Assembly (NCBI GenBank): GCA_001941045.1
Contig: MSHD01000030.1
Location: 19,528 to 83,527 of the forward strand
Reading direction: 5' to 3'
DNA: 64,000 nucleotides
Source of the DNA: Lachnospiraceae bacterium Zagget2
Lineage (GTDB): Bacteria > Bacillota > Clostridia > Lachnospirales > Lachnospiraceae
In this document: one piece after another, positions 1 through 64,000 of the stretch
How the letters are laid out: every line of letters starts with the position of its first letter
Position numbering within the stretch: position 1 is the first letter of the stretch
Position numbers and translations under genes: made by a program
The notes under the pieces: model-generated
Told to the model about the DNA's origin: nothing
Seen by the model: only the letters and a program-made list of their open reading frames with translations
The model's database searches: none

Positions 1-590
1 ATTTTTCCAGTTGTGACTCCACTGATCTGTACGCGAGCCTGCGAGGCCGCCGCGGAATCTCCCGCCGCCAGCACAAAGCCGCCCGCACCGGTGACCGTCC
101 ATGTCGTAGAGAGCGGCCGCTGCCCCGCATATTCCAGGGGAAAACGAAATTCGCGCTCCGCGCTCGCAAAATGGCTCGATGTCAGCGCCATTGCGCAGTC
201 CGCAAAGCCGCCGCCCACCGCCATCGCCGCGAGGGAAAGACTCTCCCCGCAGGTGGAGCAGGCTCCGTAAAGTCCGAACAACGGAATCTGCAGTTCCATA
301 ATCCCATAGGAGGTCGCGATCCCCTGCGCGAGCAGGTCGCCCGCAAACAGATAGCGCAGCTGTTCCTCGTTCATACCGGATTTTTCCATCGCTTTCCGCG
401 CCGTGCGAAGCTGCAGCTCGCTCTCCGCCTCCTCCCAGGTGTCTTTCCCGAATTTTGGATCCGTCTCGATGCAGTCAAAGAGGTGCCCGAGCGGTCCCTC
501 GCCCTCCTTTTCCCCGACAATCGAAGCCGTTCCGAGGAAACGGGGCGGCTTATCAAACAGGATGCTTGCTCTTCCTGAACTCTGTGCCAT
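1..590 (-). CDS. spoVAD: Stage V sporulation protein AD (runs off window edge)
   Basis: Manual translation from ATG 590: MAQSSGRASILFDKPPRFLGTASIVGEKEGEGPLG...FAGDLLAQ...GLYGACST...TSSHFASAEREFRFPLEYAGQRP..TWTVTGAG; RBS AAGGAG upstream. Not in the ORF track because it has no stop in the window. Confidence 0.93.
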   Translation of the reverse strand, partial: MAQSSGRASILFDKPPRFLGTASIVGEKEGEGPLGHLFDCIETDPKFGKDTWEEAESELQLRTARKAMEKSGMNEEQLRYLFAGDLLAQGIATSYGIMELQIPLFGLYGACSTCGESLSLAAMAVGGGFADCAMALTSSHFASAEREFRFPLEYAGQRPLSTTWTVTGAGGFVLAAGDSAAASQARVQISGVTTGK

Positions 591-671
591 GACAATCATC
601 TCCTTCTTATATAATCCTGGAGATAGTTTTCGTTTTAAACTGTAAATTATTCTGAAATTTCTTCTTTCTCC

Positions 672-700
672 GCATAAAATTTTTCACGGCGGATATGCTA
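672..700 (+). promoter_or_regulatory. Possible forespore (sigF/sigG-type) promoter for spoVAC
   Basis: GCATA(672-676)...GGATATGCTA(691-700) resembles Bacillus sigF/sigG -35/-10 elements, but spacing is imperfect. GCATA-N17-TATGC is also a dyad. Confidence 0.3.
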
Positions 701-728
701 TTTTCATTATAAGTAAAAGGAGCGCGCC

Positions 729-1190
729 ATGAAACCAAACGAAGAGCAAAAACAGGAATATCAAGAATATGTGAAGCAGGTGACGCCGACGCACAGCCTC
801 CCAAAGGAGATGCTGAAGGCTTTCCTGCTCGGCGGCCTGATCTGCACGCTTGGGCAGCTGATCGTAAACACCGGCATAAGCATGGGACTTGACAAAGACA
901 CAGCGAAAACCTGGTGCTCCATCCTGCTGGTTTTCTTAAGCGTCCTGCTGACCGGTCTTAACATCTACCCGTCAATCGCCAAATGGGGCGGCGCAGGAGC
1001 ACTCGTACCGATCACCGGCTTCGCCAACGGTGTGGCTTCATCGGCCATCGAATACAAGAAGGAAGGGCAGGTCTTCGGTATCGGAAGCAAGATCTTCTCG
1101 ATCGCGGGTCCGGTTATCCTCTACGGCATCTTTACAAGCTGGGTGCTCGGACTGATCTACTGGGCACTGAAGACCTTCGGCGTTATATGA
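729..1190 (+). CDS. spoVAC: Stage V sporulation protein AC (SpoVAC/SpoVAEb family)
   Basis: AFLLGGLICTLGQ and GAGALVPITGFAN...EGQVFGIGSKIFSIAGPVILYG motifs; RBS AAGGAG. Confidence 0.92.
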   Translation: MKPNEEQKQEYQEYVKQVTPTHSLPKEMLKAFLLGGLICTLGQLIVNTGISMGLDKDTAKTWCSILLVFLSVLLTGLNIYPSIAKWGGAGALVPITGFANGVASSAIEYKKEGQVFGIGSKIFSIAGPVILYGIFTSWVLGLIYWALKTFGVI

Positions 1191-1251
1191 ACGGTCGTTT
1201 GCCCTGTACAGGAAAACATGGTAGAATGAGGCCATTAAAGGAGATTCCGCC

Positions 1252-3099
1252 ATGCTCTTACAGATTCAGGACGGGACGCTCAGCGTTGGTGGACAAACGC
1301 TGCTCGCCCACTTTGATTTTGAAATAAAAGGAAATGAAAAGATTGCCATCGTGGGGCCAAATGGCTGCGGGAAAACGAGCTTTCTGCGACTGCTCTCCGG
1401 TGAGCTCGATCTTGACCGCGACGACCACTGCCGGACGCCGGGGCTTCGCACGTCGCGTGCGCTCACCGTGGAAATGCTGCGGCAAAACGCCTTTTCTGAT
1501 ACCAGCCTTACTGTGGAGCAGCTTCTCACAGATGCCTGCCCCTGCAAGGGCCACTGGGACCTGGAGCGCTTCAGCTGGGAAACAGAATATGACCGCATTT
1601 TCACCGGCTTCGGTTTCGACAAATCCGACAGAGAGAAGCGTCTTTCAGAGTTCTCAGGCGGCGAGCAGACCAAAATTGCACTGATCCGCCTCCTGCTGCT
1701 GCAGCCGGATATTCTGCTGCTCGACGAGCCGACGAACCACCTCGATATGGAATCCGTCGAATGGCTCGAGGAGTATCTGCAAAGCTACCCAAAGGCCTTT
1801 GTCGTCGTCTCGCACGACCGCTTCTTTCTCGATCGGACCGCCACGGTGATCTACGACTTCCGGGAGCAGAGGATGTTCCGTTACGCGGGAAACTACAGCT
1901 CCTTCCGCGATCAGCGGACAAAGGAGCTCGCGCTGCGAAGAAAAGAATACGAGCGTCAGCAGGCGGAGATTCGCCGGGAGGAAGAGCTGATCGAACGCTT
2001 CCGCCACAAGCCGAACAAAGCCTCCTTCATCCGCTCCCGGAAAAAGCTGCTGGAACGAATGCCGCGGATGGAAAAACCCGCAGAGGACCGCGTACATAAC
2101 TTCACCGAAACGATTGACCCGCAGATGAGGAGCGCGAAATGGGTACTGGAAGCCGAAAAGCTGAAAATCGGCTACGAGCATGCGCTGCTCGAGATTAACC
2201 TGCGTATCCGCCGCGGGCAGAAGATCGGCGTCATCGGACCGAACGGAGCCGGAAAGTCCACCTTCCTGAAAACTGCTGCCGGACTGTTACCGCCGATAGC
2301 CGGGGGGCTCTTACTCGGACAGAATGTACTGATCGGCTACTTTGACCAGCAAAGCGCTGCACTCCGGTCCGATCTCAGCGTGATCGAACATTTTCAACAA
2401 TGTTTTCCGTCCATGACAGACAAGGACGCCCGCTCCGCTCTCGGCGCGTTTCTCTTTTCCGGACGGGAGACGGCGAAGAAAGTGTCTGTCCTCTCCGGCG
2501 GCGAGAAATCGCGCCTCGTGCTGGCCGAGCTCTTTACAGGACGTCCAAATTTTTTCATTCTCGACGAGCCGACCAATCATATGGATATTCCGGCGCGCGA
2601 AATACTTGAATCCGCTTTTCGCGCTTACACCGGGACGCTGCTCTTCGTCTCGCATGACCGCTATTTTATCCGGGAAGTTGCACAGTCGCTGCTGATCTTC
2701 GAGAATCAGGACGTCTACTACTATCCTTTCGACTATGAACACTATCTCGCTCATTGCAGGAAGGAAAGCGGGGCAGAATTATCCGCTGCGTTGCGCGCCG
2801 AGGATCAGGCGCTGCTCAGCGGTCTTAAGAGTGTGCCGAAAAAAGAACGGCACGAATCGCATCCGCTCACGACCGAACAGGCCTACGAAGACTGGCAGCT
2901 GCGGCTTGCAGAAGCACCGCTCGGGGAAATCCGCGCACAGCTCGCAGAGCTGTGGGAAGGCAAAGATCTTCTTCAGGAATGGACAGACCCTGCCTGCGCC
3001 AGGGAATGGAATGCGAGAGAAGCCGACTTAAACAGCATTTACACAGAACGCTGCCTTGCATGGTATGAAAAATGGGCTGAGTTTCACCCAAATCCATAG
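1252..3099 (+). CDS. ABC-F family ATPase
   Basis: Two ABC cassettes (GPNGCGKT/FSGGEQTK/LLLDEPTNHLD and GPNGAGKST/LSGGEKSR/ILDEPTNHMD), coiled linker, no TM segments. Confidence 0.92.
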   Translation: MLLQIQDGTLSVGGQTLLAHFDFEIKGNEKIAIVGPNGCGKTSFLRLLSGELDLDRDDHCRTPGLRTSRALTVEMLRQNAFSDTSLTVEQLLTDACPCKGHWDLERFSWETEYDRIFTGFGFDKSDREKRLSEFSGGEQTKIALIRLLLLQPDILLLDEPTNHLDMESVEWLEEYLQSYPKAFVVVSHDRFFLDRTATVIYDFREQRMFRYAGNYSSFRDQRTKELALRRKEYERQQAEIRREEELIERFRHKPNKASFIRSRKKLLERMPRMEKPAEDRVHNFTETIDPQMRSAKWVLEAEKLKIGYEHALLEINLRIRRGQKIGVIGPNGAGKSTFLKTAAGLLPPIAGGLLLGQNVLIGYFDQQSAALRSDLSVIEHFQQCFPSMTDKDARSALGAFLFSGRETAKKVSVLSGGEKSRLVLAELFTGRPNFFILDEPTNHMDIPAREILESAFRAYTGTLLFVSHDRYFIREVAQSLLIFENQDVYYYPFDYEHYLAHCRKESGAELSAALRAEDQALLSGLKSVPKKERHESHPLTTEQAYEDWQLRLAEAPLGEIRAQLAELWEGKDLLQEWTDPACAREWNAREADLNSIYTERCLAWYEKWAEFHPNP

Positions 3100-3506
3100 C
3101 GGGCATGCAGGAACGCCCCCACTGTCCGTCCGAGCGCCATGGCGAGAATGATCCACGACATTCCCCTTTTTAGCCGTATCCTTCTGCTGAAGACCGGTAT
3201 CACCTCCACGATCTCCGTCAGAGCCATTGCCCACGCGCCGGTGAATACGCCGGAGAAAAGACCGAATACCGCCGCCCCGGCGGAGCCCACCGGAATCCGG
3301 AACTGACAGATGCTGAACAGATTCCCGAGAATTCCACCCAGAGCCGCCGCATCCTCATACCAGAATACATATTTTGCCGTATGCGTCTTTCCGGCAAAGC
3401 GTGAAATCACCCCGAGCGCGATCAGGAAGGCAAACATACCGCCTGCCACGGCAAAGCCCGCAGAAAGGCCCAGTATCCCGAGGAAAATCCGCGTGCTAAT
3501 CGACAT
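3084..3506 (-). CDS. spoVAB: Stage V sporulation protein AB
   Basis: Hydrophobic 140 aa with LGVISRFA and GAWAMALTEIVEVIPVFSRR; follows spoVAA. Confidence 0.88.
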   Translation of the reverse strand: MSISTRIFLGILGLSAGFAVAGGMFAFLIALGVISRFAGKTHTAKYVFWYEDAAALGGILGNLFSICQFRIPVGSAGAAVFGLFSGVFTGAWAMALTEIVEVIPVFSRRIRLKRGMSWIILAMALGRTVGAFLHARYGFG

Positions 3507-4122
3507 CGATACTCGTCTCCTTCCGGTTGCAGCCCTCGACGAGCGTCGTATTCACATCATCCTCATAAGTACGCATCTGCACTTCAATCGGCGTCGGATC
3601 CTTCGTGATCCGTTTTCCCCCGAAATGATTATAGAAAATAAGGACGCCGGCGGCAATGCCGATGGAATAGGTCAGCTCCAGTACCGTAAAACCGTCTGAA
3701 GGCTGCCCGGTGAGCAGCTCATAGGTGCGCGTAAAGACCTCTGCCACGCCGACGTCGTTATTGAAGGTCATGATCGAAAAGGCAGAGCCGAAGAAAATCA
3801 ACAGGCATATCAGCATGGCCTTAAGCCAGCTCCATCTGTCCTTCGCATAGTCCGGCGATTCATACTCGATGATAAAATCGGACTCGCCCAGATTCTGTAT
3901 CTCCAGATTTGGGTAAACCATGTGAATCAGTTCAATGACCTTCATCACTGAAAAAATATAGCGGTCCGTCTTCTGCGCCTGTATTTTCAGAAGCTTCAAA
4001 CTCTTCAGCCGCGCCTTCACAGCGCTGTCCGTACACTCCAGCTTTGCCACGTCGCCCAGCCGCACCTCCGCGTGGTCCACCTGCACGTTTCGTTCGATCT
4101 TCATATAGAGAATATCGCTCAT
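3496..4122 (-). CDS. spoVAA: Stage V sporulation protein AA
   Basis: FFGSAFSIMTFNNDV, YSIGIAAGVLIFYNHFG and DPTPIEVQMRTYEDD motifs; downstream of sigF. Confidence 0.9.
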   Translation of the reverse strand: MSDILYMKIERNVQVDHAEVRLGDVAKLECTDSAVKARLKSLKLLKIQAQKTDRYIFSVMKVIELIHMVYPNLEIQNLGESDFIIEYESPDYAKDRWSWLKAMLICLLIFFGSAFSIMTFNNDVGVAEVFTRTYELLTGQPSDGFTVLELTYSIGIAAGVLIFYNHFGGKRITKDPTPIEVQMRTYEDDVNTTLVEGCNRKETSIDVD

Positions 4123-4168
4123 GGATTCCGCCCTCCGCTCTTTTCAGTATGCGCAGTGGGCACTGTTT

Positions 4169-4903
4169 TTATGCGGATTCTCCGGTGAGCTGCTCCCGCA
4201 TGCGCCGCAGGATCTTCTTCTCCATCCGGCTCACCTGTACCTGTGACACGCCAAGAACCGCGGCTACCTCTGTCTGTGTCCGATCCTGCAGATAACGCAT
4301 GATAATGAGTTTTCGTTCCCGCTCAGGCAGATCCAGCAGCAGCTGTTCCAGCACAACCCGGTTCAGAAGCTGTTCTTTTTCTCCATCCTGAGGCTGACTC
4401 TCGATGCGGTCAAGCAGGCAGAGTTCGCTCCCATCTCTCTGCGGCGCAGTCCGGTAGATCGATTCCACCTCCATCCGAAACTCCATTGCCTGCACGGCCT
4501 CCTCCGCTGTAAGCCCGGTCAGTGCGGCGATCTCCTGAATGGTCGGATCGCGTCCTTTTTTCTGCCGGAAATCCTCCGTTTCCCGCCGGATCTTCCAGCT
4601 GTTTTCCTTCAGCGAGCGGCTCACCTTGACGATTCCGTCATCGCGCAGAAACCGCCGGATCTCCCCCGCAATCATCGGCACCGCATAGGTCGAGAACTTC
4701 ACCTCAAAGGAGGTGTCAAATTTATCTATGGCCTTGATCAACCCCATTGCGCCGATCTGAAAGAGATCCTCACTGTCTGTGCCACGACCCGCAAAGCGCC
4801 GGACGACACTCCATACAAGGCCCGTATTCTCTTCAACCAGTCGTTCTCTGGCGGTTTTATCCCCGTGGTGTGATCTCTCAATCAGTACCATCGTGTCTTC
4901 CAT
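4169..4903 (-). CDS. sigF: Sporulation sigma factor SigF
   Basis: GDKTARERLVEENTGLVWSVVRRF, DLFQIGAMGLIKAIDKFD, STYAVPMIAGEIRRFLRDDG; region 4 QTEVAAVLGVSQVQVSRMEK; third gene of spoIIA. Start reset to ATG 4903 (RBS GGAGG). Confidence 0.93.
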   Translation of the reverse strand: MEDTMVLIERSHHGDKTARERLVEENTGLVWSVVRRFAGRGTDSEDLFQIGAMGLIKAIDKFDTSFEVKFSTYAVPMIAGEIRRFLRDDGIVKVSRSLKENSWKIRRETEDFRQKKGRDPTIQEIAALTGLTAEEAVQAMEFRMEVESIYRTAPQRDGSELCLLDRIESQPQDGEKEQLLNRVVLEQLLLDLPERERKLIIMRYLQDRTQTEVAAVLGVSQVQVSRMEKKILRRMREQLTGESA

Positions 4904-4907
4904 CCGC

Positions 4908-5354
4908 TCATGAACCCTCCTGATGCTGCTCTCCCCGCCCCACACGTTTTTTCATGTGAATGGTTGTACCAAGCCCCGGTGCGGATTCCACACGGATCTC
5001 ATCCATGAACGCCTCCATGAACATGAATCCCAGGCCGGAACGCTCCAGATCAGGACGCGTTGTATACAGCGGCTCCATCGCCCGCTTCACATCGGGGATG
5101 CCGACGCCCTCGTCGTTCACCTGAATCTCCACAAGGTCCTCCTGAAGGCGTGCGCGGACCACAATGGTATGTACCTCTGACGGATATCCATGGATGATCG
5201 CGTTCGTGACCGCCTCCGACACAGCGGTGCGGATATCCGCCACTTCCTCCAGCGTCGGATTGAGCTGCGTCACAAAAGCCGCAACCGCAACCCGCGCAAA
5301 GGCCTCGTTTTCAGAGATGCTGTCAAATGCCAGCGTCATTTCATTTTTCATCAT
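4908..5354 (-). CDS. spoIIAB: Anti-sigma F factor
   Basis: SENEAFARVAVAAF, AVSEAVTNAIIHGY, DEGVGIPD, RSGLGFMFMEAFMD; start reset to MMKNEM. Confidence 0.95.
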   Translation of the reverse strand: MMKNEMTLAFDSISENEAFARVAVAAFVTQLNPTLEEVADIRTAVSEAVTNAIIHGYPSEVHTIVVRARLQEDLVEIQVNDEGVGIPDVKRAMEPLYTTRPDLERSGLGFMFMEAFMDEIRVESAPGLGTTIHMKKRVGRGEQHQEGS

Positions 5355-5664
5355 ACTCCTCCTTCTCCAGCCGGATATGCTGTTCAATACCGGACAACGC
5401 CAGTATCCGCCTGATCTGTTCATTCATATGGCTCACGAACATCCGCCCTTCCAGCGCCCGCATCATCCTGGCGCGCCCTAAGAGCAGTCCGATTCCGGCG
5501 CTGTCCATAAAAGCTGTCCCGGAGAAATCAAACTCCAGCTCCCAGATTGCCTCCGTCCGCAGCGCAGCATCCACACGACGCCGCACCTCCTCTGTGTAAT
5601 GATGATCCAGCTCCCGCGGCAAATGCACGATAAGCCGTCCTCCCCTTTTCTCCAGAATTCCCAT
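5341..5664 (-). CDS. spoIIAA: Anti-sigma F factor antagonist (STAS)
   Basis: ELDHH, FMDSAGIGLLLGR phospho-Ser motif; RBS AAAGGAG before ATG 5664. Confidence 0.92.
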   Translation of the reverse strand: MGILEKRGGRLIVHLPRELDHHYTEEVRRRVDAALRTEAIWELEFDFSGTAFMDSAGIGLLLGRARMMRALEGRMFVSHMNEQIRRILALSGIEQHIRLEKEEYDEK

Positions 5665-5685
5665 ATGCGCTCCTTTCATGATACA

Positions 5686-5718
5686 GAAAAAGGACGCCGT
5701 GCTCTTCGCACAGCGTCC
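5686..5718 (-). terminator. Intrinsic terminator-like hairpin after TPR gene
   Basis: Minus strand GGACGCTGTGC-GAAGA-GCACGGCGTCC followed by TTTTC. Confidence 0.6.
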
Positions 5719-5754
5719 CTTACCTCAGGGTATTTTTCTTTTGTATCTGCCGCT

Positions 5755-7110
5755 TTACAGGCTCTCGAGGAAAGCCTGTGAATCTGTCGCTTTCTGTGTA
5801 TTCGGGAACTCGGTGACTACTTTGCGGTAGTATATCTTCGCGTTCTCCGTGTCGCCGGATTTATGATAGGATCTGGCAAGGAAATACAGTGCATCCCCCT
5901 GCGTCGCATCGAGCTCGTAACACTTTTTCAGATCCTCGATCGCCGTTTCATAATCGCCGCTCTGGTAAGCCGCGTAACCGCTCGCATAGAGTGTGGATAC
6001 CGCCTCCGCGGCAAAATCCGCATACAGCACATCGTACAGGATCTGTCCGTCACTGTCAAGGGTGTCACGATCAACCTGTTCAATCAGCTCCAGCAGCGTC
6101 TCCGTATCCTCCGATGCATAGGCAGAGTAGGCGGCAAGCAGCGTCTCATAGCTCTCCAGCTTCTCCTGCGCCTCCTCCGATGCCTGGGCTGATGCCTCCG
6201 CCTCTTCCCGGAGCGAATTCAGCTCTGTCTCCATACTTTCGAGCGTAGCGGTCTTCGCGTCCAGCTGATCGCTGTACTCCGCGATGGCCTGATTCAGCTC
6301 GCTGCTCTGATTGCCCTCGATCGCCGGACGGATCAAAAATCCCATGACCGCCGCTCCGATCACAATTCCAATCAGCACATTCAGCACGGAATGAAGACCC
6401 GAATTGTCCTTGACGCCCACCGGCTGAATAATCGTCTCATTCCCGCTGACATAAGAGATCGAATCCCGCTGCTTCTCCTCCCTTGAAGAAGGCTTTTCCT
6501 CCCGCGCGTCCAGCTCCTGCAGATAGCGAAGCGCCCGGGTATTCGTACGGTCGACCTCGAGCACACGCTTTACCTCCGTCCGCGCTCTCGAAAAATTCTC
6601 CGCCTGAATGTAGAGAAGCGCAAGCAAAAGGTGTGCGTCCAGCAGGTGATAATTCACCGACAACACCTTCTTGAGCTGGATGATCGCGAGATCGTAGCTC
6701 CCCTGCTGACAGTAAAGCAGAGACTGATTGTATTTTCGGATCGTCGTGCCTATCCGCTCCAGCTCGGAGGGACTGTCCTCCACCGACTTGATGTAATCAT
6801 CCGCCGCATTTTTGCTTTTCTGATAGCTCCGGCTGATGATCCACTGGGTCAGCGCATCCACCACATCGCCCGTCTCAAAATAAATGAGCCCCAGAAGATT
6901 CCTCGCGTCCGTATTTTTCTTATTTATCTTCAGACTCTGGCGCAGCGAGACTGCCGCCCCCGTCAGATCGCGGACCCGCGCTTTCTCCAGGCCCTCGTTG
7001 TAATATCTGTTCGACATCTGCAGCATCTGGCGGTAGAGCTTTACATCCGCGCCACAATTTCCGCAGTAGTCCGTGTTCTTCAGAACCGCTCCGCAGTTAA
7101 AACACCTCAT
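5755..7110 (-). CDS. Zinc-ribbon + TPR membrane protein
   Basis: N-terminal CFNC...CGNC, TPR-like helices, one TM, coiled coil, C-terminal TPR (ALYFLARSYH...VVTEFPNT); start reset to MRCFNCG. Confidence 0.8.
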   Translation of the reverse strand: MRCFNCGAVLKNTDYCGNCGADVKLYRQMLQMSNRYYNEGLEKARVRDLTGAAVSLRQSLKINKKNTDARNLLGLIYFETGDVVDALTQWIISRSYQKSKNAADDYIKSVEDSPSELERIGTTIRKYNQSLLYCQQGSYDLAIIQLKKVLSVNYHLLDAHLLLALLYIQAENFSRARTEVKRVLEVDRTNTRALRYLQELDAREEKPSSREEKQRDSISYVSGNETIIQPVGVKDNSGLHSVLNVLIGIVIGAAVMGFLIRPAIEGNQSSELNQAIAEYSDQLDAKTATLESMETELNSLREEAEASAQASEEAQEKLESYETLLAAYSAYASEDTETLLELIEQVDRDTLDSDGQILYDVLYADFAAEAVSTLYASGYAAYQSGDYETAIEDLKKCYELDATQGDALYFLARSYHKSGDTENAKIYYRKVVTEFPNTQKATDSQAFLESL

Positions 7111-7126
7111 GGCTTCGCCTTTCCGG

Positions 7127-7267
7127 TCAATGCTCCTTGATCTCCTTGAGCATCTCATCGATCAGATCTGTCACATCCGACAGATTGTTCTTATATACGT
7201 TGTCCTCCACCTCGTCGATCTCCATACTCGGGTGAAATTTCTTTAACTCTTCCTCAAAATCAAGCAT
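7127..7267 (-). CDS. Small acidic protein (46 aa), missed by ORF track
   Basis: MLDFEEELKKFHPSMEIDEVEDNVYKNNLSDVTDLIDEMLKEIKEH; RBS AAGGAG; start overlaps folC stop by 8 nt and fills the folC-TPR gap. Confidence 0.7.
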   Translation of the reverse strand: MLDFEEELKKFHPSMEIDEVEDNVYKNNLSDVTDLIDEMLKEIKEH

Positions 7268-8561
7268 AATGATGACTCCTTATCAAACGCTTCAGGCTCC
7301 CGACCAGATAAAGGGATCCCACGCAAAACAGAATCCCGTCCCCTCTGCCACCGAGCGCCCGTTCAAACGCTTCCTCCACAGGCGGATATTCCAGCACCGG
7401 CCGATCCGTATACCTTCGGAACAGATCGCCAAGTTCATGTGCAGAAACCTTCCGATCAGACTCGACCTCCGTCACGATCACGCTCTGGAAATCGATACCT
7501 TCACAGATCTCGCGGATCATCCCCTCATAATCCTTTTCCTTCACACAGGAAAAGAGAAGGGAGACCTTCGTGTCCGCACCGAGCCTCCTCGCTGTCTTCA
7601 CAAACTCCTCTACCCCGGAGTCATTGTGCGCTCCGTCGAGGATCACACCCGGCAGCACAGTCTCCATACGACCCTGCCAGCGCATCCGCTTCATGCCGAG
7701 CCGAATATCCTCTTCCGTCAGCGAAAGATCCATGACCTTTGCCGCCGTCACCGCCTCGCAGGCGTTCATGACCTGATACTCGGCAACTGTGTCGATGGAA
7801 ATATCCATAGAATCATAATACCCAGTATGGATTGAAAAATCAATCGTTTTCTGGCTGTTCCCGAAAATTTTATACATATCCGGGCGGACAGCGTAGGCTC
7901 GCGCGTGCATTTCGGCCGCTTTCGCGCGAATTACCTCCGAGACGTCCGCGCGCGTGGCGTCGTAGACGACCGGACAGCCTTCCTTAATGATGCCGGCCTT
8001 TTCGCCCGCGATCGCGGCATATGTGTCGCCCAGATACTCCGTGTGCTCAAGACTGATCGAAGTGATCACGCTGACCAGCGGCTTTTCAATCGCGTTCGTC
8101 GCGTCGAAACGCCCGCCAAGACCGGTCTCCAGCACCAGGTATTCCACATCCGCCTTATCGAAAATCCGGATGCCCATCAGAAACAGCAGTTCAAAATAGG
8201 TCGGGTGCGCGAAGCTCTCCGGCCGCTCCTTAAGGAGCCCGCGCACCATGGTCATCACCGCCTCAAAGGCTTCGAGAAATTCTTCATCCGAGACATACTC
8301 CTCGTCGATGCAGAAGCGCTCATTGATCCTCTCCAGATGCGGCGAGGTGAAGAGCCCCACATGCTTTCCGGCCACGCGCAGAATGGATGAGAGATACGCG
8401 CAGACCGAACCCTTTCCATTTGAGCCCGCGACGTGGATCAGCTTCATCCGGCGTTCCGGATGCCCCATGCGCTCCAGCACCATCCGCGTGTTGTCCAGTG
8501 TGTTCTTTTTGGTGAATCTGGGCGTATCATTGATATACGCCTCTGCTTCTTCATAAGTCAT
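7260..8561 (-). CDS. folC: Folylpolyglutamate synthase/dihydrofolate synthase
   Basis: IHVAGSNGKGS, FTSPHLERINER, ETGLGGRFDATN, LDGAHN; directly after valS. Confidence 0.95.
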   Translation of the reverse strand: MTYEEAEAYINDTPRFTKKNTLDNTRMVLERMGHPERRMKLIHVAGSNGKGSVCAYLSSILRVAGKHVGLFTSPHLERINERFCIDEEYVSDEEFLEAFEAVMTMVRGLLKERPESFAHPTYFELLFLMGIRIFDKADVEYLVLETGLGGRFDATNAIEKPLVSVITSISLEHTEYLGDTYAAIAGEKAGIIKEGCPVVYDATRADVSEVIRAKAAEMHARAYAVRPDMYKIFGNSQKTIDFSIHTGYYDSMDISIDTVAEYQVMNACEAVTAAKVMDLSLTEEDIRLGMKRMRWQGRMETVLPGVILDGAHNDSGVEEFVKTARRLGADTKVSLLFSCVKEKDYEGMIREICEGIDFQSVIVTEVESDRKVSAHELGDLFRRYTDRPVLEYPPVEEAFERALGGRGDGILFCVGSLYLVGSLKRLIRSHHYA

Positions 8562-8563
8562 GC

Positions 8564-11203
8564 TCAGGCTCCCAGCTGCTTCAGGCGTTCTTTCACCTGC
8601 TCCATCATCTGCGTATATTTCGCGAGCTTTGCGCGCTCCTCCTGAATCTTGGCCTCCGGCGCACGGCTCAGGAACTTCTCATTGCTCAGCATTCCATTCA
8701 CACGGGCGAGCTCGCCGGTGAGGCGCTTCTCTTCCTTCTTCAGGCGTTCCTTTTCCTTCTCCACATCCACGAGCTCCTCGAGCGGCATGTAGATCGCCGC
8801 CTCCGGAATCAGTGCGGACACCGCATCCGAGGGGATGCCTGTCTTGTCTGCCTGCACGATGACCTCGGAAGCGGAACCGAGCGCCGCGAAGAATACCCGG
8901 CTGTGCTCGAAGATACCGCGCACCGTCTCATCCCCGGACACGACGTAGACTGTCGCCTTCCTGCTGTAGGGAACGTCCATGCTCGTGCGCACCGCACGGA
9001 TACCGCGAACCGCCTCCTTGATCGTCTCGACCGCCTTCTCCTCCTCCGGGAAGTTCCACGCATCCTGATAAACCGGCCAGTCGGAGATCATGATCGACTC
9101 CTCATCCGACAGGTTGCAGAAGATCTCCTCCGTGATGAAGGGCATGAAGGGATGCAGAAGCTTCAGTGCCTGGATGAGGACGTTTTTCAACGTCCAGAGC
9201 GCCGCGGTCTTTGATCCGCTGCCCTCCTCCTTCAGACGGGGCTTCACCATCTCGATGTACCAGTCGCAGAATTCCTCCCAGATGAAATCGTAGACCTTCT
9301 GCACCGCGATGCCGAGCTCGAAGCTGTCCATATTCGCCGTGACCTCGCGCGCCAGGCTGTTCACCTTCGAGAGAATCCACTTATCCGCCTGGGTGAGCTC
9401 CTCCGCGGCTACCTCTCCGATCTCTCCATCCGGCAGGTTCATCATGATAAATCTGGACGCGTTCCAGACCTTGTTCGCAAAGTTGCGGCTCGACTCGACG
9501 CGCTCCATATAGAAGCGCATGTCATTGCCCGGCGCATTGCCGGTCACGAGCGTCAGGCGCAGGGCGTCCGCACCGTACTTATCGATGATCTCGAGCGGAT
9601 CGATGCCGTTCCCGAGGGACTTGCTCATCTTGCGTCCCTGCGAGTCGCGCACGAGCCCGTGGATCAGCACGTGATGGAAGGGGCACTTTCCGGTCTGCTC
9701 ATAGCCCGAGAACACCATGCGGATAACCCAGAAGAAAATAATATCATATCCCGTCACGAGCACGTCGGTCGGGTAGAAATAGTCGAGGTCTTCATTTTCC
9801 TTCGGCCAGCCAAGCGTCGAGAAGGGCCAGAGCGCCGAAGAAAACCAGGTGTCCAGCGTGTCCGGGTCCTGCGTCAGATGCGTGCAGCCGCACTTTCCGC
9901 ATTTCTCCGGCATGGACCGCGCCACCGTAATTTCACCGCACTCGTCGCAGTAATAGGCGGGAATGCGATGTCCCCACCAGAGCTGGCGGGAAATACACCA
10001 GTCGCGGATATTCTCGAGCCAGTGCAGGTAGATCTTGTCAAAGCGCTCCGGCACGAAGGTCAGGTCGCCGTTTTTCACGGCCTCAATCGCCGGCTTTGCC
10101 ATTTCCTCCATCTTCACGAACCACTGCTGCTTGATCATCGGCTCGACCGTCGTGTGGCAGCGATCATGCGTGCCGACGTTGTGCACATGCTCCTCGACCT
10201 TCACAAGCAGCCCCTGTGCCTCGAGATCCGCCACCATGGCCTTCCGCGCCTCGTAGCGATCCATGCCGTCATACTTGCTGCCCGGGCAGTGGATCGTCGC
10301 GTCGTCGTTCATCATATTGATCTCCGGAAGGTTATGTCGCTTACCGACCTCAAAATCATTCGGGTCATGCGCGGGCGTGATCTTCACGCAGCCGGTCCCG
10401 AATTCCTTATCTACATACGGGTCCGCGATCACCGGAATCTCGCGGTCCGTCAACGGAAGCTTCAGCATTTTTCCTACAAGCTGCGTATAGCGCGCGTCGT
10501 CCGGATTCACCGCCACCGCCGTATCGCCGAGCATCGTCTCGGGACGGGTCGTCGCGATCTCGACAAATCCGCTGCCGTCCGCGATCGGGTAATTGATATG
10601 CCAGAAATGACCGGCCTGCTCCTCGTGCTCGACCTCCGCATCGGAGATCGAAGTCTGGCACACCGGGCACCAGTTGATGATGCGGGATCCTCTGTAAATG
10701 TAGCCTTTCTCATAGAGACGCATGAACACCTCGAGCACCGCCTCCGAGCAGCCCTCGTCCATCGTGAAGCGCTCGCGGTCCCAGTCGCAGGAGGAACCGA
10801 TCTTCTTGAGCTGTTCGGTGATCGTGCGGCCGTACTCCTCGCGCCACTCCCAGGTTCTCTTCAGGAAGCCCTCGCGGCCGAGCTCGTTCTTGTCGATGCC
10901 CTCCTCACGCAGCTGATTCGTGACCTTCACCTCGGTCGAGATACTCGCGTGATCCGTGCCGGGCTGCCACAACACATTGTAGCCCTGCATTCTCTTATAG
11001 CGGATCAGGATATCCTGCAGCGTGTTGTCCAGCGCATGTCCCATATGCAGCTTGCCCGTGATATTGGGCGGCGGCATGACGATGGTAAACGGCTTCTTGC
11101 TGCGGTCCGGCTCCGCGTGAAAATATTTTCTTCCCATCCATTTCGCATAGGTACGATCCTCGATCAGCGACGGATCATAAGTCTTGGCTAATTCTTTCCT
11201 CAT
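8564..11203 (-). CDS. valS: Valine--tRNA ligase
   Basis: [13 protein letters not shown] (HIGH), [18 protein letters not shown]-terminal coiled-coil arm; start reset to MRKELAK. Confidence 0.98.
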
Positions 11204-11237
11204 AAACTGCTCCTTTGTTTTTCTTCCGTGGTGGTAA

Positions 11238-11399
11238 TATAAAAGTCGATTGCTACGCTCTACGAACTCCCGCAATCGCCGCCTGCATTCGCAATCCGCG
11301 CTATCGCGCTACTTGCTCATGCAAGCTAGCCCGTCCGATGTCTATGTGTCCTTGCATGCAAGCATGCAGTCCACATAGCCGCCGTCCGGGACTTTTATA
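11238..11399. repeat. MITE/REP-like element in valS leader
   Basis: Perfect 10-bp terminal inverted repeats TATAAAAGTC (11238-11247) / GACTTTTATA (11390-11399) enclosing several internal dyads (CGATTGC..GCAATCG; CTTGC-TCAT-GCAAG; CTATGTG..CACATAG). Confidence 0.5.
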
Positions 11400-11400
11400 G

Positions 11401-11651
11401 CAAAAGCGCCCTCCGCACAGTACACTGTGCAAAGGGCGACTTAATCGCGGTACCACCTTTGTTCATATGCGCCGGGGCGCATACCTCTTACTCCTTAACG
11501 CGGAACCCTCGGGAACGCTTACACTCTCTTCAGCGCTCCGGCTCCGAAGCGACCTTCGCCGCGCCCGTCCCGAAACCATCTCTCAGCCACGGATGATTCT
11601 CTCTGACGGCGGTACGCGCCTACTCCTCTTCTTCACAGCCTTTTTCTTCAC
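11401..11651 (-). promoter_or_regulatory. T-box riboswitch (Val) with sigma-A promoter upstream
   Basis: T-box motif AAAGGTGGTACCGCG (11446-11460), AGAGA and GCTGAGA stem-I motifs, candidate specifier GUC at 11551-11553, terminator 11401-11440; promoter TTGACA(11681-86)-N17-TAAACT(11658-63). Confidence 0.9.
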
Positions 11652-11705
11652 CATCACAGTTTAGATGGAAAAGAAGGCTTTGTCAAGGGGTGCTGTTGTT
11701 AATTT

Positions 11706-12197
11706 TCAGTAACAGGGCTTCACTTCCACACAGGGGCCGGAAGCATAGTAGGCATCCCTGCCCTCGCCGTAGCCATAGTTAATATAGTGATTCAGAAGAG
11801 CGACAGGGTCTTCCCCGATCACCGCAGCGACATCCGCATAGGTATTATAATAATGAATCGGGTCAAAGGTATCCAGATCACTCCCGGCATAGTCCAGATT
11901 GGTCGCCGGGAAAGTCATCAGAAATACGTCTGCCAGCTCCTCGGCCGTCTCCGGATTGCCGGCTGCCGCTCTCCACTCTGCCTGTCTGTTCGGGTAGCGT
12001 CCCTCCTCAAGGCCGATCGTCATATAGTGCTCGTAGAGCGCCTGATTGTCATTGCCGCAGGCATACTGTGCGTCCGGATACATGGCATAATAGTAAGATG
12101 GATCGAACGCGGACCGCGCCTCCGTGGGAATCGCCGTGAACAGCGCGCAGAGAAATACCGCGCCCAGAGTACACAGAAGTGTCTTTGCAAATTTCAA
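11706..12197 (-). CDS. Secreted protein with two FDxxxY..Y.D..HY..G..EGR repeats
   Basis: Signal peptide MKFAKTLLCTLGAVFLCALFTAIPTEA; repeats FDPSYYYAMYPDA..LYEHYMTIGLEEGR and FDPIHYYNTYADV..LLNHYINYGYGEGR. Confidence 0.75.
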   Translation of the reverse strand: MKFAKTLLCTLGAVFLCALFTAIPTEARSAFDPSYYYAMYPDAQYACGNDNQALYEHYMTIGLEEGRYPNRQAEWRAAAGNPETAEELADVFLMTFPATNLDYAGSDLDTFDPIHYYNTYADVAAVIGEDPVALLNHYINYGYGEGRDAYYASGPCVEVKPCY

Positions 12198-12332
12198 TTA
12201 CGTCACCTCCAATATCTTATGTACATACGTTTCTGCTTCTGTTTATAAGATAACATTCATGGGAAAAGATTGCAACCTTTTATGGTGATTCCCGCTCTTC
12301 GTCCTGTCTGCGCGGCTTCTCCAGGACCAGGA

Positions 12333-13112
12333 TCAATCTGCAAGATAGGTAGCAATTCCCCCGGCGATCGCCTCCGCCAGCAACGACTGGTAACTTTCAT
12401 CCCGCAGGAGTTCGAGCTCCGCGGCGTTGGACATGTAACCCAGCTCCACCAACACCGCGGTCATCTTTGTCTCGCGCAGAACCTTATAATTCTCGGTACG
12501 CGTGTCGTGTACTGTAATCCGCTCTCTTGCCTCCGCGGCGTCCGCGATGCTCTGCGCAAGCAATGCGCCTTCCTCACTGCTCGCGAGGCTATAGCACTCC
12601 ATGCCCTGAATCGAGGCGTCATTTTCCAGATAATTACAATGGATGCTGACAAAGAGATCAGCTTCGAGTTCATTCGCGTACGCGGCCCGCTCCGACAACT
12701 CAACCTCCGTGTCGTCGCTACGGGTCAGATAAACGCGCGCACCTGCTTTCGTCAGCTCCTCCTCCAGAAGCTCCGTCACTTTCAGATTCAGATCTTTTTC
12801 ATCGGTGCCGTCGGCGCTGGTGCCGGGATCGCTTCCGCCGTGACCGGCATCGAGAACAATCAGCGGCGCACCATCCAGATAGCCCGCATCGACATAATCA
12901 CCGCCATTCCCCGTGGCGAGCGCCTCTGAAGTCGCTTCTTCCCCATCTTGGAATGCAGCTCTTACCAGTTTCGCACCCCTGAGCAGCAGGCTCAACAGCA
13001 GCACGGCCACTACAAACAGCGATACGCGAGTCGCCCAAGTCTGTATTTTTCTTCTGATCCGTCTTCTCCTGCGCTCCCGGCGGGAGAGTCTTCTCCTTCG
13101 TTCTGTCATCAT
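12333..13112 (-). CDS. N-acetylmuramoyl-L-alanine amidase (Amidase_3), membrane-anchored
   Basis: LDAGHGGSDPG, EKDLNL, SIHCN, LVELGYMSN zinc-amidase motifs; Arg-rich N-terminus plus TM. Confidence 0.9.
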   Translation of the reverse strand: MMTERRRRLSRRERRRRRIRRKIQTWATRVSLFVVAVLLLSLLLRGAKLVRAAFQDGEEATSEALATGNGGDYVDAGYLDGAPLIVLDAGHGGSDPGTSADGTDEKDLNLKVTELLEEELTKAGARVYLTRSDDTEVELSERAAYANELEADLFVSIHCNYLENDASIQGMECYSLASSEEGALLAQSIADAAEARERITVHDTRTENYKVLRETKMTAVLVELGYMSNAAELELLRDESYQSLLAEAIAGGIATYLAD

Positions 13113-13124
13113 CGCCTCTTCCGT

Positions 13125-14600
13125 CTACCTGACGCCCGCAAAAGTCCACGTCCAGCCCTGATCCGCAGACTCAAAGAGGACTCCCTCGCTCTCGATCTGA
13201 TCCGTCGTGACCAGCACCGTCAGCACACCGTCTTCTTCCTCCGGCATACAGAGATAATCATAATCCTGCGCAGCGAATCGATACTCGGCAGTGGTCTCCA
13301 TAAGCTCCTCCGCCGCGTCCATGTCGAGCACAATCTGCGTAAAGCTCTCGCCACCGTCCCAGGTGACATAGAGCCGCGAATAAGAGCCCGACGCGCTGCC
13401 AAGCCCCGCAATGCCCCAGTTTTCATCATAGAAGATCAGCCCTTCCGCCACTCCGGCTGCTCCCAAGAAGGGATCTCCGTTCACCTCCGTCCAGCTCGCG
13501 CCGCCGTCGTCCGTACCCTGCAGCGCGTAGGCCCTGCTGCCTGCCGCCGCGTCCACGACGACCAGCCGCCAGCCCCTGCTCTCATTCAGGAAATAGTACA
13601 TCGTGCCGTCCGCGGAATCCACATACCAGCTCTCCGCGTCGATCGCCTCTGCTGTCTGCTCCTCCTCCCGCTCGGCGTTCAGCTCACTCTGGCTCACATA
13701 CTCCGGTTCCAGAATAAAATGCAGAGAAGGAATGTCCTCTGAAATATCCAGCGTAAGCGCGTAGCCGCAGAGCTCCCCGCCCGCATCCAGCTGTTCAATC
13801 ACGTAGCTTTCCAACACAATTCCATTTTCAGAGACCTCATAGAGCCCCGCTTTTGATACGAAGCTTTGATAGCCGCTGTAAGAAATCTCACAGACCCCGT
13901 CGCTGATCAGCGCACTCCACTGATCCAGCTGTCGTTCCCAGTCGACCTGACCTAAGATCGTGAGCATGGGCTCCAGCAGATTTTCCTCCTCGTATTCAGC
14001 GCTGACATTTCCGTCCAGCCAGACCGTCATTTTACTGCTTTTCTCAGCGTTATAGCTGATGAGATATGTTTTCTTTTCTCCTTCGTCGTTCTCTCCATAC
14101 AGAAAGGCTTCAATGGTCCGGATCTTGCCCTCCGCATCGTAAGCAATCTCGAAGGTATTTGTCACATACAGGGTCTCCGGCAGGTCAAAGGCTGCGTCCA
14201 GATCCTCCAGAATGCCCTCCGCACCGCTCTCGTAGAAATTGTCATGCGTGAGCGCGACCTCGCGCTTCCTGCGCCACTCGTCCAGCTTCCAGGACAGCGC
14301 CCCGTTATACGGCGTCGCCGCGTAAACGAACTTCGCGCCGAAAAATAGCGTTGCACCTGCGAAGATCACCAGTTCCAGGAGAAAAACAATACGCTTTCCT
14401 CGCCCGGATTCCCGCTCCGGCTTGCTGCGCCGGGAGAGCAGCCACAGAATCAGGCACAGCAAAAACGCGGCGGCGCTCAGGGCAAGTCCCGGAAGGCGCC
14501 TCCGCACGCCGCCGTACTGGCAAAGCTGCCAGAGCTGATAAAGCCCGCTTATATAAAAAATCAGCATACATTTCCCGCTAAAACGGTAAATTGTCTTCAT
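13125..14600 (-). CDS. Membrane protein with C-terminal BNR/Asp-box repeats
   Basis: Start reset to MKTIYRFSGK (RBS GAAGGTG); N-terminal TM helices; Asp-box-like TDDGGASW, TWDGGESF, SADQGWTW. Confidence 0.7.
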   Translation of the reverse strand: MKTIYRFSGKCMLIFYISGLYQLWQLCQYGGVRRRLPGLALSAAAFLLCLILWLLSRRSKPERESGRGKRIVFLLELVIFAGATLFFGAKFVYAATPYNGALSWKLDEWRRKREVALTHDNFYESGAEGILEDLDAAFDLPETLYVTNTFEIAYDAEGKIRTIEAFLYGENDEGEKKTYLISYNAEKSSKMTVWLDGNVSAEYEEENLLEPMLTILGQVDWERQLDQWSALISDGVCEISYSGYQSFVSKAGLYEVSENGIVLESYVIEQLDAGGELCGYALTLDISEDIPSLHFILEPEYVSQSELNAEREEEQTAEAIDAESWYVDSADGTMYYFLNESRGWRLVVVDAAAGSRAYALQGTDDGGASWTEVNGDPFLGAAGVAEGLIFYDENWGIAGLGSASGSYSRLYVTWDGGESFTQIVLDMDAAEELMETTAEYRFAAQDYDYLCMPEEEDGVLTVLVTTDQIESEGVLFESADQGWTWTFAGVR

Positions 14601-14626
14601 CTTATCACCTTCAGAATTTCTGTATC

Positions 14627-14857
14627 CTATTTTCTCTTCAGCAGGAGGAAAACACCGACCGCCAGCGCAATCACGCCAACCACCGCTGCCGGGAGCATCC
14701 ACCCCGGCGACACCCGGCCCACAATGAAAATGGAAGTCGGTCCGTCCGCGCCGCCGATTATGGAGACCGATTTTCTCCCCATAAGCTTTGCGACCGCTGC
14801 CGCGATGAGAAGCACAGCGCCAATCACGATCATGACTTTTGAAACTGTCTTTTTCAT
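14627..14857 (-). CDS. Small membrane protein with OadB-like IIGGADGPT motif
   Basis: 76 aa, two TM segments flanking SIIGGADGPTSIFIVG; ATGA overlap with upstream stop. Confidence 0.75.
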   Translation of the reverse strand: MKKTVSKVMIVIGAVLLIAAAVAKLMGRKSVSIIGGADGPTSIFIVGRVSPGWMLPAAVVGVIALAVGVFLLLKRK

Positions 14858-15197
14858 CTGCTTTCTCCTTCACCAAAATCCCTGCGTTCAAAGGATACGC
14901 TGTCGATCTGTAACTGCATTCCCTTCTGTCTGGAAATGTCTAGCTCCAACTCATAAGTTCCGGCGACCTCTCCGCCCTCCCAGTTCCGTCGGTACTGGAA
15001 CACCATGGTTCCGCTGCCTTCGTCCAACGCGATGATATGAAACTCCGTCGTCCCGCCGCTGCCGAGCTGCTCCCCGCTGTCTGATTCACTATACGTGTCG
15101 TAATCGCTCGCGAAAATGTCCGATTCCTCCACAATAACCCAGGTGTAACCGGTCGTCGCATTGGAAGGCAGGTCACGAGAATCCCTTTCTTTTTCAC
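14854..15197 (-). pseudogene. Chagasin/I42 protease-inhibitor family gene, frame broken after the first residues
   Basis: RBS GAGGAGG precedes GTG 15197 (MKKKGILVT...), but the I42 motifs LPSNATTGYTW, FHIIALDEG and FQYRRNWE lie in another frame. Confidence 0.65.
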
Positions 15198-15241
15198 AGC
15201 ACGAACACCTCCTCAAAATAAGCATCGTCATCCATATGCAC

Positions 15242-15296
15242 ATTATACTTAGCTCGCGATTCGCTGTAAATATGGTCAATTCTTAAAAATTCTTAA
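15242..15296 (-). promoter_or_regulatory. Sigma-A promoter with upstream TTAAG direct repeat
   Basis: TTTACA(15265-70)-N17-TATAAT(15242-47); TTAAG-N5-TTAAG at 15282-15296. Confidence 0.65.
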
Positions 15297-15308
15297 CAGC
15301 GTTACGAT

Positions 15309-17363
15309 TCACTCCCTCCTCAGCGTCTCGTAATTGTACTTGTCCGCCTCCGACACCTGCTCCGTGCGCAGCTCGCCGTCCTGGGAGCTGAGCAGCAGCA
15401 CGCTCTCCTCAAGATACGCGCTCATATCATCCGCCCACGCGCGGAAAATGTCGTCGTCATACAGATACTCGCTGCCAAAGCGGAAGGAGGAACCCGCGAG
15501 CTGGAGAATCTGCCCGTCTTCGCCCAGCCGGAACACCTGATAGCTGTAGGCCCCATAGACGTCCCTGTCCTCAATATAAAGCGTCATGATGAAGTCCATC
15601 CCGTCCATGCTCCCCAGATAAATATTGTTCCAGCCGGCCCGGGAGGTATGCGCGGTCTCCGCGTAGAGCACTTCCCCGTCCGCATTTTTGAACAGCACGA
15701 TCCCGCTGTCCCCGTCGCCGCTGTCTCCGGTATAAATCTCGATCCTCTCGCTTCCGTCGCCCTCCCCGATATCCGCGGTCAACTCATCCACCTGCGTATA
15801 CCAGGTTTCCAGGAGATCGACGCCCTCACTCTCCGCCACCTCCAGCAGATACGGATACAGCGTATCCTCCGTAAAAGCCTGATATTCCACCCCGTAAGCA
15901 CTCAGGTCGGCGCTGTCAGTGTCCGACGCGCCATAGCCAAAGTTCACCACCGTCCCCGCGCCGTAGATCTCGAAGGACGCCCAGAATTCCTCCTCGGAAA
16001 TCATCTCCGCGCCGTCCGTAATCTTATAATAGACGCCGTCGTCCTCGCTATAGTCCACTTTGTACTGCGTCTCTGTCACCAGCGCCCGCTCCGCCGTGTC
16101 GATCACATAGATCTCAAAGCTGGAATTCGATGCCGTATAAAAGCATTTTTCTCCATAGCAGACCGGATAAGCGGTGCCCATGCTCTCGATCCGTCCCAGG
16201 TCCCGGACCTCCCCATCGATGTAATAATAGACCTCGCAGCCGATCGACGCGTTCACGCCGTCGAGATCATAGCTGGCGTCGGTCACGAGCAGCACGTCGT
16301 TCGCCATGCCGATATCCACCAATGCGAACTGCTCGTCATCTCCCAGATTCGCGACCGTTTCGCCGTACATCTCCTCGTTCGTCCCGCCGGATTTTTCACC
16401 ACCGGGCGGATTTGCAGCCAGGAAGACGAACGCAAGAACACAGATCACTGCCGCGGCCGCCACGATAACGGGCTTTGCCTTCCGATAGCTGAGCACATTT
16501 TTGATGCGGCTCTTCGTGCTGCTCTCCCCGAAGGCGACCGGAATGCTGCGCAGCGCGCGCTCCCCTGTCGCCAGCGCGAGCAGCGACGCGGAATATTCCT
16601 TCTTCACCCCTCCGCCCAGCTTTCTGAGGACGGCCTCGTCGCAGGACATCTCCATATCCTTGCCGCTCAGCGCGAAGGCAAGCCAGACAAGCGGATTGAA
16701 CCAGTGCAGGCACAGCGCCGCGCAGGCCAGAAAACGGAAAATGGGATCGCCCCTGCGGATATGTATCTGTTCGTGCAGCAGCGTATAGCGCTCCTCCTCC
16801 GCTCCAAGGCCCAGCGGCAGATAGATGCGCGGGCGCAGGAGTCCGTAGACAAAGGGCGTGCCTCCGTCCGACAGGCGATAAATATTCTCCCTCAGATGCT
16901 CCGCACCCCGCAGGCGTCCCCGGAAACGCAGCAGCGACAGAAGATGCCAGAGCAACAGAGCGCATAAACCCAGCAGCCAGACGCAGGCGGCCACAAAGAG
17001 AACGATCTGCGCAGAATCCGCCGAATCTCCCGCTGCTGCGGGAAGCGATACGCTGACCTCGCTGTTCAGCCTGACGACCGACACCTGCATCTGCGCGCCC
17101 ATCTGAGCTGTGCGCGCGAGATCATAGGAAATATATTCCATGGTTCCACCGTCCGCCGTGCTCTCCGGCACAGCGTTCAGCAGTGAAAACGCCGATGAAA
17201 AGGAGAATGGACACAGCAGGCGGAACAGCACCACCGCCCACAGAATATAAGAAAAAATCCGCGGCGCTCCCCTCCAGAAAAATCGTATCACACAGACCGC
17301 GAAGATGATCACGCTGGCGGTCAGGCTCATATTCAGGACGCCGATAAACAGTCTTTCAATCAT
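15309..17363 (-). CDS. BlaR1/MecR1-like M56 peptidase with non-PBP acidic extracellular domain
   Basis: LLHEQIHIRRGD (HExxH), HWFNPLVW, DMEMSCDE; TM then D/E-rich domain; start coupled to repressor stop. Confidence 0.88.
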   Translation of the reverse strand: MIERLFIGVLNMSLTASVIIFAVCVIRFFWRGAPRIFSYILWAVVLFRLLCPFSFSSAFSLLNAVPESTADGGTMEYISYDLARTAQMGAQMQVSVVRLNSEVSVSLPAAAGDSADSAQIVLFVAACVWLLGLCALLLWHLLSLLRFRGRLRGAEHLRENIYRLSDGGTPFVYGLLRPRIYLPLGLGAEEERYTLLHEQIHIRRGDPIFRFLACAALCLHWFNPLVWLAFALSGKDMEMSCDEAVLRKLGGGVKKEYSASLLALATGERALRSIPVAFGESSTKSRIKNVLSYRKAKPVIVAAAAVICVLAFVFLAANPPGGEKSGGTNEEMYGETVANLGDDEQFALVDIGMANDVLLVTDASYDLDGVNASIGCEVYYYIDGEVRDLGRIESMGTAYPVCYGEKCFYTASNSSFEIYVIDTAERALVTETQYKVDYSEDDGVYYKITDGAEMISEEEFWASFEIYGAGTVVNFGYGASDTDSADLSAYGVEYQAFTEDTLYPYLLEVAESEGVDLLETWYTQVDELTADIGEGDGSERIEIYTGDSGDGDSGIVLFKNADGEVLYAETAHTSRAGWNNIYLGSMDGMDFIMTLYIEDRDVYGAYSYQVFRLGEDGQILQLAGSSFRFGSEYLYDDDIFRAWADDMSAYLEESVLLLSSQDGELRTEQVSEADKYNYETLRRE

Positions 17364-17727
17364 TTTCTCCCTCCTCATACGCGTCGATCAGTTTACGAAG
17401 CTCCTCCACCTCGCTCCCGCTCAGCTTCTTCCTGCGGGAAAAGGCCGTCAGAAACAGCGGCAGCGAGCCGTCAAAGTGCTCTTCCAGGAACTGCTCCCCC
17501 TGCGCCGCCTGAAAATCCTCCTTTGCCGTGCGCACCACGACCGTCCCGTTCTCATTCGCGAACAGATCGCGCAGGCACAGCCTCTTCAGCATCGTGTAGG
17601 TCGTCGTCCGCTTCCAGCCGAACTCCGCCTCGCAGCGCTTCGCGAGCTCGCCCGACGCGATCGGCGCGAGCTCCCAGATCAGATCCGCGAACTTCTCCTC
17701 CATCTCTCCTAGCTTGTATTTCTCCAT
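17356..17727 (-). CDS. BlaI/MecI/CopY family repressor
   Basis: LGEMEEKFADLIW, WKRTTTYTMLKRL, FDGSLPLFLTAF; RBS GAGGAGG; start reset to MEKYKLG. Confidence 0.9.
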   Translation of the reverse strand: MEKYKLGEMEEKFADLIWELAPIASGELAKRCEAEFGWKRTTTYTMLKRLCLRDLFANENGTVVVRTAKEDFQAAQGEQFLEEHFDGSLPLFLTAFSRRKKLSGSEVEELRKLIDAYEEGEND

Positions 17728-17740
17728 GGCTGTCCTCCTC

Positions 17741-17793
17741 TGTCTAATGTCTTTAGACAATTTGAGTCTAACATCATTAGACAGATATGTCAA
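17741..17793 (-). promoter_or_regulatory. blaI-like promoter with two palindromic operators
   Basis: TTGACA(17788-93)-N17-TAGACT(17765-70); dyads TGTCTAA-N5-TTAGACA (17741-59) and GTCTAA-N5-TTAGAC (17766-82). Confidence 0.85.
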
Positions 17794-17888
17794 CAGGAAA
17801 ATAAAAACAGGATCCGCAATCCGTGATTGAATCCGCGGAAACCGACTGTTATAATGGATACAGTGATTTTAAAAGGCAGGAGTTGCCA

Positions 17889-18454
17889 ATGACGAACGGT
17901 GTAAACATCAAAAAACTAGAGTCTGATCTCTGGGAATCGGCGGATTTACTGCGCTCCGGCTCGAAGCTGACATCCAATTAATACTGCATGTCGGTGCTCG
18001 GCCTCATTTTCCTGCGCTACGCATACAGTCGCTTCAAGAAGGTCGAGGCAGAAATTCAGAAGAACGCCCTGTCCGCGGAGGCCGTGTGCTACCGGTAGAG
18101 GCCAGCGACTTTGCGGAGAAGAGCGCCCTTTATCTCCCTAGAGAGGCACAGTATTCTTATCTCGTCAATCTTCCGGCCAATATATCCGCACAAAATCTGA
18201 CAAGCGCTGCCGGGCAGAAAATGAACAGCCTCGGCGAGGTGGTCAACAATGCCATGGATCTGGTAGAAGCCCAGAGCGAGCAGCTCTCCGGCGTTCTGCC
18301 GAAGGACTATACGATGTTTTCCGATGAACTGACAGCGGATATTCTTATGACGAATGCCAGCGCAGCGGCTGGTTTTATTGGCGGAGCATCATTGAGTGGT
18401 AATGCTTTGTGGCACGATGAAGAAGGACGGTCTTTGAAGCAGATTGAAGGATAG
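17889..18454 (+). pseudogene. hsdM: Type I R-M modification subunit (HsdM) N-terminal remnant
   Basis: IKKLESDLWESADLLRSGSKLTSN-TAA-YCMSVLGLIFLRY; frameshift near 18060-18086; continues LPVEASDF..GVLPKDY, then truncated before any methyltransferase motif. Confidence 0.8.
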
Positions 18455-18491
18455 GTTAGCTGGTTATTGTTGTACTTATTGGCAGAATTAT

Positions 18492-18520
18492 AAATTGGCT
18501 AAACACTGTTTAGCCAATTT
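18492..18520. repeat. Perfect 13-bp-arm palindrome upstream of DUF1016 gene
   Basis: AAATTGGCTAAAC-ACT-GTTTAGCCAATTT; degenerate copy at 18658-18686 inside the gene. Confidence 0.85.
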
Positions 18521-18532
18521 GGAGGAGGCTTT

Positions 18533-19424
18533 ATGGCAGATATGAATGAAAAATTTTTGAAAGAGATATCTGACCTGTTGGAGAATGCGAGAAAGCAGGC
18601 AAAGACGGCAGTAAATATCTCAATGGTGTACACCTACTTCGAAATCGGTCGAAGATCAAATTGGCGAAACACCGTTTAGCCAATTCAAAAATCTGCCTGC
18701 TGTCAGTACGGGAAGAAAGTTCTATCTGAGCTGGTCGCACTATCTGAAGCTCATGCGCATTTCAAACGTGGATGAGCGGCATTTTTATGAAATCGAGGCA
18801 GCAAAGAATGAATGGAGCCTCGCGGAACTGAATCGCCAGTTTGACAGTGCTCTGTATGAGCGTCTGGCATTGAGCCGCGACAAGGATGAAGTTGCCAGGC
18901 TCGCCACAGAAGGTCAGGTAATTGAGAAACCGTCAGATGCAGTCAAAGATCCTTATGTTCTGGAATTTCTCGGCCTTCCGGAGCTTCCAGAGTATTCTGA
19001 GTCAGAATTGGAAACAAGGATTATCGACCATTTGCAGCAGTTTCTTCTGGAACTGGGAACCGGCTTTGCTTTCATCGGTCGGCAGGTACGATTCACATTC
19101 AATGAGGAGCACTTCCGAGTCGATCTCGTCTTCTTCAACCGGATTTTGCGCTGTTTTGTGCTTTTCGATTTGAAGATTGGTCAGTTGAAGCACCAGGACA
19201 TTGGCCAGATGCAGATGTATGTCAACTATTATGACCGCATGGTAAAACTGCCAGAGGAGAATCCGACCATAGGTATAGTTCTCTGTAAAGACAAAAATAA
19301 TGCCGTTGTGGAGATGACTCTCCCGGAAAATAATAAACAGATTTTTGCAAGTAAATACGAAACCGTACTTCCGAGCAAGGAGGACTTGAAAAAACTGTTG
19401 AATGATCAGCTGGATACCTTTTAA
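18533..19424 (+). pseudogene. DUF1016/YhcG-like PD-(D/E)xK protein with internal deletion/frameshift
   Basis: RBS GGAGGAGG; MADMNEKFLKEIS..YFEIGRR then a frame break to DQIGETPFSQF..LSWSHYLKLMRI; C-terminal KDPYVLEFL, DLVFFNRILRCFVLFDLK, QMQMYVNYY. Confidence 0.82.
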
Positions 19425-19569
19425 TTATCTGCCGGACAAGAACTGCTGCGGAGGAAACTGCAAGAGTGGCTTGATAAAGCTGACGAGAAGTGTTACAGGA
19501 CGAAACACAAGGCAGAACAACAGAAAAACCATTGAAAAAACCAAGGAGAAAACTAAGGAGAAGGGAAGG

Positions 19570-19864
19570 ATTTTCAAGCGACGAAGAGCTCTCCCTGTAT
19601 GATCTCCTTTTCCAGGACAACCTGTCCGCGGCCGAGATCAAGAAGCTCAAAGCGGTGGCTGTCGAACTGCTGGCAAAAATCAAGGAAAAGATCGCCGGGC
19701 TCGATCACTGGACGGACAAGCAGGAAACCAAAGCCGAGGTGGACAACCTGATTCGCGATTTCCTGTGGGAGGAGCTGCCGGAGAGCTATGTTGAAGTCCG
19801 TATTTCCGAATATCGCAGACGGATTTACGAGTATGTATATATACAATACAAGGAAGTGGCGTAA
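19570..19864 (+). pseudogene. hsdR: Type I R-M restriction subunit (HsdR) C-terminal remnant
   Basis: FSSDEELSLYDLL..HWTDKQETKAEVDNLIRDFLWEELPESY..IYEYVY resembles HsdR C-termini; no helicase part or RBS. Confidence 0.65.
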
Positions 19865-19874
19865 AACCATACTT

Positions 19875-20960
19875 TCAGCCCACCAGCGATTCAAACACTG
19901 CCAGAGCCATCACCAGAGCCACCATGATCAGGATATCGTATAATACAATCCCGACCAGCCGAACCGTCCAATGTCTGCTGCGGGTCAGGGGCAGGCGGGC
20001 CTGAACGCCCAGGTAATCCGCCGAGAAAAAGACGATGGCCAGCGCGATCAGCAACACCGTGACACGATTCATGGCCAGCGTGAGCGGCGTCGCGTTCTCC
20101 ACCTCGATGCACAGACTGATCAGAATGATAAAGATATAGCCAAAAAATGCGAGAAACATATGCGCAACAGAGCCGCTGCGGAACCCGGGCGGCAGATAAT
20201 ACCGCCATGTCCGCGTATGACGGTTCGCAGTCCCGGTGGTTCCAATCCTGATGCGTTCCAGCGCCTGTATCAGCTCATCTATACTGGCATAACGGTTTGC
20301 CGGGTCGAGCTCGGTGCACTTTCGGATAATGGGCGAGAGCCGACCCACCGCTGCCTTCCCGGTGGGCAGCTTTCCGGTCAGCAGCACATTCAGCAGCACG
20401 CCGATGGCGTAAAGGTCACTCTGGACGCCGGAGGGAGCGAAGCCGTACTGCTCCGGCGCGGCGAAGCCCGCCGTCCCCAGCAGCATAGTGTCCCGGGACT
20501 GCTCCGGCTTCTCATATTTCGCGGCATTGAGATCCAGCAGCTTGACTATGCCGTCCGGTGAAATGATGACATTGGACGGCTTGATATCGCGATGGATGAT
20601 AACCGGATCCCGATGATGCAGACCTGCGACGATTCGGCAGAGCTGAAGTACGTATTCGAGAGCGCGCTCCTCCTGCAGAGAGCCGTCCCGCTCGATCAAC
20701 TCCTGCAGCGTGTCTCCCTGCATGTACTCTTCGATGATTGTCAGGCCGTCTTCCTCTTCCACGAGGAGTTCGATACGCGGAATTCCGGGAATCGGCTTCG
20801 CCTGCAGCGACCGGTAAACATCCAGATGATAGACGCGAAGCTGCTTTCGGACATAGAATTTCTTCGTCTGCGTATGCTGAACCAGCCAGACGGAATGACC
20901 GGCGGCGATCTCCGCCACCGTTTTATAGTAGGACAGCGCCAGCTCGTCCGAAAGATTCAC
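19875..20960 (-). CDS. Hanks-type Ser/Thr protein kinase with C-terminal TM helices
   Basis: IIHRDIKPSN, KLLDLNAA, GTAGFAAPEQYG, SDLYAIG; hydrophobic C-terminus; GTG start with RBS. Confidence 0.9.
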   Translation of the reverse strand: MNLSDELALSYYKTVAEIAAGHSVWLVQHTQTKKFYVRKQLRVYHLDVYRSLQAKPIPGIPRIELLVEEEDGLTIIEEYMQGDTLQELIERDGSLQEERALEYVLQLCRIVAGLHHRDPVIIHRDIKPSNVIISPDGIVKLLDLNAAKYEKPEQSRDTMLLGTAGFAAPEQYGFAPSGVQSDLYAIGVLLNVLLTGKLPTGKAAVGRLSPIIRKCTELDPANRYASIDELIQALERIRIGTTGTANRHTRTWRYYLPPGFRSGSVAHMFLAFFGYIFIILISLCIEVENATPLTLAMNRVTVLLIALAIVFFSADYLGVQARLPLTRSRHWTVRLVGIVLYDILIMVALVMALAVFESLVG

Positions 20961-21037
20961 GCAAACACCCCCTCATCGTTGTATCGGAAACAGACTTATT
21001 ATAGCACTCTGGTAAGAAAGAAAAAAGAGGAAAGCCA

Positions 21038-21499
21038 ATGAAACAAAAAACTACCGACGCCCTGGATCACGTACTGGAACATCTGGGGCCGGAAGAAATC
21101 GATCAGTATTTTGAGACTTACGCGGACGACCTGTTTGCAGAAGACCATGCTTTTTCTGTCTATATGCGCGCGCTCATCCGGCAGAAAAACCTGACCCAGC
21201 GGGAGGTTTTTGAGCGGGCCGAACTCTCCGACCGCTACGGCTACCGCCTTCTGACACAGGAAAAAAACACAAAACAGAGGGATTACATTCTCCGGCTCTG
21301 CTTTGCGGCCAGACTTAGCCTGAAGGAGACGCAGCGGGCGCTGAAGCTCTACGGGATGTCAGAATTATACGCAAAGATTCCCCGGGACGCCGTCCTGATG
21401 ATCGCGCTGAACCGGGAAATCTACGAGATCGACAAGGTGAACGAACTGCTGCTCTCCCACGAGCTGCCCCCGCTGCGGAGCACCGCCTGTCTCGAATGA
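21038..21499 (+). CDS. XRE-like HTH protein divergent from kinase
   Basis: LTQREVFERAELSDRYGYRLL..RDYILRLCFAARLSLKETQRALKLYG. Confidence 0.7.
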   Translation: MKQKTTDALDHVLEHLGPEEIDQYFETYADDLFAEDHAFSVYMRALIRQKNLTQREVFERAELSDRYGYRLLTQEKNTKQRDYILRLCFAARLSLKETQRALKLYGMSELYAKIPRDAVLMIALNREIYEIDKVNELLLSHELPPLRSTACLE

Positions 21500-21596
21500 G
21501 CCATTTTTCCACCGTTTTGGGGGATTGTCTTTCCGGATACCGGATGCTCCACTTTTCTCGAATATCAGCCCGGCAGGGCCAGGGGAGGAAAAGATT

Positions 21597-22709
21597 GTGG
21601 CAAAAGAGAAACCGGAAACCAAACAGTGCAAACATTGTAAAACAGAGATTCCCTACGACGCAAAAGTGTGTCCGAATTGCAGGAAGCGCGTCAAAGGCGG
21701 CCCGCTGAAATGGATCGTGATCGTGGTCGTCGTCCTGCTTCTTCTGGCAATCATAGGCTCATCCGACGGCGGGGACAAGGACTCTGCTGAAAAGGTGGGA
21801 ACGGTCGCCGATACTGCTTCCGATGCCACTGCTGAGACAGGTGCGACAGAGGAAAGCAGCAAAACAAACAGTGCGGAAGCGGAGGCTGCAGAAGCAGATG
21901 TACAGACCGAGTACCATGTGGGAGACATCCTGATGGACGGCGATATGAAGATTGTCTACATGTCCAGCGGTGTGTACCAGGAGGAAAATGATTTTTTGCA
22001 GCCGGACGAGGGATATCAGTATATCTATCTCCAGTTTGCCTTTGAAAATCAGTCCGAAACAACGGACGATTCTATCAGTTTTTACAACTTTGAAGGCTAT
22101 GCCGACGGCTACAGCGTCGATATGTATTATGGTGCTGACGACAGCCTGTCCGCGACGCTCTCTGCGGGACGCTCCGTCTCCGGCTATATCTATTTCACCG
22201 TGCCGGAAGACGCGCAGGTCATTGAGGTGGAATATACGACCAACTACTTCACCGCGGACAAGATCACCTTCCTGTACGAGGGTGAGCAGGATTCCGGCTA
22301 TGTGCTCGAGGGAAGCGCAGCGGCATCGGAGGACGCCTTCTCCGTCGGGGATGTCATCGAAGCTGGCAGCCTTACTATCAGCTATCTCTCCTGTGAGACC
22401 GATACCAGCTACAGCGATTTTTATCAGCCGCAAAGCGGATATCATTATATCACCTGCAGTTTTGAGTTTGAAAACACTGGAGACAGCGACGAATATGTCA
22501 GCATCTATGAGTTTGACTGCTATGCCGACGGGCTGAACTGCGAGCAGAGCTATTTCCGCGACGACAGCCTGAGTGCAACGATTTCCTCCGGGCACAAGGC
22601 GCAGGGGACTGTCACCTTCGAGGTGCCGGACGATGCCGCGGTCGTCGAGGTTGAGTACCTGACGAATTCCTGGACGTCGAACCGGATCGTGTTCCGCTGC
22701 GGAGAATAA
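21597..22709 (+). CDS. Zinc-ribbon/TM protein with two DUF4352/DUF5067-like domains
   Basis: GTG after GGGGAGG; CKHC..CPNC, one TM, acidic linker, two ~120-aa repeats (FxFEN..YADG..DDSLSAT.S.G..G...F.VP.DA.V.EVEY). Confidence 0.75.
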   Translation: MAKEKPETKQCKHCKTEIPYDAKVCPNCRKRVKGGPLKWIVIVVVVLLLLAIIGSSDGGDKDSAEKVGTVADTASDATAETGATEESSKTNSAEAEAAEADVQTEYHVGDILMDGDMKIVYMSSGVYQEENDFLQPDEGYQYIYLQFAFENQSETTDDSISFYNFEGYADGYSVDMYYGADDSLSATLSAGRSVSGYIYFTVPEDAQVIEVEYTTNYFTADKITFLYEGEQDSGYVLEGSAAASEDAFSVGDVIEAGSLTISYLSCETDTSYSDFYQPQSGYHYITCSFEFENTGDSDEYVSIYEFDCYADGLNCEQSYFRDDSLSATISSGHKAQGTVTFEVPDDAAVVEVEYLTNSWTSNRIVFRCGE

Positions 22710-22728
22710 ATCTGTATATGACAACACC

Positions 22729-22767
22729 AACGGCAGCCGCAGGGATTTAACTTGCACGGCTGCCGTT
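22729..22767. terminator. Bidirectional terminator between convergent genes
   Basis: AACGGCAGCCG...CGGCTGCCGTT 11-bp arms, followed by TCTTATTT. Confidence 0.75.
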
Positions 22768-22782
22768 TCTTATTTCATCCTG

Positions 22783-23436
22783 CTATGGGACATGAGCTGT
22801 CCTTTCGAGCAAATCCTCCATTTCACAGCACAGTGCCTTTGCAAGCATGGCCAGGTACTCCGCCTGCGCCTTGTTGATGTTTTTCTGCCGCTGTTCGTAC
22901 TGCTGGATCGTGCGCAGCGGAACGCCGGACAACTCAGCCAGCTCGCGCTGGCTTAAGTCTGCGGATTGACGGAGGCGCTTCAGATTTGTCTCCGGGTTTG
23001 CCTTTCCGTACAGCTCATTCATCTTATCACAGAACTGCCGGATATCCATTTCATGGTAGGGAGAGTACAGACTCAATATCTCCTGGATAGGAACTGCGCA
23101 GACAATCCTGGCAAAACTGAGCGCCGTCTCCCACTGATAGTAAGCCAGCGCCCAGCCCGTCCAATACTCCGCGCTACGGTCCAGGGTATAATCAGGCTTG
23201 ATTCGCTCATAAGGCACTTTGGCGCAGTCCAGTACTTCGTAAGCCAGCTCCACGCCGGACATGCCGACGAGCAAATGAAAATCTCCATTTTCAAACCGCC
23301 TGGAAACGCCCGACTCGATAAACAGTTCAAAAAATGAAGAGAGCTCATAGTGCAAATCATATACCGCGAAATCCAGCATTCGTCCCAGAGCAATGCGGGC
23401 CTTGTCCAGATAAACCTTATCGTAGGCGCAGATCAT
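22783..23436 (-). CDS. Putative antitoxin/regulator with C-terminal XRE HTH
   Basis: C-terminal NLKRLRQSADLSQRELAELSGVPLRTIQQYEQ; overlaps DUF3990 gene by 20 nt. Confidence 0.78.
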   Translation of the reverse strand: MICAYDKVYLDKARIALGRMLDFAVYDLHYELSSFFELFIESGVSRRFENGDFHLLVGMSGVELAYEVLDCAKVPYERIKPDYTLDRSAEYWTGWALAYYQWETALSFARIVCAVPIQEILSLYSPYHEMDIRQFCDKMNELYGKANPETNLKRLRQSADLSQRELAELSGVPLRTIQQYEQRQKNINKAQAEYLAMLAKALCCEMEDLLERTAHVP

Positions 23437-24094
23437 CCGCTCTCATCTCCTCGTCCATGATTTGGGTGATATACAGATCACCTCGCTGCCGTCGTCCGCG
23501 TTCAACACTGAAATATTCCCTGCGCGCTGTTTTGTCCCGCAGCGTCTTCTTTGCATACCACTCGGAACTGTCTGCCACTTCACTGCAAAGAAACTGAATG
23601 CGTTCAAAAGCCTGACGGCTTTTCAGTACAAACTGCTGTCCTAATTTCCCCAGATGCATGGCATTATTCAACTGCCGGTAAGAAATCGTACCGTTGATAA
23701 AGTCCTGCGCGAAGGAAAAATAACTGTCGTCCGCCCGGTAGCCAATGATCGCATCATAGCTCTCATATGCTATAGAAAATTTTTCCAGAATATACTCTCT
23801 GGCTTCCAGAGCCAGACCGGATGGCACATCAAATTCCCGGTTTTCCAGCAGTACCGCCAGCCAGTGGAGAATACAGTATTCCTCAGCGTTCAGATCCAGG
23901 ATACGCAGCCCATCACAGTCTAACTCGTAGCAGTTGGCGTAACCATTTCTGTCTTTTCCTACGCCCCACTCCTTCGCCATTTCAAGGCTGTCCGTACAGT
24001 AAAAACCCAGTCCATAGTCATTATAGACTTTTCCGTACCCAAACTGCGGCTGCCGGATGATATGGGAGGAACCATGGTAAAGTGTTTTTGTCAT
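23417..24094 (-). CDS. DUF3990-family protein (possible ADP-ribosyltransferase fold)
   Basis: TLYHGS, YNDYGLGFYCT, YDAIIGYRADD, LGQQFVLKS; RBS GAGGAGG. Confidence 0.8.
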   Translation of the reverse strand: MTKTLYHGSSHIIRQPQFGYGKVYNDYGLGFYCTDSLEMAKEWGVGKDRNGYANCYELDCDGLRILDLNAEEYCILHWLAVLLENREFDVPSGLALEAREYILEKFSIAYESYDAIIGYRADDSYFSFAQDFINGTISYRQLNNAMHLGKLGQQFVLKSRQAFERIQFLCSEVADSSEWYAKKTLRDKTARREYFSVERGRRQRGDLYITQIMDEEMRADDLRLR

Positions 24095-24117
24095 GTAACG
24101 TTACCTCCTCTTTTGCG

Positions 24118-24148
24118 GTTATTATACTCCCAAAGGAGTACAATAACA
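24118..24148. promoter_or_regulatory. Palindrome over the -10 of the DUF3990-HTH operon
   Basis: GTTATTATACTCC-CAAAA-GGAGTACAATAAC (13-bp arms, 1 mismatch) contains minus-strand TATAAT. Confidence 0.65.
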
Positions 24149-24229
24149 AGAGGCAATTTTTTTGTCCGGGATCAAAAAGAGTCTATACCCTGCTTCGACA
24201 ATGTCTTGCAGATGTCGCATGGTAGCGTC

Positions 24230-26371
24230 TCACAGCTTCATCGTCAGCCCGATGCGTTTCTTCGCCGCGTCCACGTTCAGCACCTTCACCTCCACCACGT
24301 CGCCGACCTTCACGACTTCGAGCGGGTGTTTGATATAGCGGTCGGACATCTGGGAGATGTGCACGAGGCCGTCCTGATGGACGCCGATGTCCACGAACGC
24401 GCCGAAATCAATGATATTGCGCACGGTGCCTTTGAGCGTCATGCCAGGTTTCAGATCCTCGATGCCGAGCACGTCGCTGCGCAGCACCGGACGCGGCATC
24501 TCGTCGCGCGGGTCGCGGGCGGGCTTTTCGAGCTCCTGCAGGATGTCCTGCAAGGTCAGCTCGCCGATTTCCAGCTCCTGCGCTGTTTTCTCCGGCTGCG
24601 TGACCTTAGCGGAGATTCCGCGCAGGCCGCCCTTCGCGATGTCATCGGGAGAATAGCCGAGACTTTTCAGAAGCTTCGTCGCCGCCGCATAGCTCTCCGG
24701 GTGAACGCTCGTGGAGTCGAGCGGATTCTTCCCGCCTGTGATGCGCAGGAAACCGGCGCACTGCTCGTAGGCCTTCGGTCCGAGCTTCAGCACCTTGAGG
24801 AGCTGCCTGCGATCCGCAAAGCGGCCGTTCTCCTCCCGGTAGGCCACGATATTTTTCGCCAGCGTCTTCGTGACGCCGGAGACATACTCGAGCAGCGGCG
24901 TGGAGGCCGTATTGAGATCCACGCCGACCCGGTTCACCACATCCTCGACGACACTGCCGAGCGCCTCGCCGAGCCGCTTCTGGTTCATGTCGTGCTGGTA
25001 CTGGCCGACGCCGATGGACTTCGGGTCAATTTTCACCATCTCCGCGAGCGGGTCCTGCAACCGTCTGGCGATCGAGGCCGCGCTGCGCTGCCCGACGTCC
25101 AGGTCCGGGAATTCCTCCGAGGCCAGCTTGCTCGCGGAATAGATGGACGCGCCGGATTCGCTGACGATCACGTACTGTACTTTCTGCGGAATCTCCTTAA
25201 ACAATTCCACCAGTATCTGCTCCGACTCGCGCGAGGCCGTACCGTTGCCGAGCGAAACGAGCGTAATATTGTATTTCTCGATCAACTTTTTCACCGTGGC
25301 CTTCGTCTCCCGCACCTGATGCTTCGGCGCGGTCGGATAGACGACGAGCGCGTCGAGCACCTTTCCGGTCGGGTCCACGACCGCCAGCTTGCAGCCGTTG
25401 CGATAGCCCGGATCCCAGCCGAGCACCGTCTGCCCCGCGATCGGCGGCTGCATGAGCAGCTGCTCAAGATTCTTTCCGAATACCTTGATCGCACCCTCCT
25501 CGGCCTGTTCGGTCAGGAGGTTCCGGATCTCGCGCTCGATGGCGGGCGCGATGAGGCGCGCGTAGCTGTCTGCGATGCAGTCCCGAAGCGCCGGCGACGT
25601 CCGCGGATTGTCCCGCGTGATCACCTTCTTTTCCAGATAGCGCAGAATCTTTTCCGTCGGCGCCTCGATCTTCACCGTCAGCACCTTTTCCTTCTCCCCG
25701 CGATTGATCGCGAGCGTCCGGTTCCCCGCCATTTTACTTAAGGGCTGCGTAAAATGATAATAAGTCTCATAAACCGACTCCTGCGTCTCATCCTTCGCCT
25801 CGGAGCTGATCGAACCCTCCCGCAGCGTCAACTCGCGGATATACGTCCGATAATCCGCCTCGTCGGAAATCGTCTCCGCGATGATATCCCGCGCCCCGGC
25901 AAGTGCCTCCTCCACGCTGCCGACGCCCTTCTCCTCCGAAAGATACGCAAGCGCTTCCTCCTCGAGCGGCCGCTTTGTCATCTGCAGCAGGATGAGATTC
26001 GCGAGACCCTCCAGCCCCTTCTCCTTCGCCATCGTCGCGCGCGTCCGGCGCTTCGGACGATAGGGGCGATAAAGATCATCGACCGCGACCTGCGTCTGTG
26101 CGGCCTCGATCTGCGTGCGCAGCTCGTCGGTCAGCTTGCCCTGCTCCTCGATACTCGCGAGCACCTGCGCCTTCTTCTCCTCCAGATTGCGAAGGTAGGC
26201 CAGCCGCTCGTCGAGCTGCCGCAGCTGCTCATCATTCAGCGCGCCAGTCGCCTCTTTGCGGTAACGCGAGATGAAGGGAATCGTGTTTCCCTCATCGATC
26301 AGCTTCACGGCGACCTCGACCTGCCATTTCTTCACCGCCAGCTCTTCTGTCAGTCTCTTAATAATGTCCAT
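24230..26371 (-). CDS. tex: Tex family RNA-binding transcriptional accessory protein
   Basis: LIDEGNTIPFISRYRKEATG, GWDPGYRNGCK, IDPKSIGVGQYQHD, C-terminal S1 (DFGAFVDIGVHQDGLVHIS). Confidence 0.95.
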   Translation of the reverse strand: MDIIKRLTEELAVKKWQVEVAVKLIDEGNTIPFISRYRKEATGALNDEQLRQLDERLAYLRNLEEKKAQVLASIEEQGKLTDELRTQIEAAQTQVAVDDLYRPYRPKRRTRATMAKEKGLEGLANLILLQMTKRPLEEEALAYLSEEKGVGSVEEALAGARDIIAETISDEADYRTYIRELTLREGSISSEAKDETQESVYETYYHFTQPLSKMAGNRTLAINRGEKEKVLTVKIEAPTEKILRYLEKKVITRDNPRTSPALRDCIADSYARLIAPAIEREIRNLLTEQAEEGAIKVFGKNLEQLLMQPPIAGQTVLGWDPGYRNGCKLAVVDPTGKVLDALVVYPTAPKHQVRETKATVKKLIEKYNITLVSLGNGTASRESEQILVELFKEIPQKVQYVIVSESGASIYSASKLASEEFPDLDVGQRSAASIARRLQDPLAEMVKIDPKSIGVGQYQHDMNQKRLGEALGSVVEDVVNRVGVDLNTASTPLLEYVSGVTKTLAKNIVAYREENGRFADRRQLLKVLKLGPKAYEQCAGFLRITGGKNPLDSTSVHPESYAAATKLLKSLGYSPDDIAKGGLRGISAKVTQPEKTAQELEIGELTLQDILQELEKPARDPRDEMPRPVLRSDVLGIEDLKPGMTLKGTVRNIIDFGAFVDIGVHQDGLVHISQMSDRYIKHPLEVVKVGDVVEVKVLNVDAAKKRIGLTMKL

Positions 26372-26391
26372 GGATTTCCTCTCTATTTCCT

Positions 26392-27666
26392 TCAGTTTCT
26401 CAGACAGCCGATCGGCACCACCAGAACTCCATCCGGGCGACGATAGGCATAGTCCCCCGTTCCCGTCAGAACCATAAGGAAAGAAGGGGCCTTCATTTTA
26501 TCTGTGTCGATTTTTGACTGCAGAACCTTCAGATTCCCTGCGCCCTCCTCGATCAGCCGATCCCCGCCAAGCTTGACCTCTATCAGGCCATAGCTGCCAT
26601 TCCTCAGATGGATCACGGCGTCGCACTCCAGACCCTCTTTGTCACGGTAATGATACACCATGCCATTCAGGGCATTCGCAAACACGCGCAAATCCCTGAC
26701 ACACAGCGTCTCAAACAGAAAACCAAAGGTTTTAAGATCCGCGAGCAGATCATCCGGGCCAATTCCCAGTGCGGCAACCGCAATAGACGGATCAATGTAA
26801 TACCTTGTATCCGAAGAACGAATCGCTGTCCTGGAGCGCAGGTTCGGATTCCAGGCAGGCATGTCCTCCACAACAAAGATCTTTCTGAGCGCATTCAGAT
26901 AAGACGCGACCGTCTCCTGTGCCAGCGAGGCCTCACCATTCACGGCAACATCCTGTGCAATCACCGTGTTAGGCACCTGACTGCCCTGATTGCGGGCGTA
27001 AGAACGCATCAGCCGCTTCACCCGTTCCGGATTCTTGCGGACGTCATCCACCCGATTGATATCTGAGTGAACTACCGCATCATAATAATCCATCGCCTGA
27101 TCCAGTGCGATTTCATCCCGCATTCCGATCGCCTGTGGCCAGCCGCCCCTGCAGACAAGAAAAGCCAGACGATCAATTGTGACATGCGATTCTCCGTCGA
27201 CTTCCTGTTTCCCTTCAAAAAGGGCTCTCAAACTGACCTCACCCGTGGAATCGCCCGACTCAAAAAGACTCATCGGGCGCATGGTAAGCCATGTAAACCG
27301 CCCCGTGCCCGAATGCGTAATCTGGGTCGTATCCGGCGGCACCGCAGGACCGGTAAGAATAAACTGCCCGACTTCGCCGCGATGATCGACCTCAAAGCGG
27401 ATGGCGTCCCACAGCTTCGGCGCAAGCTGCCATTCATCAATCAGACGCGGAACCTCTCCTTTCAGCAGACGACCGGGGCTTAGTTCCGACATCGTCACAT
27501 TCTGCGCTTTCTTTTCCGGATCGTCCATATAAAGGATGCTTTCCGCAATTTGCTCCGCCGTGGTGGTTTTCCCACACCATTTCGGACCTTCTATCAGAAC
27601 CGCGCCCTTTCCTTCCAGCTTTCGCTTCAAAATGTCGTCTGCGATTCGTTTTCTATACTGCTTCAA
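26392..27666 (-). CDS. AAA_14/DUF4143 ATP-binding protein
   Basis: Walker A GPKWCGKTT, Walker B LIDEWQ, GGWP, C-terminal ECDAVI..LIEVKLG; TTG start after GGGAGG. Confidence 0.88.
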   Translation of the reverse strand: MKQYRKRIADDILKRKLEGKGAVLIEGPKWCGKTTTAEQIAESILYMDDPEKKAQNVTMSELSPGRLLKGEVPRLIDEWQLAPKLWDAIRFEVDHRGEVGQFILTGPAVPPDTTQITHSGTGRFTWLTMRPMSLFESGDSTGEVSLRALFEGKQEVDGESHVTIDRLAFLVCRGGWPQAIGMRDEIALDQAMDYYDAVVHSDINRVDDVRKNPERVKRLMRSYARNQGSQVPNTVIAQDVAVNGEASLAQETVASYLNALRKIFVVEDMPAWNPNLRSRTAIRSSDTRYYIDPSIAVAALGIGPDDLLADLKTFGFLFETLCVRDLRVFANALNGMVYHYRDKEGLECDAVIHLRNGSYGLIEVKLGGDRLIEEGAGNLKVLQSKIDTDKMKAPSFLMVLTGTGDYAYRRPDGVLVVPIGCLRN

Positions 27667-27738
27667 AGGCGGCCTCCCTCCCTTTTGCATTCTTATATTC
27701 CTTATTATAGCCATCTGGAAACAGAAATACAACAGAAA

Positions 27739-27805
27739 CCGGACAATTGGCGAAATATTTTTCCGATGATTGGCGGAATTTTAATCCGACGATTGGCGAA
27801 TTTTC
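27739..27805. repeat. Three imperfect ~23-bp direct repeats upstream of DUF4143 ATPase
   Basis: CCGGACAATTGGCGAAAT (27739), CCGATGATTGGCGGAATTTT (27763), CCGACGATTGGCGAATTTT (27786). Confidence 0.7.
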
Positions 27806-27889
27806 AGGCTGCACCCGGATATTATATAAGAAAAAGGGAGTCCGCTCAATTATCCCTAATACTGTGGAATACTTGAGATATCAATGTTC

Positions 27890-28160
27890 TTATTGTTCTC
27901 AAGCGTCAAATAAGGACAACGGGCAACAACTTTTAAAAACGCTGCAGGCTTATTGTATATGCGGCGGAAATATAAGCGCTGCCGCCAAAATGCTTTTTAT
28001 TCATCGTCATACAATGCTTTATCGCATGGAATGTATTTCTAAAATTGCTCATATTGATTTCGATTCTTTAAAGCCAGCTGATTATATTCAGATAAATATC
28101 TCATGTCTGCTCTTATTACATCTACAAATTCCCGTCTCTGCTATTCAATGCCCTGAGTGA
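27890..28160 (+). pseudogene. PucR/CdaR-type C-terminal HTH remnant
   Basis: LLKTLQAYCICGGNISAAAKMLFIHRHTMLYRM matches PucR HTH_30; AT-rich, no N-terminal domains or RBS. Confidence 0.65.
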
Positions 28161-29021
28161 GAAATCGAGAATTCTGGTTTTTCTCTCACGAAGCATGACA
28201 AGGTAAAATTCTCGCTGCAGATTGCTGAGAAATGGTGTTTCCTCCAAAAGCACCTCAATCCGCGACATATCTATCCGGGAGACAATACGTTTCAACGCAA
28301 GGTTGCAGCCTTCACTCTGCAGAGAAGAAATAAAATCAAAATAACGGAGCTTTTTATTATTTACTGTGATCGCGGAGGTCTGTATCTCAAACACCCGAAA
28401 ATCCCGTTCTTCCTGCGAAGAAAGCACTTTTTCCATGATTGCTTCGTCCGCCTGCGGATAGAGACAACTGCCGCAGTCATACACCGGGGCAAGCCGCACC
28501 TCGTCCGTCACGGTATTGTACAAGAATCCCCAGTTTCCGTTATGCCGATCCCAGTTTCCAATCAGGGCATCCACGATAAACATGTCCCAAAAACGAGTAG
28601 AAAGTTCCGAGGGGTCCACAGCACTCTGCTCCTCAAAGGTTTGCAGAATGTCAGAAAGCTCCGTGCCATAACCATTCCGTTCAGAATCTATAATCTGATT
28701 TTTCAGAGACGCAAAATCCTGCAGCACTACGCCCGGTTCCGTGAAATCCCCGCAGGCTACAACGATCTTTTCTGTATTCTTCACCCGAAACGTGCCCAGC
28801 AGGGTCTCCTGCACCGGCACTCCAATCATTTCATAAATCCTGCAGCCCAGATACTCAGAAAAACAACTGTTGCTGTAGCTCATGTTCTGATTCCGAGTCG
28901 GGACAGGGGGAAATTTCAGCATATACTGTCTTCCCTTATATATTACTGAAATCTTACTTCCATTGGCGCCCGCGTATGCCTTATTTCGCCGTGGCAGACC
29001 GGTAAAATCAATCGGTGTCAT
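28122..29021 (-). CDS. HipA-like (CtkA-like) kinase
   Basis: YMLKFPP, SEYLGCRIY, DALIGNWDRHNGNWGFL, LAPVYDCGSCL. Confidence 0.85.
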   Translation of the reverse strand: MTPIDFTGLPRRNKAYAGANGSKISVIYKGRQYMLKFPPVPTRNQNMSYSNSCFSEYLGCRIYEMIGVPVQETLLGTFRVKNTEKIVVACGDFTEPGVVLQDFASLKNQIIDSERNGYGTELSDILQTFEEQSAVDPSELSTRFWDMFIVDALIGNWDRHNGNWGFLYNTVTDEVRLAPVYDCGSCLYPQADEAIMEKVLSSQEERDFRVFEIQTSAITVNNKKLRYFDFISSLQSEGCNLALKRIVSRIDMSRIEVLLEETPFLSNLQREFYLVMLRERKTRILDFSLRALNSRDGNL

Positions 29022-29025
29022 CGTC

Positions 29026-29298
29026 TCACACTCTTTCTATCCGCAGATACTTCTCACGAAGATACCACGCCTGCTCAGAACTGATCATCTGATTTACCTC
29101 AGCACTGTTGATATCGCTCTGCAGTTCGCAATAATCACAGTCCCACCTCAGGTATTCCTCTCCACGGTCAAGCCTTTCCCACGTCCGTTTCATGACGCAA
29201 ACAGACTCCTGCAAAAATTCAGGCAGACCGCACTCCAGATACTCTTTATTCTCCGGCAAACCGGTGTTGCCGTCATATAACGCTGTAACTCCCATCAT
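29026..29298 (-). CDS. Small acidic protein preceding HipA-like kinase (candidate antitoxin)
   Basis: RBS GGAGG, promoter TTGATT(29341-46)-N17-TACAAT(29318-23); 4-nt gap to kinase. Confidence 0.7.
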   Translation of the reverse strand: MMGVTALYDGNTGLPENKEYLECGLPEFLQESVCVMKRTWERLDRGEEYLRWDCDYCELQSDINSAEVNQMISSEQAWYLREKYLRIERV

Positions 29299-29383
29299 TT
29301 CCTCCGTTTCTCTTTTCATTGTATCTGCATACGGAGTCAAAATCAAGCACAGCCCACGGGATTATCTAAAACAATTCAGGTCA

Positions 29384-30016
29384 TCAGGAAATTCTTTTCA
29401 TCATCGGCTGCAGGACCACGACCTGCGCCTCCTGCTCGTCCGTCGTCTCGATCTCACTCCCCGGAGCCTCCTTCGCGCTGTCCATAAGCTCTGTGAACGC
29501 ATCGACCGTTCCGATCACATCGTAGCCATACTGGTCCCGCCCGCTCCGGTAGTGCATCGGAATCACAATCCGGGGATGCAGACTTTTCACGAGCTCCGCG
29601 GCCTGTCTGGCGTCAATCGTGTAGAAACCGCCGACCGGCACCAGCACCGCGTCCAGATTTTGCAGTTTCTTCGTCTGCTCCGGCGTGAGCTCACAGCCAA
29701 GATCGCCCAGATGCGCGATCCGGTTCTCTCCGTCGTCGATGATGAAAATCTGATTGTCTCCCCGCTTCGCGCCCTTCACCTCGTCGTGCCAGGTATGAAT
29801 CGTCTCGATAGAAAACGGCGTCTTCGTCCTACCGCTTAAGGTCACGCCGCCGCGGAAATTGTGATCCGCGTGTTCGTGGCTGCACAACACCAGATCCGCA
29901 CGCTCCCTCACAGACCTAAGCCCCGGGACGCTGCCGTCTTCGTAGGGATCGACGATGAGCGTATAATCGTCCTTTTCGATCTTAAAGCAGGAATGTCCTA
30001 TCCAGGTAATCTTCAT
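29384..30016 (-). CDS. MBL-fold metallo-hydrolase
   Basis: ITWIGHSCF, SHEHADH, HLGDLG, VIPMHY. Confidence 0.88.
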   Translation of the reverse strand: MKITWIGHSCFKIEKDDYTLIVDPYEDGSVPGLRSVRERADLVLCSHEHADHNFRGGVTLSGRTKTPFSIETIHTWHDEVKGAKRGDNQIFIIDDGENRIAHLGDLGCELTPEQTKKLQNLDAVLVPVGGFYTIDARQAAELVKSLHPRIVIPMHYRSGRDQYGYDVIGTVDAFTELMDSAKEAPGSEIETTDEQEAQVVVLQPMMKRIS

Positions 30017-30029
30017 TGTGGGTCCTCCT

Positions 30030-30365
30030 TTATTTCTTTTTTACAATCAAGTCGTAGCTTTCCGCCACCATCCGCTTTACCTCATCATCCGGGATACTCC
30101 CGTCCAGGATGATCGTATTCCAATGTTCCTTATTCTGGTGATAACCCGGCAGGACGGACGCATACGCACTCCGCCAGAAGTCCCGCCACTCCGGATCCAC
30201 CTTCACATTGACGCAGATATTTCCGTTCCGCTCATACGTCCACGCAAAAGCCCGCTTATTCTTCTTATACCGAAGCAGGATCCAGTTGTCGTCATGAAAC
30301 GGTGTGTCCATATACACATCCGGCAGCGTCATTCCATAATCCAGAATTTCTTTTCGTTCCTTCAT
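30030..30365 (-). CDS. MmcQ/YjbR family DNA-binding protein
   Basis: NVKVDPEW, PGYHQNKEHWNTIILDGS; start reset to MKERKEIL. Confidence 0.85.
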   Translation of the reverse strand: MKERKEILDYGMTLPDVYMDTPFHDDNWILLRYKKNKRAFAWTYERNGNICVNVKVDPEWRDFWRSAYASVLPGYHQNKEHWNTIILDGSIPDDEVKRMVAESYDLIVKKK

Positions 30366-30403
30366 CACATCCCCCACCCAATAAGCTGGAATCTGGCGCT
30401 TAA

Positions 30404-30616
30404 TCACTCTTTTCCTGCTGCAAAAGTGATATCGCGAGACACTCCAAGCAATTCTGTCAGATGGGGAATGGAGTTAATATCCGGGCAGGATAAATCCCGC
30501 TCCCATTTTGAAACGGCCTTATCCGTCACGCCCATCTTTTCTGCAAGTTCCAACTGGGTCATTCCATTTTCTTTTCTTAAGGATGCTATCATCATACCAA
30601 GAGTCTGCTTTTTCAT
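30404..30616 (-). CDS. XRE-family HTH protein, probably C-terminally truncated
   Basis: LRKENGMTQLELAEKMGVTDKAVSKWERD..PDI; ends abruptly after LLGVS. Confidence 0.7.
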   Translation of the reverse strand: MKKQTLGMMIASLRKENGMTQLELAEKMGVTDKAVSKWERDLSCPDINSIPHLTELLGVSRDITFAAGKE

Positions 30617-30760
30617 TTCACCCCGGCCCCTTTCCTTTGATGCCTGCATCGTATCATTTCTCCCTTCGTATACTCAACCGACCGGAGGTTTATCTCAAGT
30701 CGACCGCTGGTTTAGCGCCGGCAGGCTCCCGCTGTTCACCTGTAAGTTTCCCTGGTTCCT

Positions 30761-31498
30761 TTACAGAATTCTCTCCGGGCAAAAGTTCAGGAAATCTCCG
30801 GAAACCAGATGATACATGATCCCATGATAGTTTCCGCGAATGCTGTCCCCAAAGCGGCTTTCCCCGTGGCAATGGGAATACACCACATGTTCCACATGAT
30901 ATTGTTCCGCAATCCGTGTAAAGACACTGTCTGTCTCGATGATGCTGGTCGGCGGATAGTGCAGAAACAGAATAAATTTCCGATATCCCGCCGCCAAAGC
31001 CGCATCAAAAGAGGTCTGTAGTCTTATCATTTCCCGCTCGTTCAGCTTTTTCGCGCGCTCTTCCTGCGCTTCATCCCAGCCGGTAATTCTGCCTTTTCGA
31101 TCCAGATAAAAAGGCCCTTCAAACGCGTACCCTTTGGTTCCTACCAGCGCATAATCTTCATATGCATAATAATTGTTCTGCAGGAACGCGAGTCTCCCCT
31201 GATATTCCCGATTCAATCGCACAGTCTTCTTCACGTTCCAGAACATATCGTGGTTGCCCCGGAGCAGAATCTTCCGCCCCGGAAGCGCCTCGATAAATGC
31301 GAGATCCTCCCTGCATTCTTCCAGGTTTCTCCCCCAGGAATGATCTCCGGTGATTACGATCGTATCCTCCGGACAAACCAGCTTATTACAGTTCTTCTGG
31401 ATTTTCTCTTCATGCCCTCTCCAGACTCTCCCGAACATATCCATCGGTTTATTAGCCTGGAAGGAAAGATGAAAATCACCGATCGCGTATAGTGCCAT
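30761..31498 (-). CDS. Calcineurin-like metallophosphoesterase
   Basis: AIGDFHLS, GDHSWG, RGNHD, FLHYPP, YSHCHG. Confidence 0.88.
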   Translation of the reverse strand: MALYAIGDFHLSFQANKPMDMFGRVWRGHEEKIQKNCNKLVCPEDTIVITGDHSWGRNLEECREDLAFIEALPGRKILLRGNHDMFWNVKKTVRLNREYQGRLAFLQNNYYAYEDYALVGTKGYAFEGPFYLDRKGRITGWDEAQEERAKKLNEREMIRLQTSFDAALAAGYRKFILFLHYPPTSIIETDSVFTRIAEQYHVEHVVYSHCHGESRFGDSIRGNYHGIMYHLVSGDFLNFCPERIL

Positions 31499-31670
31499 AA
31501 ACACTCCTTATCTCCACGAGAGAAATCTTAAAAAATATATTCGATAGGTCTCTATCGTTCGATCAGTATATCTCCCTCGACACATCATGCCCAGATGCAT
31601 AAATATTCATTGCAACAAATCGAAAAACTGGAAGTTGTCAGCAACATGACAACAGATCAAAAAATTCAAT

Positions 31671-32594
31671 TTATATACAGTTCATGATTACACTGATCAT
31701 CATTTCTTTTTCATCTGGATTAGATTCTGCAACCATAATTGTCAACGCAACCAGTGTATGATCATCGATTGTTTTTCCCCATTTACAAACAATGCCTCAT
31801 TTTTATTTAAGAAATACTGCCGCTGCGATCCGTTTATTTCCATCAGCGAAGCTATGGTTTTTCGTAATAAAATACAATAAGTTAGCTGCTTTCTCCTCCA
31901 ATGTGGGATACAGGTCATTTCCGCCGAAACTTTGATAAATCGCACCAATGCTTCCTTTAAAAGAATCATCCTTCTCTTTTCCAAACAAGGTACTTTCGCT
32001 CCCGAATTTCATATGATCAATAAGCACTCGACACTCTTCATAAGTCAAAACATAGGTCGCCTGATTTCCATTTGGACGCGACATATTCTGATGATCATAC
32101 GCGTCTAAAAGATCTAGCGCCTGACTATATTTCTCTACTACAGACAATACCTGCTTTGTATCAAGGTTATTCTCCGCACGCTTCATCACCCGAATCACCT
32201 CGTTTAACTGATTCATACGGTTATGATTCACTGCGTATCCCTTAATTATGTATTCCTTCAGAACCGAGTTCGCCCAACGTCTGAATTCAACTCCTCGTTT
32301 TGATTTGACACGGTAGCCAACGGATATAATCACATCTAAACTATAGTGCTCAATCTGACGCAAAACTTCACGTTCTCCCTCTTTTTGAACTGTCGCAATT
32401 TTTGCGACAGTTGCGGATTCCCTGTCCAGTTCTTCTTTTAAAGCATTTGAAATATGCTTACCAATCGTTTTAATATCTCTGTCAAATAATTCTGACATTT
32501 GATTTCTATTAAGCCATACCGTATCATTTTCCAAAATTACAGGTAATTGTATCTTGTGATCTGTACTTTCAAATAACACAAGTTTTTGCTCCAT
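31671..32594 (-). pseudogene. RhuM-like N-terminus + Fic/Doc domain, frameshifted near C-terminus
   Basis: TVWLNRNQMSELF, YSLDVIISVGYRVKS, HSFADGNKR; stop right after AAAVFLK; NKNEALFVNGEK and TIDDHTLVALTIMVAESNPDEKEMMISVIMNCI (stop 31671) sit in two other frames. Confidence 0.8.
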
Positions 32595-32685
32595 TTCGGT
32601 TCATCCCTTCTGTTTTAAGTATTCATTGGTTAACTGTATTTAACATTTATATATACCATAAACTCCAATTTGTCTATTCCTTTTT

Positions 32686-33602
32686 CTACTGTTTAACATC
32701 TTCGGCTGCATCAACAGACAGGATTTCCTTTCGCTTTCCAATCAGATAGACGATGCCGACCGTATCCGCCAGGAACCAGCCAATCGGAATGGCCCACCAG
32801 ATTCCCGCGACCCCAATCGCGGAAACCGGCGACAAAAGATAAGCAAGCGCAACACGGGTCCCCAGCGAAATAATCGTCAGAACAAAAGACATGGCAGGCT
32901 TTCCAATCGCCCGATAGAAACCATAAAGCAAAAACAGGCAGCCGATACCACAGTAGAAAGCGCCTTCAATGTGCAGATACCGCACGCCTTCCTCGACAAT
33001 CACCGTCTCTGATGCGGATACAAAGATCTGCATCAGTTTCTCTGCCTGGAACCACAGAACGAAAGAGGCAGCGGCACAGTAAGTGATGGAAGTCAGTGCG
33101 GCACATTGGATGCCCTTAACGACACGCTCCTTTTTACCCGCTCCCATATTCTGGGCGATAAACGTTGAAAACGCATTGCCATACTCCTGTGCTGGCATAT
33201 AGGCAAACGAATCAATCTTGACAGCCGCGGCAAATGCCGCCATGATCGTTGTCCCGAAACTGTTCACCAGCCCCTGCACCGTCAGGAGGACGGCGGCGGC
33301 CGCAATCAGCAAAAAGGCCGTTCCCACCGACTCTTTTAGCTTTTGCTCATCCTTCTGACCAAAACACAGCGAGAACACAACCCCGCTTCCCATACACAGC
33401 CCCAGAAGAATGGACGTCAGAAAAACCATCAGCGTATATGCGCTTCCTACACCTGCCAGTGCATCGGAGCCAATACAGTTTCCGACCACCCAGGTATCTA
33501 CCACATTATACATCTGCTGCAGCAGGTTTCCGAGCAGCATCGGCAGCGCGAAAATACTGATCGTCCTGAATACAGGGCCTTTGTCATATCCCTTTGTCTC
33601 AT
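32686..33602 (-). pseudogene. MATE efflux transporter with frameshift and large internal deletion
   Basis: MRQRDMTK then shift to PVFRTISIFALPMLLGNLLQQ; the first half jumps from AAAVLLT to VQGLVNSFG; ~300 aa versus ~450 typical. Confidence 0.8.
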
Positions 33603-34255
33603 GTATAATTCAGTAAAACCTCCTGAAGCTCATCAACCGACCGGACAATCCGGAACGGTTTTTCCGAAAGCAGCTCCCGCATCGTCCCGTAGCCATAGGA
33701 TACGGCTATACAGGGAATCCCATTTTTCCTGGCTCCGATAATGTCATGCTCTTTATCGCCAACCATAACGATGTTTTCCCGCTTTTCGCCTGATTTCAGT
33801 CTCGTCAGGGCCTCCGCAATCACATCCGCTTTCCCGGTCCTTTTTTCATCCATCGTAGCGCCGACGACTTCGTCAAAATAATCCCGGATGTGAAAATGCT
33901 CCAGTATTTTCAGCACATAAAATTCCGGTTTGGAAGAGGCTACCACCAACGTGTTGCCCTTCTCTTTTAAAATTTTCAGCATCTCTTCGATCCCGGGGTA
34001 GGGCCTGTTCTCAAAGATACCGATCGTCGCGTACCGTTCTCTGTAATACACGACCGCTTCTTCTGCTTCCGTCCTGCTCATCCCGGAATATTCCATAAAC
34101 TGTTCAATCAGAGGCGGCCCGATAAACACGCGGAGCTTTGCGGCATCAGCTTCCTGTTTCCCCATTTTCTCCAGGGCATACTGAACCGATTTTGTGATTC
34201 CTTCCCCCGACTCCGTCAAAGTCCCATCCAGATCAAATAAAATACATTTTCTCAT
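33599..34255 (-). CDS. HAD-superfamily hydrolase
   Basis: LFDLDGTLTES, VASSKP, MVGDKEHDIIGA. Confidence 0.9.
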   Translation of the reverse strand: MRKCILFDLDGTLTESGEGITKSVQYALEKMGKQEADAAKLRVFIGPPLIEQFMEYSGMSRTEAEEAVVYYRERYATIGIFENRPYPGIEEMLKILKEKGNTLVVASSKPEFYVLKILEHFHIRDYFDEVVGATMDEKRTGKADVIAEALTRLKSGEKRENIVMVGDKEHDIIGARKNGIPCIAVSYGYGTMRELLSEKPFRIVRSVDELQEVLLNYT

Positions 34256-34274
34256 ATCTGCCTCTCCACATTCA

Positions 34275-35090
34275 TTACTGCCAGTTTCGTTTCAGAACCT
34301 CGCTTTTCAGCAGAAGGGTGCTCCGTGACGTCTCCTTGACAGGGTGAAGTTTTCCACGCCTGATCAGGTCATTGATGTTCTGTCTGGAGCAGCCCAGTAT
34401 TTCTGCCGCCTCCGCGGTATTGATAATCCGCTGCGCCGCAAAAGCGCGAAAATCTTCCATCACGAGCGGGACGCGCTCTCCGTATTGATATAAAAGATAG
34501 TCCGGAATATCCATATTCTCATCCCAGGCGACTCCATGTCCGCCGATCTCCATCCGCACGCTGTCAAACAGCTCCTCATTTCTCAGCAGAACAGAAAAAC
34601 GATCGCGTTCCCTGAACCAGCCGCTTAAGTCACATCTGCGCACCAGTCCGTCCCGAAAGAAAACAAGTAGTGTGCTATGCCCCAGAGAAATAACATCCTC
34701 GACCCGTTTCTCAAAGCGTCCCTGTATCTGCGGCGGCAACTCCTGCTCCTTTATCGGGAGGAGATAACAGTCGTCCTGCGCGCATCTTCCCAGGGACAGC
34801 AGAAGCAGTTCATATTCATCATACTCTTTCAGGCCGTTTTCTTTCAGCACCTGCCCGATATTCTGGCGATCCGGCGGAACAATTCTCTGCTGCACCCACA
34901 TTCTGCTCCAGTACGAGTTGACCGTTTTCTCTCCCTTTTTCACAAAGGAAGACAGCAGCAGCGGCGTCTCCCACTCGTCTGCTTCATCGGGAAGTTCGAT
35001 GTAAAAACGCTTTTCCGCCTCATAGTAGAGAAGCCATGCCAGATCCTTCTGAAGCTCCGCGCTCTCATCCTTGATTGCAAATATTTTCAT
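34275..35090 (-). CDS. HipA-N-like / DUF2442-like / excisionase-type HTH fusion
   Basis: RIVPPDRQNIGQVLKENGLKEYDEYELLLLSLGRCAQD; LLVFFRDG..CDL..FDSV..GGHGVAW..DI; INTAEAAEILGCSRQNINDLIRRGKL. Confidence 0.7.
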   Translation of the reverse strand: MKIFAIKDESAELQKDLAWLLYYEAEKRFYIELPDEADEWETPLLLSSFVKKGEKTVNSYWSRMWVQQRIVPPDRQNIGQVLKENGLKEYDEYELLLLSLGRCAQDDCYLLPIKEQELPPQIQGRFEKRVEDVISLGHSTLLVFFRDGLVRRCDLSGWFRERDRFSVLLRNEELFDSVRMEIGGHGVAWDENMDIPDYLLYQYGERVPLVMEDFRAFAAQRIINTAEAAEILGCSRQNINDLIRRGKLHPVKETSRSTLLLKSEVLKRNWQ

Positions 35091-35889
35091 ATACGCACCA
35101 CCGTTTCCAGATCATATCCCATATTTTATCCCGAAGATTCTGCGAAATCACATCGTCCAGCCCCTGCATAAGAAGCGCTCTGTGTTCGGGCAAGAGTCGC
35201 CGCAGCTTCGGGAACTGCCCCGGCGGTATGAATGTCAGATTTTCCTGTGTTGATCTGGAACCGATCCAGGTGTTGGTGAGCCGATCTTCCATCACGTCAT
35301 GCCCCGCGACGCTCTCCTCTGTAAGGCAGCTGAACAGTAAAGACAAGCCGTGGTCAAACAGCGGAGCCAGACGCAACGTCCGTTTCCGGCCATCACGCAG
35401 CAGTTCCATATTCGCGCCATGACGATCCCTGTTCAGAATAAGATAATCCACCACAAACATGGTATAAATATAGTCTGCCCACCCGTTGCGGATACAGAAA
35501 TCCAGTGGTGTTTCCCCTTTTTGATGCTCGCTTTCGTAATATACGTCCAGCGCAATCTTGCTCTCGCCCCGCTGCTTGAAATCGCGGGAAGCGCAGAGAA
35601 ATACTTCCTGCCGCCGCTCGCCAACCAGAATATCCGCATGAATCAGCTGATAATGCAGATGCTCTACACCCAGTACCGTGAGCAGCCGGTCAACAATCAG
35701 TTCATTTACACATTCATGACCGATCACGCCACGCATACTATCGTAATTAGAAAGCTTATAATAAATCTTTTCTCCTCCTAATTCCGAGTATGCTTTCAGG
35801 AACGATCCGGCTGTCCCTGAAGAATTTCGGCTTCTCGTCCAGGATAAATATGTGAGATCCTGCTTTTCCAATACAATATCTCCGCCCAT
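35065..35889 (-). CDS. HipA-like kinase
   Basis: GTAGSFLK, HECVNELIV, VDYLILNRDRHGANM, LAPLFDHGLSL; overlaps the downstream gene by 26 nt. Confidence 0.8.
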   Translation of the reverse strand: MGGDIVLEKQDLTYLSWTRSRNSSGTAGSFLKAYSELGGEKIYYKLSNYDSMRGVIGHECVNELIVDRLLTVLGVEHLHYQLIHADILVGERRQEVFLCASRDFKQRGESKIALDVYYESEHQKGETPLDFCIRNGWADYIYTMFVVDYLILNRDRHGANMELLRDGRKRTLRLAPLFDHGLSLLFSCLTEESVAGHDVMEDRLTNTWIGSRSTQENLTFIPPGQFPKLRRLLPEHRALLMQGLDDVISQNLRDKIWDMIWKRWCVYENICNQG

Positions 35890-35906
35890 AAAGACCTCCT
35901 GAAAAA

Positions 35907-35947
35907 AGTATAGCCAACTACTTGTCATATGTCAAGTAGTTGGCTAT
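35907..35947 (-). promoter_or_regulatory. Sigma-A promoter embedded in a 38-bp palindrome (also terminator-like)
   Basis: ATAGCCAACTACTTG-TCATATGT-CAAGTAGTTGGCTAT; minus strand TTGACA(35930-35)-N17-TATACT(35907-12) followed by TTTTT. Confidence 0.85.
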
Positions 35948-35982
35948 GATTTTCATCCGAACTTCCGCCTCGGTCTCGTGTT

Positions 35983-36354
35983 TTAATCGGAGGCCAGAAT
36001 CATCTCCTTCAATTCTCTGCAGGCCTTCAGAATTTCCCCGATCATCTCCGGACTGATTCCGTCAAGGTGGAGCCCGCAGCTGCAGACCACGGTGCAGTTT
36101 TTCTGAGTGGCAACCGCCTCCGCGATCTCACGGGCGACCACTTCCTCCTTATGTCCCAGGCAGTTCAGCACGGAAGTCGTCGCGCTAATGCCTTTTCCTG
36201 TCAGGCTGGGGCGCGCCGCGGAAAGACAGACGGAGCCGACATGTCCACCCGCCTCATCCCACAGACAGACCGTGTAATCCCTGCCCATCTCGATCACTTC
36301 GCAGTGCAGCGTGGTCCCGCACACGGATTTCTCATAATACCTCCTCATCCCCAT
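35983..36354 (-). CDS. lpdD: LpdD-like prenylated-flavin chaperone
   Basis: GGHVGSV, LGHKEEVVA, TVVCSCGLHLD; follows ubiD-ubiX. Confidence 0.7.
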   Translation of the reverse strand: MGMRRYYEKSVCGTTLHCEVIEMGRDYTVCLWDEAGGHVGSVCLSAARPSLTGKGISATTSVLNCLGHKEEVVAREIAEAVATQKNCTVVCSCGLHLDGISPEMIGEILKACRELKEMILASD

Positions 36355-36905
36355 CTTCTGAAATCCTCCGTTTCAATTCCAAAGGGCTGCAGCAGTCTTC
36401 CCACAATCTGTCGTTCCATCTCCGCGAGGCTCCCTGGATTGTGATAATAGGTGAGCACCGGCGGCATGAGAAAGACGCCCGGAATCCGCGAAAGCTTCAG
36501 CATGTTTTCCAGATGAATCGAGCTTAAGGGCGTCTCCCGCACCGCAAGAACGAGCTTTCGCTGCTCCTTGATCGTCACATCCGCCGCGCGCAGCAGCAGA
36601 TTATCGCTGTAACCATTCGCAATGCCGCTGACCGTTTTCATGGCGCAGGGCAGGATGATCATGCCGTCTGTCGGAAAACTGCCGCTCGCGACCGCTGCGC
36701 CGATATCGCTGTTGTCATAGCTCACGTCCGCGAGCGCGCGGATATCGTCCGCGGCAAGGTCACTCTCGTACTTTGCGGTCAGCTCTGCTCCCCGGGTGAA
36801 AATGACATGCGTCTCCACCTCCGGATTTTTCTTCAGTTCTTTCAAAAGGCATACGGCCAACGGAAAGCCGCTGGCTCCTCTGATGCCCACAATCAGACGT
36901 TTCAT
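36345..36905 (-). CDS. ubiX: Flavin prenyltransferase UbiX/LpdB
   Basis: IVGIRGASG, ASGSFPTDGMIILPCAMKT, DNLLLRAADVTIKEQRKLVLAVRETPL, MPPVLTYY. Confidence 0.93.
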   Translation of the reverse strand: MKRLIVGIRGASGFPLAVCLLKELKKNPEVETHVIFTRGAELTAKYESDLAADDIRALADVSYDNSDIGAAVASGSFPTDGMIILPCAMKTVSGIANGYSDNLLLRAADVTIKEQRKLVLAVRETPLSSIHLENMLKLSRIPGVFLMPPVLTYYHNPGSLAEMERQIVGRLLQPFGIETEDFRRWG

Positions 36906-38380
36906 ATTTTCATCTCGTCAGCCCACTTCTCCATGTCGATGTCCATGAACTTCGCACGTTCGAAGCGTTCTTTCTGGTCATAGGGTACCGTGCAGTCGAA
37001 GATCGCCTTGCAGGCCACGCCCACCGCGCGGATATCCGGTGTGTACTCGGGATTGTTCGACGGGTCGAGCGGATGGCACTGCACGCCCGGTATCATGATA
37101 ATATCCTTGTCCGCCTGGAAGCGCGTCGTCATCGCCCACAGCACATCCTTGATGTCAAAGGGATCGACGTCTTCATCTACCAGAAATACATGTTTGAGCT
37201 CTGCGAAGGCGCTGAAAGCCAGCAAACCCGCCTGTCTCTGCCGCCCTTCATCGGAAGGCATTGTCTTTTTGAACTGCATGACCGCAATGTATTTCCCACC
37301 ACCTGAGGAGGCGCAGTACACATTCTTAAGTCTGCCGGGCATGGCCTTCTCCACCATGGCGAGGATGCTGGCCTCGGTCGGTATACCCGCCATGGAGACG
37401 TGCTCCTCGGACGGTCCGATGCAGGTCTGCATGATCGGGTTCCGCCGCGTTGTGACCGCCTTGACCTTGATGATCGGCAGCGCCGGATTGGCCGGTCCGC
37501 AGTATCCGGGGAACTCAGGCATCGCCTTGCCGGTGCCGGACTGAATATCCTCCTGAATCCTTCTTCCCGGCAGCACTTCTCCTTCGATCACATACTCCGC
37601 GTTCGCGATCGCGCGCTCATTGATCGTCAGGCATTTCACCAGCTCCACCGGTTTCTTCCGGATCGCGCCCGCAGCCTGCAGCTCGTCATAACCGAGCGGC
37701 GTCGTGGGCGGCTCAAAGCAGGCCGCAATCTCGATCGCCGGATCCACTCCGATCGAAATCGAGATGGGAAGCGGTTCATTCCGCGCTTCCGCCAGCTCGT
37801 AGAAATGTCCGATATGGCGCGCACCCGGCTGGAAGAAAATTGAAATCTCATCCTTGCTCTGCAGGCACATGCGGTGAATCGTCACATCCGAGGTCCCGGT
37901 CTCCGGGCTCGTCGCGTAGCACATGCCGAGCGTGATATAGGGGCCGGCGTCCTCCTCCGTGTTCGTCGGGGCCGGAACCAGCTTCCTCACATCAAAGTCG
38001 GGATCCGTCGCCAGATGCACGATTTCCTGGCACTTTGCCTGCTCATTCGGGATCACAACCGGCGGCAGCGGGTTGGATACGCTGTCCTTCAGCAGAAATC
38101 CCAGCTTCTGCGGATCACAGTCCAGCAGCGCTCCCACGCGCTTTCTGCTTGCCAGCACACCGATCGCGACGCGCGCGTCCGGGTGTCCTTTCACATTGTT
38201 AAATACCATCGCCGGGCCTTCCTTTGTGGGGCGCATCACCGTCCCGCCTGCTCCCACATGGCGATAAACGCCGGAGAGCTCCGCCATTGGCTCGACCTCC
38301 ACATCCGTTTCCAGCAGCTGCCCCGGCATCGTTTTTAAAAATTCCAGGGCTGAACGCAGGCTGTCTACCTGATTTCCCAT
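36902..38380 (-). CDS. lpdC: UbiD-family decarboxylase, LpdC/AroY (gallate/protocatechuate) type
   Basis: AELSGVYRHVGAGGTVMRPTKEGPAM matches the AroY/LpdC N-terminus; DVTIHRMC, PEFPGYCG, EEHVSMAGIPTEASI, HPLDPS. Confidence 0.85.
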   Translation of the reverse strand: MGNQVDSLRSALEFLKTMPGQLLETDVEVEPMAELSGVYRHVGAGGTVMRPTKEGPAMVFNNVKGHPDARVAIGVLASRKRVGALLDCDPQKLGFLLKDSVSNPLPPVVIPNEQAKCQEIVHLATDPDFDVRKLVPAPTNTEEDAGPYITLGMCYATSPETGTSDVTIHRMCLQSKDEISIFFQPGARHIGHFYELAEARNEPLPISISIGVDPAIEIAACFEPPTTPLGYDELQAAGAIRKKPVELVKCLTINERAIANAEYVIEGEVLPGRRIQEDIQSGTGKAMPEFPGYCGPANPALPIIKVKAVTTRRNPIMQTCIGPSEEHVSMAGIPTEASILAMVEKAMPGRLKNVYCASSGGGKYIAVMQFKKTMPSDEGRQRQAGLLAFSAFAELKHVFLVDEDVDPFDIKDVLWAMTTRFQADKDIIMIPGVQCHPLDPSNNPEYTPDIRAVGVACKAIFDCTVPYDQKERFERAKFMDIDMEKWADEMKI

Positions 38381-38393
38381 AGCTTTCCTCCTT

Positions 38394-40781
38394 TTATTTT
38401 ACAGCTTCTGTAAGCTCTCCCCGCAGAAGAACCTTCTTTCCGCAGAGTTCCAGACGGACGTCCTCCGTTCCTGTGAGATTCTTCACTCTTACCTTTTCAT
38501 GATCCGCCGACACCTCCAGTTTCTGGCCCCGCCAGAGAATCGTATATACCAGGCGGCTCCATTCCTTCGGAAGGAAGGGGGCGATGCGAAGCTCTCCGCC
38601 GAGCATACGCAGTCCGCCGAAGCCATAGACCACACCCTGCCAGATTCCGCCGAACGAGGCGGTATGAATACCCGCATTCGAGCTGCCCATGACCGGTCCC
38701 AGATCGATCTGCGCGGATTTCTCAAAGAGATCATAGGCCATCTCCCCTTCCCGCATATCCGCGGCCAGCACCGCATGCGTGCAGAGGGAAAGCGACGAAT
38801 CATGCAGCGTCCTTGCCGCGTAATATTCCCAGGTCGCAGCCTTGACCTCGTGTGGGAACAGCTCCTCCAGCAGGAAAAACAGCACCAGCACATCCGCCTG
38901 CTTGCTGACCTGTATCTGATTGATCTGGGTCAGATTATAGTCGCGGAAGATTCCGTTCACGAAATCCTGCGACCTGTACTTGGACAGATCGATATCCTTC
39001 AGTGTCAGATAGGTGGAGTCCTGAGGCAGAATTCCCTGTTCATTCGGCACCGGCAGAAATACCCTGTCCACCTTTTCCGTCCACTGCTGATAATATGTCT
39101 CGAGATCCAGCTTCTCACACAGCCGCGCAAAGAGTTCCGGTTTCTGCTCCTTCAGAAGCTCATAGTATTCCATCGCCTTGCGGATGTTCCACACCGCAAG
39201 ATAATTTGTGAAGGCGTTGTCGGTCTTGTGCTCCTTGTACTCGTCGGGTCCCACCACATCGCAGATATGATAGAGACCGTCGTCCGTGACTGTCTCCGAG
39301 AATTCGGTCACCCCGGTCTTGGGGTTGATGCTCTCGTGAATCTGGCGGCACTTATCCTCCAGTCTCGACATCCAGAAACGCGCCGTATCAAAGATCAGCT
39401 CATAGCCGTAGCGCTCCATATAATCCTCGTCCCCGGTGATCGCGTAATACTGCCACACGCCGAAGGCCACATCCGCCGTGATGTGCTGCTCGATAAATCC
39501 CGACCATACCTTGATGGGAAGTCCCGTGACGATATCCACATCCTGATATTCCGGCGTCACCTCGCCATCGTCCAGCCATGCGGATTCCCAGGGAAACATC
39601 GCTCCCTGATAGCCATTGTGCTCTGCCTTCCGGTGCTCGCCCGGCAGCGACAGATAGCGGTACTCCTCCAGCTTGCGGGCCGTCTCCGGCTGCGTGAAGA
39701 TATAGTAGGGAAGCAGGAAAATCTCGGTGTCCCAGAAGCAATGCCCCCGGTAACCCTCGCCGGAAAGTCCCTTCGCGCCGATATTCAGCCGGTTGTCGTG
39801 CGCCGGCACCATCAGCCGCAGATGGTACTGCGCAAAACGGATCGCAAACTGATCGAAATCATTCCCCTCGATCGTGATGGGAATTCTGTCCCAGACCTCC
39901 TGCTTCCAGGCAGCCCCGGTTTCTGATGCGAGCGCGTCATATCCCAGCTCCAGCAGACCCTTCAGATCCGCGAGGGATCTCGTCTGCAGTTCAGAAACAG
40001 TCGCGCCTTCCGCGTCAAAATCCCGCGTTGTGAAGACGTTACAGTACTTTTCGATCGTCAGCGTTTCTCCCTGCTCCGCCTCCAGCTCGTATCCGCCGTA
40101 CACCTTCCGCAGCTCCATATACACCTGCGTCGGGACGTCCAGTTCCTCGCCATTCTTCGCGAAACGGTGCACCGTATTCAGCACAAAGCTGATGCCTGAC
40201 TCCGTCGTCTTCGGCACAAACTGCATGTATCTGTTTTCATAAAAGCGTTTGTCGCCGTCCGTGAAATGCTGTGCACCGGTGTTGGTGACGCGCCCGTCGA
40301 TACCGGAGCGGACTTTGATTTCCATTTTCCCGGAGAGCGGCGTGATCTCCACGCGGCTCGCGAAATCATGAAGCCTCTCAAGAGATACGACTCTGCGAAA
40401 ATGCAGCCTCACCTGGTCGCCCTCCGGCGAGGTCCACACGACCTTCCTTGTAAGCTCCGCTTTGCGGATGTCAAGCTCTCTTTCGTATTCCTCGATTTTC
40501 CCCTTCTCCAGGTTAAAGCGCACGCCGTTCAGCCACAGCTCGATCGCCGTCATGTCCGGGGCATTCGGGAGCTCAGTCACCGCGGTCGGGTCAGATTTGT
40601 TGAAGGTTCCGCCCACCAGCAGATCCCGCGTTTCATGCAGGTACTTCTCCTCCGTCGCGCTGCGCAGCCCGAGATAGCCGTTTCCCAGCGACATCACCGC
40701 CTCGCACTTCCCAAGCTGTTCTTCGTCAAAACAGTCCTCCCGGAGAATCCAGTCGTTTATCTTACTGTAATCCATTCCCAT
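38394..40781 (-). CDS. Glycoside hydrolase family 65 (alpha-glucoside phosphorylase-like)
   Basis: GNGYLGLRSATEE, GAKGLSGEGYRGHCFWDTE, VVGPDEY, SKQAD, HDSSLS, GIHTASFGGIW; start reset to MGMDYSK. Confidence 0.92.
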   Translation of the reverse strand: MGMDYSKINDWILREDCFDEEQLGKCEAVMSLGNGYLGLRSATEEKYLHETRDLLVGGTFNKSDPTAVTELPNAPDMTAIELWLNGVRFNLEKGKIEEYERELDIRKAELTRKVVWTSPEGDQVRLHFRRVVSLERLHDFASRVEITPLSGKMEIKVRSGIDGRVTNTGAQHFTDGDKRFYENRYMQFVPKTTESGISFVLNTVHRFAKNGEELDVPTQVYMELRKVYGGYELEAEQGETLTIEKYCNVFTTRDFDAEGATVSELQTRSLADLKGLLELGYDALASETGAAWKQEVWDRIPITIEGNDFDQFAIRFAQYHLRLMVPAHDNRLNIGAKGLSGEGYRGHCFWDTEIFLLPYYIFTQPETARKLEEYRYLSLPGEHRKAEHNGYQGAMFPWESAWLDDGEVTPEYQDVDIVTGLPIKVWSGFIEQHITADVAFGVWQYYAITGDEDYMERYGYELIFDTARFWMSRLEDKCRQIHESINPKTGVTEFSETVTDDGLYHICDVVGPDEYKEHKTDNAFTNYLAVWNIRKAMEYYELLKEQKPELFARLCEKLDLETYYQQWTEKVDRVFLPVPNEQGILPQDSTYLTLKDIDLSKYRSQDFVNGIFRDYNLTQINQIQVSKQADVLVLFFLLEELFPHEVKAATWEYYAARTLHDSSLSLCTHAVLAADMREGEMAYDLFEKSAQIDLGPVMGSSNAGIHTASFGGIWQGVVYGFGGLRMLGGELRIAPFLPKEWSRLVYTILWRGQKLEVSADHEKVRVKNLTGTEDVRLELCGKKVLLRGELTEAVK

Positions 40782-40797
40782 GGTTTTTCTCCCCGTA

Positions 40798-42534
40798 TTA
40801 ACGCGCGCAGATCGATTCGATCCAGTCACAGAGCTCGCCCGGATAGTCCGCCTCACAGTGCGGCTTATCCCACACGAGCGCATAGTCCACATCCTTCCCC
40901 GCATTCGCAAGCTCCAGAGCCAGCGTCATGCTGACAGAGAAGGAGGTGTCGGCGTCGCCTGCGCCCACGCGGATCCGATAATGCTCCGCACAGTCGCTCT
41001 TCTCTTCCGTGCCGATATAGTTCAGCGGATTGATCAGGTATTTCTGCCTGGTAAGCGCGCTGTCTTCCGCCACCTGCGCGTATTTCTCATAATAACGCGC
41101 ATACTCTTCCGGAAATGCTTCCTTTAGGGAGGCAATCGCGTCGGCGATCTGCCCGGAAAAATGAGTGACCGGCATCGCCGCATCTCCAAATACCTTATTT
41201 TCCCCGCTGCTGCAGTTCAGCACGTCAAACGCCGTACAGGGCTTCATCCTGCGCCTGTGCGCGAGTACATAGCTGTCGAGATCGGAGACCGCGGCGGTAC
41301 TTCCGTCCCACTTCAGCCAGCCGCTCTTATCTTTTCCCTGCGCCATCACGGTCGGCGGCACAAAGGGCGGCGGGGTCGGCACTCCCTTCGGCGGTCTGGA
41401 AACCATGTCTCCGAGCGTCGGAGGCTCTGCGGGCGCGTCCCCTGCCATGCCCGCGGGCGGCTTTCGGAGCGCCACGCCCGGTCCGGCATGACCCTGCATC
41501 AGATCGGACTCATCGTCCTTGTTGTCTCCGCCCATCGGCGCTGCGATCTCGTAAGTGTAATTTCCCTTCAGATAATCATCCGCCGTATAGCTTTCCGCAA
41601 GTTCTCCTCTGTCCAGCTTTCCAAGGAACTTCGTCGCGGACTGATTCAGAAGATTCATCAGATACGCGTATCCGCTGCCGCTTCTGCCATCCGCGCCAAG
41701 CATGATCGCCGCGCCTGTCTTCGGATCTTTCAGGCCAAGACCATTAAAATACGCGATATAGGCCTCCTTCAGCTTTCCGGAGAGCGCCTCCTCAAACGGA
41801 GTCATCGTCCCGGCCGGTCCCGCAGGCGAGGCCTCGTTCTCCTTATCCGCCGAGAACATCCACTCATACGCGAGATCCGCGTGTTCCAGATCGATGATCG
41901 GACAGTAAATCTGTGAAGCATATACGTCGTCGCGCTCTTCCATGAAAGCGCCCGCTTCTTTTAAAGCTTCTTCATAATTCGCGCTGTTTCCTGTCACGCC
42001 GACCAGCGTGGACATCGCCCCGCCGGCACTCCAGCCAACAGAGATGATCCGATCCATATCGCCCGGAATCAGCGCGCTGTTATGACGCAGGAAGCGCAAC
42101 GCCATCTTCAGATCGATCAGATTCGCCGGCGCCTTGCCGCAGCGCCGCCCTTTTGCATCCTTCGACTCATGCCCCCGGTTCCCGCTTGTCACATACACAA
42201 ATCCTCTCTCGAGATACTGCGGACCGAAGCAGCGCGGTCCGCCGAGCCACATATGCGGCATCTGCATATAGCCCGCAGAATTGTTATTGAAAATGACGGG
42301 CGCTGTCTTCGCCGTGTAGCCGTTCATGCTGCCCTGCGGATCGATCACACCGCCCTCCTTCATATAGGGCTCAGGAACAAAAATACTCATCCGCTGAAAT
42401 TTCGGGCATTCTGCTTTTGGCGTATACAGAATATCTTCCAGGCACCAGCAGTTGTAGGTTTCATCAAAAAACCACTGATCCTGCACTTCAGACAGTTCCA
42501 TGGTCTGATTAATCACCGGAATATCATTTCCCAT
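40798..42534 (-). CDS. Subtype-B tannase-like esterase, no signal peptide
   Basis: NGYTAKTAPVIF, GKAPANLIDLKMALRFLRHN..IPGDMDRIISVGWSAGGAMS, YCPIIDLEHADLAYEW, RIRVGAGDADTS, WDKPH. Confidence 0.78.
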   Translation of the reverse strand: MGNDIPVINQTMELSEVQDQWFFDETYNCWCLEDILYTPKAECPKFQRMSIFVPEPYMKEGGVIDPQGSMNGYTAKTAPVIFNNNSAGYMQMPHMWLGGPRCFGPQYLERGFVYVTSGNRGHESKDAKGRRCGKAPANLIDLKMALRFLRHNSALIPGDMDRIISVGWSAGGAMSTLVGVTGNSANYEEALKEAGAFMEERDDVYASQIYCPIIDLEHADLAYEWMFSADKENEASPAGPAGTMTPFEEALSGKLKEAYIAYFNGLGLKDPKTGAAIMLGADGRSGSGYAYLMNLLNQSATKFLGKLDRGELAESYTADDYLKGNYTYEIAAPMGGDNKDDESDLMQGHAGPGVALRKPPAGMAGDAPAEPPTLGDMVSRPPKGVPTPPPFVPPTVMAQGKDKSGWLKWDGSTAAVSDLDSYVLAHRRRMKPCTAFDVLNCSSGENKVFGDAAMPVTHFSGQIADAIASLKEAFPEEYARYYEKYAQVAEDSALTRQKYLINPLNYIGTEEKSDCAEHYRIRVGAGDADTSFSVSMTLALELANAGKDVDYALVWDKPHCEADYPGELCDWIESICAR

Positions 42535-42555
42535 TATTTTCTCTCACCTCCTGTT

Positions 42556-43201
42556 TTATAATAGCACAATCTTCTTTAATTCTTCAATGGACTGCATGGG
42601 CCAGGTGGCCGTCTCTGCCGCCTCTCCGATCCCGGCGCTGTCCATCCCTCCGCGCGTCGCGGCTGTCACGCCGGCCTTCGCATCCTCCACGACCAGACAC
42701 TTTTCCGGGGAAAGTCCCAGCATTTCAGCCGCTTTCAGGAACACCTCCGGATCCGGCTTGGAATGCGTGATATTCGTCCCGTCGCTGACCGCGTCAAAAC
42801 AGTTTTCCAGCCCCAGCCTTTCCAGTATCAGTTTTGTATTTTTACTGGACGAGCCGATCGCGATCCGGATTCCGGCCTTCTTCAGCGTTCTCAGCACATC
42901 CTGCACATCCGCCGGAAGATCTTTCTCCGACATCTGAAAGAGCAGTTCCCGGTACATCCGGTTTTTTTTCTCACACAGTCTTTCCTTTTCCTCCGGAGAA
43001 TAGCTCCGCTCTGCCTTTTCCAGGATAATCTCCAGGCTCGCCATCCGGCTCACGCCCCTTAAGCGGTCGTTTGATTTTCCCGTCAAAATAAATGCCTTCT
43101 TCATCCGCGATGGCTTTCCACGCAAGATAATGATACTTGTCTGTAAAACAGATCACACCGTCCAGGTCAAAAATCACCGCCTGATATCGCACTCTTTTCA
43201 C
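42556..43201 (-). pseudogene. pgmB: Beta-phosphoglucomutase, split by a +1 frameshift
   Basis: IFDLDGVICFTDKYHYLAWK in one frame; NDRLRGVSRMASL..SSSKN..KPDPEVF..VVEDA in another; extra A at about 43072-43074. Confidence 0.85.
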
Positions 43202-43204
43202 CTC

Positions 43205-44842
43205 CTACAGGCGCGCGTCCGGCAGGCCGCAGAACGCGTCGACAGGGGACACTCCCTTAAATTCACTTTTTCCGAGCAGCTTTTCGATCACCGCTTCAAT
43301 CATTGCGCGATGACAGCTGTACGCATTGATATAAGTCTTCACCCGCGGCACGTCCTGCAGATGATAAGGATTGGAGAAGGAAACAAAGACAGCACTTTCT
43401 TCCCACACATGACGCGGCACGTCGAGTGCGTGCTTTTTCGCCCAGTTCAGCCGGATCGTAGTCTGATTGGAGGCATGCTCGCAATTTGCCAGATACAGCG
43501 TCAGCCGTTTCCTGTCAAGCGCACCGGTCCCGTGCATCTCTTCCTTTTCGATATCAAAGCGCTCCGTCTGAAAGCCTTCCCTTTGCAGGATTTCCTCCGC
43601 GATCGCGGTCATACTGCCATCCACCGTATGGTCATTTCCGAGCGTCACCAGCCGGATAAGAGGATATTCCTCGGGGCTGATCGGAAGCAGTTCTTCTATA
43701 TTTTTTACAAGTGTCACGCATTTATCCGCGCATTCTGCCTGCCACAGCTTCGCCTCTGGCATCGGCTCCGTCTTCGGCCTGTTTCCTGCGACTTTTGCCT
43801 TCAGAGCCAGAATGCGGCTGACCTCTTCGTCAAGACGCGACTCCGTCAAAGCCCCACTTTCCAGGCCGTCCAGCATATACTGGTAATCCTCGTAAAAATC
43901 TGTGCTGAATACCAGCATATCACAACCCGCCGCGATAGCGGTCGGTATCGCATGCCGCCGCGGCATCGCCTGCGTAAATCCGCTCATGATCGTCGCATCC
44001 GTCGTGATCAGGCCGTTAAAGCCAAAACGCTCACGCAGCACGCCCGTGAGCAGCTCCCGGCAGAGCGATCCCGGCAGACAGTCCTCAAAGCGCAGCTTTG
44101 GATTGATCTCCATCGCCACATTTGGCTGTACGATATGTCCCACCATGACGCTCATCAGGCCGTCCTCGATCAGCTGCTGATAGATTGCTCCATAGCTGGC
44201 AAACCAGTCCTTTGCCGACAGACTGTTGTAGGTCGGATGCAGGTGCTGATCCCGGAAATCCACGCCATCCCCCGGAAAATGCTTCGCGCAGGCCGCCATT
44301 TCGTTTTTCTGCAAAGTTTTTACATAAACGGAGCAGAGCCGTTTGACGCGCTCTACATCTGAGCCGCAGGTACGGACATTGGTGATCGGATTCCGGTAAT
44401 TCATGTCGATATCGCATACCGGGGAAAAGGCCCAGTTGACCCCCGTCATCTGCCCCTCCCGGGCGCAGACGGTGGCGAACTTCTCCATCATTCCGTCCTC
44501 ATCCGTCGCCGCCACAGTCATCGGCCAGCCAAAGAAGGTACCGTCGCTGATTGCTCCGCTTCCGCCCTCCTCCAGGTTCGCCGCCCGCAGAAGGGGAATC
44601 CTGGCAGCGGCGTCCAGCACAGCGTACCAGTCCCTGATATCCGCCGCGGGCGCGGGGCGATAGAGGACGCCGCCCACATTGTACTCGGTGACGATCCGCT
44701 CCAGCTCCTTCAGTTCAAAATCACCGCCCATCACACAGAAAAGCTGCCCCACCTTCTGCCGGACGGACAGGGAATCCCGCGTCTCATTGACCCAGCGCAG
44801 CTCCTCCTCCGTCAGATAAAACGGCTTCTTCCTTAAATCCAT
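43205..44842 (-). CDS. Glycoside hydrolase family 3
   Basis: NLEEGG, FSPVCDI, NPITNVR, KHFPGDG, MSVMVGHI, ITTDAT; no signal peptide; start reset to MDLRKKP. Confidence 0.9.
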   Translation of the reverse strand: MDLRKKPFYLTEEELRWVNETRDSLSVRQKVGQLFCVMGGDFELKELERIVTEYNVGGVLYRPAPAADIRDWYAVLDAAARIPLLRAANLEEGGSGAISDGTFFGWPMTVAATDEDGMMEKFATVCAREGQMTGVNWAFSPVCDIDMNYRNPITNVRTCGSDVERVKRLCSVYVKTLQKNEMAACAKHFPGDGVDFRDQHLHPTYNSLSAKDWFASYGAIYQQLIEDGLMSVMVGHIVQPNVAMEINPKLRFEDCLPGSLCRELLTGVLRERFGFNGLITTDATIMSGFTQAMPRRHAIPTAIAAGCDMLVFSTDFYEDYQYMLDGLESGALTESRLDEEVSRILALKAKVAGNRPKTEPMPEAKLWQAECADKCVTLVKNIEELLPISPEEYPLIRLVTLGNDHTVDGSMTAIAEEILQREGFQTERFDIEKEEMHGTGALDRKRLTLYLANCEHASNQTTIRLNWAKKHALDVPRHVWEESAVFVSFSNPYHLQDVPRVKTYINAYSCHRAMIEAVIEKLLGKSEFKGVSPVDAFCGLPDARL

Positions 44843-44862
44843 AAGCTCTCCTTTTAGGGGAT

Positions 44863-44892
44863 TGCCCCGGCGCCTTTGGGCGTGCCGGGGCA
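44863..44892. other. GC-rich intergenic stem-loop without U-tract
   Basis: TGCCCCGGC-GCC-TTTG-GGC-GT-GCCGGGGCA between esterase and GH3. Confidence 0.6.
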
Positions 44893-44896
44893 TCCT

Positions 44897-45832
44897 TTAG
44901 AGGTATTTGCTGATAAAGTTCCAGATAATATCCAGATTTTTATCCTCACCGTACTGTTTGTCTTCATGATCAGCTGTCGGCAGCGTTGTGAACTCCACGC
45001 GCTCCTCCCCGATTTTTGCCTTCACGGCTTCCACCAGCTTCACGGACTGCTGATATGGTACCAGCCGGTCCACACAACCATGCTGCACCAGCAGCGGCGC
45101 CATCCCATCATTGATATAGGTGATCGGATTCGCCTTCGCCAGATATTCCTTATCCAGCGTCGGGAGCGGACCGCCCATATAGCTGCTCTCCGCGGATTCC
45201 GGCTGGTCGTGGTCGACGAAGCTGACGCCGTTCTCGCGCGCCATATCGTCCATCACCGCGAAGTCCACCGGGCCGAACTGATCCACCGCCACATTGACAT
45301 GACAGTCTTCCGTAAAGCTTTTCCCCTCTTCCCCAGGGAACGCCCCGTTCGGGATGTTCATACCCAGTATCGCGCTTAAGTTTCCCCCGGCGGAACCACC
45401 GATTGTAGCCATGCGCTCCGGGTCAAGGCGATACTTCTGCGCATTCCTTTTCAGGAAGCGCACCGCCTCCCGGCAGTCCAACACCGCTGCGGGAAAGATT
45501 GCTTCCCCGCTCAGCCGGTACTCGATGGAGCCCACCGCGATCCCTTTTGCAAGGAATTTCAGATAGGTATCCATATGATCGTCGCGCTTGTCTCCCAGGC
45601 CAAAGCCGCCGCCGTGGATATGAAGTAGTACCGGGAATGGTCCTTTGCCATCCTCCGGATAATAGAGGTCCAACCGCTGATTCGGCGATTCCTCCGCGTA
45701 CTGCACATCCAGCAGCTTATCCTTCACCCAGCTGATATCCGCCATCTTCACCTGCATATCCGCAGGCGGTCCGTCAAAGCGGAGCGAGCCGTCCAGCGCG
45801 TCATAATCCAGTGTTTCCTTTTTTTCTTCCAT
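44897..45832 (-). CDS. Alpha/beta-hydrolase esterase (HSL/BD-FAE-like)
   Basis: IHGGGF, GGSAGG nucleophile, QHGCVDRLVP, ADHED. Confidence 0.88.
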   Translation of the reverse strand: MEEKKETLDYDALDGSLRFDGPPADMQVKMADISWVKDKLLDVQYAEESPNQRLDLYYPEDGKGPFPVLLHIHGGGFGLGDKRDDHMDTYLKFLAKGIAVGSIEYRLSGEAIFPAAVLDCREAVRFLKRNAQKYRLDPERMATIGGSAGGNLSAILGMNIPNGAFPGEEGKSFTEDCHVNVAVDQFGPVDFAVMDDMARENGVSFVDHDQPESAESSYMGGPLPTLDKEYLAKANPITYINDGMAPLLVQHGCVDRLVPYQQSVKLVEAVKAKIGEERVEFTTLPTADHEDKQYGEDKNLDIIWNFISKYL

Positions 45833-45850
45833 TTTCTGTCATCTCTCCTT

Positions 45851-47224
45851 TTACGCTTCCATCGGCGGTCTCTTGTCTCCGATCTGCGCGCGGATCTGCG
45901 GCATATATTTCTCCACGTCCATAAGCAGGATGCCGATGATCAGCAGGACCGCGAGGATCACGCCCAGCCAGCCAAAGCCGAAGCGCACGATATTGACCAC
46001 GGCCTCAGACTGCACCGCCGCAGTCGCCTCATAGCCCGCGAAGGCCAGCAGGAAAGCCGGAAGTGCCTGACCAAGTCCCATACCGATCTTGGAGCCGATA
46101 GACTGGGAGGAAGCCATGAATCCCTCTGAGCGGATACCGGTCTTCCATTCTCCATAGTCAGCGGCGTCCGCGCAGAACGCGTAGAGGCCGGCGAACATCG
46201 GGCTGATGCCGAGCGAACGAATCACGGTGCCCGCGAGCAGCATAGTGACATTGGCGCCCGCCATACCTGTCACAGCAAAGCCAATCGCCAGGATGATGCC
46301 ACAGCCGGTCAGGAAAATCCGCTTGGAAAATTTATTGGATATGTAGGGCATGAACAGCAGCATGATCAGTCCGGGCGCCTGGCCGAAAGCCATGAGCTGC
46401 ACCAGCACTGCCGGATTGTTCAGTACGATGTTGCAGTAGTAAATCTGGAACGCGACTGCGTTCGCGTTGATCAGCAGGATAATGACGCCGAGCACCAGCG
46501 CAATCCAGAAATAACGGTTTGTGAGGACCGCTTTCAGCTGCGTCATCATCGGAACGTCACTCTTCGGCGCGGGCGCTCCCGGGCCATCCATCTCGACGAC
46601 CTCATCCACACCGACCGTCTCCTTGCAGAACAGTCCCGGAATCATGATCAGCACGCAGGCGATCACGCCGAGAATCAGTCCGGTATTCGCCCAGCCGATC
46701 TGCAGGTACATGGCCGCGACCGCCGTGCTGACCACCAGACCAACAATGCCGTTCATCAAGGATGAGAAGGTGGACGTCGTGTTGCGGTCTTTCGGGTCGC
46801 GCGTCATACGTGCGAGCAGCGCGGTATGCGCGACGCCGACGATCGTGTAGACAATGCAGTTGACAAAAATATAGGTGACGTAAGCATATACAATCTTCGT
46901 GCCGTCAGCCCAGTTCGGATTGACGCGGAAGGTCAGCGTCATGCCGAGCAGCATCAGCGGGCCTGCGGCGATCAACCAGGGTCTCGCCTTGCCCAGTTTA
47001 CTTTTGGTTCTGTCCACCAGGCCGCCCATGACAAAGTCTGTGATACCGTCAAACACACGGCAGATCACCATCATGCTGGCCACAGCCGCCGCCGCGATCA
47101 GCGCGGTATCCGTGTAGTAACTCAAAAGGAAGCTGGCAAACACGGTACTGACAACATTGCCGCCTCCCGCGCCGCAGCCGTATGCCAGCTTTCGGCTTAC
47201 CGGGATCTTTTTACTTTCGTTCAT
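45851..47224 (-). CDS. GPH-family MFS glycoside:cation symporter
   Basis: RVFDGITDFVMGGLVDRTKSKLGKARPW, DAADYGEWKTGIRSEG; ~12 TM segments. Confidence 0.9.
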   Translation of the reverse strand: MNESKKIPVSRKLAYGCGAGGGNVVSTVFASFLLSYYTDTALIAAAAVASMMVICRVFDGITDFVMGGLVDRTKSKLGKARPWLIAAGPLMLLGMTLTFRVNPNWADGTKIVYAYVTYIFVNCIVYTIVGVAHTALLARMTRDPKDRNTTSTFSSLMNGIVGLVVSTAVAAMYLQIGWANTGLILGVIACVLIMIPGLFCKETVGVDEVVEMDGPGAPAPKSDVPMMTQLKAVLTNRYFWIALVLGVIILLINANAVAFQIYYCNIVLNNPAVLVQLMAFGQAPGLIMLLFMPYISNKFSKRIFLTGCGIILAIGFAVTGMAGANVTMLLAGTVIRSLGISPMFAGLYAFCADAADYGEWKTGIRSEGFMASSQSIGSKIGMGLGQALPAFLLAFAGYEATAAVQSEAVVNIVRFGFGWLGVILAVLLIIGILLMDVEKYMPQIRAQIGDKRPPMEA

Positions 47225-47331
47225 TATGAAATCTCCTTTTCCTTTCGGGTGGCGGGCCCTGCCATCCCATATCGCACAGTCACGTTTTATAAAACAGTTT
47301 TTGTGATATTTTCATTTTAATTCGACTTTTC

Positions 47332-47379
47332 TTGACAAACAATTCCAATAAAATGTATACTGATTCCAGATTGGAATCA
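47332..47379 (+). promoter_or_regulatory. LysR promoter and T-N11-A operator
   Basis: TTGACA(47332-37)-N18-TATACT(47356-61) overlapping TGATTCCA-GAT-TGGAATCA (47361-79). Confidence 0.75.
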
Positions 47380-47420
47380 TATTTTTTTATGCAAACTGTC
47401 GAATTGGAAGGGAGATAGAC

Positions 47421-48329
47421 TTGAATCTGGAATATTTTCGCGAATTTGTCGTACTGGCTGACACTGCCAATTATTACGAGGCCGCGGACCGGCTTTATAT
47501 GGGAGAGTCCACCCTCTCAAAGCATATTAAGTCAATGGAGAAGGAACTCGGGGTCAGCCTGTTCGACCGCTCTACCCGCAAAATCGCCCTGACAAACTTC
47601 GGCAAGCTTCTTTTGCCCTACGCCAAGACCATCATGCAGGCGCAGTTCGATTACACCGCGGAGCTGGAAAATGAAGTAGAATCCCTGCGGGGCCGCGTCA
47701 CGGTCGGCACCATCTCCTCCACCGCAAAATATGGCATCACCGGTATCGTCTCCCGCTTTAAAAAGCTGCATCCGGACAGCACGGTCCGCATGTTCGAGGG
47801 TGATCCTGACGATCTGGTGACACAGCTCAACAGCCGCAAGTGCGACGTGATCTTCGCGCATCTGCCGGAGAGCGCTTCCGCGTCCATCGCCTTTGAGAGC
47901 ATTCATTACTGCGACGATTCGCTGGTCTGCATCCTGCCGCTCGATCACCCGCTCGCAGGCGAAAAGGTACTGCATCTCAATCAGCTTAAAGACGAAAACT
48001 TCGTCGTGCTGGCCGAGAATAGTACCATCCATAATCTCATTATAGACAGTTGTCACAGGGTTGGATTCTCGCCGAAGATGGCGTTTATCTGCCACAGAGT
48101 GGACAGCGTCCTGGATCTGGTGACGAAAGGAATGGGCGTCGCCCTCCTGACGGAATATCTGACTTTCCGCCCGGAAGACGGCAATTTCCCGGAGAATGCC
48201 CCCTTTGCCGTCGCCCACGTATTACCCGAGGTAAACGTGTCCGTCAATCTCTGCTACCGCAAAGGGGACAGGCTCTCGCCCATGGCGAGACAGTTCGTAG
48301 AACTGGTGAAAGACATGATAAAGGAATAG
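47421..48329 (+). CDS. LysR-family regulator divergent from the catabolic cluster
   Basis: TTG start after GGAG; YYEAADRLYMGESTLSKHIKSMEKELGVSLFDR. Confidence 0.92.
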   Translation: MNLEYFREFVVLADTANYYEAADRLYMGESTLSKHIKSMEKELGVSLFDRSTRKIALTNFGKLLLPYAKTIMQAQFDYTAELENEVESLRGRVTVGTISSTAKYGITGIVSRFKKLHPDSTVRMFEGDPDDLVTQLNSRKCDVIFAHLPESASASIAFESIHYCDDSLVCILPLDHPLAGEKVLHLNQLKDENFVVLAENSTIHNLIIDSCHRVGFSPKMAFICHRVDSVLDLVTKGMGVALLTEYLTFRPEDGNFPENAPFAVAHVLPEVNVSVNLCYRKGDRLSPMARQFVELVKDMIKE

Positions 48330-48335
48330 CACTGC

Positions 48336-49310
48336 CTATTTCAGATACGCTCTGAAAAAGTCCTCCATCTTGTCAAACGGAATAACGTCCATCCGGTCGT
48401 AGAGGTCCGTGTGAACCGCTCCCGGAATGATCATCAGCTCCTTGTTGTCGCCGGTCAGCTTCGCAAAAGCGTCCCTGCTGAAGTAGCAGGAGTGCGCCTT
48501 TTCGCCGTGAATGACGAGGACGGCGTTACGTATCTCCTGGCTGTACTGCAGGATCGGCATGTTGAGGAAGGACTCACAGCCCGTCACGTTCCAGCCGCCG
48601 TTGGAGTTCAGGCTGCGGGGATGATAGCCGCGCTCTGTTTTATAATAATCATAATAGTCCTTCACGAAGAACGGCGCGTCCTCCGGCAGCGGGTCGACCA
48701 CACCGCCGCCCAGCGCGTAGCTGCCGTTTTTGTAGTCCTCGATGCGCTGCGCGCAGAGCGCCTTGCGCTTCTCATAACGGGCTTCCTCGCTGTCCTCACT
48801 GTCAAAGTAACCCTTCGCGTTCACGCGGGTCATGTCGTACATGGTGGAGGCCACGGTCGCCTTGATACGGGTGTCCAGCGCCGCCGCATTGAGCGCCATG
48901 CCGCCCCAGCCGCAGATGCCGATGATGCCGATCCGTTCCGGGTCCACCTCGGTCTGCACGGACAGGAAATCCACCGCCGCCATGAAATCCTCCGTATTGA
49001 TATCCGGGGATGCCATGTAGCGGGGCTGTCCGCCGCTCTCGCCGGTGTAGGAAGGGTCGAAGGCGATCGTCAGGAAGCCCCGCTCCGCCATCGTCTGTGC
49101 GTACAGGCCGGAGGACTGCTCCTTCACCGCGCCGAAGGAACCGCATACCGCGATGGCCGGGAGCCTGCCGGATGCATCCTTCGGCTCGTAGAGATCAGCC
49201 GCCAGCGTGATGCCGTAGCGGTTGTAAAACGTCACTTTTCTGTGGTTTACCTTGTCACTTTTCGGAAATACTTTATCCCATTCCATTGTCAGGTTCAGTT
49301 TTTCTTCCAT
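48336..49310 (-). CDS. Alpha/beta hydrolase (YcjY/COG1073-like)
   Basis: FYNRYGITLAADLY, GAVKEQSSGLYA, GICGWGG, IHGEKAHS, AVHTDLYD; start reset to MEEKLNL. Confidence 0.85.
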   Translation of the reverse strand: MEEKLNLTMEWDKVFPKSDKVNHRKVTFYNRYGITLAADLYEPKDASGRLPAIAVCGSFGAVKEQSSGLYAQTMAERGFLTIAFDPSYTGESGGQPRYMASPDINTEDFMAAVDFLSVQTEVDPERIGIIGICGWGGMALNAAALDTRIKATVASTMYDMTRVNAKGYFDSEDSEEARYEKRKALCAQRIEDYKNGSYALGGGVVDPLPEDAPFFVKDYYDYYKTERGYHPRSLNSNGGWNVTGCESFLNMPILQYSQEIRNAVLVIHGEKAHSCYFSRDAFAKLTGDNKELMIIPGAVHTDLYDRMDVIPFDKMEDFFRAYLK

Positions 49311-49333
49311 AATAAATACCTCACTTTCGATTT

Positions 49334-49843
49334 TTATTTCAAAATGCCATACTGGCTGTCCGGAGCCGCGTCCTCCGCCCATTTTTTCAGTTCCGCGGCG
49401 CTCTGCCTGCCGTTCAGGAGTTTGCCGACTACGATTTCCGTATCCGATGATACGGATGCTTTCAGGGCATCCGCGGTGCGCCCGAATCCGCTGCCGCCGG
49501 AAGTGGCAAAGAGGATGATCTTCTTTCCAGAAAAATCATAGCTTTCCAGGAAGGTGTTGACAATCGTGGGCGCGACGCCCCACCAGATCGGAAATCCCAG
49601 AAAGATCGTATCATATTCCGCAATACCGGCACTCTGATCTGCAAGCGCGGGTCGGCTGGAAAGATCGTTCATCTCCACCGAGCTGCGCGACTTTTTGTTC
49701 GTCCAGTCCAGATCCGCATTGGTATAAGGCACCTGCGGCCGGATCTCATATATGTCCGCGTCCGCTGCCTGCGCCAGTGCCTTTGCCGCAGCTGCGGTCA
49801 CACCGCTGGCTGAAAAATATGCCACTAACTTTTTATCTGCCAC
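49334..49843 (-). CDS. Flavodoxin
   Basis: VAYFSASGVT, FLGFPIWWG, FATSGGSG. Confidence 0.9.
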   Translation of the reverse strand: MADKKLVAYFSASGVTAAAAKALAQAADADIYEIRPQVPYTNADLDWTNKKSRSSVEMNDLSSRPALADQSAGIAEYDTIFLGFPIWWGVAPTIVNTFLESYDFSGKKIILFATSGGSGFGRTADALKASVSSDTEIVVGKLLNGRQSAAELKKWAEDAAPDSQYGILK

Positions 49844-49873
49844 AATATGGTCCTCCTTTTCTACTATCTTGAT

Positions 49874-49947
49874 TCTATCTTATACCCCATACAAAGCAAT
49901 GGCAAATACTTAATTTCTATTTCTGGTTATTCCAAAAAACAATATCT
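49874..49947 (-). promoter_or_regulatory. Promoter copy A of a duplicated 74-bp element
   Basis: Minus strand TTGCCA-N17-TAAGAT with upstream GAATAACCAGAAATAGAAA; near-identical to 54671-54744. Confidence 0.8.
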
Positions 49948-50789
49948 TACTTTGCGAATGTCATGAACCATTCCACGGTCTGCGGATCATAATGGGAGAA
50001 GAACAGGCTCTGCGCAGTATCCAACGCTTCCAGCTTCGCCATATCCCCCGCACTCAGCTCAAAGTCAAACACATCGAAATTCTCGACCATGCGTTCCTTA
50101 TGCGTAGACTTCGGGATCACCACCACGCCGCTTTGGAGCAGAAAGCGGAGAGCTGTCTGCGCCGGAGTCTTTCCATATCCGGAGGCGACCTCCTTCAGAA
50201 CCGGATTATGGAAATAATCGTTCTTTCCCTCCGCGAAGGGACCCCAAGATTCGATCTGCGTCCCGTATTTCTGCATCACGGCCTTGGCAGTTTTCTGCTG
50301 CTGGAAAAGATGCGTTTCTACCTGATTGACCGCCGGCGCGATCTCGCAGAAATTGGCGATGTCAATAAAACGATCCGGATAAAAATTGGAAACGCCGATG
50401 GCACGCACCTTGCCCTCCCTACAGGCCTCCTCCATCGCCCGGTACGTTCCGTAATAATCGCCGAAAGGCTGATGGATCAGAAGCAGGTCGATATAGTCGC
50501 TGCGCAGCTTTTTCAGAGAATCCGCGATGGAAGCCTTCGCTTTTTCATAGCCTGCGTTGCTGATCCATACCTTCGTGGTGATAAACAGTTCCTCACGTGG
50601 AAGTCCGCATTTCTGAATGGCAGCGCCCACGCCTTCTTCGTTATAGTAAGCCTGCGCCGTATCGATAGAGCGGTAGCCTACGGAAATGGCATCCAGCACA
50701 CAGCGCTCCGTCTCCTCCGGCGGCGTCTGGTAGACCCCGTATCCAAGCTGCGGCATTTTTACCCCATTATTCAATGTCACATAATTCAT
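49947..50789 (-). CDS. Aldo/keto reductase
   Basis: GYRSIDTAQAY, ITTKVW, LLIHQP, IGVSNF, IPKSTHKERMVEN. Confidence 0.93.
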   Translation of the reverse strand: MNYVTLNNGVKMPQLGYGVYQTPPEETERCVLDAISVGYRSIDTAQAYYNEEGVGAAIQKCGLPREELFITTKVWISNAGYEKAKASIADSLKKLRSDYIDLLLIHQPFGDYYGTYRAMEEACREGKVRAIGVSNFYPDRFIDIANFCEIAPAVNQVETHLFQQQKTAKAVMQKYGTQIESWGPFAEGKNDYFHNPVLKEVASGYGKTPAQTALRFLLQSGVVVIPKSTHKERMVENFDVFDFELSAGDMAKLEALDTAQSLFFSHYDPQTVEWFMTFAK

Positions 50790-50879
50790 ATTCTTTTCTC
50801 CTTTCCGTTCGTCGGATTTCTTTACAATTTGGAATTTACAGCGAAATCAAAAGAATGTACAATAGCAATATCGGAATCT

Positions 50880-50900
50880 ACTATTCTTATGATGAATAGT
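50880..50900. promoter_or_regulatory. Likely LysR operator between AKR and its LysR
   Basis: ACTATTC-TTATGAT-GAATAGT dyad containing T-N11-A. Confidence 0.65.
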
Positions 50901-50921
50901 AAAAATGAAAGGAGACAGACC

Positions 50922-51761
50922 ATGCTGAATCTCTGCGAACTGGAACAGCTCTGTGCATTCGCCAGATACGGGACTTTATCAAAGGCGGCGGAAGAGATGC
51001 ATATCTCCCAGCCTACGCTGACCCGCAGCATGCAACATCTGGAGGAAGAATTTGGCGTCGCGTTGTTTGTACATGGAAAAAACCGCCTTTCGCTCAATGA
51101 AACGGGCGAAAAAGCGGTCGAATATGCCACTGCTCTTCTGGCGAACGCGGAAAACGCTGTGCTGCAGGTTCGCCGGTTTGACCAGAGCCTGCGCACGATC
51201 CTTGTGGAATCCTGCGCCCCCGCTCCGCTCTGGAGCCTGCTGCCGGCGCTTTCGGAGCAGTTTCCTGAAAAAACGATCTCCTCGCGGCTCGAGGATATCC
51301 GCCTGATTTTATGCCATGTAAAGGACAAAAGCTGCGAGATCGGCATCCTGCCTGGTCCTGCGGAGGATGAGGCGGTCGAAAGCCTTCCCTTCGTCCGCGA
51401 GGAGCTCTCCGTCTGCCTGCCCCCGGACCACGCGCTGGCGAGCCAGTCTTCCATCACTCTGGAAATGCTGAACGGCTATAATTGCCTGCTGAAATCAGAC
51501 ATTGGCTTCTGGAGCGAGCTCTGCCGCAAAAGGATGCCGGCGTCCCGATTTCTGGTGCAGACCGATGAATTTGAGTTCCGGGAGCTGGCCTCGAGCTCCA
51601 CGCTGCCTTATTTCGTCACGAACCTTGCGCTGGAGGCGGATTTTGTGAAGGGACGGGTTGTCATCCCTGTTTCAGACATGGAGGCCAACGTCACGTTTCA
51701 CCTAATTTTCCGAAAAGAGAACCGGAACTATCAGAAAATTATGCGCCGTCGGTTTCCCTGA
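50922..51761 (+). CDS. LysR-family regulator
   Basis: RBS AAAGGAG, MLNLCELEQL..LSKAAEEMHISQPTLTRSM; the 589-aa ORF call is over-extended. Confidence 0.9.
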   Translation: MLNLCELEQLCAFARYGTLSKAAEEMHISQPTLTRSMQHLEEEFGVALFVHGKNRLSLNETGEKAVEYATALLANAENAVLQVRRFDQSLRTILVESCAPAPLWSLLPALSEQFPEKTISSRLEDIRLILCHVKDKSCEIGILPGPAEDEAVESLPFVREELSVCLPPDHALASQSSITLEMLNGYNCLLKSDIGFWSELCRKRMPASRFLVQTDEFEFRELASSSTLPYFVTNLALEADFVKGRVVIPVSDMEANVTFHLIFRKENRNYQKIMRRRFP

Positions 51762-52320
51762 TCTTTTTAATCACCACCGCCGGCACCCCGGCCACCACCG
51801 TATCCGGCGGGACATCCTTTGTCACCACCGCGCCCGCAGCTACAACGGCGCGATCGCCTACCGTGACGCCCGGAAGAATCGTGGCATGCGAGCCGATCCA
51901 CACTTTGTTGCCGATATGGATGCCCCTGGGAATATTGCAGCTGCGGTTTGCCGGATCCAGGTCGTGATTGATGGTGGCCATGACAACGTAGGAACCGATT
52001 AAAACGTCGTTCCCGATATAGATGCCGCCCTGATCCTGAAAATGGCAACACATGTTGATAAAGACGCGTTTTCCGATAAACAGATTTTTTCCGCACTCGG
52101 TATAGAGCGGCGGAAACAGGCAGAATGAATCGTCGATTTCACTTCCCGTCAGCTGCCCCATCAGTCTGCGGATTTCATCCGGCTCGTGGTAGCCCTGGTT
52201 CAAAACAGACGTTACTTTAAACGCATCCCGCGACATCTGTATCATGATCCGATGCCCTTCGGAACCGCCCTGCACGGGGATGCCGCTGCGCAGCTCCTGC
52301 AGTAATTCATTTTGTTCCAT
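51739..52320 (-). CDS. Sugar O-acetyltransferase (maltose-acetyltransferase-like)
   Basis: LFPPLYTECGKN, FQDQGGIYIG, hexapeptide repeats, GAVVTKDVP. Confidence 0.88.
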   Translation of the reverse strand: MEQNELLQELRSGIPVQGGSEGHRIMIQMSRDAFKVTSVLNQGYHEPDEIRRLMGQLTGSEIDDSFCLFPPLYTECGKNLFIGKRVFINMCCHFQDQGGIYIGNDVLIGSYVVMATINHDLDPANRSCNIPRGIHIGNKVWIGSHATILPGVTVGDRAVVAAGAVVTKDVPPDTVVAGVPAVVIKKIRETDGA

Positions 52321-52341
52321 ACTTTTCCGTTCTCCTGCTTG

Positions 52342-52866
52342 TTATTTCAGATTTCTCCCCAGTGTTTCTGCCTCCTGCAATTTTTTCCTGTTGACTCCAC
52401 CGGCCACTGTGATGACTCCCATGTCCTGCAGTCCGAGGTAATCCAGGAAATCGCCCTCGTAGGAAAAGGCAGCGCCTTTGTACATATCTGCGTCGCTGGA
52501 ACATAAGATCATCGCGACCTTTTTCAGCTTTGCCGGTCTAACCGGATACGCCGCTGAATAGAAGCGGTCAATCGTGCATTTCAGTTGTCCCGAAATACCG
52601 TGATAGTAAATGGGCGACGCAATCACCAGCATCTCCGCTTCCTTCAGGAGACCGTAAACCTCCTGCATGTCGTCTTTCTGGATGCATGCTCCACGCCCTT
52701 TTGTGTGGCAGTATTCGCAGGCAAGACAGCCGTGGATGTTTTTCTTGCAGACATTTACTATATCTACATGGTGGCCGCTCTGTTCCGCCCTCTTTGCGAA
52801 AGCGTCGATCATCTGTTTTGTATTTCCATTTGGACGCGGGCTTCCGTTGAGAACCAAAATTTTCAT
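52342..52866 (-). CDS. Flavodoxin-like / iron-sulfur flavoprotein (FMN reductase family)
   Basis: LNGSPRPNGNT, CLACEYC..ACIQKDDM, ASPIYY. Confidence 0.88.
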   Translation of the reverse strand: MKILVLNGSPRPNGNTKQMIDAFAKRAEQSGHHVDIVNVCKKNIHGCLACEYCHTKGRGACIQKDDMQEVYGLLKEAEMLVIASPIYYHGISGQLKCTIDRFYSAAYPVRPAKLKKVAMILCSSDADMYKGAAFSYEGDFLDYLGLQDMGVITVAGGVNRKKLQEAETLGRNLK

Positions 52867-52891
52867 CCTATTTTATACCTCCGTTAAAAGT

Positions 52892-54415
52892 TTAATACCA
52901 GTCATGCTTTTCATTCCGGTCCAGCGCGTTTATCTGCTCCATCTCCTCATCCGTCAGCTCAAAGCCAAACAGATCGAGATTCTCCCGGATATGCTCCGGA
53001 TCGCTGGAGCCGGGAATGACCACAACGCCTTTCTGCAAATTCCACCGCAGGATTACCTGGGCAGAAGAAACGCCGTGAGCCTCAGCGATGGCGGAAATGG
53101 TTTCATCCCCAAGCAGCTCCGCTGTATGCCCGCGTCCGCCGAGTGGATACCAGCCCTGCACGACAATCCCAAGGGACTGAATGTAGGGAATCACGTCATT
53201 TTCCTGATAATAGGGATGGATTTCGTTCTGCACCAGCGCCGGGGTGATGTTCACCTGCGGAAGAAACTCCTCCAGTTCTTCCACATACCAGTTGGACAGG
53301 CCAATCGAATGCACCTTGCCGTCTGCGACCGCCTGCTCCAGCGCCAGATAGGCCTCCACATCGCCGTCTCCCGGATGATGCAGGAGAATCATGTCGATAT
53401 AGTCCAGCCCCATCTTCTCCAGAGCTTCGTCAATGGCCTCCGCCGCATGGTCAAACTGATTGGGATAGAGCTTGGTAATCACGAAAATTTCTTCCCGCGG
53501 CACATCCGAGTCCCGGACGGCCTGCCCGACCGCCGCCTCATTGCCGTACATATAAGCGGTATCGATCAGCCGTCCACCGGCTTCCAGCAGCGCCGCAATG
53601 GAGACTGCACATTCCTCATCCGTCAGGCTGTAGGTCCCAAGTCCCATGATCGGCATTTCATAGCCGCTGTTCAGCAACACGGTCTTCGTCTCAAAATCAA
53701 ATTCGCCCACACTGCGCACCTCACTTTCCGATAATTCCAGACTGTCTACCCATTCGATCACGTCATTTTCCGTGGCATCCCCGGAGAAGCGCCGCCCCTC
53801 CATCCAGGTGACGGTATCGGCGCAAAGGCTGTGGAGATTTTCAGCGCTGGAGCCGATGCCGCTGCTGTGGGAGGTGCAGAAGGGAATGATCGTCACATCC
53901 GAGAAATCATAGCTCTCCAGAAAGGTGCTGATGATCCGCGGTGCCTCCCCGTGCCAGATGGGATAGCCGAGGAAGATCACGTCGTACTGCCCGATGTTCT
54001 CCACGCTGCCGGAGATCGCGGGCCTTGCAGAGTCATCCGCCTGCTCCTGGTCGGCGCGCCCGCCGGTATAATACGCCAGATCTTCCTCCGTATAAGGATC
54101 CTCCGCTACGATTTCGTAACTGTCCGCACCGGTCTCGTCGATGATCCACCGGGCGATCTGCTCCGTCGTGCCGGTGCAGGAGAAATACGCAACCAGAATA
54201 TTGTCGCCGGAAGAGACGCTGCCGGAATCTTCCCCACTGCTCTCCTCTTCCACTGCACCCGTTTCTTCTGCTTCGCTCTCTGCTTCTGATTGACTTTCCA
54301 CGGCCGAAATAGCGTCGCTTCCAGAATCCGATGATGACTCCGCATTTCCGGAACCACACGCCGCCAGTCCTGTGATCATACAAATCAAAAGAACAAATGT
54401 GATAAATCGCTTCAT
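52892..54415 (-). CDS. Lipoprotein: flavodoxin fused to aldo/keto reductase
   Basis: Lipobox GLAAC; flavodoxin VAYFSCTGTT..FLGYPIWHG; AKR LIDTAYMY, VITKLY, LLHH, IGLSN, VIPGS. Confidence 0.85.
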   Translation of the reverse strand: MKRFITFVLLICMITGLAACGSGNAESSSDSGSDAISAVESQSEAESEAEETGAVEEESSGEDSGSVSSGDNILVAYFSCTGTTEQIARWIIDETGADSYEIVAEDPYTEEDLAYYTGGRADQEQADDSARPAISGSVENIGQYDVIFLGYPIWHGEAPRIISTFLESYDFSDVTIIPFCTSHSSGIGSSAENLHSLCADTVTWMEGRRFSGDATENDVIEWVDSLELSESEVRSVGEFDFETKTVLLNSGYEMPIMGLGTYSLTDEECAVSIAALLEAGGRLIDTAYMYGNEAAVGQAVRDSDVPREEIFVITKLYPNQFDHAAEAIDEALEKMGLDYIDMILLHHPGDGDVEAYLALEQAVADGKVHSIGLSNWYVEELEEFLPQVNITPALVQNEIHPYYQENDVIPYIQSLGIVVQGWYPLGGRGHTAELLGDETISAIAEAHGVSSAQVILRWNLQKGVVVIPGSSDPEHIRENLDLFGFELTDEEMEQINALDRNEKHDWY

Positions 54416-54416
54416 A

Positions 54417-54659
54417 CTACCCCTCCTTTTTGTTCAGCCTGTTTACGAGATAGTCCAGACAGTCCAGCTTTTTCTGCTCCGCATGAATGCAGTTCAGCAA
54501 ATCCCTGCGACTGCTTTGCAGCAGAAACAACAATTCTCTTTCCCGTCCTTCTTTCTTAAGCAGGACACAGCGGGAAATCGTCTCCTCCCCAAAGCCAATG
54601 TCCCTGAGATTTTCATAAAAGCACTGTGCCTCATTGTTCGCTTCCGGCATGTCTGCCAC
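54417..54659 (-). CDS. Small conserved helical protein
   Basis: ENLRDIG..LL..HAEQKKLDCLDYL; RBS GAGGGAGG; first gene after promoter copy B. Confidence 0.7.
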   Translation of the reverse strand: MADMPEANNEAQCFYENLRDIGFGEETISRCVLLKKEGRERELLFLLQSSRRDLLNCIHAEQKKLDCLDYLVNRLNKKEG

Positions 54660-54670
54660 CTCCCTCGAGG

Positions 54671-54744
54671 TCTATCTTATATGGTGACAGAAAGAATGGC
54701 AAATATTTAGTTTCTATTTCTGGTTATTCTCGAAAGGAATATCT
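54671..54744 (-). promoter_or_regulatory. Promoter copy B of a duplicated 74-bp element
   Basis: TTGCCA-N17-TAAGAT with the same upstream motif and identical spacing as 49874-49947. Confidence 0.8.
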
Positions 54745-55121
54745 ATTTGTAACCACCCTTGTCCAGGAAAATCAGGGAGTATATTAGGGCTCTTTCGCCT
54801 GGCAAATAAACTGTTTTACCTTGCGAAACGGGATTATTTTGATATAATACTTAAGGAAAGTATCAGATTCAGAGCAGACGAAAAAAAGCAATTCTGAGAA
54901 AACTCTGAACTGCTCTGAATGTGATTCTTTCCTATTGTACCGGGGAGCGGACGTGTAGCCAAAATATATGGGGATTGAATATTTGTCCCTTCCGCATTTT
55001 GCAGCTCTGGACAGTAAAGCGATGTAGTTACACGTTGTATTTTGCCGATGTGCAAACTGTTTACTGGCGTGCCAACCAGACCCTCTGCTGAGAGTCCGAA
55101 AAAAGTATGAAGTTCCCCTGT

Positions 55122-56271
55122 TTAATTAAGCATGGCAAATGTACGTCCGGCATGGCGCATGGAGCAACAGCCACAGCAGGGACAGGTTCGAATGTCATAG
55201 CCCCACACCAGATTCAGAACCTCACCCATGTTTTTGCCGGTGAGGAGGGAAGAAAATCTCAGGTGTCCCTGTATTCTGACAATGACCTTCAGGTTTTCCT
55301 TCTTGCAGCGGTTGTTCAGGAAGCCGTAATAACGGATCTTCTGGAAACCATGGGGCAGCACATGCATCATCAGCCGACGGATAAATTCTTTATTTTTCGA
55401 TGGTAACTGTTGTTGTTTCGCCGCTCTTGTAGTCCCTGGCAGAAAAAGACACATGGGTCGGGGTAACTGCCTGAATGCGTGAGTTGGTGATGGCGATACG
55501 GTGGGTGTAACGCCCCAGGTATTCAATGGCATTGCCAAAGCCGTTGAAGGTTTCCTTGATGTAAGGACACCAGTCTTTGTGATACAGAGAATCGCGGAAT
55601 TCACTCCAGGTATAGGAATTGCGCAGCTTTTCACAGGATTTTAAAAACAGAAGTTCCTGCGAAACAGCCATCTCCTGGAGATAAGCGAGGAACTTCCCGC
55701 GGAATTTTCTGCCGAGCACTTTGACAGGGATAAAAAACGCATTCTTGGATTTCCGAAGTTTCAGGTCCTTTGTCAGCCCACCGCCTGTGACAATGCAGTG
55801 GATATGCGGGTGGTAATTCAGGTCCTGCCCCCACGTGTGCAGGACCTGGATAATGCCGGGGGTAGCCCCAAGGTATTTCTGGTCGGTGGCGAGCTCCAGA
55901 AGCGTTTCAGCAGCACAGCGGTGCAAAAGGGAATAGAGGCGTTTCTGGTTGGCATAAATCAAAGGGTTCAGCTCTGCAGGGACGGTAAAGACCACATGGA
56001 AGTAAGGAGTGTCAATGATTTCTGACTTTCTGGCGTCGACCCATACTTCCTTGAGGATGGCCTGGCAGTTCGGGCAGTTGCGGTTCCGGCAGGAATTATT
56101 GTGGAATTCCTGGTGGCCGCATTCCCCACAGATGCTGATGTTGCAGCCGAGAGCGCCGGATTTACACTGCATGATAGAATGGGCAGCCTTTTGCTGTACA
56201 CCGGAGGGGTGGAAGGACTGGCAGAAATCATGCCAGCCATAGGAAAATATCTGTTGGATTCTGCCCTGCAT
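55122..56271 (-). pseudogene. IS91-family Y2 transposase, split by a frameshift
   Basis: CGHQEF..SCRNRNCPNCQ zinc motif, HUH YHPHIH, YLGRY, EFIRRLMMHVLP.GF.KIRYYG; extra A in A-run at about 55393-55397. Confidence 0.88.
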
Positions 56272-57137
56272 CAGGAACTCCTCCCCATGGCGGGATGGTC
56301 GAAGGGGCTGACAGCCTTGCCGATGCCATTTCCGGCAAGATGGACATAGATCGTGGTGGAATTCAAAGATTTGTGTCCAAGGAGAGCTTTAATGGTGAGA
56401 AGATCCGTCCCATCCTCGTAGAGGTGTGTGCCAAAGGCGTGGCGGAGGGAATGGCAGGTAATACGCTCCGGCCAGCCGAGGGAACGCTCCACGGCATGGA
56501 TGTGCCAGGAGAGGTAGAACGTGTCAATGGGACGGGATGGGTCCCGCTGCTTCGGGAAAAGCCAGCCCATGGGTTTTCCAAAAGCGAACCAGTACTGTGT
56601 GAGGATGTCAAGTGCATTGGCGGAAAGGATGGCATAACGGTCAGAGCGGTTTTTGCCATGGCAGATATGGATGCGCATGTTTTTACGCTCGATATCCACA
56701 TAGCGGAGATGGCAGAGCTCGCCAATGCGCAGGCCGGAAGAATACATGAGTGCAGTCATGGCTTTCAGCTTCAGGTTCGGCATGGCTTCGATCAGGACAG
56801 CCACTTCCTGTCGGGATGGGACAAAAGGAAGATACTCATCAAACCTGCGCATGGGGAGTTGGGTATCATCCCAGGGTCTGTGCAGGACATACAGGGTGAA
56901 GAAACGCAGTTGGGAGATGACACAGTTAATGGTGCGGTCGGAGAGATTCCTGGAGCGCTGGAGCCAGCGGACAAAGTCACGCAGTTCCGCCCAGGAGACA
57001 TCCTCCGGGGATTTACAGAGGACAGAAGAAAGATAGTCAAGATAAGCACGGATATAAGTGCAATAGCTTATCAGGGTGTGGCCGGTGAGGCCACGCAGGG
57101 AAACCATCTCCCGAAAAACAGTTAAATAATCGTCCAT
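56271..57137 (-). CDS. Tyrosine recombinase (integrase/XerC-like)
   Basis: MYSSGLRIGE, HGKNRSDR, HSLRHAFGTHL, LLGHKSLNSTTIY; RBS AAAGGAG; start reset to MDDYLTV. Confidence 0.92.
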   Translation of the reverse strand: MDDYLTVFREMVSLRGLTGHTLISYCTYIRAYLDYLSSVLCKSPEDVSWAELRDFVRWLQRSRNLSDRTINCVISQLRFFTLYVLHRPWDDTQLPMRRFDEYLPFVPSRQEVAVLIEAMPNLKLKAMTALMYSSGLRIGELCHLRYVDIERKNMRIHICHGKNRSDRYAILSANALDILTQYWFAFGKPMGWLFPKQRDPSRPIDTFYLSWHIHAVERSLGWPERITCHSLRHAFGTHLYEDGTDLLTIKALLGHKSLNSTTIYVHLAGNGIGKAVSPFDHPAMGRSS

Positions 57138-57446
57138 AATAAGAGCTCCTTTGTAATGCTTGCTTTGGGGGAACAGAAAAATAACGCGGGGCAATACAAA
57201 GGTGGTGGACGGATAAAAAAATCAGATATGAGGTTGTTGAGTTTTGAAATCCATGGTAACATAAGCATAGGCAGTTGTTTTGTGTGTTTATCGTTGCATT
57301 AGGGGTAATTCAACAATAAAACATATACAAAAAAACTGCCACTTTTATTTTAAGAAAGAGCAGAAAAATTTATATCCAAGGCTAGCCGTCGCGTTAGCGA
57401 CTTGGTACAATAAAATCAATCCCGCAAATTAAAAGGAGGGCGTTTT

Positions 57447-57689
57447 ATGGACGACAGTGTAAAAGATTTGGCAAATGAAAGAAATTTATTAGATTATATT
57501 GTGGTTTGCGTCAGTGAATTTGCCAGTCGATATGGTATGCATATGAAGGATGCTTATATGTATCTGCGGCAATATAAAGGAATTGATTTTCTCCATGAAT
57601 TCTATGATGTGGAGCATACATTATCTTTTGACGATACAATAGATGATTTGAGTATTATATGCAGAAAAAATGGAGGAACGGTATTTTGA
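57447..57689 (+). CDS. DUF3791-like small protein
   Basis: YIVVCVSEFA..AYMYL..GIDFLHEFYDVEHTLS; RBS AAGGAGG. Confidence 0.72.
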   Translation: MDDSVKDLANERNLLDYIVVCVSEFASRYGMHMKDAYMYLRQYKGIDFLHEFYDVEHTLSFDDTIDDLSIICRKNGGTVF

Positions 57690-58201
57690 AACTTTATCAT
57701 GGCTCCAATATGGAAATAGAATACGTCGATTTATCAAAATGTATGCCCTATAAAGATTTTGGACGTGGCTTTTACACGACAATTCTTGAGGAACAAGCAT
57801 GGAGAATGGCGGAAAGAAGAGCAAGGATTGCTGGCGGAATGCCAACCGTTACGATTTTTGAGGTACCAGAAGATCTGTTAGAAAAAAGCGATATAAACTG
57901 CCGCGCATTTGCTGAAAGACCAAGCGTTGAATGGGCGGTATTTATCAACAATAACCGGAATCGGAAATTTGTGGATATCTCAAGCCCGGAGTGTAATACC
58001 GACAATAAATATGATGTTGTCTCGGGACCAGTTGCAAATGATACTGTAGGACTGCTGATCAGACAATTTTCCAGAGGAACCATAGACGCTGAATATTTAA
58101 AGCGGGAATTTGATTTTGGAAAACTGACGAATCAATACACCTTTCATACTGAGAAAGCACTACGGTATCTGAAAAAGGTGGGTGTTAAATATGACAGATA
58201 A
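57686..58201 (+). CDS. DUF3990-family protein (possible ADP-ribosyltransferase fold)
   Basis: TTG start overlapping upstream TGA; LYHGS, KDFGRGFYTT, YDVVSGPVAND, NQYTFHT. Confidence 0.82.
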   Translation: MKLYHGSNMEIEYVDLSKCMPYKDFGRGFYTTILEEQAWRMAERRARIAGGMPTVTIFEVPEDLLEKSDINCRAFAERPSVEWAVFINNNRNRKFVDISSPECNTDNKYDVVSGPVANDTVGLLIRQFSRGTIDAEYLKREFDFGKLTNQYTFHTEKALRYLKKVGVKYDR

Positions 58202-58409
58202 ACAGCAGGAGATGATTGAATACACTACTCAGGATATTATAGCGTTTATTATGGAAGATGAAAGCAGATCAATGGATGGAGCAATGGATCTTTTTTATAG
58301 TTCCAAAACTTTTGAACGACTCACAGATGTTGAGACAGGGCTTTATCTACAGGGCTCGGCTTATGTTTATGAAATGTTCAAAATGGAACAAAATAAGCGG
58401 TCAAGATAA
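58191..58409 (+). CDS. DUF3791-like small protein
   Basis: AMDLFYSSKTFERLTDVETGLYLQGSAYVYEMF; overlaps DUF3990 stop. Confidence 0.72.
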   Translation: MTDKQQEMIEYTTQDIIAFIMEDESRSMDGAMDLFYSSKTFERLTDVETGLYLQGSAYVYEMFKMEQNKRSR

Positions 58410-58440
58410 AGGTAGCAATGCGAAAAGCGGAGGCAACACC

Positions 58441-59319
58441 ATGGAACTGAGAGTTTTACGCTATTTTATAGAGGTCGCCAGGGAGGGCAGCATCACGGGC
58501 GCGGCCAGGACGCTGCACATCTCCCAGCCGACCCTGTCCAAACAGCTCAAGGAGCTGGAGGCTGAGCTCGGCTGCAAGCTCTTCGTCCGCGGCAACTACA
58601 ATGTACATCTGACAGAAGAAGGGATTTTGCTGCGTAAGCGCGCGGAAGATATTCTGGACATGACAGACAAGACCATCGGAGAATTTCAGTCTCTGAACGA
58701 TGTAACAGGTGGCGATGTGCGGATTGGCTGTGCGGAATCCTGGCTGATCCACCATCTGGCAGGCGTTATCAAGGATTTTCGCCTGCAGTATCCGGGGCTG
58801 CGCTTCCACATCACCAGCGGAGACACCCGCGTGGTGGTGAACGATCTGGAGCAGGGACTCTCCGATTTCGCAGTCATCGTGGAACCACCCGATCTTTCGA
58901 AATATAATTATCTTTCCCTGCCGGGCGGCGACACCTGGGGGCTTTTAATGCGCGCGGACACCCCCCTGGCGCAGAAAACAGAGATCTATCTCGAAGATAT
59001 CCGGGACCTTCCGCTCATCATTTCACCCCAGTCGATCCGTACAGACCTTCCCAGATGGTGCGGCGAGGCTGTCGATCAGCTGAACATCATCGGTACCATC
59101 AACCTTTTCTACAATGGCTCCGTATTTGTGAAGGAGGGACTTGGATGCCTGCTGGTCTTTGACCGTCTGGCAGACGTCAGTCCCGAAAACGGCCTGTGTT
59201 TCCGCCCTCTTTCTCCCAAACTGGAGACGAAGATGTACATCATCTGGAAGAAATACCAGGTCTTTACGCCGATCGCGGAACGGCTGGTGGAACTGCTGAA
59301 AGAACGATTTTCGTCTTGA
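58441..59319 (+). CDS. LysR-family regulator
   Basis: MELRVLRYF..SITGAARTLHISQPTLSKQLKELE; RBS GGAGG. Confidence 0.93.
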   Translation: MELRVLRYFIEVAREGSITGAARTLHISQPTLSKQLKELEAELGCKLFVRGNYNVHLTEEGILLRKRAEDILDMTDKTIGEFQSLNDVTGGDVRIGCAESWLIHHLAGVIKDFRLQYPGLRFHITSGDTRVVVNDLEQGLSDFAVIVEPPDLSKYNYLSLPGGDTWGLLMRADTPLAQKTEIYLEDIRDLPLIISPQSIRTDLPRWCGEAVDQLNIIGTINLFYNGSVFVKEGLGCLLVFDRLADVSPENGLCFRPLSPKLETKMYIIWKKYQVFTPIAERLVELLKERFSS

Positions 59320-59475
59320 TTATGATAGCGTATCGCAAATTCTGGGAAAACCTCCATTAGCAGCCTTTGCTTCGATGGTTTGCTTCTCTTTTTTTGTTTT
59401 ACCGCAAGCAAACAAAATTATCAACCAAAGAAGCAAAATTTTTATCAAACAATCAAAGTATTTTCCATTTTGTTA

Positions 59476-60129
59476 TCACAATCCAATACCCGCCGCCTCC
59501 GCCAGCGCCTCCCTGTCCAGGATACAGACCTTCCGGTAGCCGCAGCGCAGCAGGCCGTCGCGCTCAAATTCCTTCAGGACCTGGCTGACCGTCGGACGCG
59601 CCAGCCCCAGGCACAGAGCAATCTCCTCATGTGAATAGGGCAGGCAATGCTCTTCGATCTCCTTGTCCGGATTATCCGCCTCGGTCTCCGTCAGCAGAAA
59701 CGAAGCAATCCGCTGGTAACGGTCCAGAAAGCGAAAGGAATGAAGGGAATAGGACAGGTGATTCATCGTTTCCGAACAGTGCTGCAGCACCTTAAGCAGA
59801 ATATCCGGATTCCGACACAGGCAGGGAATCAGCTGTTCTATCGTGCAGCAGAGCAGCAGCACATCCGTGACCGCCGTGACCGTGGTGGGCCGCGGACTTT
59901 TGCTCAGGAAGGAGGATTCGCCGAAAAGCCGCCCCTTCTCCACAATCTCAAGCGTCAGCTCCTCTCCCTCCCGGGTGCTGAGCATCACGCGCACTCTTCC
60001 ATCGCGGATAATGCACAGCGTATTCGCCGCATCTCCTTCCAGATAGATACTTTCCTCCCTCGCATAACGGCGCAGGTATCCTGCCTGCGAGAGCCGCTCC
60101 ATTTCCTCGTCTGAAAATTTAATTTCCAT
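59476..60129 (-). CDS. Crp/Fnr-family regulator
   Basis: cNMP-domain GRVRV..LFGESSF..RPTT; HTH SHEEIALCLGLARPTVSQVLKEF. Confidence 0.9.
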   Translation of the reverse strand: MEIKFSDEEMERLSQAGYLRRYAREESIYLEGDAANTLCIIRDGRVRVMLSTREGEELTLEIVEKGRLFGESSFLSKSPRPTTVTAVTDVLLLCCTIEQLIPCLCRNPDILLKVLQHCSETMNHLSYSLHSFRFLDRYQRIASFLLTETEADNPDKEIEEHCLPYSHEEIALCLGLARPTVSQVLKEFERDGLLRCGYRKVCILDREALAEAAGIGL

Positions 60130-60144
60130 TCCGCCACCTCAAAA

Positions 60145-60188
60145 TGTCATCTATATTACATTCAGGATAACATAAGCCGGAATATAAT
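60145..60188 (+). promoter_or_regulatory. CRP/FNR-like site with class II-like spacing upstream of D-LDH
   Basis: TGTCA-N6-TTACA (60145-60) centred ~42.5 bp upstream of the +1 predicted from TATAAT 60183-88. Confidence 0.6.
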
Positions 60189-60216
60189 ACCAGTATAATG
60201 CAAAGGAGGGATTCAC

Positions 60217-61194
60217 ATGAAAATCATTGCTTATGAAGTCCGGGATGATGAGAGGGAACATTTTGACCGTTATGCCGGAGAATTTGGCGCAGATCTGATC
60301 CTCACGGATCAGGTTCCGACGATGGAGAACGCCTCCATGGCTGCCGGCTGCGAGGGCGTGACCATCCTCGGGCAGGGAAATATCGACGCGGCTCTTCTGG
60401 ACGAATACAAGAAGCTCGGCGTCCGCTGCCTCACGACCCGCACGATCGGTTATGACCATATCGACATAGCGCATGCCCGGGCGATCGGCCTGCCCGTCTG
60501 CAACGCGTTTTATGAGCCGAACGGTGTGGCGGAATACGCGGTTATGCTGATGCTTCTGTGCATCCGGCACTACAAAGCTGCCCTCTGGCGTGCACAGGTC
60601 AACGATTATTCTCTTCCGGGGCTCTATGGGAGGGAAATGCGAAATCTGACGGTTGGAATTCTGGGAACCGGCCGCATCGGGACGCAGCTGGCAAAGATTC
60701 TTTCCGGCTTCGGATGCCGGATTCTGGGCTACGACCAGTACCAGGGTGAGGCATCCCGCTGGCTCAGCTATACAGATCTCGACACGCTTTACCGGGAAAG
60801 CGACATCATCTCCGTACACCTGAACCTGAACGAACAGACTTACCATATGATCGACAGCGACGCGATTGCCAGAATGAAAGACGGCGTGATCCTGATCAAC
60901 TGCGCGCGCGGCGCGCTGATGGACACCGAAGCGCTGATTGCGGGAATCGAGCAGGAAAAAATCGGCAGTCTGGGGCTCGACTGCTTCGAGAGCGAGGAAG
61001 GCATCTATCACCTGAACCGCCGCGACGAGATCATCAGCAACCGTTCCATGGCATACCTGCGGCAGTTCCCGAACGTGGTCATGACGCAGCATATGGCCTT
61101 CTACACGGACGCGGCGGTCTCCAATATGGTTCGCTGCGGGATCGAGGGGATCTGCTCCGTGCTTCACAGCGGCACTTATAAGACACTGCTGTAA
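60217..61194 (+). CDS. ldhA: D-lactate/D-2-hydroxyacid dehydrogenase
   Basis: TRTIGYDHID, GTGRIG, INCARG, GLDCFESE, TQHMAFYT. Confidence 0.85.
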   Translation: MKIIAYEVRDDEREHFDRYAGEFGADLILTDQVPTMENASMAAGCEGVTILGQGNIDAALLDEYKKLGVRCLTTRTIGYDHIDIAHARAIGLPVCNAFYEPNGVAEYAVMLMLLCIRHYKAALWRAQVNDYSLPGLYGREMRNLTVGILGTGRIGTQLAKILSGFGCRILGYDQYQGEASRWLSYTDLDTLYRESDIISVHLNLNEQTYHMIDSDAIARMKDGVILINCARGALMDTEALIAGIEQEKIGSLGLDCFESEEGIYHLNRRDEIISNRSMAYLRQFPNVVMTQHMAFYTDAAVSNMVRCGIEGICSVLHSGTYKTLL

Positions 61195-61253
61195 GCCCTT
61201 TTCTCACACAAACAGGCAAAACCCCTGCTCTTTCCGAACAGGGGTGCTGTTTT

Positions 61254-61361
61254 CTACTCTTCTTCTTTTTTCTTCGGCCTGCACATCTGATGTCCTGTCC
61301 ACAGGCACATCACACAGCCGATCAGTATTACCATCGCCCAGAATCTGTGTTGCTTCAACAT
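61254..61361 (-). CDS. Small single-TM protein (35 aa), missed by ORF track
   Basis: MLKQHRFWAMVILIGCVMCLWTGHQMCRPKKKEEE; RBS GGAGG. Confidence 0.5.
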   Translation of the reverse strand: MLKQHRFWAMVILIGCVMCLWTGHQMCRPKKKEEE

Positions 61362-61425
61362 TTCTCATGCCCTCCATGTTTTCTGTAGTACATCCATTGT
61401 TCTCCGATCATATTACCAGAAAACA

Positions 61426-62226
61426 TCAGTCCATGCAATGGCCGTGCCGGCATTCATGGCCTTCGCCATGGGAATGTCCGCCATGTCCGCCGCAGTCTCC
61501 CCCGTGGTGGCCGCCCTCGTGATGGCTGCACTGTACATCCGGGATGTAGGCAAGATTTCCGGCAAGCAGCTCCTCCACCGCCGCATCCGCATCTCCGGTC
61601 ACACCGCCGTACAGTCTGATTCCTGCCGCCGCGAGCGCGTTCTGCGCGCCTCCTCCGATTCCGCCACAGATCAGAGTGTCCGCCTGCAATGCGTTCAGAA
61701 CCTCCGCCAGCGCCCCGTGGCCCTGTCCGTTCGTGCTGACCACCTCGGAGGAGACGATCTTCCCATCCTCCACGTCGTAAATCTTAAACTGCTCCGTGTG
61801 GCCGAAGTGCTGAAAAATCTGACCATTTTCGTAAGTAACCGCAATTCTCATTATCGTTTCTCCTTTCGTCTTCTGATAAACCTGATAGAGTTCCTTCCTG
61901 TAACAGCCGTTCATCCTGCATAATGGATTCCCACCCCGACAGAGGCGGTACTCGCCGCCCTCGATTCTGAGAGGCAGTCCCTCCACCAGGGCCTCCGCGA
62001 TTTTCCCGCGGGCGGAATCATAGATTTTCTGAACCGTGGTGCGGGCGACCTGCATGCTCTGACTGCACTGCTCCTGGGACATGCCTTCCTTATCGATCAG
62101 GCGTATCGCCTCAAATTCATCCAACGTCAGAATCACAGGATCTCTCCCGTCAGCCTCCTTCGCCGGTACAAACTCCAGCGTCTGCGGAAATCGGCAGATC
62201 ATTCTGCATTTCGTAGGTCTTGCCAT
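61426..62226 (-). CDS. DUF134 HTH fused to NifB/NifX-like metal-cluster-binding domain, His-rich tail
   Basis: MARPTKCR, LDEFEAIRLID..SQEQC..MQVARTT, QIFQHFGH, ICGGIGGGA, HHEGGHHG tail. Confidence 0.85.
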   Translation of the reverse strand: MARPTKCRMICRFPQTLEFVPAKEADGRDPVILTLDEFEAIRLIDKEGMSQEQCSQSMQVARTTVQKIYDSARGKIAEALVEGLPLRIEGGEYRLCRGGNPLCRMNGCYRKELYQVYQKTKGETIMRIAVTYENGQIFQHFGHTEQFKIYDVEDGKIVSSEVVSTNGQGHGALAEVLNALQADTLICGGIGGGAQNALAAAGIRLYGGVTGDADAAVEELLAGNLAYIPDVQCSHHEGGHHGGDCGGHGGHSHGEGHECRHGHCMD

Positions 62227-62260
62227 GGATTCACCTCTATTCTGGATTTCATTCTCCCTC

Positions 62261-62311
62261 ATCATACGCTCATTAGTGGCATATGTCAAGAACCATTATT
62301 GGCATATGCCA
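62261..62311 (-). promoter_or_regulatory. DUF134 promoter with two TGGCATATG(C/T)CA palindromes
   Basis: TTGACA(62284-89)-N17-TATGAT(62261-66); sites 62277-88 and 62300-11. Confidence 0.8.
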
Positions 62312-62404
62312 CAAAACATACAACCGGGCTGCGGTGTGAATGATTTTATCCAAATCAGGAAAGACTGGAAAGAAAATGACGGAAAACCTGAAAGGATAAA
62401 TGGA

Positions 62405-64000
62405 ATGGCACTGAATTACGTCGAAACAACAGACAAAATCATAGCGGCAGTTGGTGGTCCGGACAACATCGCAAGCGCGGGGCACTGCATGACCCGCCTT
62501 CGCCTCGTGCTGAAGGATGAAAGCCAGGCGGACGACGAAGCCGTTGAGAAAATCAAAGGCGTGAAGAGCGTCATCAGACAGGGCGGACAGTATCAGATCG
62601 TCATCGGCAACGAGGTCTCAAACCTTTTCAGGGAGTTCAGAACCAGAGGAGATTTTGACGGCAGTTCATCCGCCGAACCGCAAAAGGCACAGGGAAGTGT
62701 GATACAGAGGCTGTTTGGTTTCATATCCGGCTGCATGACGCCTCTGCTCCCGGCCATGCTCGGCTGCGGTATGATGAAAGTGGTTCTGACGCTGCTGGTC
62801 ACATTCACAGAGCTTGACAGTTCCGGCTCCACCTATATCATTCTCAACGCAATGGGAGACTGCTTCTTTACATTTCTGCCGGTTTTTCTGGCATACACAA
62901 CTGCAAAAAAACTGAATGGCTCGCCCATGCTGTTCATGGTCGTCGGCGCGGCGCTGGTCTATCCGGACCTGGTGACGCTGCTGACGGACAGTTCCCTGGA
63001 GACAGGAACCTTCCTGGGAATGGACTGTACCTGGTTCTTTGGAATCCCGGTGATCTGCGCGACCTATCCTTCGTCCGTGCTGCCGATTCTTCTGATGGCG
63101 CCGGTTATGAAATGGGTGGAGACTTTTGCCGACAGAGTTTCTCCCAACGTATTAAAGTCCTTTCTGAAGCCGCTGATTTTCGTCATCATCTGTGTGCCGG
63201 TCGCCCTCTGCGTTCTCGGACCGGTCGGAAACGTGGCGGGAAATGCGCTGTCCGGCGCATTCAGTGCGATGTACAGTACCGTACCGTGGCTCACAATCTG
63301 CCTGCTCTCCGCGGCAATGCCGTTCATCGTCATGACGGGCATGCACTATGCACTGATTCCGCTGGCAGTAAACAATCTGGCACTGCTTGGTTTCGACGCT
63401 CTGCTGTTAACTACCATGTTCTGTTCGAATCTGGCGCAGGGCGGCGCCTCCTTCGGCGTCGGCTTTAAAACGAAGAATACGGAGACAAAATCGGAGGGCG
63501 TCGCCTGCGGTATCTCCGCTGTCGTGGCAGGCGTCACGGAACCGGCCATGTACGGAATCAACCTCCGATATGGAAAACCTATGCTGGCAGCTGTCATCGG
63601 CGCCGGCGTGTCCGGTCTGTTCTGCGGTATTTTTCACGTAGTCGGCTATACCATGGGCGGTTCCCCGTCGCTGCTGACTCTGATCTGCTTTATCGGCGGG
63701 GACGAGCCGATGCGGGGCGTTGTCTTTGGAGCAATCGGAGCGGTCATCACGATTGTGATTTCGTTCACACTGGCCTTCATTCTGTATAAAGACCCGCTTA
63801 AGGAGGAGAAAGAAATCACACTTTTATCCCCGATGACCGGCGGGATTGTAAAGCTGGAAGACGTTCCGGACGAAGTATTTGCATCAAAAGCACTCGGAGA
63901 CGGTGTGGCTGTGATTCCCGGCGAAGGAAAAGTCGTCGCCCCCTGCGACGGCGTCGTCTCTGCCACAATGGATACAAAGCATGCGATTGGCATCACCTCC
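62405..64000 (+). CDS. PTS beta-glucoside-type transporter IIBCA (runs off window edge)
   Basis: Manual translation: AVGGPDNI..HCMTRLR (EIIB), GQYQIVIG, GMHY, GVTEPAMYG, EIIA start SPMTG..VPDEVFASKALGDG; frame continuous to 64000. Confidence 0.9.
   Translation, partial: MALNYVETTDKIIAAVGGPDNIASAGHCMTRLRLVLKDESQADDEAVEKIKGVKSVIRQGGQYQIVIGNEVSNLFREFRTRGDFDGSSSAEPQKAQGSVIQRLFGFISGCMTPLLPAMLGCGMMKVVLTLLVTFTELDSSGSTYIILNAMGDCFFTFLPVFLAYTTAKKLNGSPMLFMVVGAALVYPDLVTLLTDSSLETGTFLGMDCTWFFGIPVICATYPSSVLPILLMAPVMKWVETFADRVSPNVLKSFLKPLIFVIICVPVALCVLGPVGNVAGNALSGAFSAMYSTVPWLTICLLSAAMPFIVMTGMHYALIPLAVNNLALLGFDALLLTTMFCSNLAQGGASFGVGFKTKNTETKSEGVACGISAVVAGVTEPAMYGINLRYGKPMLAAVIGAGVSGLFCGIFHVVGYTMGGSPSLLTLICFIGGDEPMRGVVFGAIGAVITIVISFTLAFILYKDPLKEEKEITLLSPMTGGIVKLEDVPDEVFASKALGDGVAVIPGEGKVVAPCDGVVSATMDTKHAIGITS

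Follow-up and report, generated by a model that had tools for sequence, protein, structure and literature searches.

A kinase-first Hip-like gene pair of gut Clostridia with a HipS-like/DUF2442/HTH_17 partner appears to be a new layout of the Hip family

Hip kinases are classic persistence and toxin-antitoxin (TA) kinases. Their diversity has been mapped mainly in Proteobacteria, and Firmicutes contributed only 5% of 1,239 kinases in the survey of Gerdes et al. 2021 (PMC8262856). A pair of overlapping genes in the clostridial genome of Lachnospiraceae bacterium Zagget2 raises the question of whether a Hip-type cassette exists in which antitoxin and repressor are merged in one chain, as the first-pass annotation had proposed. 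The pair lies on the minus strand of the window, the 64,000-nt stretch of contig MSHD01000030.1 that was analysed here, and that annotation had placed both genes correctly. The cassette is approximately 1.7 kb in size and has two genes in the order kinase and then partner, with the features collected in Table 1. Public records give members of the family no more specific name than "hypothetical protein" or "helix-turn-helix domain-containing protein," and the genes around the cassette in the window resemble housekeeping genes, not a defence island.

Table 1. Features of the kinase-partner cassette (window positions).
Feature	Position	Strand	Basis
HipA-superfamily core Ser/Thr kinase gene, candidate toxin, 274 aa	35065..35889	-	AF2 model, Foldseek, motifs, profile matches
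Kinase RBS AGGAGG, 5 nt 5' of ATG	35895..35900	-	read from sequence
Kinase Gly-rich loop S23-S-G-T-A-G-S-F-L-K32	35794-35823	-	motif
Kinase catalytic motif D155-R-H-G-A-N160	35410-35427	-	motif
Kinase Mg-binding motif PLFD179HG	35347-35364	-	motif
Overlap of kinase 3' end and partner 5' end, 26 nt	35065..35090	-	read from sequence
Three-domain partner gene, candidate antitoxin and autorepressor, 271 aa	34275..35090	-	homologues, AF2 model
HipS-like domain, partner residues 1-118	34737..35090	-	Foldseek, secondary structure, PDC-M03B/HipN profile, homologues
DUF2442-type domain, probable dimerisation module, partner residues ~128-205	34476..34709	-	Pfam, relatives, Foldseek
HTH_17, excisionase/MerR-like winged helix-turn-helix, partner residues ~211-267	34290..34460	-	Pfam, PHROG, Foldseek
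Sigma-70-type promoter, TTGACA 35930-35935, 17-nt spacer, TATACT 35907-35912	35907..35935	-	consensus match
Core 16-bp palindrome CTTGACATATGACAAG, candidate operator for partner HTH	35921..35936	-	conservation across loci; binding predicted
Extended inverted repeat 5' of kinase, 25-nt arms, 88% complementary	35904..35953	.	repeat search

The first gene, read at first pass as HipA-like, proved to encode a kinase of that superfamily. Translation starts at the ATG at 35889, and the homologues are 273–274 aa in length; a longer ORF from 35928 was rejected, because its start falls within the promoter, the homologues have the shorter length, and the RBS precedes 35889. In Foldseek searches with the AF2 model (pLDDT 88), the best match was CtkA (3akj/3akk; E 7.5e-9, query TM 0.60), followed by HipA (3dnt, E 1.5e-4), HipT (7ab5_C, 1.2e-3), and Lpg2370 (7vkb, 1.9e-3). 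CtkA was also matched among PDB sequences (E 4e-4), and the PADLOC profile PDC-M03A, which represents the HipI kinase, was matched with an E-value of 6e-9. The glycine-rich motif, the DxHxxN catalytic motif, and the Mg-binding aspartate motif are all retained, and G25, G28, K32, D155, H157, N160, and D179 are invariant across 120 homologues. The score against Pfam HipA_C (PF07804) was below the gathering cut-off (18.3 bits versus 30.5; E 0.002), and a related kinase from C. butyricum cleared that cut-off with 36.7 bits. Despite the sub-threshold score, the assignment to the HipA superfamily is secure because of the evidence from fold and motifs. Because the glycine-rich loop begins at residue 23, the enzyme is a core-only kinase without N-subdomain 1 of HipA; HipI, HipJ, HipG, and HipM are the core-only kinases described previously (PMC8262856). 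It is a predicted Ser/Thr kinase and a candidate growth-arresting toxin.

The partner gene is entered from within the kinase gene, and its RBS, GGTGG, falls within the W-K-R-W codons of the kinase. Of the 60 loci whose kinase is intact, 51 had an overlap of 26 nt, five one of 32 nt, and four one of 35 nt; together with the embedded RBS, the overlap suggests that translation of the partner would be coupled to that of the kinase. Domain parsing, based on an AF2 model (pLDDT 89.6, pTM 0.81) and on fold and profile searches, divided the partner into HipS-like, DUF2442, and HTH_17 domains, and the proposed fusion of a DUF2442-like domain to an excisionase-type HTH was borne out. DUF2442 (PF10387) stayed below its cut-off in the window partner (18.0 bits versus 23.9; E 0.0033) and was matched by 35 of the 89 relatives at E ≤ 0.01 (best E 4.6e-9). 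The same fold was recovered by Foldseek in 2auw (NE0471, DUF2442 plus HTH; probability 1.0) and in 3k8r (probability 0.96–0.97), and the domain is probably the dimerisation module of the partner. HTH_17 (PF12728) was detected above its cut-off (34.5 bits versus 27; E 2.5e-8) and in 67 of the 89 relatives as well, the PHROG excisionase profile was matched at 7e-17, and the structural matches of this domain were Xis, BldC, and RdfS (TM ~0.7). The Foldseek search against viral structures returned matches to the HTH only, and HIRAN was unmatched in the window partner and its 89 relatives.

The N-terminal domain, claimed at first pass to be of the HipA-N/HipS-like type, was sustained in fold and in genomic association but not in sequence similarity to canonical HipA-N or Couple_hipA domains. 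The model contains three to four N-terminal strands, an extra helix, a three-helix subdomain at residues 59–98, and a last strand at 108–113 (strands 2–8, 16–23, and 28–32; helix 44–51; short strand 56–57; helices 59–67, 75–84, and 92–98). In the published HipS fold, four strands are followed by three helices and then by a fifth strand, and the antiparallel sheet packs on the three-helix subdomain; the order of elements in the partner agrees with this description apart from the extra helix at 44–51. The Foldseek match to HipS of Haemophilus influenzae (HI_0666, 7czo; probability 0.90, TM 0.56, E 0.12) is of moderate strength, because the query was the whole partner and not the isolated domain. 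The profile PDC-M03B, whose identity as HipN, the HIRAN partner, is taken from the PADLOC profiles and one paper's description of PDC-M03, was matched by 65 of the 89 family members (best E 2e-8); in the window partner, residues 68–114 aligned with positions 74–121 of the 232 profile positions (E 1e-4). The conserved core of the domain reads W65...R69-I-V-P72-x-x-R75-Q-N77...Y90-D...G101-R-C-x-Q-D106, and the motif cited in the first-pass annotation corresponds to residues 69–106 (RIVPPDRQNIGQVLKENGLKEYDEYELLLLSLGRCAQD). The pattern is present there, but the spacings given as "LL..GR" and "GR..D" were off by one or two residues. This stretch is the best-conserved part of the family, with R69, P72, R75, Q76, N77, Y90, G101, C103, Q105, and D106 invariant or nearly so in 89 sequences of 30–59% identity. 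A sequence link to canonical HipA-N/HipS was dropped, because every search for it was non-significant: the N-domain profile did not match HipA or HipS in the PDB, Couple_hipA of Pfam was unmatched by 22 N-domain members, hmmsearch against E. coli HipA found nothing, and hhalign against the 16 HipA N-domains compared, a set drawn from Table S1 of Gerdes et al. plus E. coli K-12, gave P 0.15–0.18, although the alignments were colinear.

Relatives of the N-domain recur beside core-only Hip kinases, or fused to them, in five other lineages. Stand-alone homologues of approximately 125–134 aa are encoded downstream of related plasmid kinases at five loci (L087, L088, L089, L092, and L094), and the partner family aligned with these small proteins with a probability of 96.8% (hhalign, E 3e-10). 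In a 390-aa C. botulinum plasmid protein (L093), the N-domain is fused N-terminally to the kinase core, in the domain order of HipA. The DNA-binding part varies across these relatives: it is absent from the stand-alone partners, and elsewhere it is DUF2442-HTH_17, HTH_3 (L091), or HIRAN, a range that portrays a constant kinase-binding domain with swappable DNA-binding heads. A search with the 129-aa C. butyricum partner retrieved 2 proteins only, and one protein that joins an N-domain to a GluRS-type anticodon-binding domain (P0364) was set aside, since it lies on a 781-bp scaffold.

Upstream of the kinase, the promoter scan gave a predicted promoter with 11 of 12 matches, and a promoter was found at the equivalent position in L001 and L002. 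The 16-bp palindrome includes its -35 hexamer. In 62 of 63 loci, the palindrome consensus, CTTG(A/T)C(A/G)TA(T/C)G(A/T)CAAG, is found no more than 150 nt upstream of the kinase start, with a second copy approximately 33 nt further upstream in 28 loci, and 90 of the 102 palindrome sites in 628 kb of locus sequence lie in upstream regions of the kinase. This distribution is consistent with an operator at which the partner would control its own promoter. The extended inverted repeat around the palindrome holds a perfect 15-bp stem (35910–35947) in a scan for terminator-like structures, and its outer arms vary in sequence between loci with their complementarity kept; these long covarying arms could equally form a terminator or an insulator hairpin.

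The inverted repeat also marks the upstream limit of the conserved cassette. Homology between loci is confined to 34267/34275–35936/35946, with the upstream end of the blastn matches at 35936–35946, and the flanking DNA varies. The cassette is a self-contained and horizontally mobile unit, as its boundaries are shared between loci and its flanks are not. At least 280 GTDB species of Clostridia from gut and rumen carry a relative, among them members of Faecalibacterium, Ruthenibacterium, Oscillibacter, and Flintibacter, and metagenome homologues form thousands of clusters; those of the partner make up 1444 clusters, nearly all of 271 aa. The phage and plasmid collections yielded a single full-length copy on a plasmid as well as three IMG/VR contigs, indicating that the cassette is not mainly phage-borne, and a search of sequencing runs gave weak matches only, in three runs.

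The two genes differ in how they are lost. When loci were anchored on the partner, the kinase was intact upstream in 60 of 71 and deleted beside an intact partner in the other 11. These 11 loci represent four independent deletion junctions, and in all four the catalytic core is gone and the promoter, start codon, partner RBS, and overlap segment are kept. When loci were anchored on the kinase, the partner was intact downstream in 68 of 71, and the N-domain was missing in none (0/71): the two real exceptions had lost only the DUF2442/HTH part. Of two loci with a broken partner, L138 was discounted as an adapter artefact (peptide VGSEMCIRDR), and L172 has a single stop codon. In Fisher's exact test, the asymmetry had a P-value of 6e-4 when counted by locus and of 0.048 when counted by event; the independent loss events are few, because 8 of the 11 kinase-less loci trace to one deletion that was spread by a mobile element. 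The kinase is thus lost alone and the N-domain is never lost beside an intact kinase, as expected of a type II TA module, and the four separate deletions of the kinase core, with the partner and the expression signals intact, form a classic toxin pattern.

Part of this pattern would also be expected of a split kinase that is not a TA module, in which the N-domain supplies N-subdomain 1 in trans for activity or substrate choice and the partner tethers an active kinase to DNA or regulates it as a subunit, within a circuit for signalling or for the control of mobile elements. Retention of the N-domain beside every intact kinase fits a need for activity as well as it fits neutralisation, the homologous HipA domain belongs to an active enzyme, and a fused N-domain and kinase protein exists (L093). 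In HipA, the counterpart of the N-domain is an integral and non-inhibitory part of the enzyme, so inhibition cannot be predicted from homology alone. We nevertheless regard the split kinase as unlikely, as four separate core deletions that spare the partner and its expression signals are unexpected for a mutually dependent enzyme, and HipS/HipT, the closest characterised split system, is inhibitory (PMC10627512).

The kinase-less loci bear on another reading, in which the main task of the partner, as an excisionase-like or repressor-type protein, is to regulate mobile elements and the kinase is an accessory, for example by phosphorylating the partner, and not a growth-arresting toxin. The HTH of the partner belongs to the excisionase class, integrases or TnpV are found near some loci, and a partner without a kinase is kept in eight species, in seven of which it lies directly upstream of a gene for a 576-aa large serine recombinase on a primase-bearing element. 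However, these recombinase-linked copies retain the kinase promoter, the first ~34 and last ~10 kinase codons, and the operator; they are therefore secondary, and the idea that orphan partners are ancestral recombinase-linked excisionases was rejected. Furthermore, most loci, including that in the window, have no adjacent recombinase, the candidate operator is located at the promoter of the cassette itself and not at element ends, and the stand-alone partners of related kinases lack a DNA-binding domain, all of which makes this reading quite improbable. That the HipS likeness is superficial, with an unrelated small alpha/beta module in an ordinary transcription factor co-transcribed with a kinase, would fit the P 0.15–0.18 obtained with the 16 HipA domains, the empty HMMER searches, and the Foldseek E-value of 0.12, but is very improbable in view of the probability and TM-score of that same Foldseek match with its shared order of secondary-structure elements, the independent HipN matches, the recurrence of the domain with core-only kinases in five other lineages, and the strict pairing (60/71 and 68–71/71 loci).

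The reading that we favour, and hold to be probable, is that the pair forms a kinase-first Hip-type TA (or abortive-infection) cassette, whose partner acts both as a HipS-type antitoxin and as a HipB-type autorepressor. The gene order and overlap, folds, motifs, homology, palindrome, boundaries, and loss pattern are observations, and the two roles of the partner are predictions. Under this TA model, the first gene would produce a compact HipA-superfamily Ser/Thr kinase without an N-terminal lid (N-subdomain 1), and the second, coupled to it via the 26-nt overlap, a single chain combining the tasks that are divided between HipS and HipB in hipBST. By analogy with HipS, the N-domain may bind and neutralise the kinase: it would dock at the position that N-subdomain 1 occupies in HipA and keep the kinase inactive, and the conserved Trp65, together with the R-I-V-P...R-Q-N helix subdomain, may work on the glycine-rich loop. 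DUF2442 would make the partner a dimer, and its HTH_17 domains, seated on the 16-bp palindrome over the -35 box, would repress the operon. If the partner were lost or titrated, for example through proteolysis or phage infection, the freed kinase would halt growth by phosphorylating an essential target, which, judged from HipA and HipT, may be an aminoacyl-tRNA synthetase or another translation factor.

In a bolder and rather unlikely reading, the cassette would be an eleventh and very abundant Hip organisation of gut Clostridia, a single-chain antitoxin and autorepressor of an abortive-infection kinase, with the partner-only copies, as on the serine-recombinase element of seven species, providing portable immunity (anti-defence) against a resident kinase. 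Should the cassette serve in phage defence or addiction, it would be a module that is common in the human gut microbiome but has gone unrecognised. [quoted passage not shown]

As for the claim that the organisation is undescribed, the layout falls outside the ten Hip organisations of Gerdes et al. 2021 (PMC8262856), and no match was found in the literature searched. [quoted passage not shown] The kinase and partner in the window match the PDC-M03A and PDC-M03B profiles, respectively, but the partner has DUF2442 and HTH_17 in place of HIRAN, and because the profile matches are weak (kinase 6e-9, partner 1e-4), the pair is a family separate from hipIN. The HipS-like domain of hipIN, a system that is experimentally uncharacterised, has been proposed to neutralise the kinase (PMC8262856). 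In hipJS, a kinase likewise precedes a HipS-type partner, and the stand-alone partners at the five plasmid loci named above, which are homologous to the N-domain, share this layout; the partner in the window is set apart from hipJS by two more domains, for probable dimerisation and DNA binding.

In the hipBST systems of E. coli O127, H. influenzae, and Legionella, the kinase is also split from the equivalent of N-subdomain 1, HipS, the antitoxin, targets the glycine-rich loop via Trp65, and a separate HTH protein autoregulates the operon (PMC10627512). The best structural match of the N-domain is a HipS of this group (7czo). However, hipBST comprises three genes, arranged B-S-T, whereas the cassette has two, arranged T-(S+B), its HTH belongs to the HTH_17 and not the Xre type, DUF2442 is present, the N-domain has no detectable sequence similarity to the HipS of hipBST, and CtkA and HipI are closer to the kinase than HipT is. 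NE0471 (2auw), in which DUF2442 is likewise followed by an HTH, superposes on the C-terminal two thirds of the partner, and DUF2442 has been described as frequent in antitoxins. [quoted passage not shown] Both in structure and in sequence, the kinase is matched best by CtkA of Helicobacter pylori (JHP0940), a HipA-like core kinase without N-subdomain 1, but the identity is only ~14–16%, and descriptions of CtkA are of a secreted, proinflammatory kinase rather than of one half of a two-gene cassette with a HipS-like protein. The kinase together with its HipS-like/DUF2442/HTH chain appears to be a new layout of the known Hip TA and defence family.

The two genes of the cassette, a HipA-superfamily core kinase gene and the gene for its three-domain partner, overlapped, the partner start lying 26 nt before the kinase stop codon, and the limits proposed in the first-pass annotation (34275–35889) were exact. 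A longer mechanical ORF from 35928 was ruled out as the kinase gene because AGGAGG at 35895–35900 precedes the start at 35889 and the homologues are 273–274 aa long. The kinase gave a sub-threshold match to Pfam HipA_C (E 0.002) and matched CtkA among PDB sequences (E 4e-4) and the PDC-M03A profiles of the PADLOC candidate defence system PDC-M03 (E 6e-9). Its AF2 model (pLDDT 88) matched CtkA first (E 7.5e-9, TM 0.60), followed by HipA, HipT, and Legionella HipT, and the Gly-rich loop S23-S-G-T-A-G-S-F-L-K32, the catalytic D155-R-H-G-A-N160, and the Mg-binding D179 were invariant in 120 homologues. The gene order, fold matches, and invariant motifs bear out the earlier description of the operon as kinase-first and HipA-like. 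The N-terminal position of the Gly-rich loop marks the protein as a core-only kinase without HipA N-subdomain 1, like the HipI, HipJ, HipG, and HipM families (Gerdes et al. 2021, PMC8262856).

Features of the cassette (nucleotide positions in the window; residues in the partner)
Feature	Position	Strand or location	Details
Kinase gene	35889–35065	minus	274 aa
Partner gene	35090–34275	minus	271 aa
Promoter, near-consensus	35935–35907	directly upstream of kinase gene	TTGACA, 17 nt, TATACT
Long inverted repeat	35904–35953		promoter embedded within
DUF2442	residues ~128–205	middle of partner	sub-threshold Pfam match in window protein
HTH_17	residues ~211–267	C-terminal in partner	Pfam E 2.5e-8, over cut-off

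The N-domain of the partner (residues 1–118) contained the motif that had been read as HipA-N/HipS-like, here R-I-V-P...R-Q-N...G-R-C-x-Q-D, and no other part of the family was as well conserved. Sequence similarity to canonical HipA-N/HipS did not emerge: the domain had no Pfam or NCBIfam match, Couple_hipA included, no PDB match in these tests, and no match in hmmsearch against E. coli HipA, and hhalign comparison with 16 diverse HipA N-subdomains returned P 0.15–0.18, with a colinear alignment placing RIVPPD over LLPD and GRC over G(E/R)DC. Four other lines agree on a HipS-like assignment, namely fold, profile, stand-alone relatives, and a fusion in HipA order. In a Foldseek search with the partner model, 7czo (chain A, H. 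influenzae HI_0666, the stand-alone HipS of hipBST) ranked fourth (probability 0.90, TM 0.56, 125 columns), and the order of strands and helices agreed with the published HipS fold, in which four strands at the N terminus are followed by a subdomain of three helices that binds the kinase and by a fifth strand. The PDC-M03B profile was matched by 65/89 partner relatives (best E 2e-8), with residues 68–114 of the window partner aligned to profile positions 74–121 of 232; in hipIN, which corresponds to PDC-M03, the partner HipN has a HipS-like domain followed by HIRAN (Gerdes et al. 2021, PMC8262856). Firmicutes plasmids of C. butyricum, Paenisporosarcina, Niallia, B. thuringiensis, and Alkalihalophilus carry more distantly related pairs, also kinase-first, whose downstream partners were stand-alone N-domain homologues of 123–134 aa (per-sequence P values 1e-10 to 3e-8; hhalign probability 96.8%, E 3e-10). 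Finally, a 390-aa "hypothetical protein" of C. botulinum plasmid NZ_CP063961.1 (L093:1545–2717) had the N-domain fused ahead of a HipA_C-type kinase core, which is the HipA domain order, and H55, H59, and H62 were similar matches; the protein appears to be a HipA-like kinase of full length within this divergent clade.

At another related locus (L091:3214–4699), a 269-aa kinase was paired with a 232-aa partner in which a low-complexity linker joins a HipS-like domain to an Xre-type HTH_3, without DUF2442. Across the variants, what stays with the kinase is thus the N-domain, and the DNA-binding head can be exchanged. On B. thuringiensis plasmid NZ_CP045024.1 (L092:804–3983), a 262-aa Hip-like kinase and a 123-aa HipS-like partner sit in a phospho-signalling context, clustered with an FHA-domain protein and a PP2C phosphatase. 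HipA targets GltX, and a predicted protein joining a HipS-like N-domain (residues 1–112) to a GluRS-type anticodon-binding domain (P0364/L090; PF19269, E 2.3e-30) is therefore intriguing; its 781-bp scaffold is too short to show whether the fusion is real or the assembly chimeric.

The AF2 model of the partner showed three domains (pLDDT 89.6, pTM 0.81), and the two remaining domains were those initially proposed. DUF2442 was matched in 35/89 diverse relatives (best E 4.6e-9), and the fold of the middle domain matched 3k8r and NE0471, a DUF2442+HTH protein (2auw; probability 1.0). The C-terminal domain matched a PHROG excisionase (E 7e-17) and the folds of Xis, BldC, and RdfS.

Loss of the two genes was asymmetric. 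Among 71 evaluable partner-anchored loci, 60 had an intact kinase ORF, overlapping the partner by 26, 32, or 35 nt, and 11 had lost the kinase with the partner intact, through four independent internal deletions (L018 type, eight loci; L011; L012; L082). All four removed the catalytic core and spared both the start of the kinase gene and its 3' segment, where the partner RBS lies; the promoter and operator were kept in the L018-type, L011, and L012 deletions, whereas the 200 nt examined for L082 showed neither. Among 71 evaluable kinase-anchored metagenome loci, the partner was intact in 68, and the two real exceptions had lost the DUF2442/HTH part alone, retaining the N-domain. An apparent internally deleted partner (L138:3279–4052) was rejected as an assembly artefact, its metagenome contig encoding the peptide VGSEMCIRDR, a translated sequencing-adapter remnant. 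The asymmetry (Fisher's exact test, P 6e-4 per locus and, with few independent events, P 0.048 per event) is the prediction for a toxin with an essential antitoxin domain. The main rival explanation is a split but active kinase, for which the N-domain would be required for activity rather than inhibitory.

A 16-bp palindrome, CTTG(A/T)C(A/G)TA(T/C)G(A/T)CAAG, overlapped the -35 box and was present in 62/63 loci, with a second copy ~33 nt upstream in 28, and 90/102 sites in 628 kb of loci searched fell in upstream regions of the cassette. The outer arms varied in sequence among loci and kept their complementarity. We infer that the palindrome is an operator for a dimeric partner; alternatively, it could be a terminator or insulator. 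Under the toxin–antitoxin reading, the N-domain would inhibit the kinase, DUF2442 would dimerise the partner, the partner would bind the operator, and the kinase would be toxic, acting on a target upon a trigger. Homology and comparative genomics make this mechanism as a whole somewhat probable, and the proposed merging of antitoxin and repressor in one chain was judged to be supported.

The partner family comprised 1444 clusters at 90% identity and the N-domain 648 at 50%, nearly all of ~270 aa, and 280 GTDB species representatives carried a relative, mostly Lachnospiraceae, Oscillospiraceae, and Ruminococcaceae of gut and rumen. Flanking genes varied from locus to locus, and blastn homology to the window was confined to 34267/34275–35936/35946, from the partner stop codon to the palindrome, which makes the unit a 1.7-kb cassette with a promoter of its own. 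A single kinase-deleted, partner-only allele recurred in an element of seven species (L018, L021, L024, L025, L026, L029, and L033; hosts include Flintibacter, Oscillibacter, Dysosmobacter, and Hominicoprocola), most copies encoding a 274-aa protein, a 363-aa zinc-finger/primase-like protein, a 104-aa ORF, the partner (4001–4816 in most loci), and a 576-aa large serine recombinase (4960–6690). The element may be mobile, with an orphan antitoxin as part of its cargo. Immediately upstream of the window cassette, within 35983–38380 (minus), a PAC_bac gene (E 2.6e-28), for a protein like bacterial proteasome-assembly chaperones, overlaps 186-aa and 492-aa ORFs that by eye resemble UbiX-/UbiD-type decarboxylase components. 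At 31803–32594 (minus), in a low-GC stretch (0.36–0.40 at 31500–32500), a 263-aa protein begins with a RhuM-family domain (E 9.5e-27), and its C-terminal Fic/DOC segment stops at the ORF end; the gene may be Fic/Doc toxin-like and truncated, or else left over from a mobile element.

In public records, the kinase and partner proteins are named "hypothetical", "helix-turn-helix domain-containing", or "DUF2442 domain-containing". Literature on DUF2442, HipS-like, HipN/HipI, and related topics yielded no account of a kinase with a HipS-like–DUF2442–HTH partner, and such a partner is absent from all ten catalogued Hip organisations, whose kinase-first members are hipIN (HipS-HIRAN partner), hipJS (HipS), hipMP (resolvase-like), and hipEB/hipAB (HTH) (Gerdes et al. 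2021, PMC8262856), in line with the suggestion of an undescribed organisation. By descent, the cassette is nearest to hipIN and hipJS, although the partner lacks HIRAN, a defining feature of hipIN; functionally, it resembles a hipBST system reduced to two genes, HipS and repressor sharing one chain, but departs from the gene number and order that define hipBST.

Follow-up and report, generated by a model that had tools for sequence, protein, structure and literature searches.

What does a bacterium gain from an operon that places a tannase and a three-gene hydroxybenzoate decarboxylase beside a glycoside symporter, an esterase and three enzymes of sugar metabolism, and are the sugar and the aromatic acid of one substrate handled together? 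The question arises from a locus of a gut Lachnospiraceae bacterium, within the 64-kb stretch of DNA analyzed here (the window). Judged from its sequence, and with moderate confidence, we read the locus as a cytoplasmic, LysR-associated operon that handles small phenolic beta-glucosides bearing acyl groups, likely galloyl-glucoses together with related glucosides of the hydroxybenzoyl or aryl type. The original prediction of a complete hydrolysable-tannin catabolic system stands in so far as a gallate-type esterase, sugar enzymes and LpdC/UbiX/LpdD are united in one cytoplasmic, LysR-associated operon; its sugar route and its completeness do not stand.

Locus Architecture

The locus spans positions 35983-48329 and comprises nine co-directional genes on the minus strand, with a LysR gene running divergently on the plus strand. 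The coordinates were confirmed, as were the families, the latter with Pfam and NCBIfam.

47421..48329, plus strand, LysR-family transcription regulator (HTH_1 and LysR_substrate domains), divergent from the operon
47225..47420, no strand, divergent control region (consensus matches only)
45851..47224, minus strand, GPH (glycoside-pentoside-hexuronide):cation symporter (TIGR00792, 247 bits, cutoff 231; MFS_2, 238 bits)
44897..45832, minus strand, BD-FAE family carbohydrate/aryl esterase (PF20434, 191 bits)
43205..44842, minus strand, BglP-like GH3 (alternative upstream ATG at 44893)
42556..43192, minus strand, beta-PGM (beta-phosphoglucomutase), +1 frameshifted (TIGR01990)
40798..42534, minus strand, subtype-B tannase (NF041556, 353.2 bits, cutoff 300)
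38394..40781, minus strand, GH65 alpha-glucoside phosphorylase (start ATG 40781)
36902..38380, minus strand, UbiD-family (AroY/LpdC-type) hydroxybenzoate decarboxylase (57% identity to 5NY5)
36345..36905, minus strand, UbiX/LpdB flavin prenyltransferase (NF004685, 237 bits, cutoff 188; Flavoprotein domain)
35983..36354, minus strand, LpdD-family small subunit or chaperone (PF21758, 98.5 bits, cutoff 27)
35909..35948, minus strand, terminator-like hairpin (stem of 15-16 bp, then a T-run), 3' of LpdD, closing the operon

The predicted spacing of less than 60 bp is borne out: from the GPH gene to the UbiD gene the gaps measure 18, 54, 12, 21, 16 and 13 nt, the largest (esterase-GH3, 54 nt) shrinking to 3 nt with the earlier GH3 ATG, while UbiD/UbiX and UbiX/LpdD overlap by 4 and 10 nt, respectively. 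The gene order is interleaved: GH3 and beta-PGM separate the esterase from the tannase, and GH65 separates the tannase from UbiD. The GPH symporter, the tannase, UbiX and LpdD score above their curated family cutoffs, and beta-PGM does so only once its frame is repaired. In agreement with the predicted lack of signal peptides, a heuristic check finds no hydrophobic N-terminus in any of the soluble enzymes; the symporter contains about eight hydrophobic segments by a crude count.

In the divergent control region (47225..47420), where no Rfam element was found, consensus matching alone places a promoter-like site for the LysR gene at 47332-47361 and an inverted repeat, TGATTCCAGATTGGAATCA, at 47361-47379, the latter being a candidate LysR box.

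Tannase, Esterase and Decarboxylase

The tannase scores 222 bits against the L. plantarum tannase structures and carries an insertion of approximately 95 aa in the cap region. Its Ser169, Asp527 and His559 align with the TanLp triad (S163, D419, H451), and its Lys431, Glu445 and Asp529 with the TanLp gallate contacts (K343, E357, D421); we take these roles, triad and gallate-binding Lys/Glu/Asp, to be those seen in the 4J0C-series structures. The triad and all three contact residues are invariant in an alignment of 15 homologues. The enzyme is thus classed as a cytoplasmic subtype-B tannase, with predicted activity on gallate esters. The accompanying BD-FAE esterase, also cytoplasmic, has the serine motif GGSAGG, and the structures closest to it are those of metagenomic and acetyl-xylan esterases.

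The UbiD protein matches the 3,4-dihydroxybenzoate decarboxylase (AroY) of E. cloacae, 5NY5, with 648 bits and 57% identity over 490 aa, and a UbiX-type prenyltransferase and an LpdD-family protein are encoded alongside it. By sequence, the three proteins form an AroY/LpdC-type, prFMN-dependent hydroxybenzoate decarboxylase system, in which UbiX is predicted to make prFMN for UbiD. The likeness of UbiD to protocatechuate decarboxylases is as strong as to any others, and no rule is known to us by which gallate and protocatechuate decarboxylases could be told apart from their sequences. On the VdcC model the protein reaches 480 bits against a cutoff of 650, which excludes it as a VdcC equivalog. 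The newer Pfam name of PF21758 is LpdD_chaperone; a sequence search for LpdD homologues with a solved structure found none. No gene acting on pyrogallol or catechol was found in the 64-kb window, so that the system cannot be called complete.

The Probable Sugar Route: GH3 and Beta-Phosphoglucomutase

The GH3 enzyme, with a database gene call of 545 aa, was originally taken for a hydrolase. It aligns over its full length with BglP, a retaining beta-glucoside phosphorylase with biochemical proof of its activity (PDB 5VQD; 494 bits, 4e-147, 46% identity over 559 aa), compared with at most 133 bits for NagZ-type structures. BglP, of metagenomic fosmid origin (PDB 5VQD/5VQE), matches the window protein in domain length and in the motif KHFPGDGVD(F/Y)RDQH. 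In the window protein the Asp-Gln-His motif KHFPGDGVDFRDQH is present, as is GLITTDAT in the nucleophile region. The Gln of this motif is presumably the specificity residue reported for BglP; among the 114 family members surveyed, DQH is found in 102 and DHH in the remainder, with Ser or Thr at the middle position in none. Since the Asp-His dyad is also common to NagZ-type hydrolases and is not diagnostic for a phosphorylase, the assignment rests on the similarity to BglP together with the link to beta-PGM. On these grounds, the window GH3 is classed as a retaining beta-glucoside phosphorylase of the BglP type, with beta-glucose-1-phosphate (beta-G1P) as the predicted product. BglP (Macdonald et al. 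2018) was obtained from an activity screen, and its physiological substrate and pathway context are not known to have been established; the window enzyme, in contrast, lies within an operon for a tannase and a decarboxylase and is genomically tied to beta-PGM. A review records that BglP yields beta-Glc1P from activated aryl beta-glucosides (PMC8950772).

The link to beta-PGM comes from the genomic context. Around GH3 in 80 metagenome loci anchored on it, no neighbor is nearly as common as beta-PGM (51 loci, the next family reaching 13), and where at least 3 kb of flank is available it occurs in 23 of 31 loci, directly adjacent in 12. The association extends to distant homologues whose loci lack tannase and UbiD. 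Fusion proteins of beta-PGM and GH3, 753-759 aa in length, form at least 11 protein clusters; in the two that were scanned the beta-PGM parts exceed the cutoff, and one fusion is a continuous ORF on two contigs. Among full-flank tannase loci (defined below), 15 of the 22 with GH3 also have beta-PGM, ten of these 15 being without GH65. GH3 is therefore coupled in the genome, as an adjacent or fused gene, to an enzyme that would consume beta-G1P, and would be the main partner of beta-PGM, since its predicted product is beta-glucose-1-phosphate.

The beta-PGM gene of the window carries a +1 frameshift caused by an extra A in the run 43070-43072, which leaves the N-terminal DxD part in one frame and the remainder in another. 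The longest intact ORF lacks model residues 1-34 of TIGR01990 and scores 179.5 bits, below the cutoff of 189.4; conceptual repair raises this to 244.7 bits. Two close relatives, L073 and a run X2 contig, do not have the extra A. The frameshift reflects either a lesion confined to this strain or a mistake in the assembly. The pathway is consequently incomplete in the window sequence, unless another beta-PGM is encoded in the genome.

GH65 as an Accessory Enzyme

The mechanically called GH65 ORF is too long, and the real start is the ATG at 40781. The protein aligns with the kojibiose phosphorylase CsKP (3WIQ) at 420 bits; residues were mapped with the list given in PMC11442529. Glu514, the catalytic acid, corresponds to CsKP E483, and the phosphate site is complete (Lys337, Tyr344, Ser662, Ser663 and His706 for K330, Y337, S631, S632 and H675). 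At the +1 site, Trp398, Glu399 and Ser427 take the place of the WET motif (W391, E392, T417), which amounts to a Thr to Ser change. Furthermore, TPE replaces TPK, and approximately 25 aa are inserted beside the catalytic acid. The W and E of the +1 motif occur in nigerose phosphorylases too. The enzyme, kojibiose-phosphorylase-like, is classed from its catalytic acid and phosphate site as an inverting alpha-glucoside phosphorylase and not a hydrolase.

Like the GH65 enzymes of the CsKP (3WIQ) and E. coli YcjT systems, which are kojibiose phosphorylases in operons with beta-PGM, the window enzyme shares its operon with beta-PGM; it differs from them in being placed between a tannase and a decarboxylase. 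One close homologue lies in a HAD-ROK-GH65 operon (L085), others occur in unrelated gene contexts, and in L169 the gene is reduced to fragments. What GH65 would do in a tannin setting is puzzling, as tannins do not typically contain alpha-1,2-glucosides. With a frequency of 19% in the 36 full-flank loci, it is an optional, accessory addition and not the core sugar route, so that the proposed channeling to G6P by GH65 plus beta-PGM needs revision.

Recurrence in Other Genomes

The full-flank set consists of 36 genome loci that were anchored on the tannase and extend 8 kb or more to either side of it. The most frequent neighbor of tannase is the esterase (86%), followed by UbiD (81%), LysR (72%), UbiX (69%), GPH (67%), GH3 (61%), beta-PGM (44%) and GH65 (19%). 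Partner frequencies of 44-86% show that the arrangement exceeds chance. Unbiased clustering of the neighbors in 83 tannase loci returned as top families exactly those of the window. GH3 is absent from 39% and beta-PGM from 56% of tannase loci (within 8-10 kb); the phosphorolytic arm formed by these two is a frequent module of tannase loci, not an obligatory one.

The loci are distributed over Lachnospiraceae, Oscillospiraceae, Christensenella-like and other Clostridia, many of these from the gut; among the carriers are the cultured Petralouisia muris and a Blautia-like genome. The combination recurs across bacterial families with its order shuffled; fusions of LpdD, beta-PGM or the esterase with tannase were found, and a LysR-GPH-esterase cassette is swappable between close strains. 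From a Blautia-like locus homologous to this one, a 2156-nt RNA-seq contig covers the tannase-GH3-HAD junctions and weakly suggests their joint transcription there; the run is of low depth, flanking genes are equally covered, and DNA carry-over is possible.

Comparison with Known Systems

In Lactiplantibacillus plantarum the regulon genes are tanB (lp_2956), lpdC (lp_2945), gacP (lp_2943) and tanR (lp_2942), with lpdB/lpdD (lp_0271/0272) elsewhere; PMC8004764, with reference to Jimenez 2013 and Reveron 2017, describes lpdC as co-transcribed with a transporter and tanR. The two systems share an intracellular subtype-B tannase, a UbiD-type decarboxylase (of gallate in L. plantarum, predicted here) needing UbiX-type and LpdD partners, and a regulator gene alongside; the end product in L. 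plantarum, as predicted for the window, is pyrogallol with the ring uncleaved. Unlike L. plantarum, the window holds the tannase and all three decarboxylase genes in one operon, its sole transporter is a GPH glycoside symporter instead of a gallate transporter, and it adds the BD-FAE esterase, the GH3 phosphorylase, beta-PGM and GH65. With these additions, the sugar moiety of the substrate would be metabolized too.

Gut anaerobes in which tannase is genomically linked to gallate decarboxylase include Streptococcus gallolyticus (tanB/sgdCBD) and Clostridium butyricum (CbTan1) (PMC4218992; PMC8958541); in contrast to the window, a glycoside transporter, a phosphorylase and a beta-PGM are not mentioned in these accounts. 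The earlier remark that no characterized locus joins these genes agrees with the literature searched, in which no published description of the combination was found, although the gene set itself is widespread in public genomes.

Proposed Pathway and Alternative Readings

What the sequences show directly is the gene content, the protein families, the conserved catalytic residues, the compact operon, the conserved synteny and the fusions between genes. Conserved synteny and fusions point to a shared substrate class, namely acylated phenolic glucosides; all substrates, the way the flux runs and control by LysR are what we infer. The intact glycoside would enter through the GPH symporter. Galloyl or protocatechuoyl esters would then be cut by the subtype-B tannase and other acyl groups by the BD-FAE esterase. 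With phosphate, the BglP-type GH3 would split the remaining beta-glucosidic, possibly 1-O-acyl, bond to give beta-glucose-1-phosphate instead of free glucose, and beta-PGM would convert this to G6P for glycolysis. In loci that have it, the kojibiose-phosphorylase-like GH65 may add to this beta-G1P pool from alpha-(1,2)-type glucosides. The gallate or protocatechuate set free would be decarboxylated by the LpdC/AroY enzyme, which depends on prFMN and would act together with UbiX and LpdD; the resulting pyrogallol or catechol would leave the cell, the locus not degrading the ring.

The same mechanism could serve another substrate family, namely phenolic glucosides and glucose esters without galloyl groups (for example acylated aryl glucosides, or glucose esterified with protocatechuoyl, vanilloyl or hydroxybenzoyl groups), with the "tannase" acting as a general hydroxybenzoyl esterase and UbiD as a protocatechuate decarboxylase yielding catechol. 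In L. plantarum, esters of protocatechuate are among the substrates of TanB and protocatechuate itself is among those of LpdC, the best characterized UbiD relatives are 3,4-dihydroxybenzoate decarboxylases, distant BglP-like GH3 genes lie with GH78 rhamnosidases and GH1 enzymes, as for general plant aryl glycosides, and the exchangeable LysR-GPH-esterase cassette suggests variable substrate specificity. However, the three gallate-hydroxyl contacts are conserved and invariant in the tannase family, the tannase exceeds the curated subtype-B cutoff, and proven gallate decarboxylases fall within the AroY/LpdC family; this reading is possible but rather unlikely. Lower still in probability is a GH3 that acts as an ordinary beta-glucosidase or NagZ-type hydrolase releasing free glucose, with beta-PGM serving GH65 only. 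Its top NCBIfam match is indeed a beta-N-acetylhexosaminidase (98 bits, under the cutoff of 207), the Asp-His dyad fits such an enzyme, and GH65 with beta-PGM is a classical pair, as in L085. The far higher score with BglP, the beta-PGM::GH3 fusions, the dominance of beta-PGM beside BglP-like GH3 in loci without GH65, and the lack of GH65 in ten of the 15 full-flank tannase loci with both GH3 and beta-PGM, make this very unlikely.

It is also conceivable that tannin detoxification, generic beta-glucoside use and alpha-glucobiose use are independent modules with no common substrate, brought together by co-regulation or hitch-hiking, the benefit being mainly tannin tolerance and not carbon. Tannase, esterase, GPH and LysR do stand alone in L010, L011, L015 and L065, GH3 and beta-PGM occur without tannase, and GH65 is found elsewhere and has decayed in L169. 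Such independence is hard to reconcile with operon-tight spacing ahead of a single terminator, with the interleaving of the modules, with the same combination in shuffled order across bacterial families, and with beta-PGM::tannase and LpdD::tannase fusions that cross module borders, and we regard it as improbable.

In the favored reading, that of acylated phenolic beta-glucosides, the operon probably serves to import small plant tannin-type sugar esters, to gain sugar phosphate from them and to decarboxylate the gallic-type acid, and phosphorolysis by GH3 would save one ATP per glucose.

Operon organization and control region

The ORF listing, together with the Pfam and NCBIfam assignments, bears out the predicted layout between 35983 and 48329, in which nine co-directional minus-strand genes lie opposite a divergent LysR regulator gene. 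The predicted tight spacing (gaps below 60 bp) is likewise confirmed: the first six intergenic distances are 18, 54, 12, 21, 16 and 13 nt, and the last two gene pairs overlap.

Operon genes in order of transcription, with the divergent regulator gene
45851-47224, minus strand: GPH symporter (TIGR00792, 247 bits against a cutoff of 231)
44897-45832, minus strand: BD-FAE esterase (PF20434, 191 bits)
43205-44842, minus strand: GH3 enzyme (database gene call of 545 aa; the frame is also open from an upstream ATG at 44893)
42556-43192, minus strand: beta-phosphoglucomutase (beta-PGM), reading frame broken
40798-42534, minus strand: subtype-B tannase (NF041556, 353 bits against a cutoff of 300)
38394-40781, minus strand: GH65 enzyme (ATG at 40781 with GGGGAG ribosome-binding site; the mechanical ORF is over-long)
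36902-38380, minus strand: UbiD decarboxylase (57% identity to Enterobacter AroY)
36345-36905, minus strand: UbiX (NF004685, 237 bits against a cutoff of 188)
35983-36354, minus strand: LpdD-family protein (PF21758, 98.5 bits; LpdD_chaperone in current Pfam naming)
47421-48329, plus strand: LysR regulator

Beyond the 3' end of LpdD lies a hairpin whose stem measures 15-16 bp, together with a T-run. At the other end, the divergent region between LysR and the operon spans 196 nt and contains a LysR promoter-like site with 11 of 12 matches. Abutting this site, at 47361-47379, is a perfect 8-bp inverted repeat, TGATTCCAGATTGGAATCA, whose first base is the last base of the -10 hexamer and which contains a T-N11-A core. 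Such cores are typical of LysR boxes, and the repeat is a plausible candidate for one. The Rfam scan of window positions 34-50 kb gave no riboswitch or leader match. The hydrolases had been predicted to lack signal peptides; in agreement with this, a heuristic check found the soluble enzymes to be without a hydrophobic N-terminus, so that a cytoplasmic location is reasonable.

No RNA sequencing run was found for the window, only two runs sharing 5-8% of its words. At the homologous locus of a Blautia-like genome, a 2156-nt RNA-seq contig extends across the junctions between tannase, GH3 and a HAD gene, with low, flat depth over the flanking genes; expression is weakly supported, for this homologous locus only.

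In the beta-PGM gene, the first 40 codons, which encode the DLDG nucleophile motif, are read in a different frame from all that follows. Compared with L073, a relative's locus 94-96% identical that carries the same cluster, the one difference of consequence is an extra A at 43070-43072 (ATCAAACGACC, against ATC-AACGACC in L073), which is also missing from an independent, related contig of sequencing run X2. The conceptually repaired protein reaches 244.7 bits against a cutoff of 189.4 and by this score is clearly assigned as a beta-PGM. Since no other indel falls within coding sequence across the 8.9 kb collinear with L073, the remaining two being intergenic, a generally poor assembly is not supported as the cause. 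The frameshift may mark a genuine pseudogene particular to this strain or else a single mistake in the assembly. The HAD gene at 33599-34255, considered as a backup beta-PGM, was rejected: it is phosphoglycolate-phosphatase-like and scores 33 bits on the beta-PGM model.

Assignment of the operon enzymes

The tannase aligns with the L. plantarum tannase structures at 222 bits and conserves the nucleophile Ser169 (GWSAGG), Asp527 and His559, together with the three gallate contacts Lys431, Glu445 and Asp529. All six residues are invariant among 15 homologues of 63-77% identity. The cap region contains an insertion of approximately 95 residues, and an exact-sequence look-up of the window tannase returned no record. 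The BD-FAE esterase resembles both carbohydrate and acetyl-xylan esterases. For UbiD, gallate and protocatechuate are indistinguishable by sequence as predicted substrates, and a search of PDB sequences with LpdD gave no match.

The nearest match of the GH65 enzyme is a Caldicellulosiruptor kojibiose phosphorylase (420 bits). Its site residues were mapped with the residue table of a review (PMC11442529). Because the catalytic acid (Glu514), the phosphate site (Lys337, Tyr344, Ser662, Ser663 and His706) and the -1 subsite (Phe349, Trp350, Asp351, Lys627 and Gln628) are all present, the enzyme is assigned as a phosphorylase rather than a hydrolase. Its +1 motif reads W-E-S versus W-E-T in kojibiose phosphorylases, and alpha-1,2 specificity is likely but not certain.

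A BglP-type GH3 phosphorylase coupled to beta-PGM

Characterised GH3 phosphorylases number only two; both are retaining enzymes that make beta-glycosyl phosphates, and one of them, BglP, converts activated aryl glucosides to beta-Glc1P (PMC8950772). Among PDB sequences, the window GH3 has a single outstanding match, which is this enzyme (5VQD, "beta-glucoside phosphorylase BglX/BglP"; 4e-147, 494 bits, end to end), whereas NagZ-type enzymes reach 133 bits or less. In BLASTP the two proteins share 46% identity over 559 residues, with the KHFPGDGVD(F/Y)RDQH segment and the nucleophile region in common. On these similarities the window enzyme is assigned as a BglP-type phosphorylase. The original prediction treated it as a hydrolase, a reading that holds up neither against the difference in bit scores nor against the coupling to beta-PGM, for which beta-Glc1P, the product of a BglP-type GH3, is the exact substrate.

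This coupling is evident across genomes. Beta-PGM is the commonest neighbour of BglP-like GH3 genes, found at 51 of 80 metagenome loci (next family, 13); where at least 3 kb is available on both sides (n = 31), it is present at 23 loci, at 12 of them within 150 nt. Among GH3 homologues below 50% identity, beta-PGM is nearby in 20 of 28, and tannase and UbiD in 0 of 28 each. Furthermore, at least 11 protein clusters from many metagenomes are beta-PGM::GH3 fusions of 753-759 aa with beta-PGM at the N-terminus (P0168-P0174, P0177, P0178, P0182 and P0190; loci L167 and L168). The beta-PGM parts of two scanned fusions score 231-236 bits against a cutoff of 189, and one fusion is a continuous ORF on two independent contigs. 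The genomic evidence for the coupling is strong. From the fusions, the neighbour counts and the link in distant, tannase-free homologues, the GH3/beta-PGM pair therefore looks old and general, and its entry into the tannase operon specific to one clade.

Other recurring neighbours in the wider GH3 family are GPH or ABC sugar transporters, AraC regulators, GH78 rhamnosidases and GH1 enzymes, a set that fits plant aryl glycosides. The checked beta-PGM::GH3 fusion has no tannase beside it; its neighbours are an FMN-dependent dehydrogenase and an ABC transporter of the oligopeptide type. GH78 adjoins the BglP-like GH3 in 9 of the 80 metagenome loci, and a cluster of plant-glycoside character in one gut genome (L086:4529-15207) runs in the order GH3 (569 aa), GH78 rhamnosidase, two GH65 enzymes, metallo-beta-lactamase-fold protein and HAD, under an AraC regulator; these neighbourhoods hint at phosphorolysis of flavonoid rhamnoglucosides.

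Conservation and exchange of the gene set

A tannase-alignment scan with one genome per species gave 80 loci with tannases 58-98% identical, nearly all from gut Clostridia MAGs, together with the cultured Petralouisia muris. Two neighbour surveys, one by tblastn with ten window proteins and the other by unbiased all-against-all clustering of all neighbouring ORFs, agree that the top neighbours are the window families, namely esterase, LysR, UbiD, GH3, GPH, UbiX and beta-PGM, then GH65, below which only ABC sugar-transporter parts follow. In the 36 tannase loci flanked on each side by 8 kb or more, the shares are 86% for the esterase, 81% for UbiD, 72% for LysR, 69% for UbiX, 67% for GPH, 61% for GH3, 44% for beta-PGM and 19% for GH65. 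Four loci (L030, L056, L062 and L073) hold the full set of seven partners, a count for which LysR and LpdD were not required. The gene set is found in common gut Clostridia, among them Petralouisia, Roseburia MAGs and the Blautia-like genome. Lineages differ in the order of the genes and agree in content; in the Blautia-like genome, LysR faces esterase-GPH-esterase-tannase-GH3-HAD-UbiD-UbiX-LpdD. Fusions also cross the modules, joining tannase to LpdD (verified, L169:9001-11142), to beta-PGM (one record) and to the BD-FAE esterase (fusion records P0027, P0040, P0070, P0028 and P0096).

GH65 is an accessory module. Downstream of the LpdD::tannase fusion in L169 it has decayed to fragments, and a cluster-specific GH65 subfamily was rejected, as homologues 69-76% identical occur in unrelated contexts: alone, in a HAD-ROK-GH65 operon and in a GH3-GH78-GH65-GH65-HAD cluster.

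Comparison with L073 separates the operon into two parts. From the GH3 start to the terminator (44845-35920) the sequences are 95.6% identical, and the flank past LysR (48330-49727) is 91-96% identical. The intervening LysR-GPH-esterase segment (44845-48330 versus L073:2180-5819) shows 67-68% nucleotide identity or is unalignable, LysR not being alignable, and its breakpoints coincide with the start of GH3 and the end of LysR. Regulator, transporter and esterase are thus a clean cassette replacement; beside the constant downstream processing genes, this suggests that the trio sets substrate specificity.

Directly behind the operon terminator, 1.65 kb of the window (34270-35920) is absent in L073, which has 58 bp instead. 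This segment carries an HTH_17 protein (34275-35090) and a 287-aa ORF without family match (35065-35928). It borders a stretch of low GC content (28-36 kb, 46-50% GC) in which HipA-like, RhuM/Fic and truncated MatE genes are found, a picture suggestive of mobile or variable DNA. On the other side, a co-directional minus-strand set (48336-54415), convergent with LysR, encodes a dienelactone-hydrolase-like alpha/beta-hydrolase, flavodoxin_4, aldo-keto reductases and a flavodoxin-AKR fusion. The portion of this set nearest LysR (48330-49727) is kept beside the cluster in L073, and the set may act on quinones or aromatic aldehydes. Outside the operon the window is ordinary chromosome, with housekeeping genes (ValRS, Mur-ligase-like, Tex, ABC-F), toxin/mobile-type genes and this flavodoxin/aldo-keto-reductase operon. 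Downstream aromatic catabolism was sought across the window and none was found, so that the description of the system as complete is not sustained.

Proposed pathway

The best-supported model comprises six steps, built on the observed families, catalytic residues, operon structure, synteny and fusions, with every substrate predicted. The GPH symporter would take up a small acylated phenolic beta-glucoside, from which the tannase and the BD-FAE esterase would strip the acyl groups. The GH3 enzyme would then phosphorolyse the beta-linked glucose to beta-Glc1P, and beta-PGM would convert this to G6P. The freed gallate or protocatechuate would be decarboxylated to pyrogallol or catechol, and GH65, where present, would feed alpha-glucosides into the beta-Glc1P pool. 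By phosphorolysis the cell spares one ATP for each glucose, which matters for a fermenting anaerobe.

A bolder and rather unlikely reading is that the tannase-associated BglP-like GH3 clade acts as a beta-glucogallin (1-O-acyl-beta-D-glucose) phosphorylase. Phosphate would attack the anomeric carbon of the energy-rich 1-O-galloyl-beta-glucose and the carboxylate would leave, giving beta-Glc1P and gallate. As a leaving group, the carboxylate is similar to the activated aglycones favoured by BglP: a dinitrophenol leaving group was reportedly used in the discovery of BglP, and the pKa of the carboxylate is close to that of dinitrophenol.

Relation to known systems and significance

To our knowledge, known bacterial tannin genetics (Lactiplantibacillus, Streptococcus gallolyticus) covers ester hydrolysis and decarboxylation only. 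A tannase linked to a regulator and a decarboxylase of the LpdBCD type is established for both L. plantarum (PMC8004764, citing Jimenez 2013 and Reveron 2017) and S. gallolyticus (PMC4218992); a tannase-decarboxylase linkage is noted for C. butyricum CbTan1 in PMC8958541, a 2022 study that states tannin transport as unknown. In contrast to the Lactiplantibacillus and S. gallolyticus genes, the window locus also has a candidate importer, an additional esterase and an arm for salvaging the sugar by phosphorolysis. A full-text literature search found no paper tying tannase or gallate decarboxylase to a GH3 phosphorylase, beta-PGM or a GPH transporter, and a search including glucogallin, Lachnospiraceae and Blautia found no account of this cluster, neither result being proof of absence.

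Hydrolysable tannins and phenolic glucosides rank among the major compounds of diets and forage, and gallic acid and pyrogallol from gut microbes are bioactive. If the glucogallin reading were true, a glucogallin phosphorylase with a GPH importer would constitute an unrecognised energy-conserving route for gut Clostridia feeding on hydrolysable-tannin units, and the exchangeable LysR-GPH-esterase cassette would be a specificity module. We know of no established physiological pathway for GH3 beta-glucoside phosphorylases, and glucogallin phosphorolysis would then be the missing physiological role of the BglP family. Such enzymes may also find use in beta-Glc1P production or glycoside synthesis. 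The interest of the locus lies in its wide distribution among gut Clostridia and in the concrete physiological context it offers for the little-understood GH3 phosphorylases, for which the near-universal beta-PGM link, together with tannase and decarboxylase in this clade, points to a directly testable role.

Follow-up and report, generated by a model that had tools for sequence, protein, structure and literature searches.

A kojibiose phosphorylase-like GH65 gene in a tannase-decarboxylase operon of a Lachnospiraceae bacterium, and its probable role beside a GH3 phosphorylase and a beta-phosphoglucomutase

A GH65 gene located between a tannase gene and a decarboxylase gene was analysed in the window, i.e. 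the whole stretch of 64,000 nucleotides taken from contig MSHD01000030.1 of Lachnospiraceae bacterium Zagget2. The reading that we favour, with moderate confidence, is that the gene encodes an alpha-1,2-glucoside (kojibiose-type) phosphorylase, the accessory arm of a beta-Glc1P-funnelling module fused to tannin catabolism. The same operon encodes a putative GH3 phosphorylase and a beta-phosphoglucomutase (beta-PGM): the predicted GH3 and GH65 enzymes would share the product beta-Glc1P, which beta-PGM would consume, and this gives the best account of the position of GH65. The preliminary description overlooked the GH3 and beta-PGM genes, and took the position of GH65 to imply an unrecognised alpha-glucosyl substrate. 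That inference is not supported: a BglP-type GH3 enzyme and beta-PGM would already handle the beta-linked glucose of tannins, and would provide the beta-Glc1P node on which a GH65 depends.

The GH65 open reading frame (38394-40781, minus strand, 795 aa) starts with an ATG at 40781, preceded by a GGGGAG ribosome-binding site, and its product begins MGMDYSK, as in homologues. All three GH65 Pfam domains are present: the N-terminal PF03636 (189 bits), the central (alpha/alpha)6 domain PF03632 (379 bits) and the C-terminal PF03633 (61 bits). Among solved structures, the kojibiose phosphorylase (KP) of Caldicellulosiruptor saccharolyticus (CsKP, PDB 3WIQ, EC 2.4.1.230) ranked first (420 bits), followed by glucosylglycerol phosphorylase (302 bits) and maltose phosphorylase (258 bits). 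Identity to the nearest characterised enzyme is only ~40%, and the whole GH65 subfamily is biochemically uncharacterised. An exact-sequence lookup of the window GH65 in public records returned no match; the public runs contain relatives only.

Residue conservation was scored in a family set of 86 sequences (85 relatives, L001-L085, and the window GH65). The catalytic acid, five phosphate-binding and four -1 subsite residues were taken from the list in PMC11442529; the phosphate-binding set separates GH65 phosphorylases from hydrolases. The catalytic Glu (CsKP E483) corresponds to window E514 and is invariant in 86/86 sequences. The phosphate-site residues K337, Y344, S662, S663 and H706 (CsKP K330, Y337, S631, S632 and H675) are all invariant. 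The -1 glucosyl subsite is formed by F349, W350, D351, K627 and Q628 (CsKP F342, W343, D344, K596 and Q597); the K596 equivalent is kept in 85 of the 86 sequences, and the -1 and phosphate residues are kept in essentially all. Judged by its domains and conserved residues, the window gene is a genuine GH65 sugar phosphorylase, predicted to be inverting and kojibiose phosphorylase-like. An AlphaFold2 model was obtained with a pLDDT of 74 overall and <50 in the active-site loops; it therefore gives no structural support and was not used for substrate inference.

The +1 subsite (CsKP W391, E392 and T417) reads W398, E399 and S427, i.e. WES. Reported +1 motifs are WET in KP/KH, WEF in nigerose phosphorylase (NP), WRA in trehalose phosphorylase and MVI in maltose phosphorylase; in the last, MVI sits in KV[MF]NES, and both maltose and trehalose phosphorylases have short loops 3 and 7. 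At the T417 position the family carries Ser in 69/86 and Thr in 17/86 sequences, and mutation of T417 is reported to have a mild effect. The correlated positions 64, 392, 394, 402, 416 and 585 correspond to E70, E399, A401, P410, W426 and N616 in the HMMER alignment, so that EEAPWN fits the KP pattern EEAPxx; the proline column lines up in that alignment only and is shifted by MAFFT. HoGP of Halothermothrix orenii, an experimentally confirmed KP, has EEAPWS at these positions. As in KP, the N-loop and loop 11 are short whereas loops 3 and 7 are long; their lengths are 0-3 residues from those of CsKP. The traits of maltose and trehalose phosphorylases (MVI or WRA, short loops 3 and 7) were not found in GH65, which has WES and long loops. 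Those of nigerose phosphorylase (WEF, long loop 11), compared by motif and loop description, were not found either: position 417 is Ser, and loop 11 is as long as in CsKP.

The enzyme shares with both CsKP and HoGP the four-domain GH65 fold, the catalytic Glu, the phosphate site, the -1 subsite, W-E at +1, EEAPW[NS], the loop pattern (3 and 7 long, 11 short) and a beta-PGM partner. It differs from CsKP by the ~40% identity, Ser for Thr417, a loop 3 three residues longer, a 22-aa insert (predicted beta-hairpin, 478-499) and the tannase/decarboxylase operon setting. Apart from the Ser at +1, the specificity determinants are KP-like, and the active site looks like that of an ordinary kojibiose-type enzyme. 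For the window GH65 itself, an ordinary alpha-1,2-glucoside phosphorylase is the likeliest outcome, and a new, tannin-specific substrate finds no support in the sequence.

The gene is the sixth of a nine-gene operon on the minus strand of this gut bacterium, in the order GPH symporter, esterase, GH3, beta-PGM, tannase, GH65, UbiD, UbiX and LpdD. Intergenic gaps are <=21 nt or overlaps, and ribosome-binding sites are present. The first gene (45851..47224) encodes a GPH/MFS glycoside:cation symporter (TIGR00792 gph, 247 bits, cut-off 231; PF13347, 238 bits), and the second (44897..45832) a BD-FAE family alpha/beta-hydrolase esterase (PF20434, 191 bits), found in 55 of 80 tannase loci. A LysR-family regulator (47421..48329, plus strand; NCBIfam and Pfam LysR matches) is divergent; in 49/80 tannase loci a LysR gene likewise diverges from an MFS gene. 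The operon is closed by a terminator-like hairpin (35910..35947, minus strand; a stem of 15 bp and, after it, a T run), and no comparable hairpin was found within 35983-47224.

The tannase (40798..42534, 578 aa, cytoplasmic, subtype B; NCBIfam NF041556, 353 bits, cut-off 300) ends 16 nt upstream of GH65. It matches Lactiplantibacillus plantarum tannase (3WA6/4J0C) with 222 bits, has a ~100-aa insert relative to it, and its serine motif GWSAGG aligns with GTSAGG of 3WA6. UbiD lies 13 nt downstream of GH65. This C subunit of an AroY/LpdC-type hydroxyarylic acid decarboxylase (36902..38380) scored 648 bits against 5NY5 (AroY 3,4-dihydroxybenzoate decarboxylase) and 480 bits against NF041204 VdcC, under the cut-off of 650. 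It forms a trio with an LpdB/VdcB-like UbiX flavin prenyltransferase (36345..36905; NF004685, 237 bits, cut-off 188) and an LpdD-like small subunit (35983..36354; PF21758, 98.5 bits), for which a PDB search gave no relative. The placement of GH65 between tannase and decarboxylase given in the preliminary description was thus borne out by a 795-aa GH65, a subtype-B tannase and an AroY/LpdC-type UbiD. Gallate as the substrate of the decarboxylase is suggested by gene context, and the closest solved UbiD relatives are protocatechuate decarboxylases.

Three genes upstream of GH65 lies the putative retaining beta-glucoside phosphorylase of family GH3 (43205..44893, minus strand). It matches the 'Beta-glucoside phosphorylase' structures 5VQD/5VQE (E 4e-147, 48% identity) over its full length (residues 21-562 against 7-567) and carries, like BglP, the KHFPGDGVDFRDQH motif with its Asp-His dyad; NagZ-type enzymes have DSH in place of DQH, and the Gln of DQH is probably the GH3 specificity residue. 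Translation may in fact begin at the ATG at 44842, which is the start in L001, a 98%-identical relative. According to PMC8950772, BglP is a metagenomic GH3 retaining beta-glucoside phosphorylase with beta-Glc1P as product. BglP (5VQD/5VQE) is the counterpart of this GH3 neighbour, with which it shares the KHFPGDG...DQH motif, and not of GH65; the window homologue differs from it in adjoining beta-PGM, tannase and a gallate-type decarboxylase. Knowledge of this class of GH3 phosphorylases comes from a single metagenomic enzyme, BglP (Macdonald et al. 2018), which was reportedly found by screening with an artificial activated substrate.

The beta-PGM gene (42556..43201, minus strand), two genes upstream of GH65, is frameshifted in the window: the AAA at 43070-43072 contains one A too many, which causes a +1 shift and leaves the DLDGV N-terminus in another frame and a C-terminal part that scored 179.5 bits with TIGR01990. 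The extra base is absent from L001, where beta-PGM is intact (246.5 bits, cut-off 189.4), and from a related contig in run X3. A second HAD gene, at 33599-34255, was considered as a back-up beta-PGM and rejected, being phosphoglycolate-phosphatase-like instead.

Neighbourhoods were compared in 83 non-duplicate related GH65 loci. Tannase was found <=10 kb from GH65 in 17 of them, which represent three GH65 clades and show at least six different gene orders. The linkage of GH65, tannase and UbiD spans two families, Lachnospiraceae and Oscillospiraceae, through several rearrangements; it is conserved and non-random. No relevant paper emerged from literature searches that paired tannase with GH65, with kojibiose phosphorylase, or with gallate decarboxylase and Lachnospiraceae. 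The linkage pointed out in the earlier account is supported; the step from there to a new substrate is not. A BglP-like GH3 gene stands <=10 kb from GH65 in 35/83 loci. Seen from the tannase side (80 clusters), GH65 occurs in only 16 and beta-PGM in 28, 27 of these 28 with GH3. Among 80 BglP-like GH3 loci from many genera, 45 have beta-PGM, and 32 of these 45 are without GH65, tannase and UbiD. The combination of GH3, GH65, beta-PGM and MFS also occurs without tannase, in L165 and (with GH78) in L164. Tannin genes joined in one operon with both predicted phosphorylases and the mutase are carried by dozens of genomes of Lachnospiraceae and Oscillospiraceae that live in rodents, rabbits and ruminants; the cultured Petralouisia muris NM01_1-7b (locus L033/L112) is among the carriers.

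No residue signature that splits tannase-linked from unlinked GH65s was found by alignment and comparison of the specificity loops. Loop 3 of the window enzyme is identical to that of the orphan L004 and of L017, which has only beta-PGM nearby, and differs at four positions from that of L019 (two-component system, ABC sugar transporter, beta-PGM, GH65). All scored determinants are shared with L071, from an operon of beta-PGM, ROK kinase and GH65. The 22-aa insert (~475-496) was considered as a tannin feature and rejected: it is present in L014 and L017-L022, which have only an ABC transporter or beta-PGM nearby, and absent from the short tannase-linked GH65 clade. Loop 3 GETCPLY (vs GEVTPEY) of that short clade was likewise rejected as a tannase marker, since it is absent from the window's own clade and the residue also occurs in L045, L056 and L057, whose lack of a tannase applies to the retrieved flanks only.

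From the gene identities, residue conservation and conserved neighbourhoods, we infer the activities, the alpha-1,2 specificity and the metabolite flow of the favoured reading as follows. The nine genes would be transcribed together, with the LysR regulator divergent and upstream. The cell would take up small galloylated or phenolic glucosides, whose ester bonds would be cut by tannase and the esterase; phosphorolysis by GH3 would turn their beta-linked glucose into beta-Glc1P, and the decarboxylase would act on gallate. GH65, acting with inversion, would phosphorolyse an alpha-1,2-linked glucosyl unit to beta-Glc1P, leaving glucose or a glucose-like sugar as the aglycone, and would be a second, accessory supplier of beta-Glc1P to the beta-PGM of the operon. 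Its co-location would reflect membership of the GH3, GH65, beta-PGM and MFS module rather than tannin-specific chemistry. Several observations go against this reading. No known tannin or plant phenolic glycoside provides an alpha-1,2-glucoside, and the recurrent pairing of GH3 and GH65 in compact operons hints at one common substrate, not two. The frameshift of beta-PGM in the window, the ~40% identity and the Ser at T417 in most family members also belong here.

The alternative that survives best, although we consider it doubtful, is that GH65 acts on an unrecognised tannin- or phenolic-derived alpha-glucoside. One candidate is a 2-O-alpha-glucosylated beta-glucoside or 2-O-alpha-glucosyl-1-O-galloyl-beta-glucose, from which GH65 would remove the outer and the BglP-type GH3 the inner glucose, each time yielding beta-Glc1P; others are acylated disaccharides such as galloyl- or feruloyl-sucrose after de-esterification. 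That the two work in tandem on a single imported alpha-1,2-glucosylated beta-glucoside, 1-O-galloyl-beta-glucose derivative or acylated disaccharide is, if anything, slightly more doubtful. Support comes from the recurrence of tannase and UbiD across 17/83 GH65 loci with their varied architectures, clades and two families, from the nearby GH3 in 35/83, from the single transporter of compact beta-PGM-GH3-GH65-MFS operons, from the tolerance of GH65 phosphorylases at subsite +1 noted in reviews, and from the uncharacterised state of the subfamily. Against it, the specificity loops are alike in tannase-linked and unlinked enzymes, relatives are found in simple operons built around an ABC sugar transporter or a glucokinase, where neither esterase nor GH3 is required, and only 16/80 tannase clusters carry GH65. 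Nor are we aware of a galloyl or phenolic glucoside in nature that bears an alpha-1,2-glucosyl group.

It is unlikely that GH65 is a hitch-hiker, placed beside beta-PGM for co-expression and playing no part in the catabolism of tannins or glycosides. Orthologues as close as 79% and 69% identity do stand alone amid housekeeping genes, and the scarcity of GH65 among tannase clusters fits this view as well; the position within the operon, only 16 and 13 nt from the neighbouring genes, and the linkage kept through rearrangements in two families argue against it. Operation in the synthetic direction is very unlikely. GH65 would join GH3-made beta-Glc1P to tannase-released glucose, giving kojibiose or kojioligosaccharides, or would alpha-glucosylate a phenolic, and the product would serve for storage, as an osmolyte or for detoxification. 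In favour, GH65 enzymes can run in either direction and the two substrates would be formed within one cell, but the beta-PGM of the operon would draw beta-Glc1P to glycolysis, and domain annotation revealed no exporter or further kojioligosaccharide enzymes. Least likely of all is that the enzyme has some other activity known in the family, as a nigerose, maltose or trehalose phosphorylase or as a hydrolase. The ~40% identity to any characterised enzyme would allow this, but none of the motifs WEF, MVI and WRA is present, loop 11 lacks the length that it has in NP, and the fully conserved phosphate site makes a hydrolase unlikely.

Two known systems resemble parts of the favoured arrangement. 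The L. plantarum tannin pathway (TanB with LpdB/C/D) likewise has a subtype-B tannase, an AroY/LpdC-type UbiD, a UbiX and an LpdD-like protein. Its tannin genes are dispersed and are not known to involve a phosphorylase, whereas the window has a single operon that includes a GPH symporter, an esterase and two putative beta-Glc1P-forming phosphorylases. The E. coli ycj cluster (YcjT kojibiose phosphorylase and YcjU beta-PGM) similarly places a KP-type GH65 and a beta-PGM within a larger sugar cluster; it is distant in sequence (190 bits between YcjT, 6W0P, and the window GH65) and is without a GH3 phosphorylase, tannase and decarboxylase.

Tannin catabolism by gut bacteria is usually pictured as tannase and gallate decarboxylase, and general metabolism is assumed to take care of the sugar. 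Here, one operon adds two predicted beta-Glc1P-making phosphorylases and a beta-Glc1P-consuming mutase to the tannin genes, a layout that points to phosphorolysis as an energy-saving way of using the glucose of galloyl and phenolic glucosides. If GH65 and GH3 did act in tandem, every glucose of a galloyl or phenolic glycoside would be recovered as beta-Glc1P with no ATP spent, a new GH65 specificity would be defined, and the BglP-class GH3 would gain a physiological role, the phosphorolysis of activated beta-glucosides, e.g. beta-glucogallin. The layout also offers candidate substrates for two enzyme groups, the KP-like GH65 subfamily and the BglP-class GH3 phosphorylases, and the cultured carrier P. 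muris makes the proposed phosphorolytic route testable.

The GH65 gene (38394-40781, minus strand) starts with an ATG at 40781, just after a GGGGAG ribosome-binding site, ends with a stop codon at 38394, and encodes 795 aa with three GH65 Pfam domains; all homologues begin like its N-terminus, MGMDYSK. It stands sixth in a nine-gene minus-strand array, in which intergenic gaps are ≤21 nt or genes overlap. GH65 is preceded by a GPH/MFS symporter (45851-47224), a BD-FAE esterase (44897-45832), a GH3 enzyme two genes upstream of GH65 (43205-44893), a beta-phosphoglucomutase (beta-PGM, 42556-43201) and a subtype-B tannase (40798-42534; NF041556, 353 bits against a cut-off of 300; L. plantarum tannase, 3WA6), and is followed by UbiD (36902-38380; 648 bits to AroY, 5NY5), UbiX (36345-36905) and an LpdD-like PF21758 protein (35983-36354). 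The operon ends in a hairpin (35947-35910; 15-bp stem plus T run), and a LysR gene (47421-48329, plus strand) is divergent from it. The ORFs and their Pfam, NCBIfam and PDB matches bear out the wedging of GH65 between tannase and decarboxylase reported in the preliminary description, which was correct as given but left out GH3 and beta-PGM, the neighbours of greatest weight for reading the locus.

The beta-PGM is frameshifted in the window by a one-base insertion (AAA at 43070-43072, where the relative L001, 98% identical, has AA), which separates its DLDGV N-terminus from the remainder. The L001 gene is intact and passes TIGR01990, and no second beta-PGM was found elsewhere in the 64-kb window; the frameshift could stem from misassembly or mark a genuine pseudogene. 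Compared with the L. plantarum enzyme, the tannase carries an insert of about 100 aa (residues ~306-412) rich in Pro, Gly and Asp, whose length varies among relatives (proteins of 576-602 aa). Past the LysR gene, an alpha/beta-hydrolase (48336-49382, minus strand; S15, dienelactone hydrolase or PETase-like) may be a further esterase of the locus. Directly downstream of the operon (~28000-36000) GC falls to 0.46-0.50; this region holds two HipA-like ORFs (28122-29021, with a HipA_C match; 35065-35928, with no Pfam match), a RhuM/Fic protein, an AbiEi-like HTH protein, a truncated MatE and a phosphoglycolate-phosphatase-like HAD, and resembles a mobile, toxin-antitoxin or defence islet.

The closest solved relative of GH65 was the C. 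saccharolyticus kojibiose phosphorylase (CsKP, 3WIQ; E 2.5e-124, ~40% identity); lower scores went to glucosylglycerol phosphorylase, maltose phosphorylase, a trehalose-6-phosphate enzyme, E. coli YcjT and kojibiose hydrolase. Residues were scored in 86 family sequences (85 relatives from loci L001-L085 and the window's own GH65), with roles taken from the table of a 2024 GH65 review (PMC11442529). The catalytic acid E514, the phosphate site (K337, Y344, S662, S663, H706) and the -1 subsite (F349, W350, D351, K627, Q628) were kept in the query and essentially all 86 sequences; K627, equivalent to K596 of CsKP, was conserved in 85/86. By these residues the window GH65 is predicted to be a phosphorylase, not a hydrolase. 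At subsite +1 it has W-E-S; the motif is WET in kojibiose enzymes, WEF in nigerose phosphorylase, WRA in trehalose phosphorylase and MVI in maltose phosphorylase (PMC11442529). At the six correlated specificity positions of De Beul et al., for which the kojibiose phosphorylase signature is EEAPxx (PMC8537180), the window GH65 reads E-E-A-P-W-N, the proline column being aligner-dependent; this fits the signature and is close to the EEAPWS of an experimentally confirmed kojibiose phosphorylase. Loops 3, 7 and 11 have kojibiose phosphorylase-like lengths.

GH3 is a full-length match to the beta-glucoside phosphorylase BglP (5VQD/5VQE; E 4e-147, 48% identity) and shares its KHFPGDG...DQH motif; NagZ-type enzymes carry DSH in place of DQH. 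[quoted passage not shown] The beta- or ester-linked glucose of tannins, invoked earlier in favour of a new GH65 substrate, would be the task of this GH3. That GH3 is repeatedly found with tannase and a decarboxylase of the gallate type suggests galloyl or aryl beta-glucosides as its natural substrates; 1-O-galloyl-beta-glucose and aryl beta-glucosides have good leaving groups and are plausible candidates.

Gene neighbourhoods were surveyed in species-representative genomes, centred on GH65, tannase and GH3; since many of these genomes are MAGs from few source studies, the counts are not independent events. Around GH65 (83 non-duplicate loci, 10 kb range, 54-98% identity), beta-PGM was present in 47/83, BglP-like GH3 in 35, UbiD in 18 and tannase in 17. 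Tannase-linked GH65 loci showed at least six gene orders, with GH65 in some at the operon's 3' end, after beta-PGM and apart from tannase; they were spread over three GH65 clades, between which unlinked clades are interspersed, and came from Lachnospiraceae (among them the cultured Petralouisia muris) and Oscillospiraceae (Faecousia). In the related cluster L003, UbiD is followed by a shikimate kinase gene (14787-15302), a possible pointer to galloyl-shikimate or quinate substrates. Among 80 tannase-centred loci, the neighbours were esterase (55), LysR (49), UbiD (47), GH3 (44) and MFS (40); GH65 occurred in 16 and thus ranks as an accessory to tannase clusters. Beta-PGM was found in 28, 27 of which also had GH3, and its presence in GH65-less tannase clusters is explained by the beta-Glc1P that a BglP-type GH3 yields. 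The GH3-centred survey (80 loci, L167-L246, 8 kb range; Clostridia, Bacillus, Neobacillus, Enterococcus, Vibrio and others) had beta-PGM in 45, mostly adjacent, and 32 of these 45 had no GH65, tannase or UbiD within that range. Neighbour counts from the three surveys thus mark GH3 and beta-PGM as a deep, conserved pair; the GH3-centred counts imply a widespread two-enzyme route from beta-glucoside through beta-Glc1P to Glc6P.

Relatives of this GH65 also occur in other settings: with beta-PGM in L019 (histidine kinase, AraC-type response regulator, ABC sugar transporter, beta-PGM, GH65) and L071 (beta-PGM, ROK sugar kinase, GH65), and as orphans amid housekeeping genes in L004 and L005. An unrecognised substrate, which the position of GH65 had been taken to imply, left no sign in the sequence: loop 3 is identical in relatives L004 and L017, and the remaining specificity regions are near-invariant across all genomic contexts of the family. 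A 22-aa insert (residues 478-499), predicted to form a beta-hairpin, is a clade feature also present in GH65s without tannase linkage. In a short tannase-linked clade (L031, L042, L043, L047, L048, L050, L053, L055), the TPK-equivalent motif of loop 3 reads GETCPLY instead of GEVTPEY; the residue typical of this clade also occurs in L045, L056 and L057, whose retrieved flanks have no tannase. Comparison of loops, specificity positions and insert between tannase-linked and unlinked GH65s indicated no specificity change tied to the linkage.

On balance, the sequence evidence somewhat favours a kojibiose-type alpha-1,2-glucoside phosphorylase, an accessory arm of a GH3/GH65/beta-PGM/MFS module. 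GH65 would release beta-Glc1P from an alpha-1,2-glucoside into the beta-PGM used in common with GH3; in the window's lineage the module would have been joined with tannase, esterase and gallate-type decarboxylase into one LysR-controlled unit. To our knowledge, no tannin-derived compound supplies an alpha-1,2-glucoside, which is the main weakness of this reading. A tandem or new-substrate model is distinctly less probable: the GH3-GH65 pairing recurs behind a single transporter, a hint of a shared substrate, but the sequence carries no tannase-tied specificity shift. The pairing is seen in L165 (beta-PGM, BglP-like GH3, GH65, MFS) and in a Blautia MAG (L164, 5529-16207: AraC, BglP-like GH3, GH78 alpha-L-rhamnosidase, GH65 of the window's family, a second GH65 of 778 aa, a metallo-beta-lactamase-fold protein and HAD), which resembles a form of the GH3/GH65 module for rhamnoglucosides (flavonoid glycosides). 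That GH65 is merely a hitch-hiker is unlikely. Operation in the synthetic direction, consuming beta-Glc1P, is very improbable, and another known GH65 activity, given the kojibiose-type signature, slightly more so.

Each component gene of the operon is of a known kind, and the literature searched held no description of the conserved GH65/GH3/beta-PGM/tannase/decarboxylase combination.
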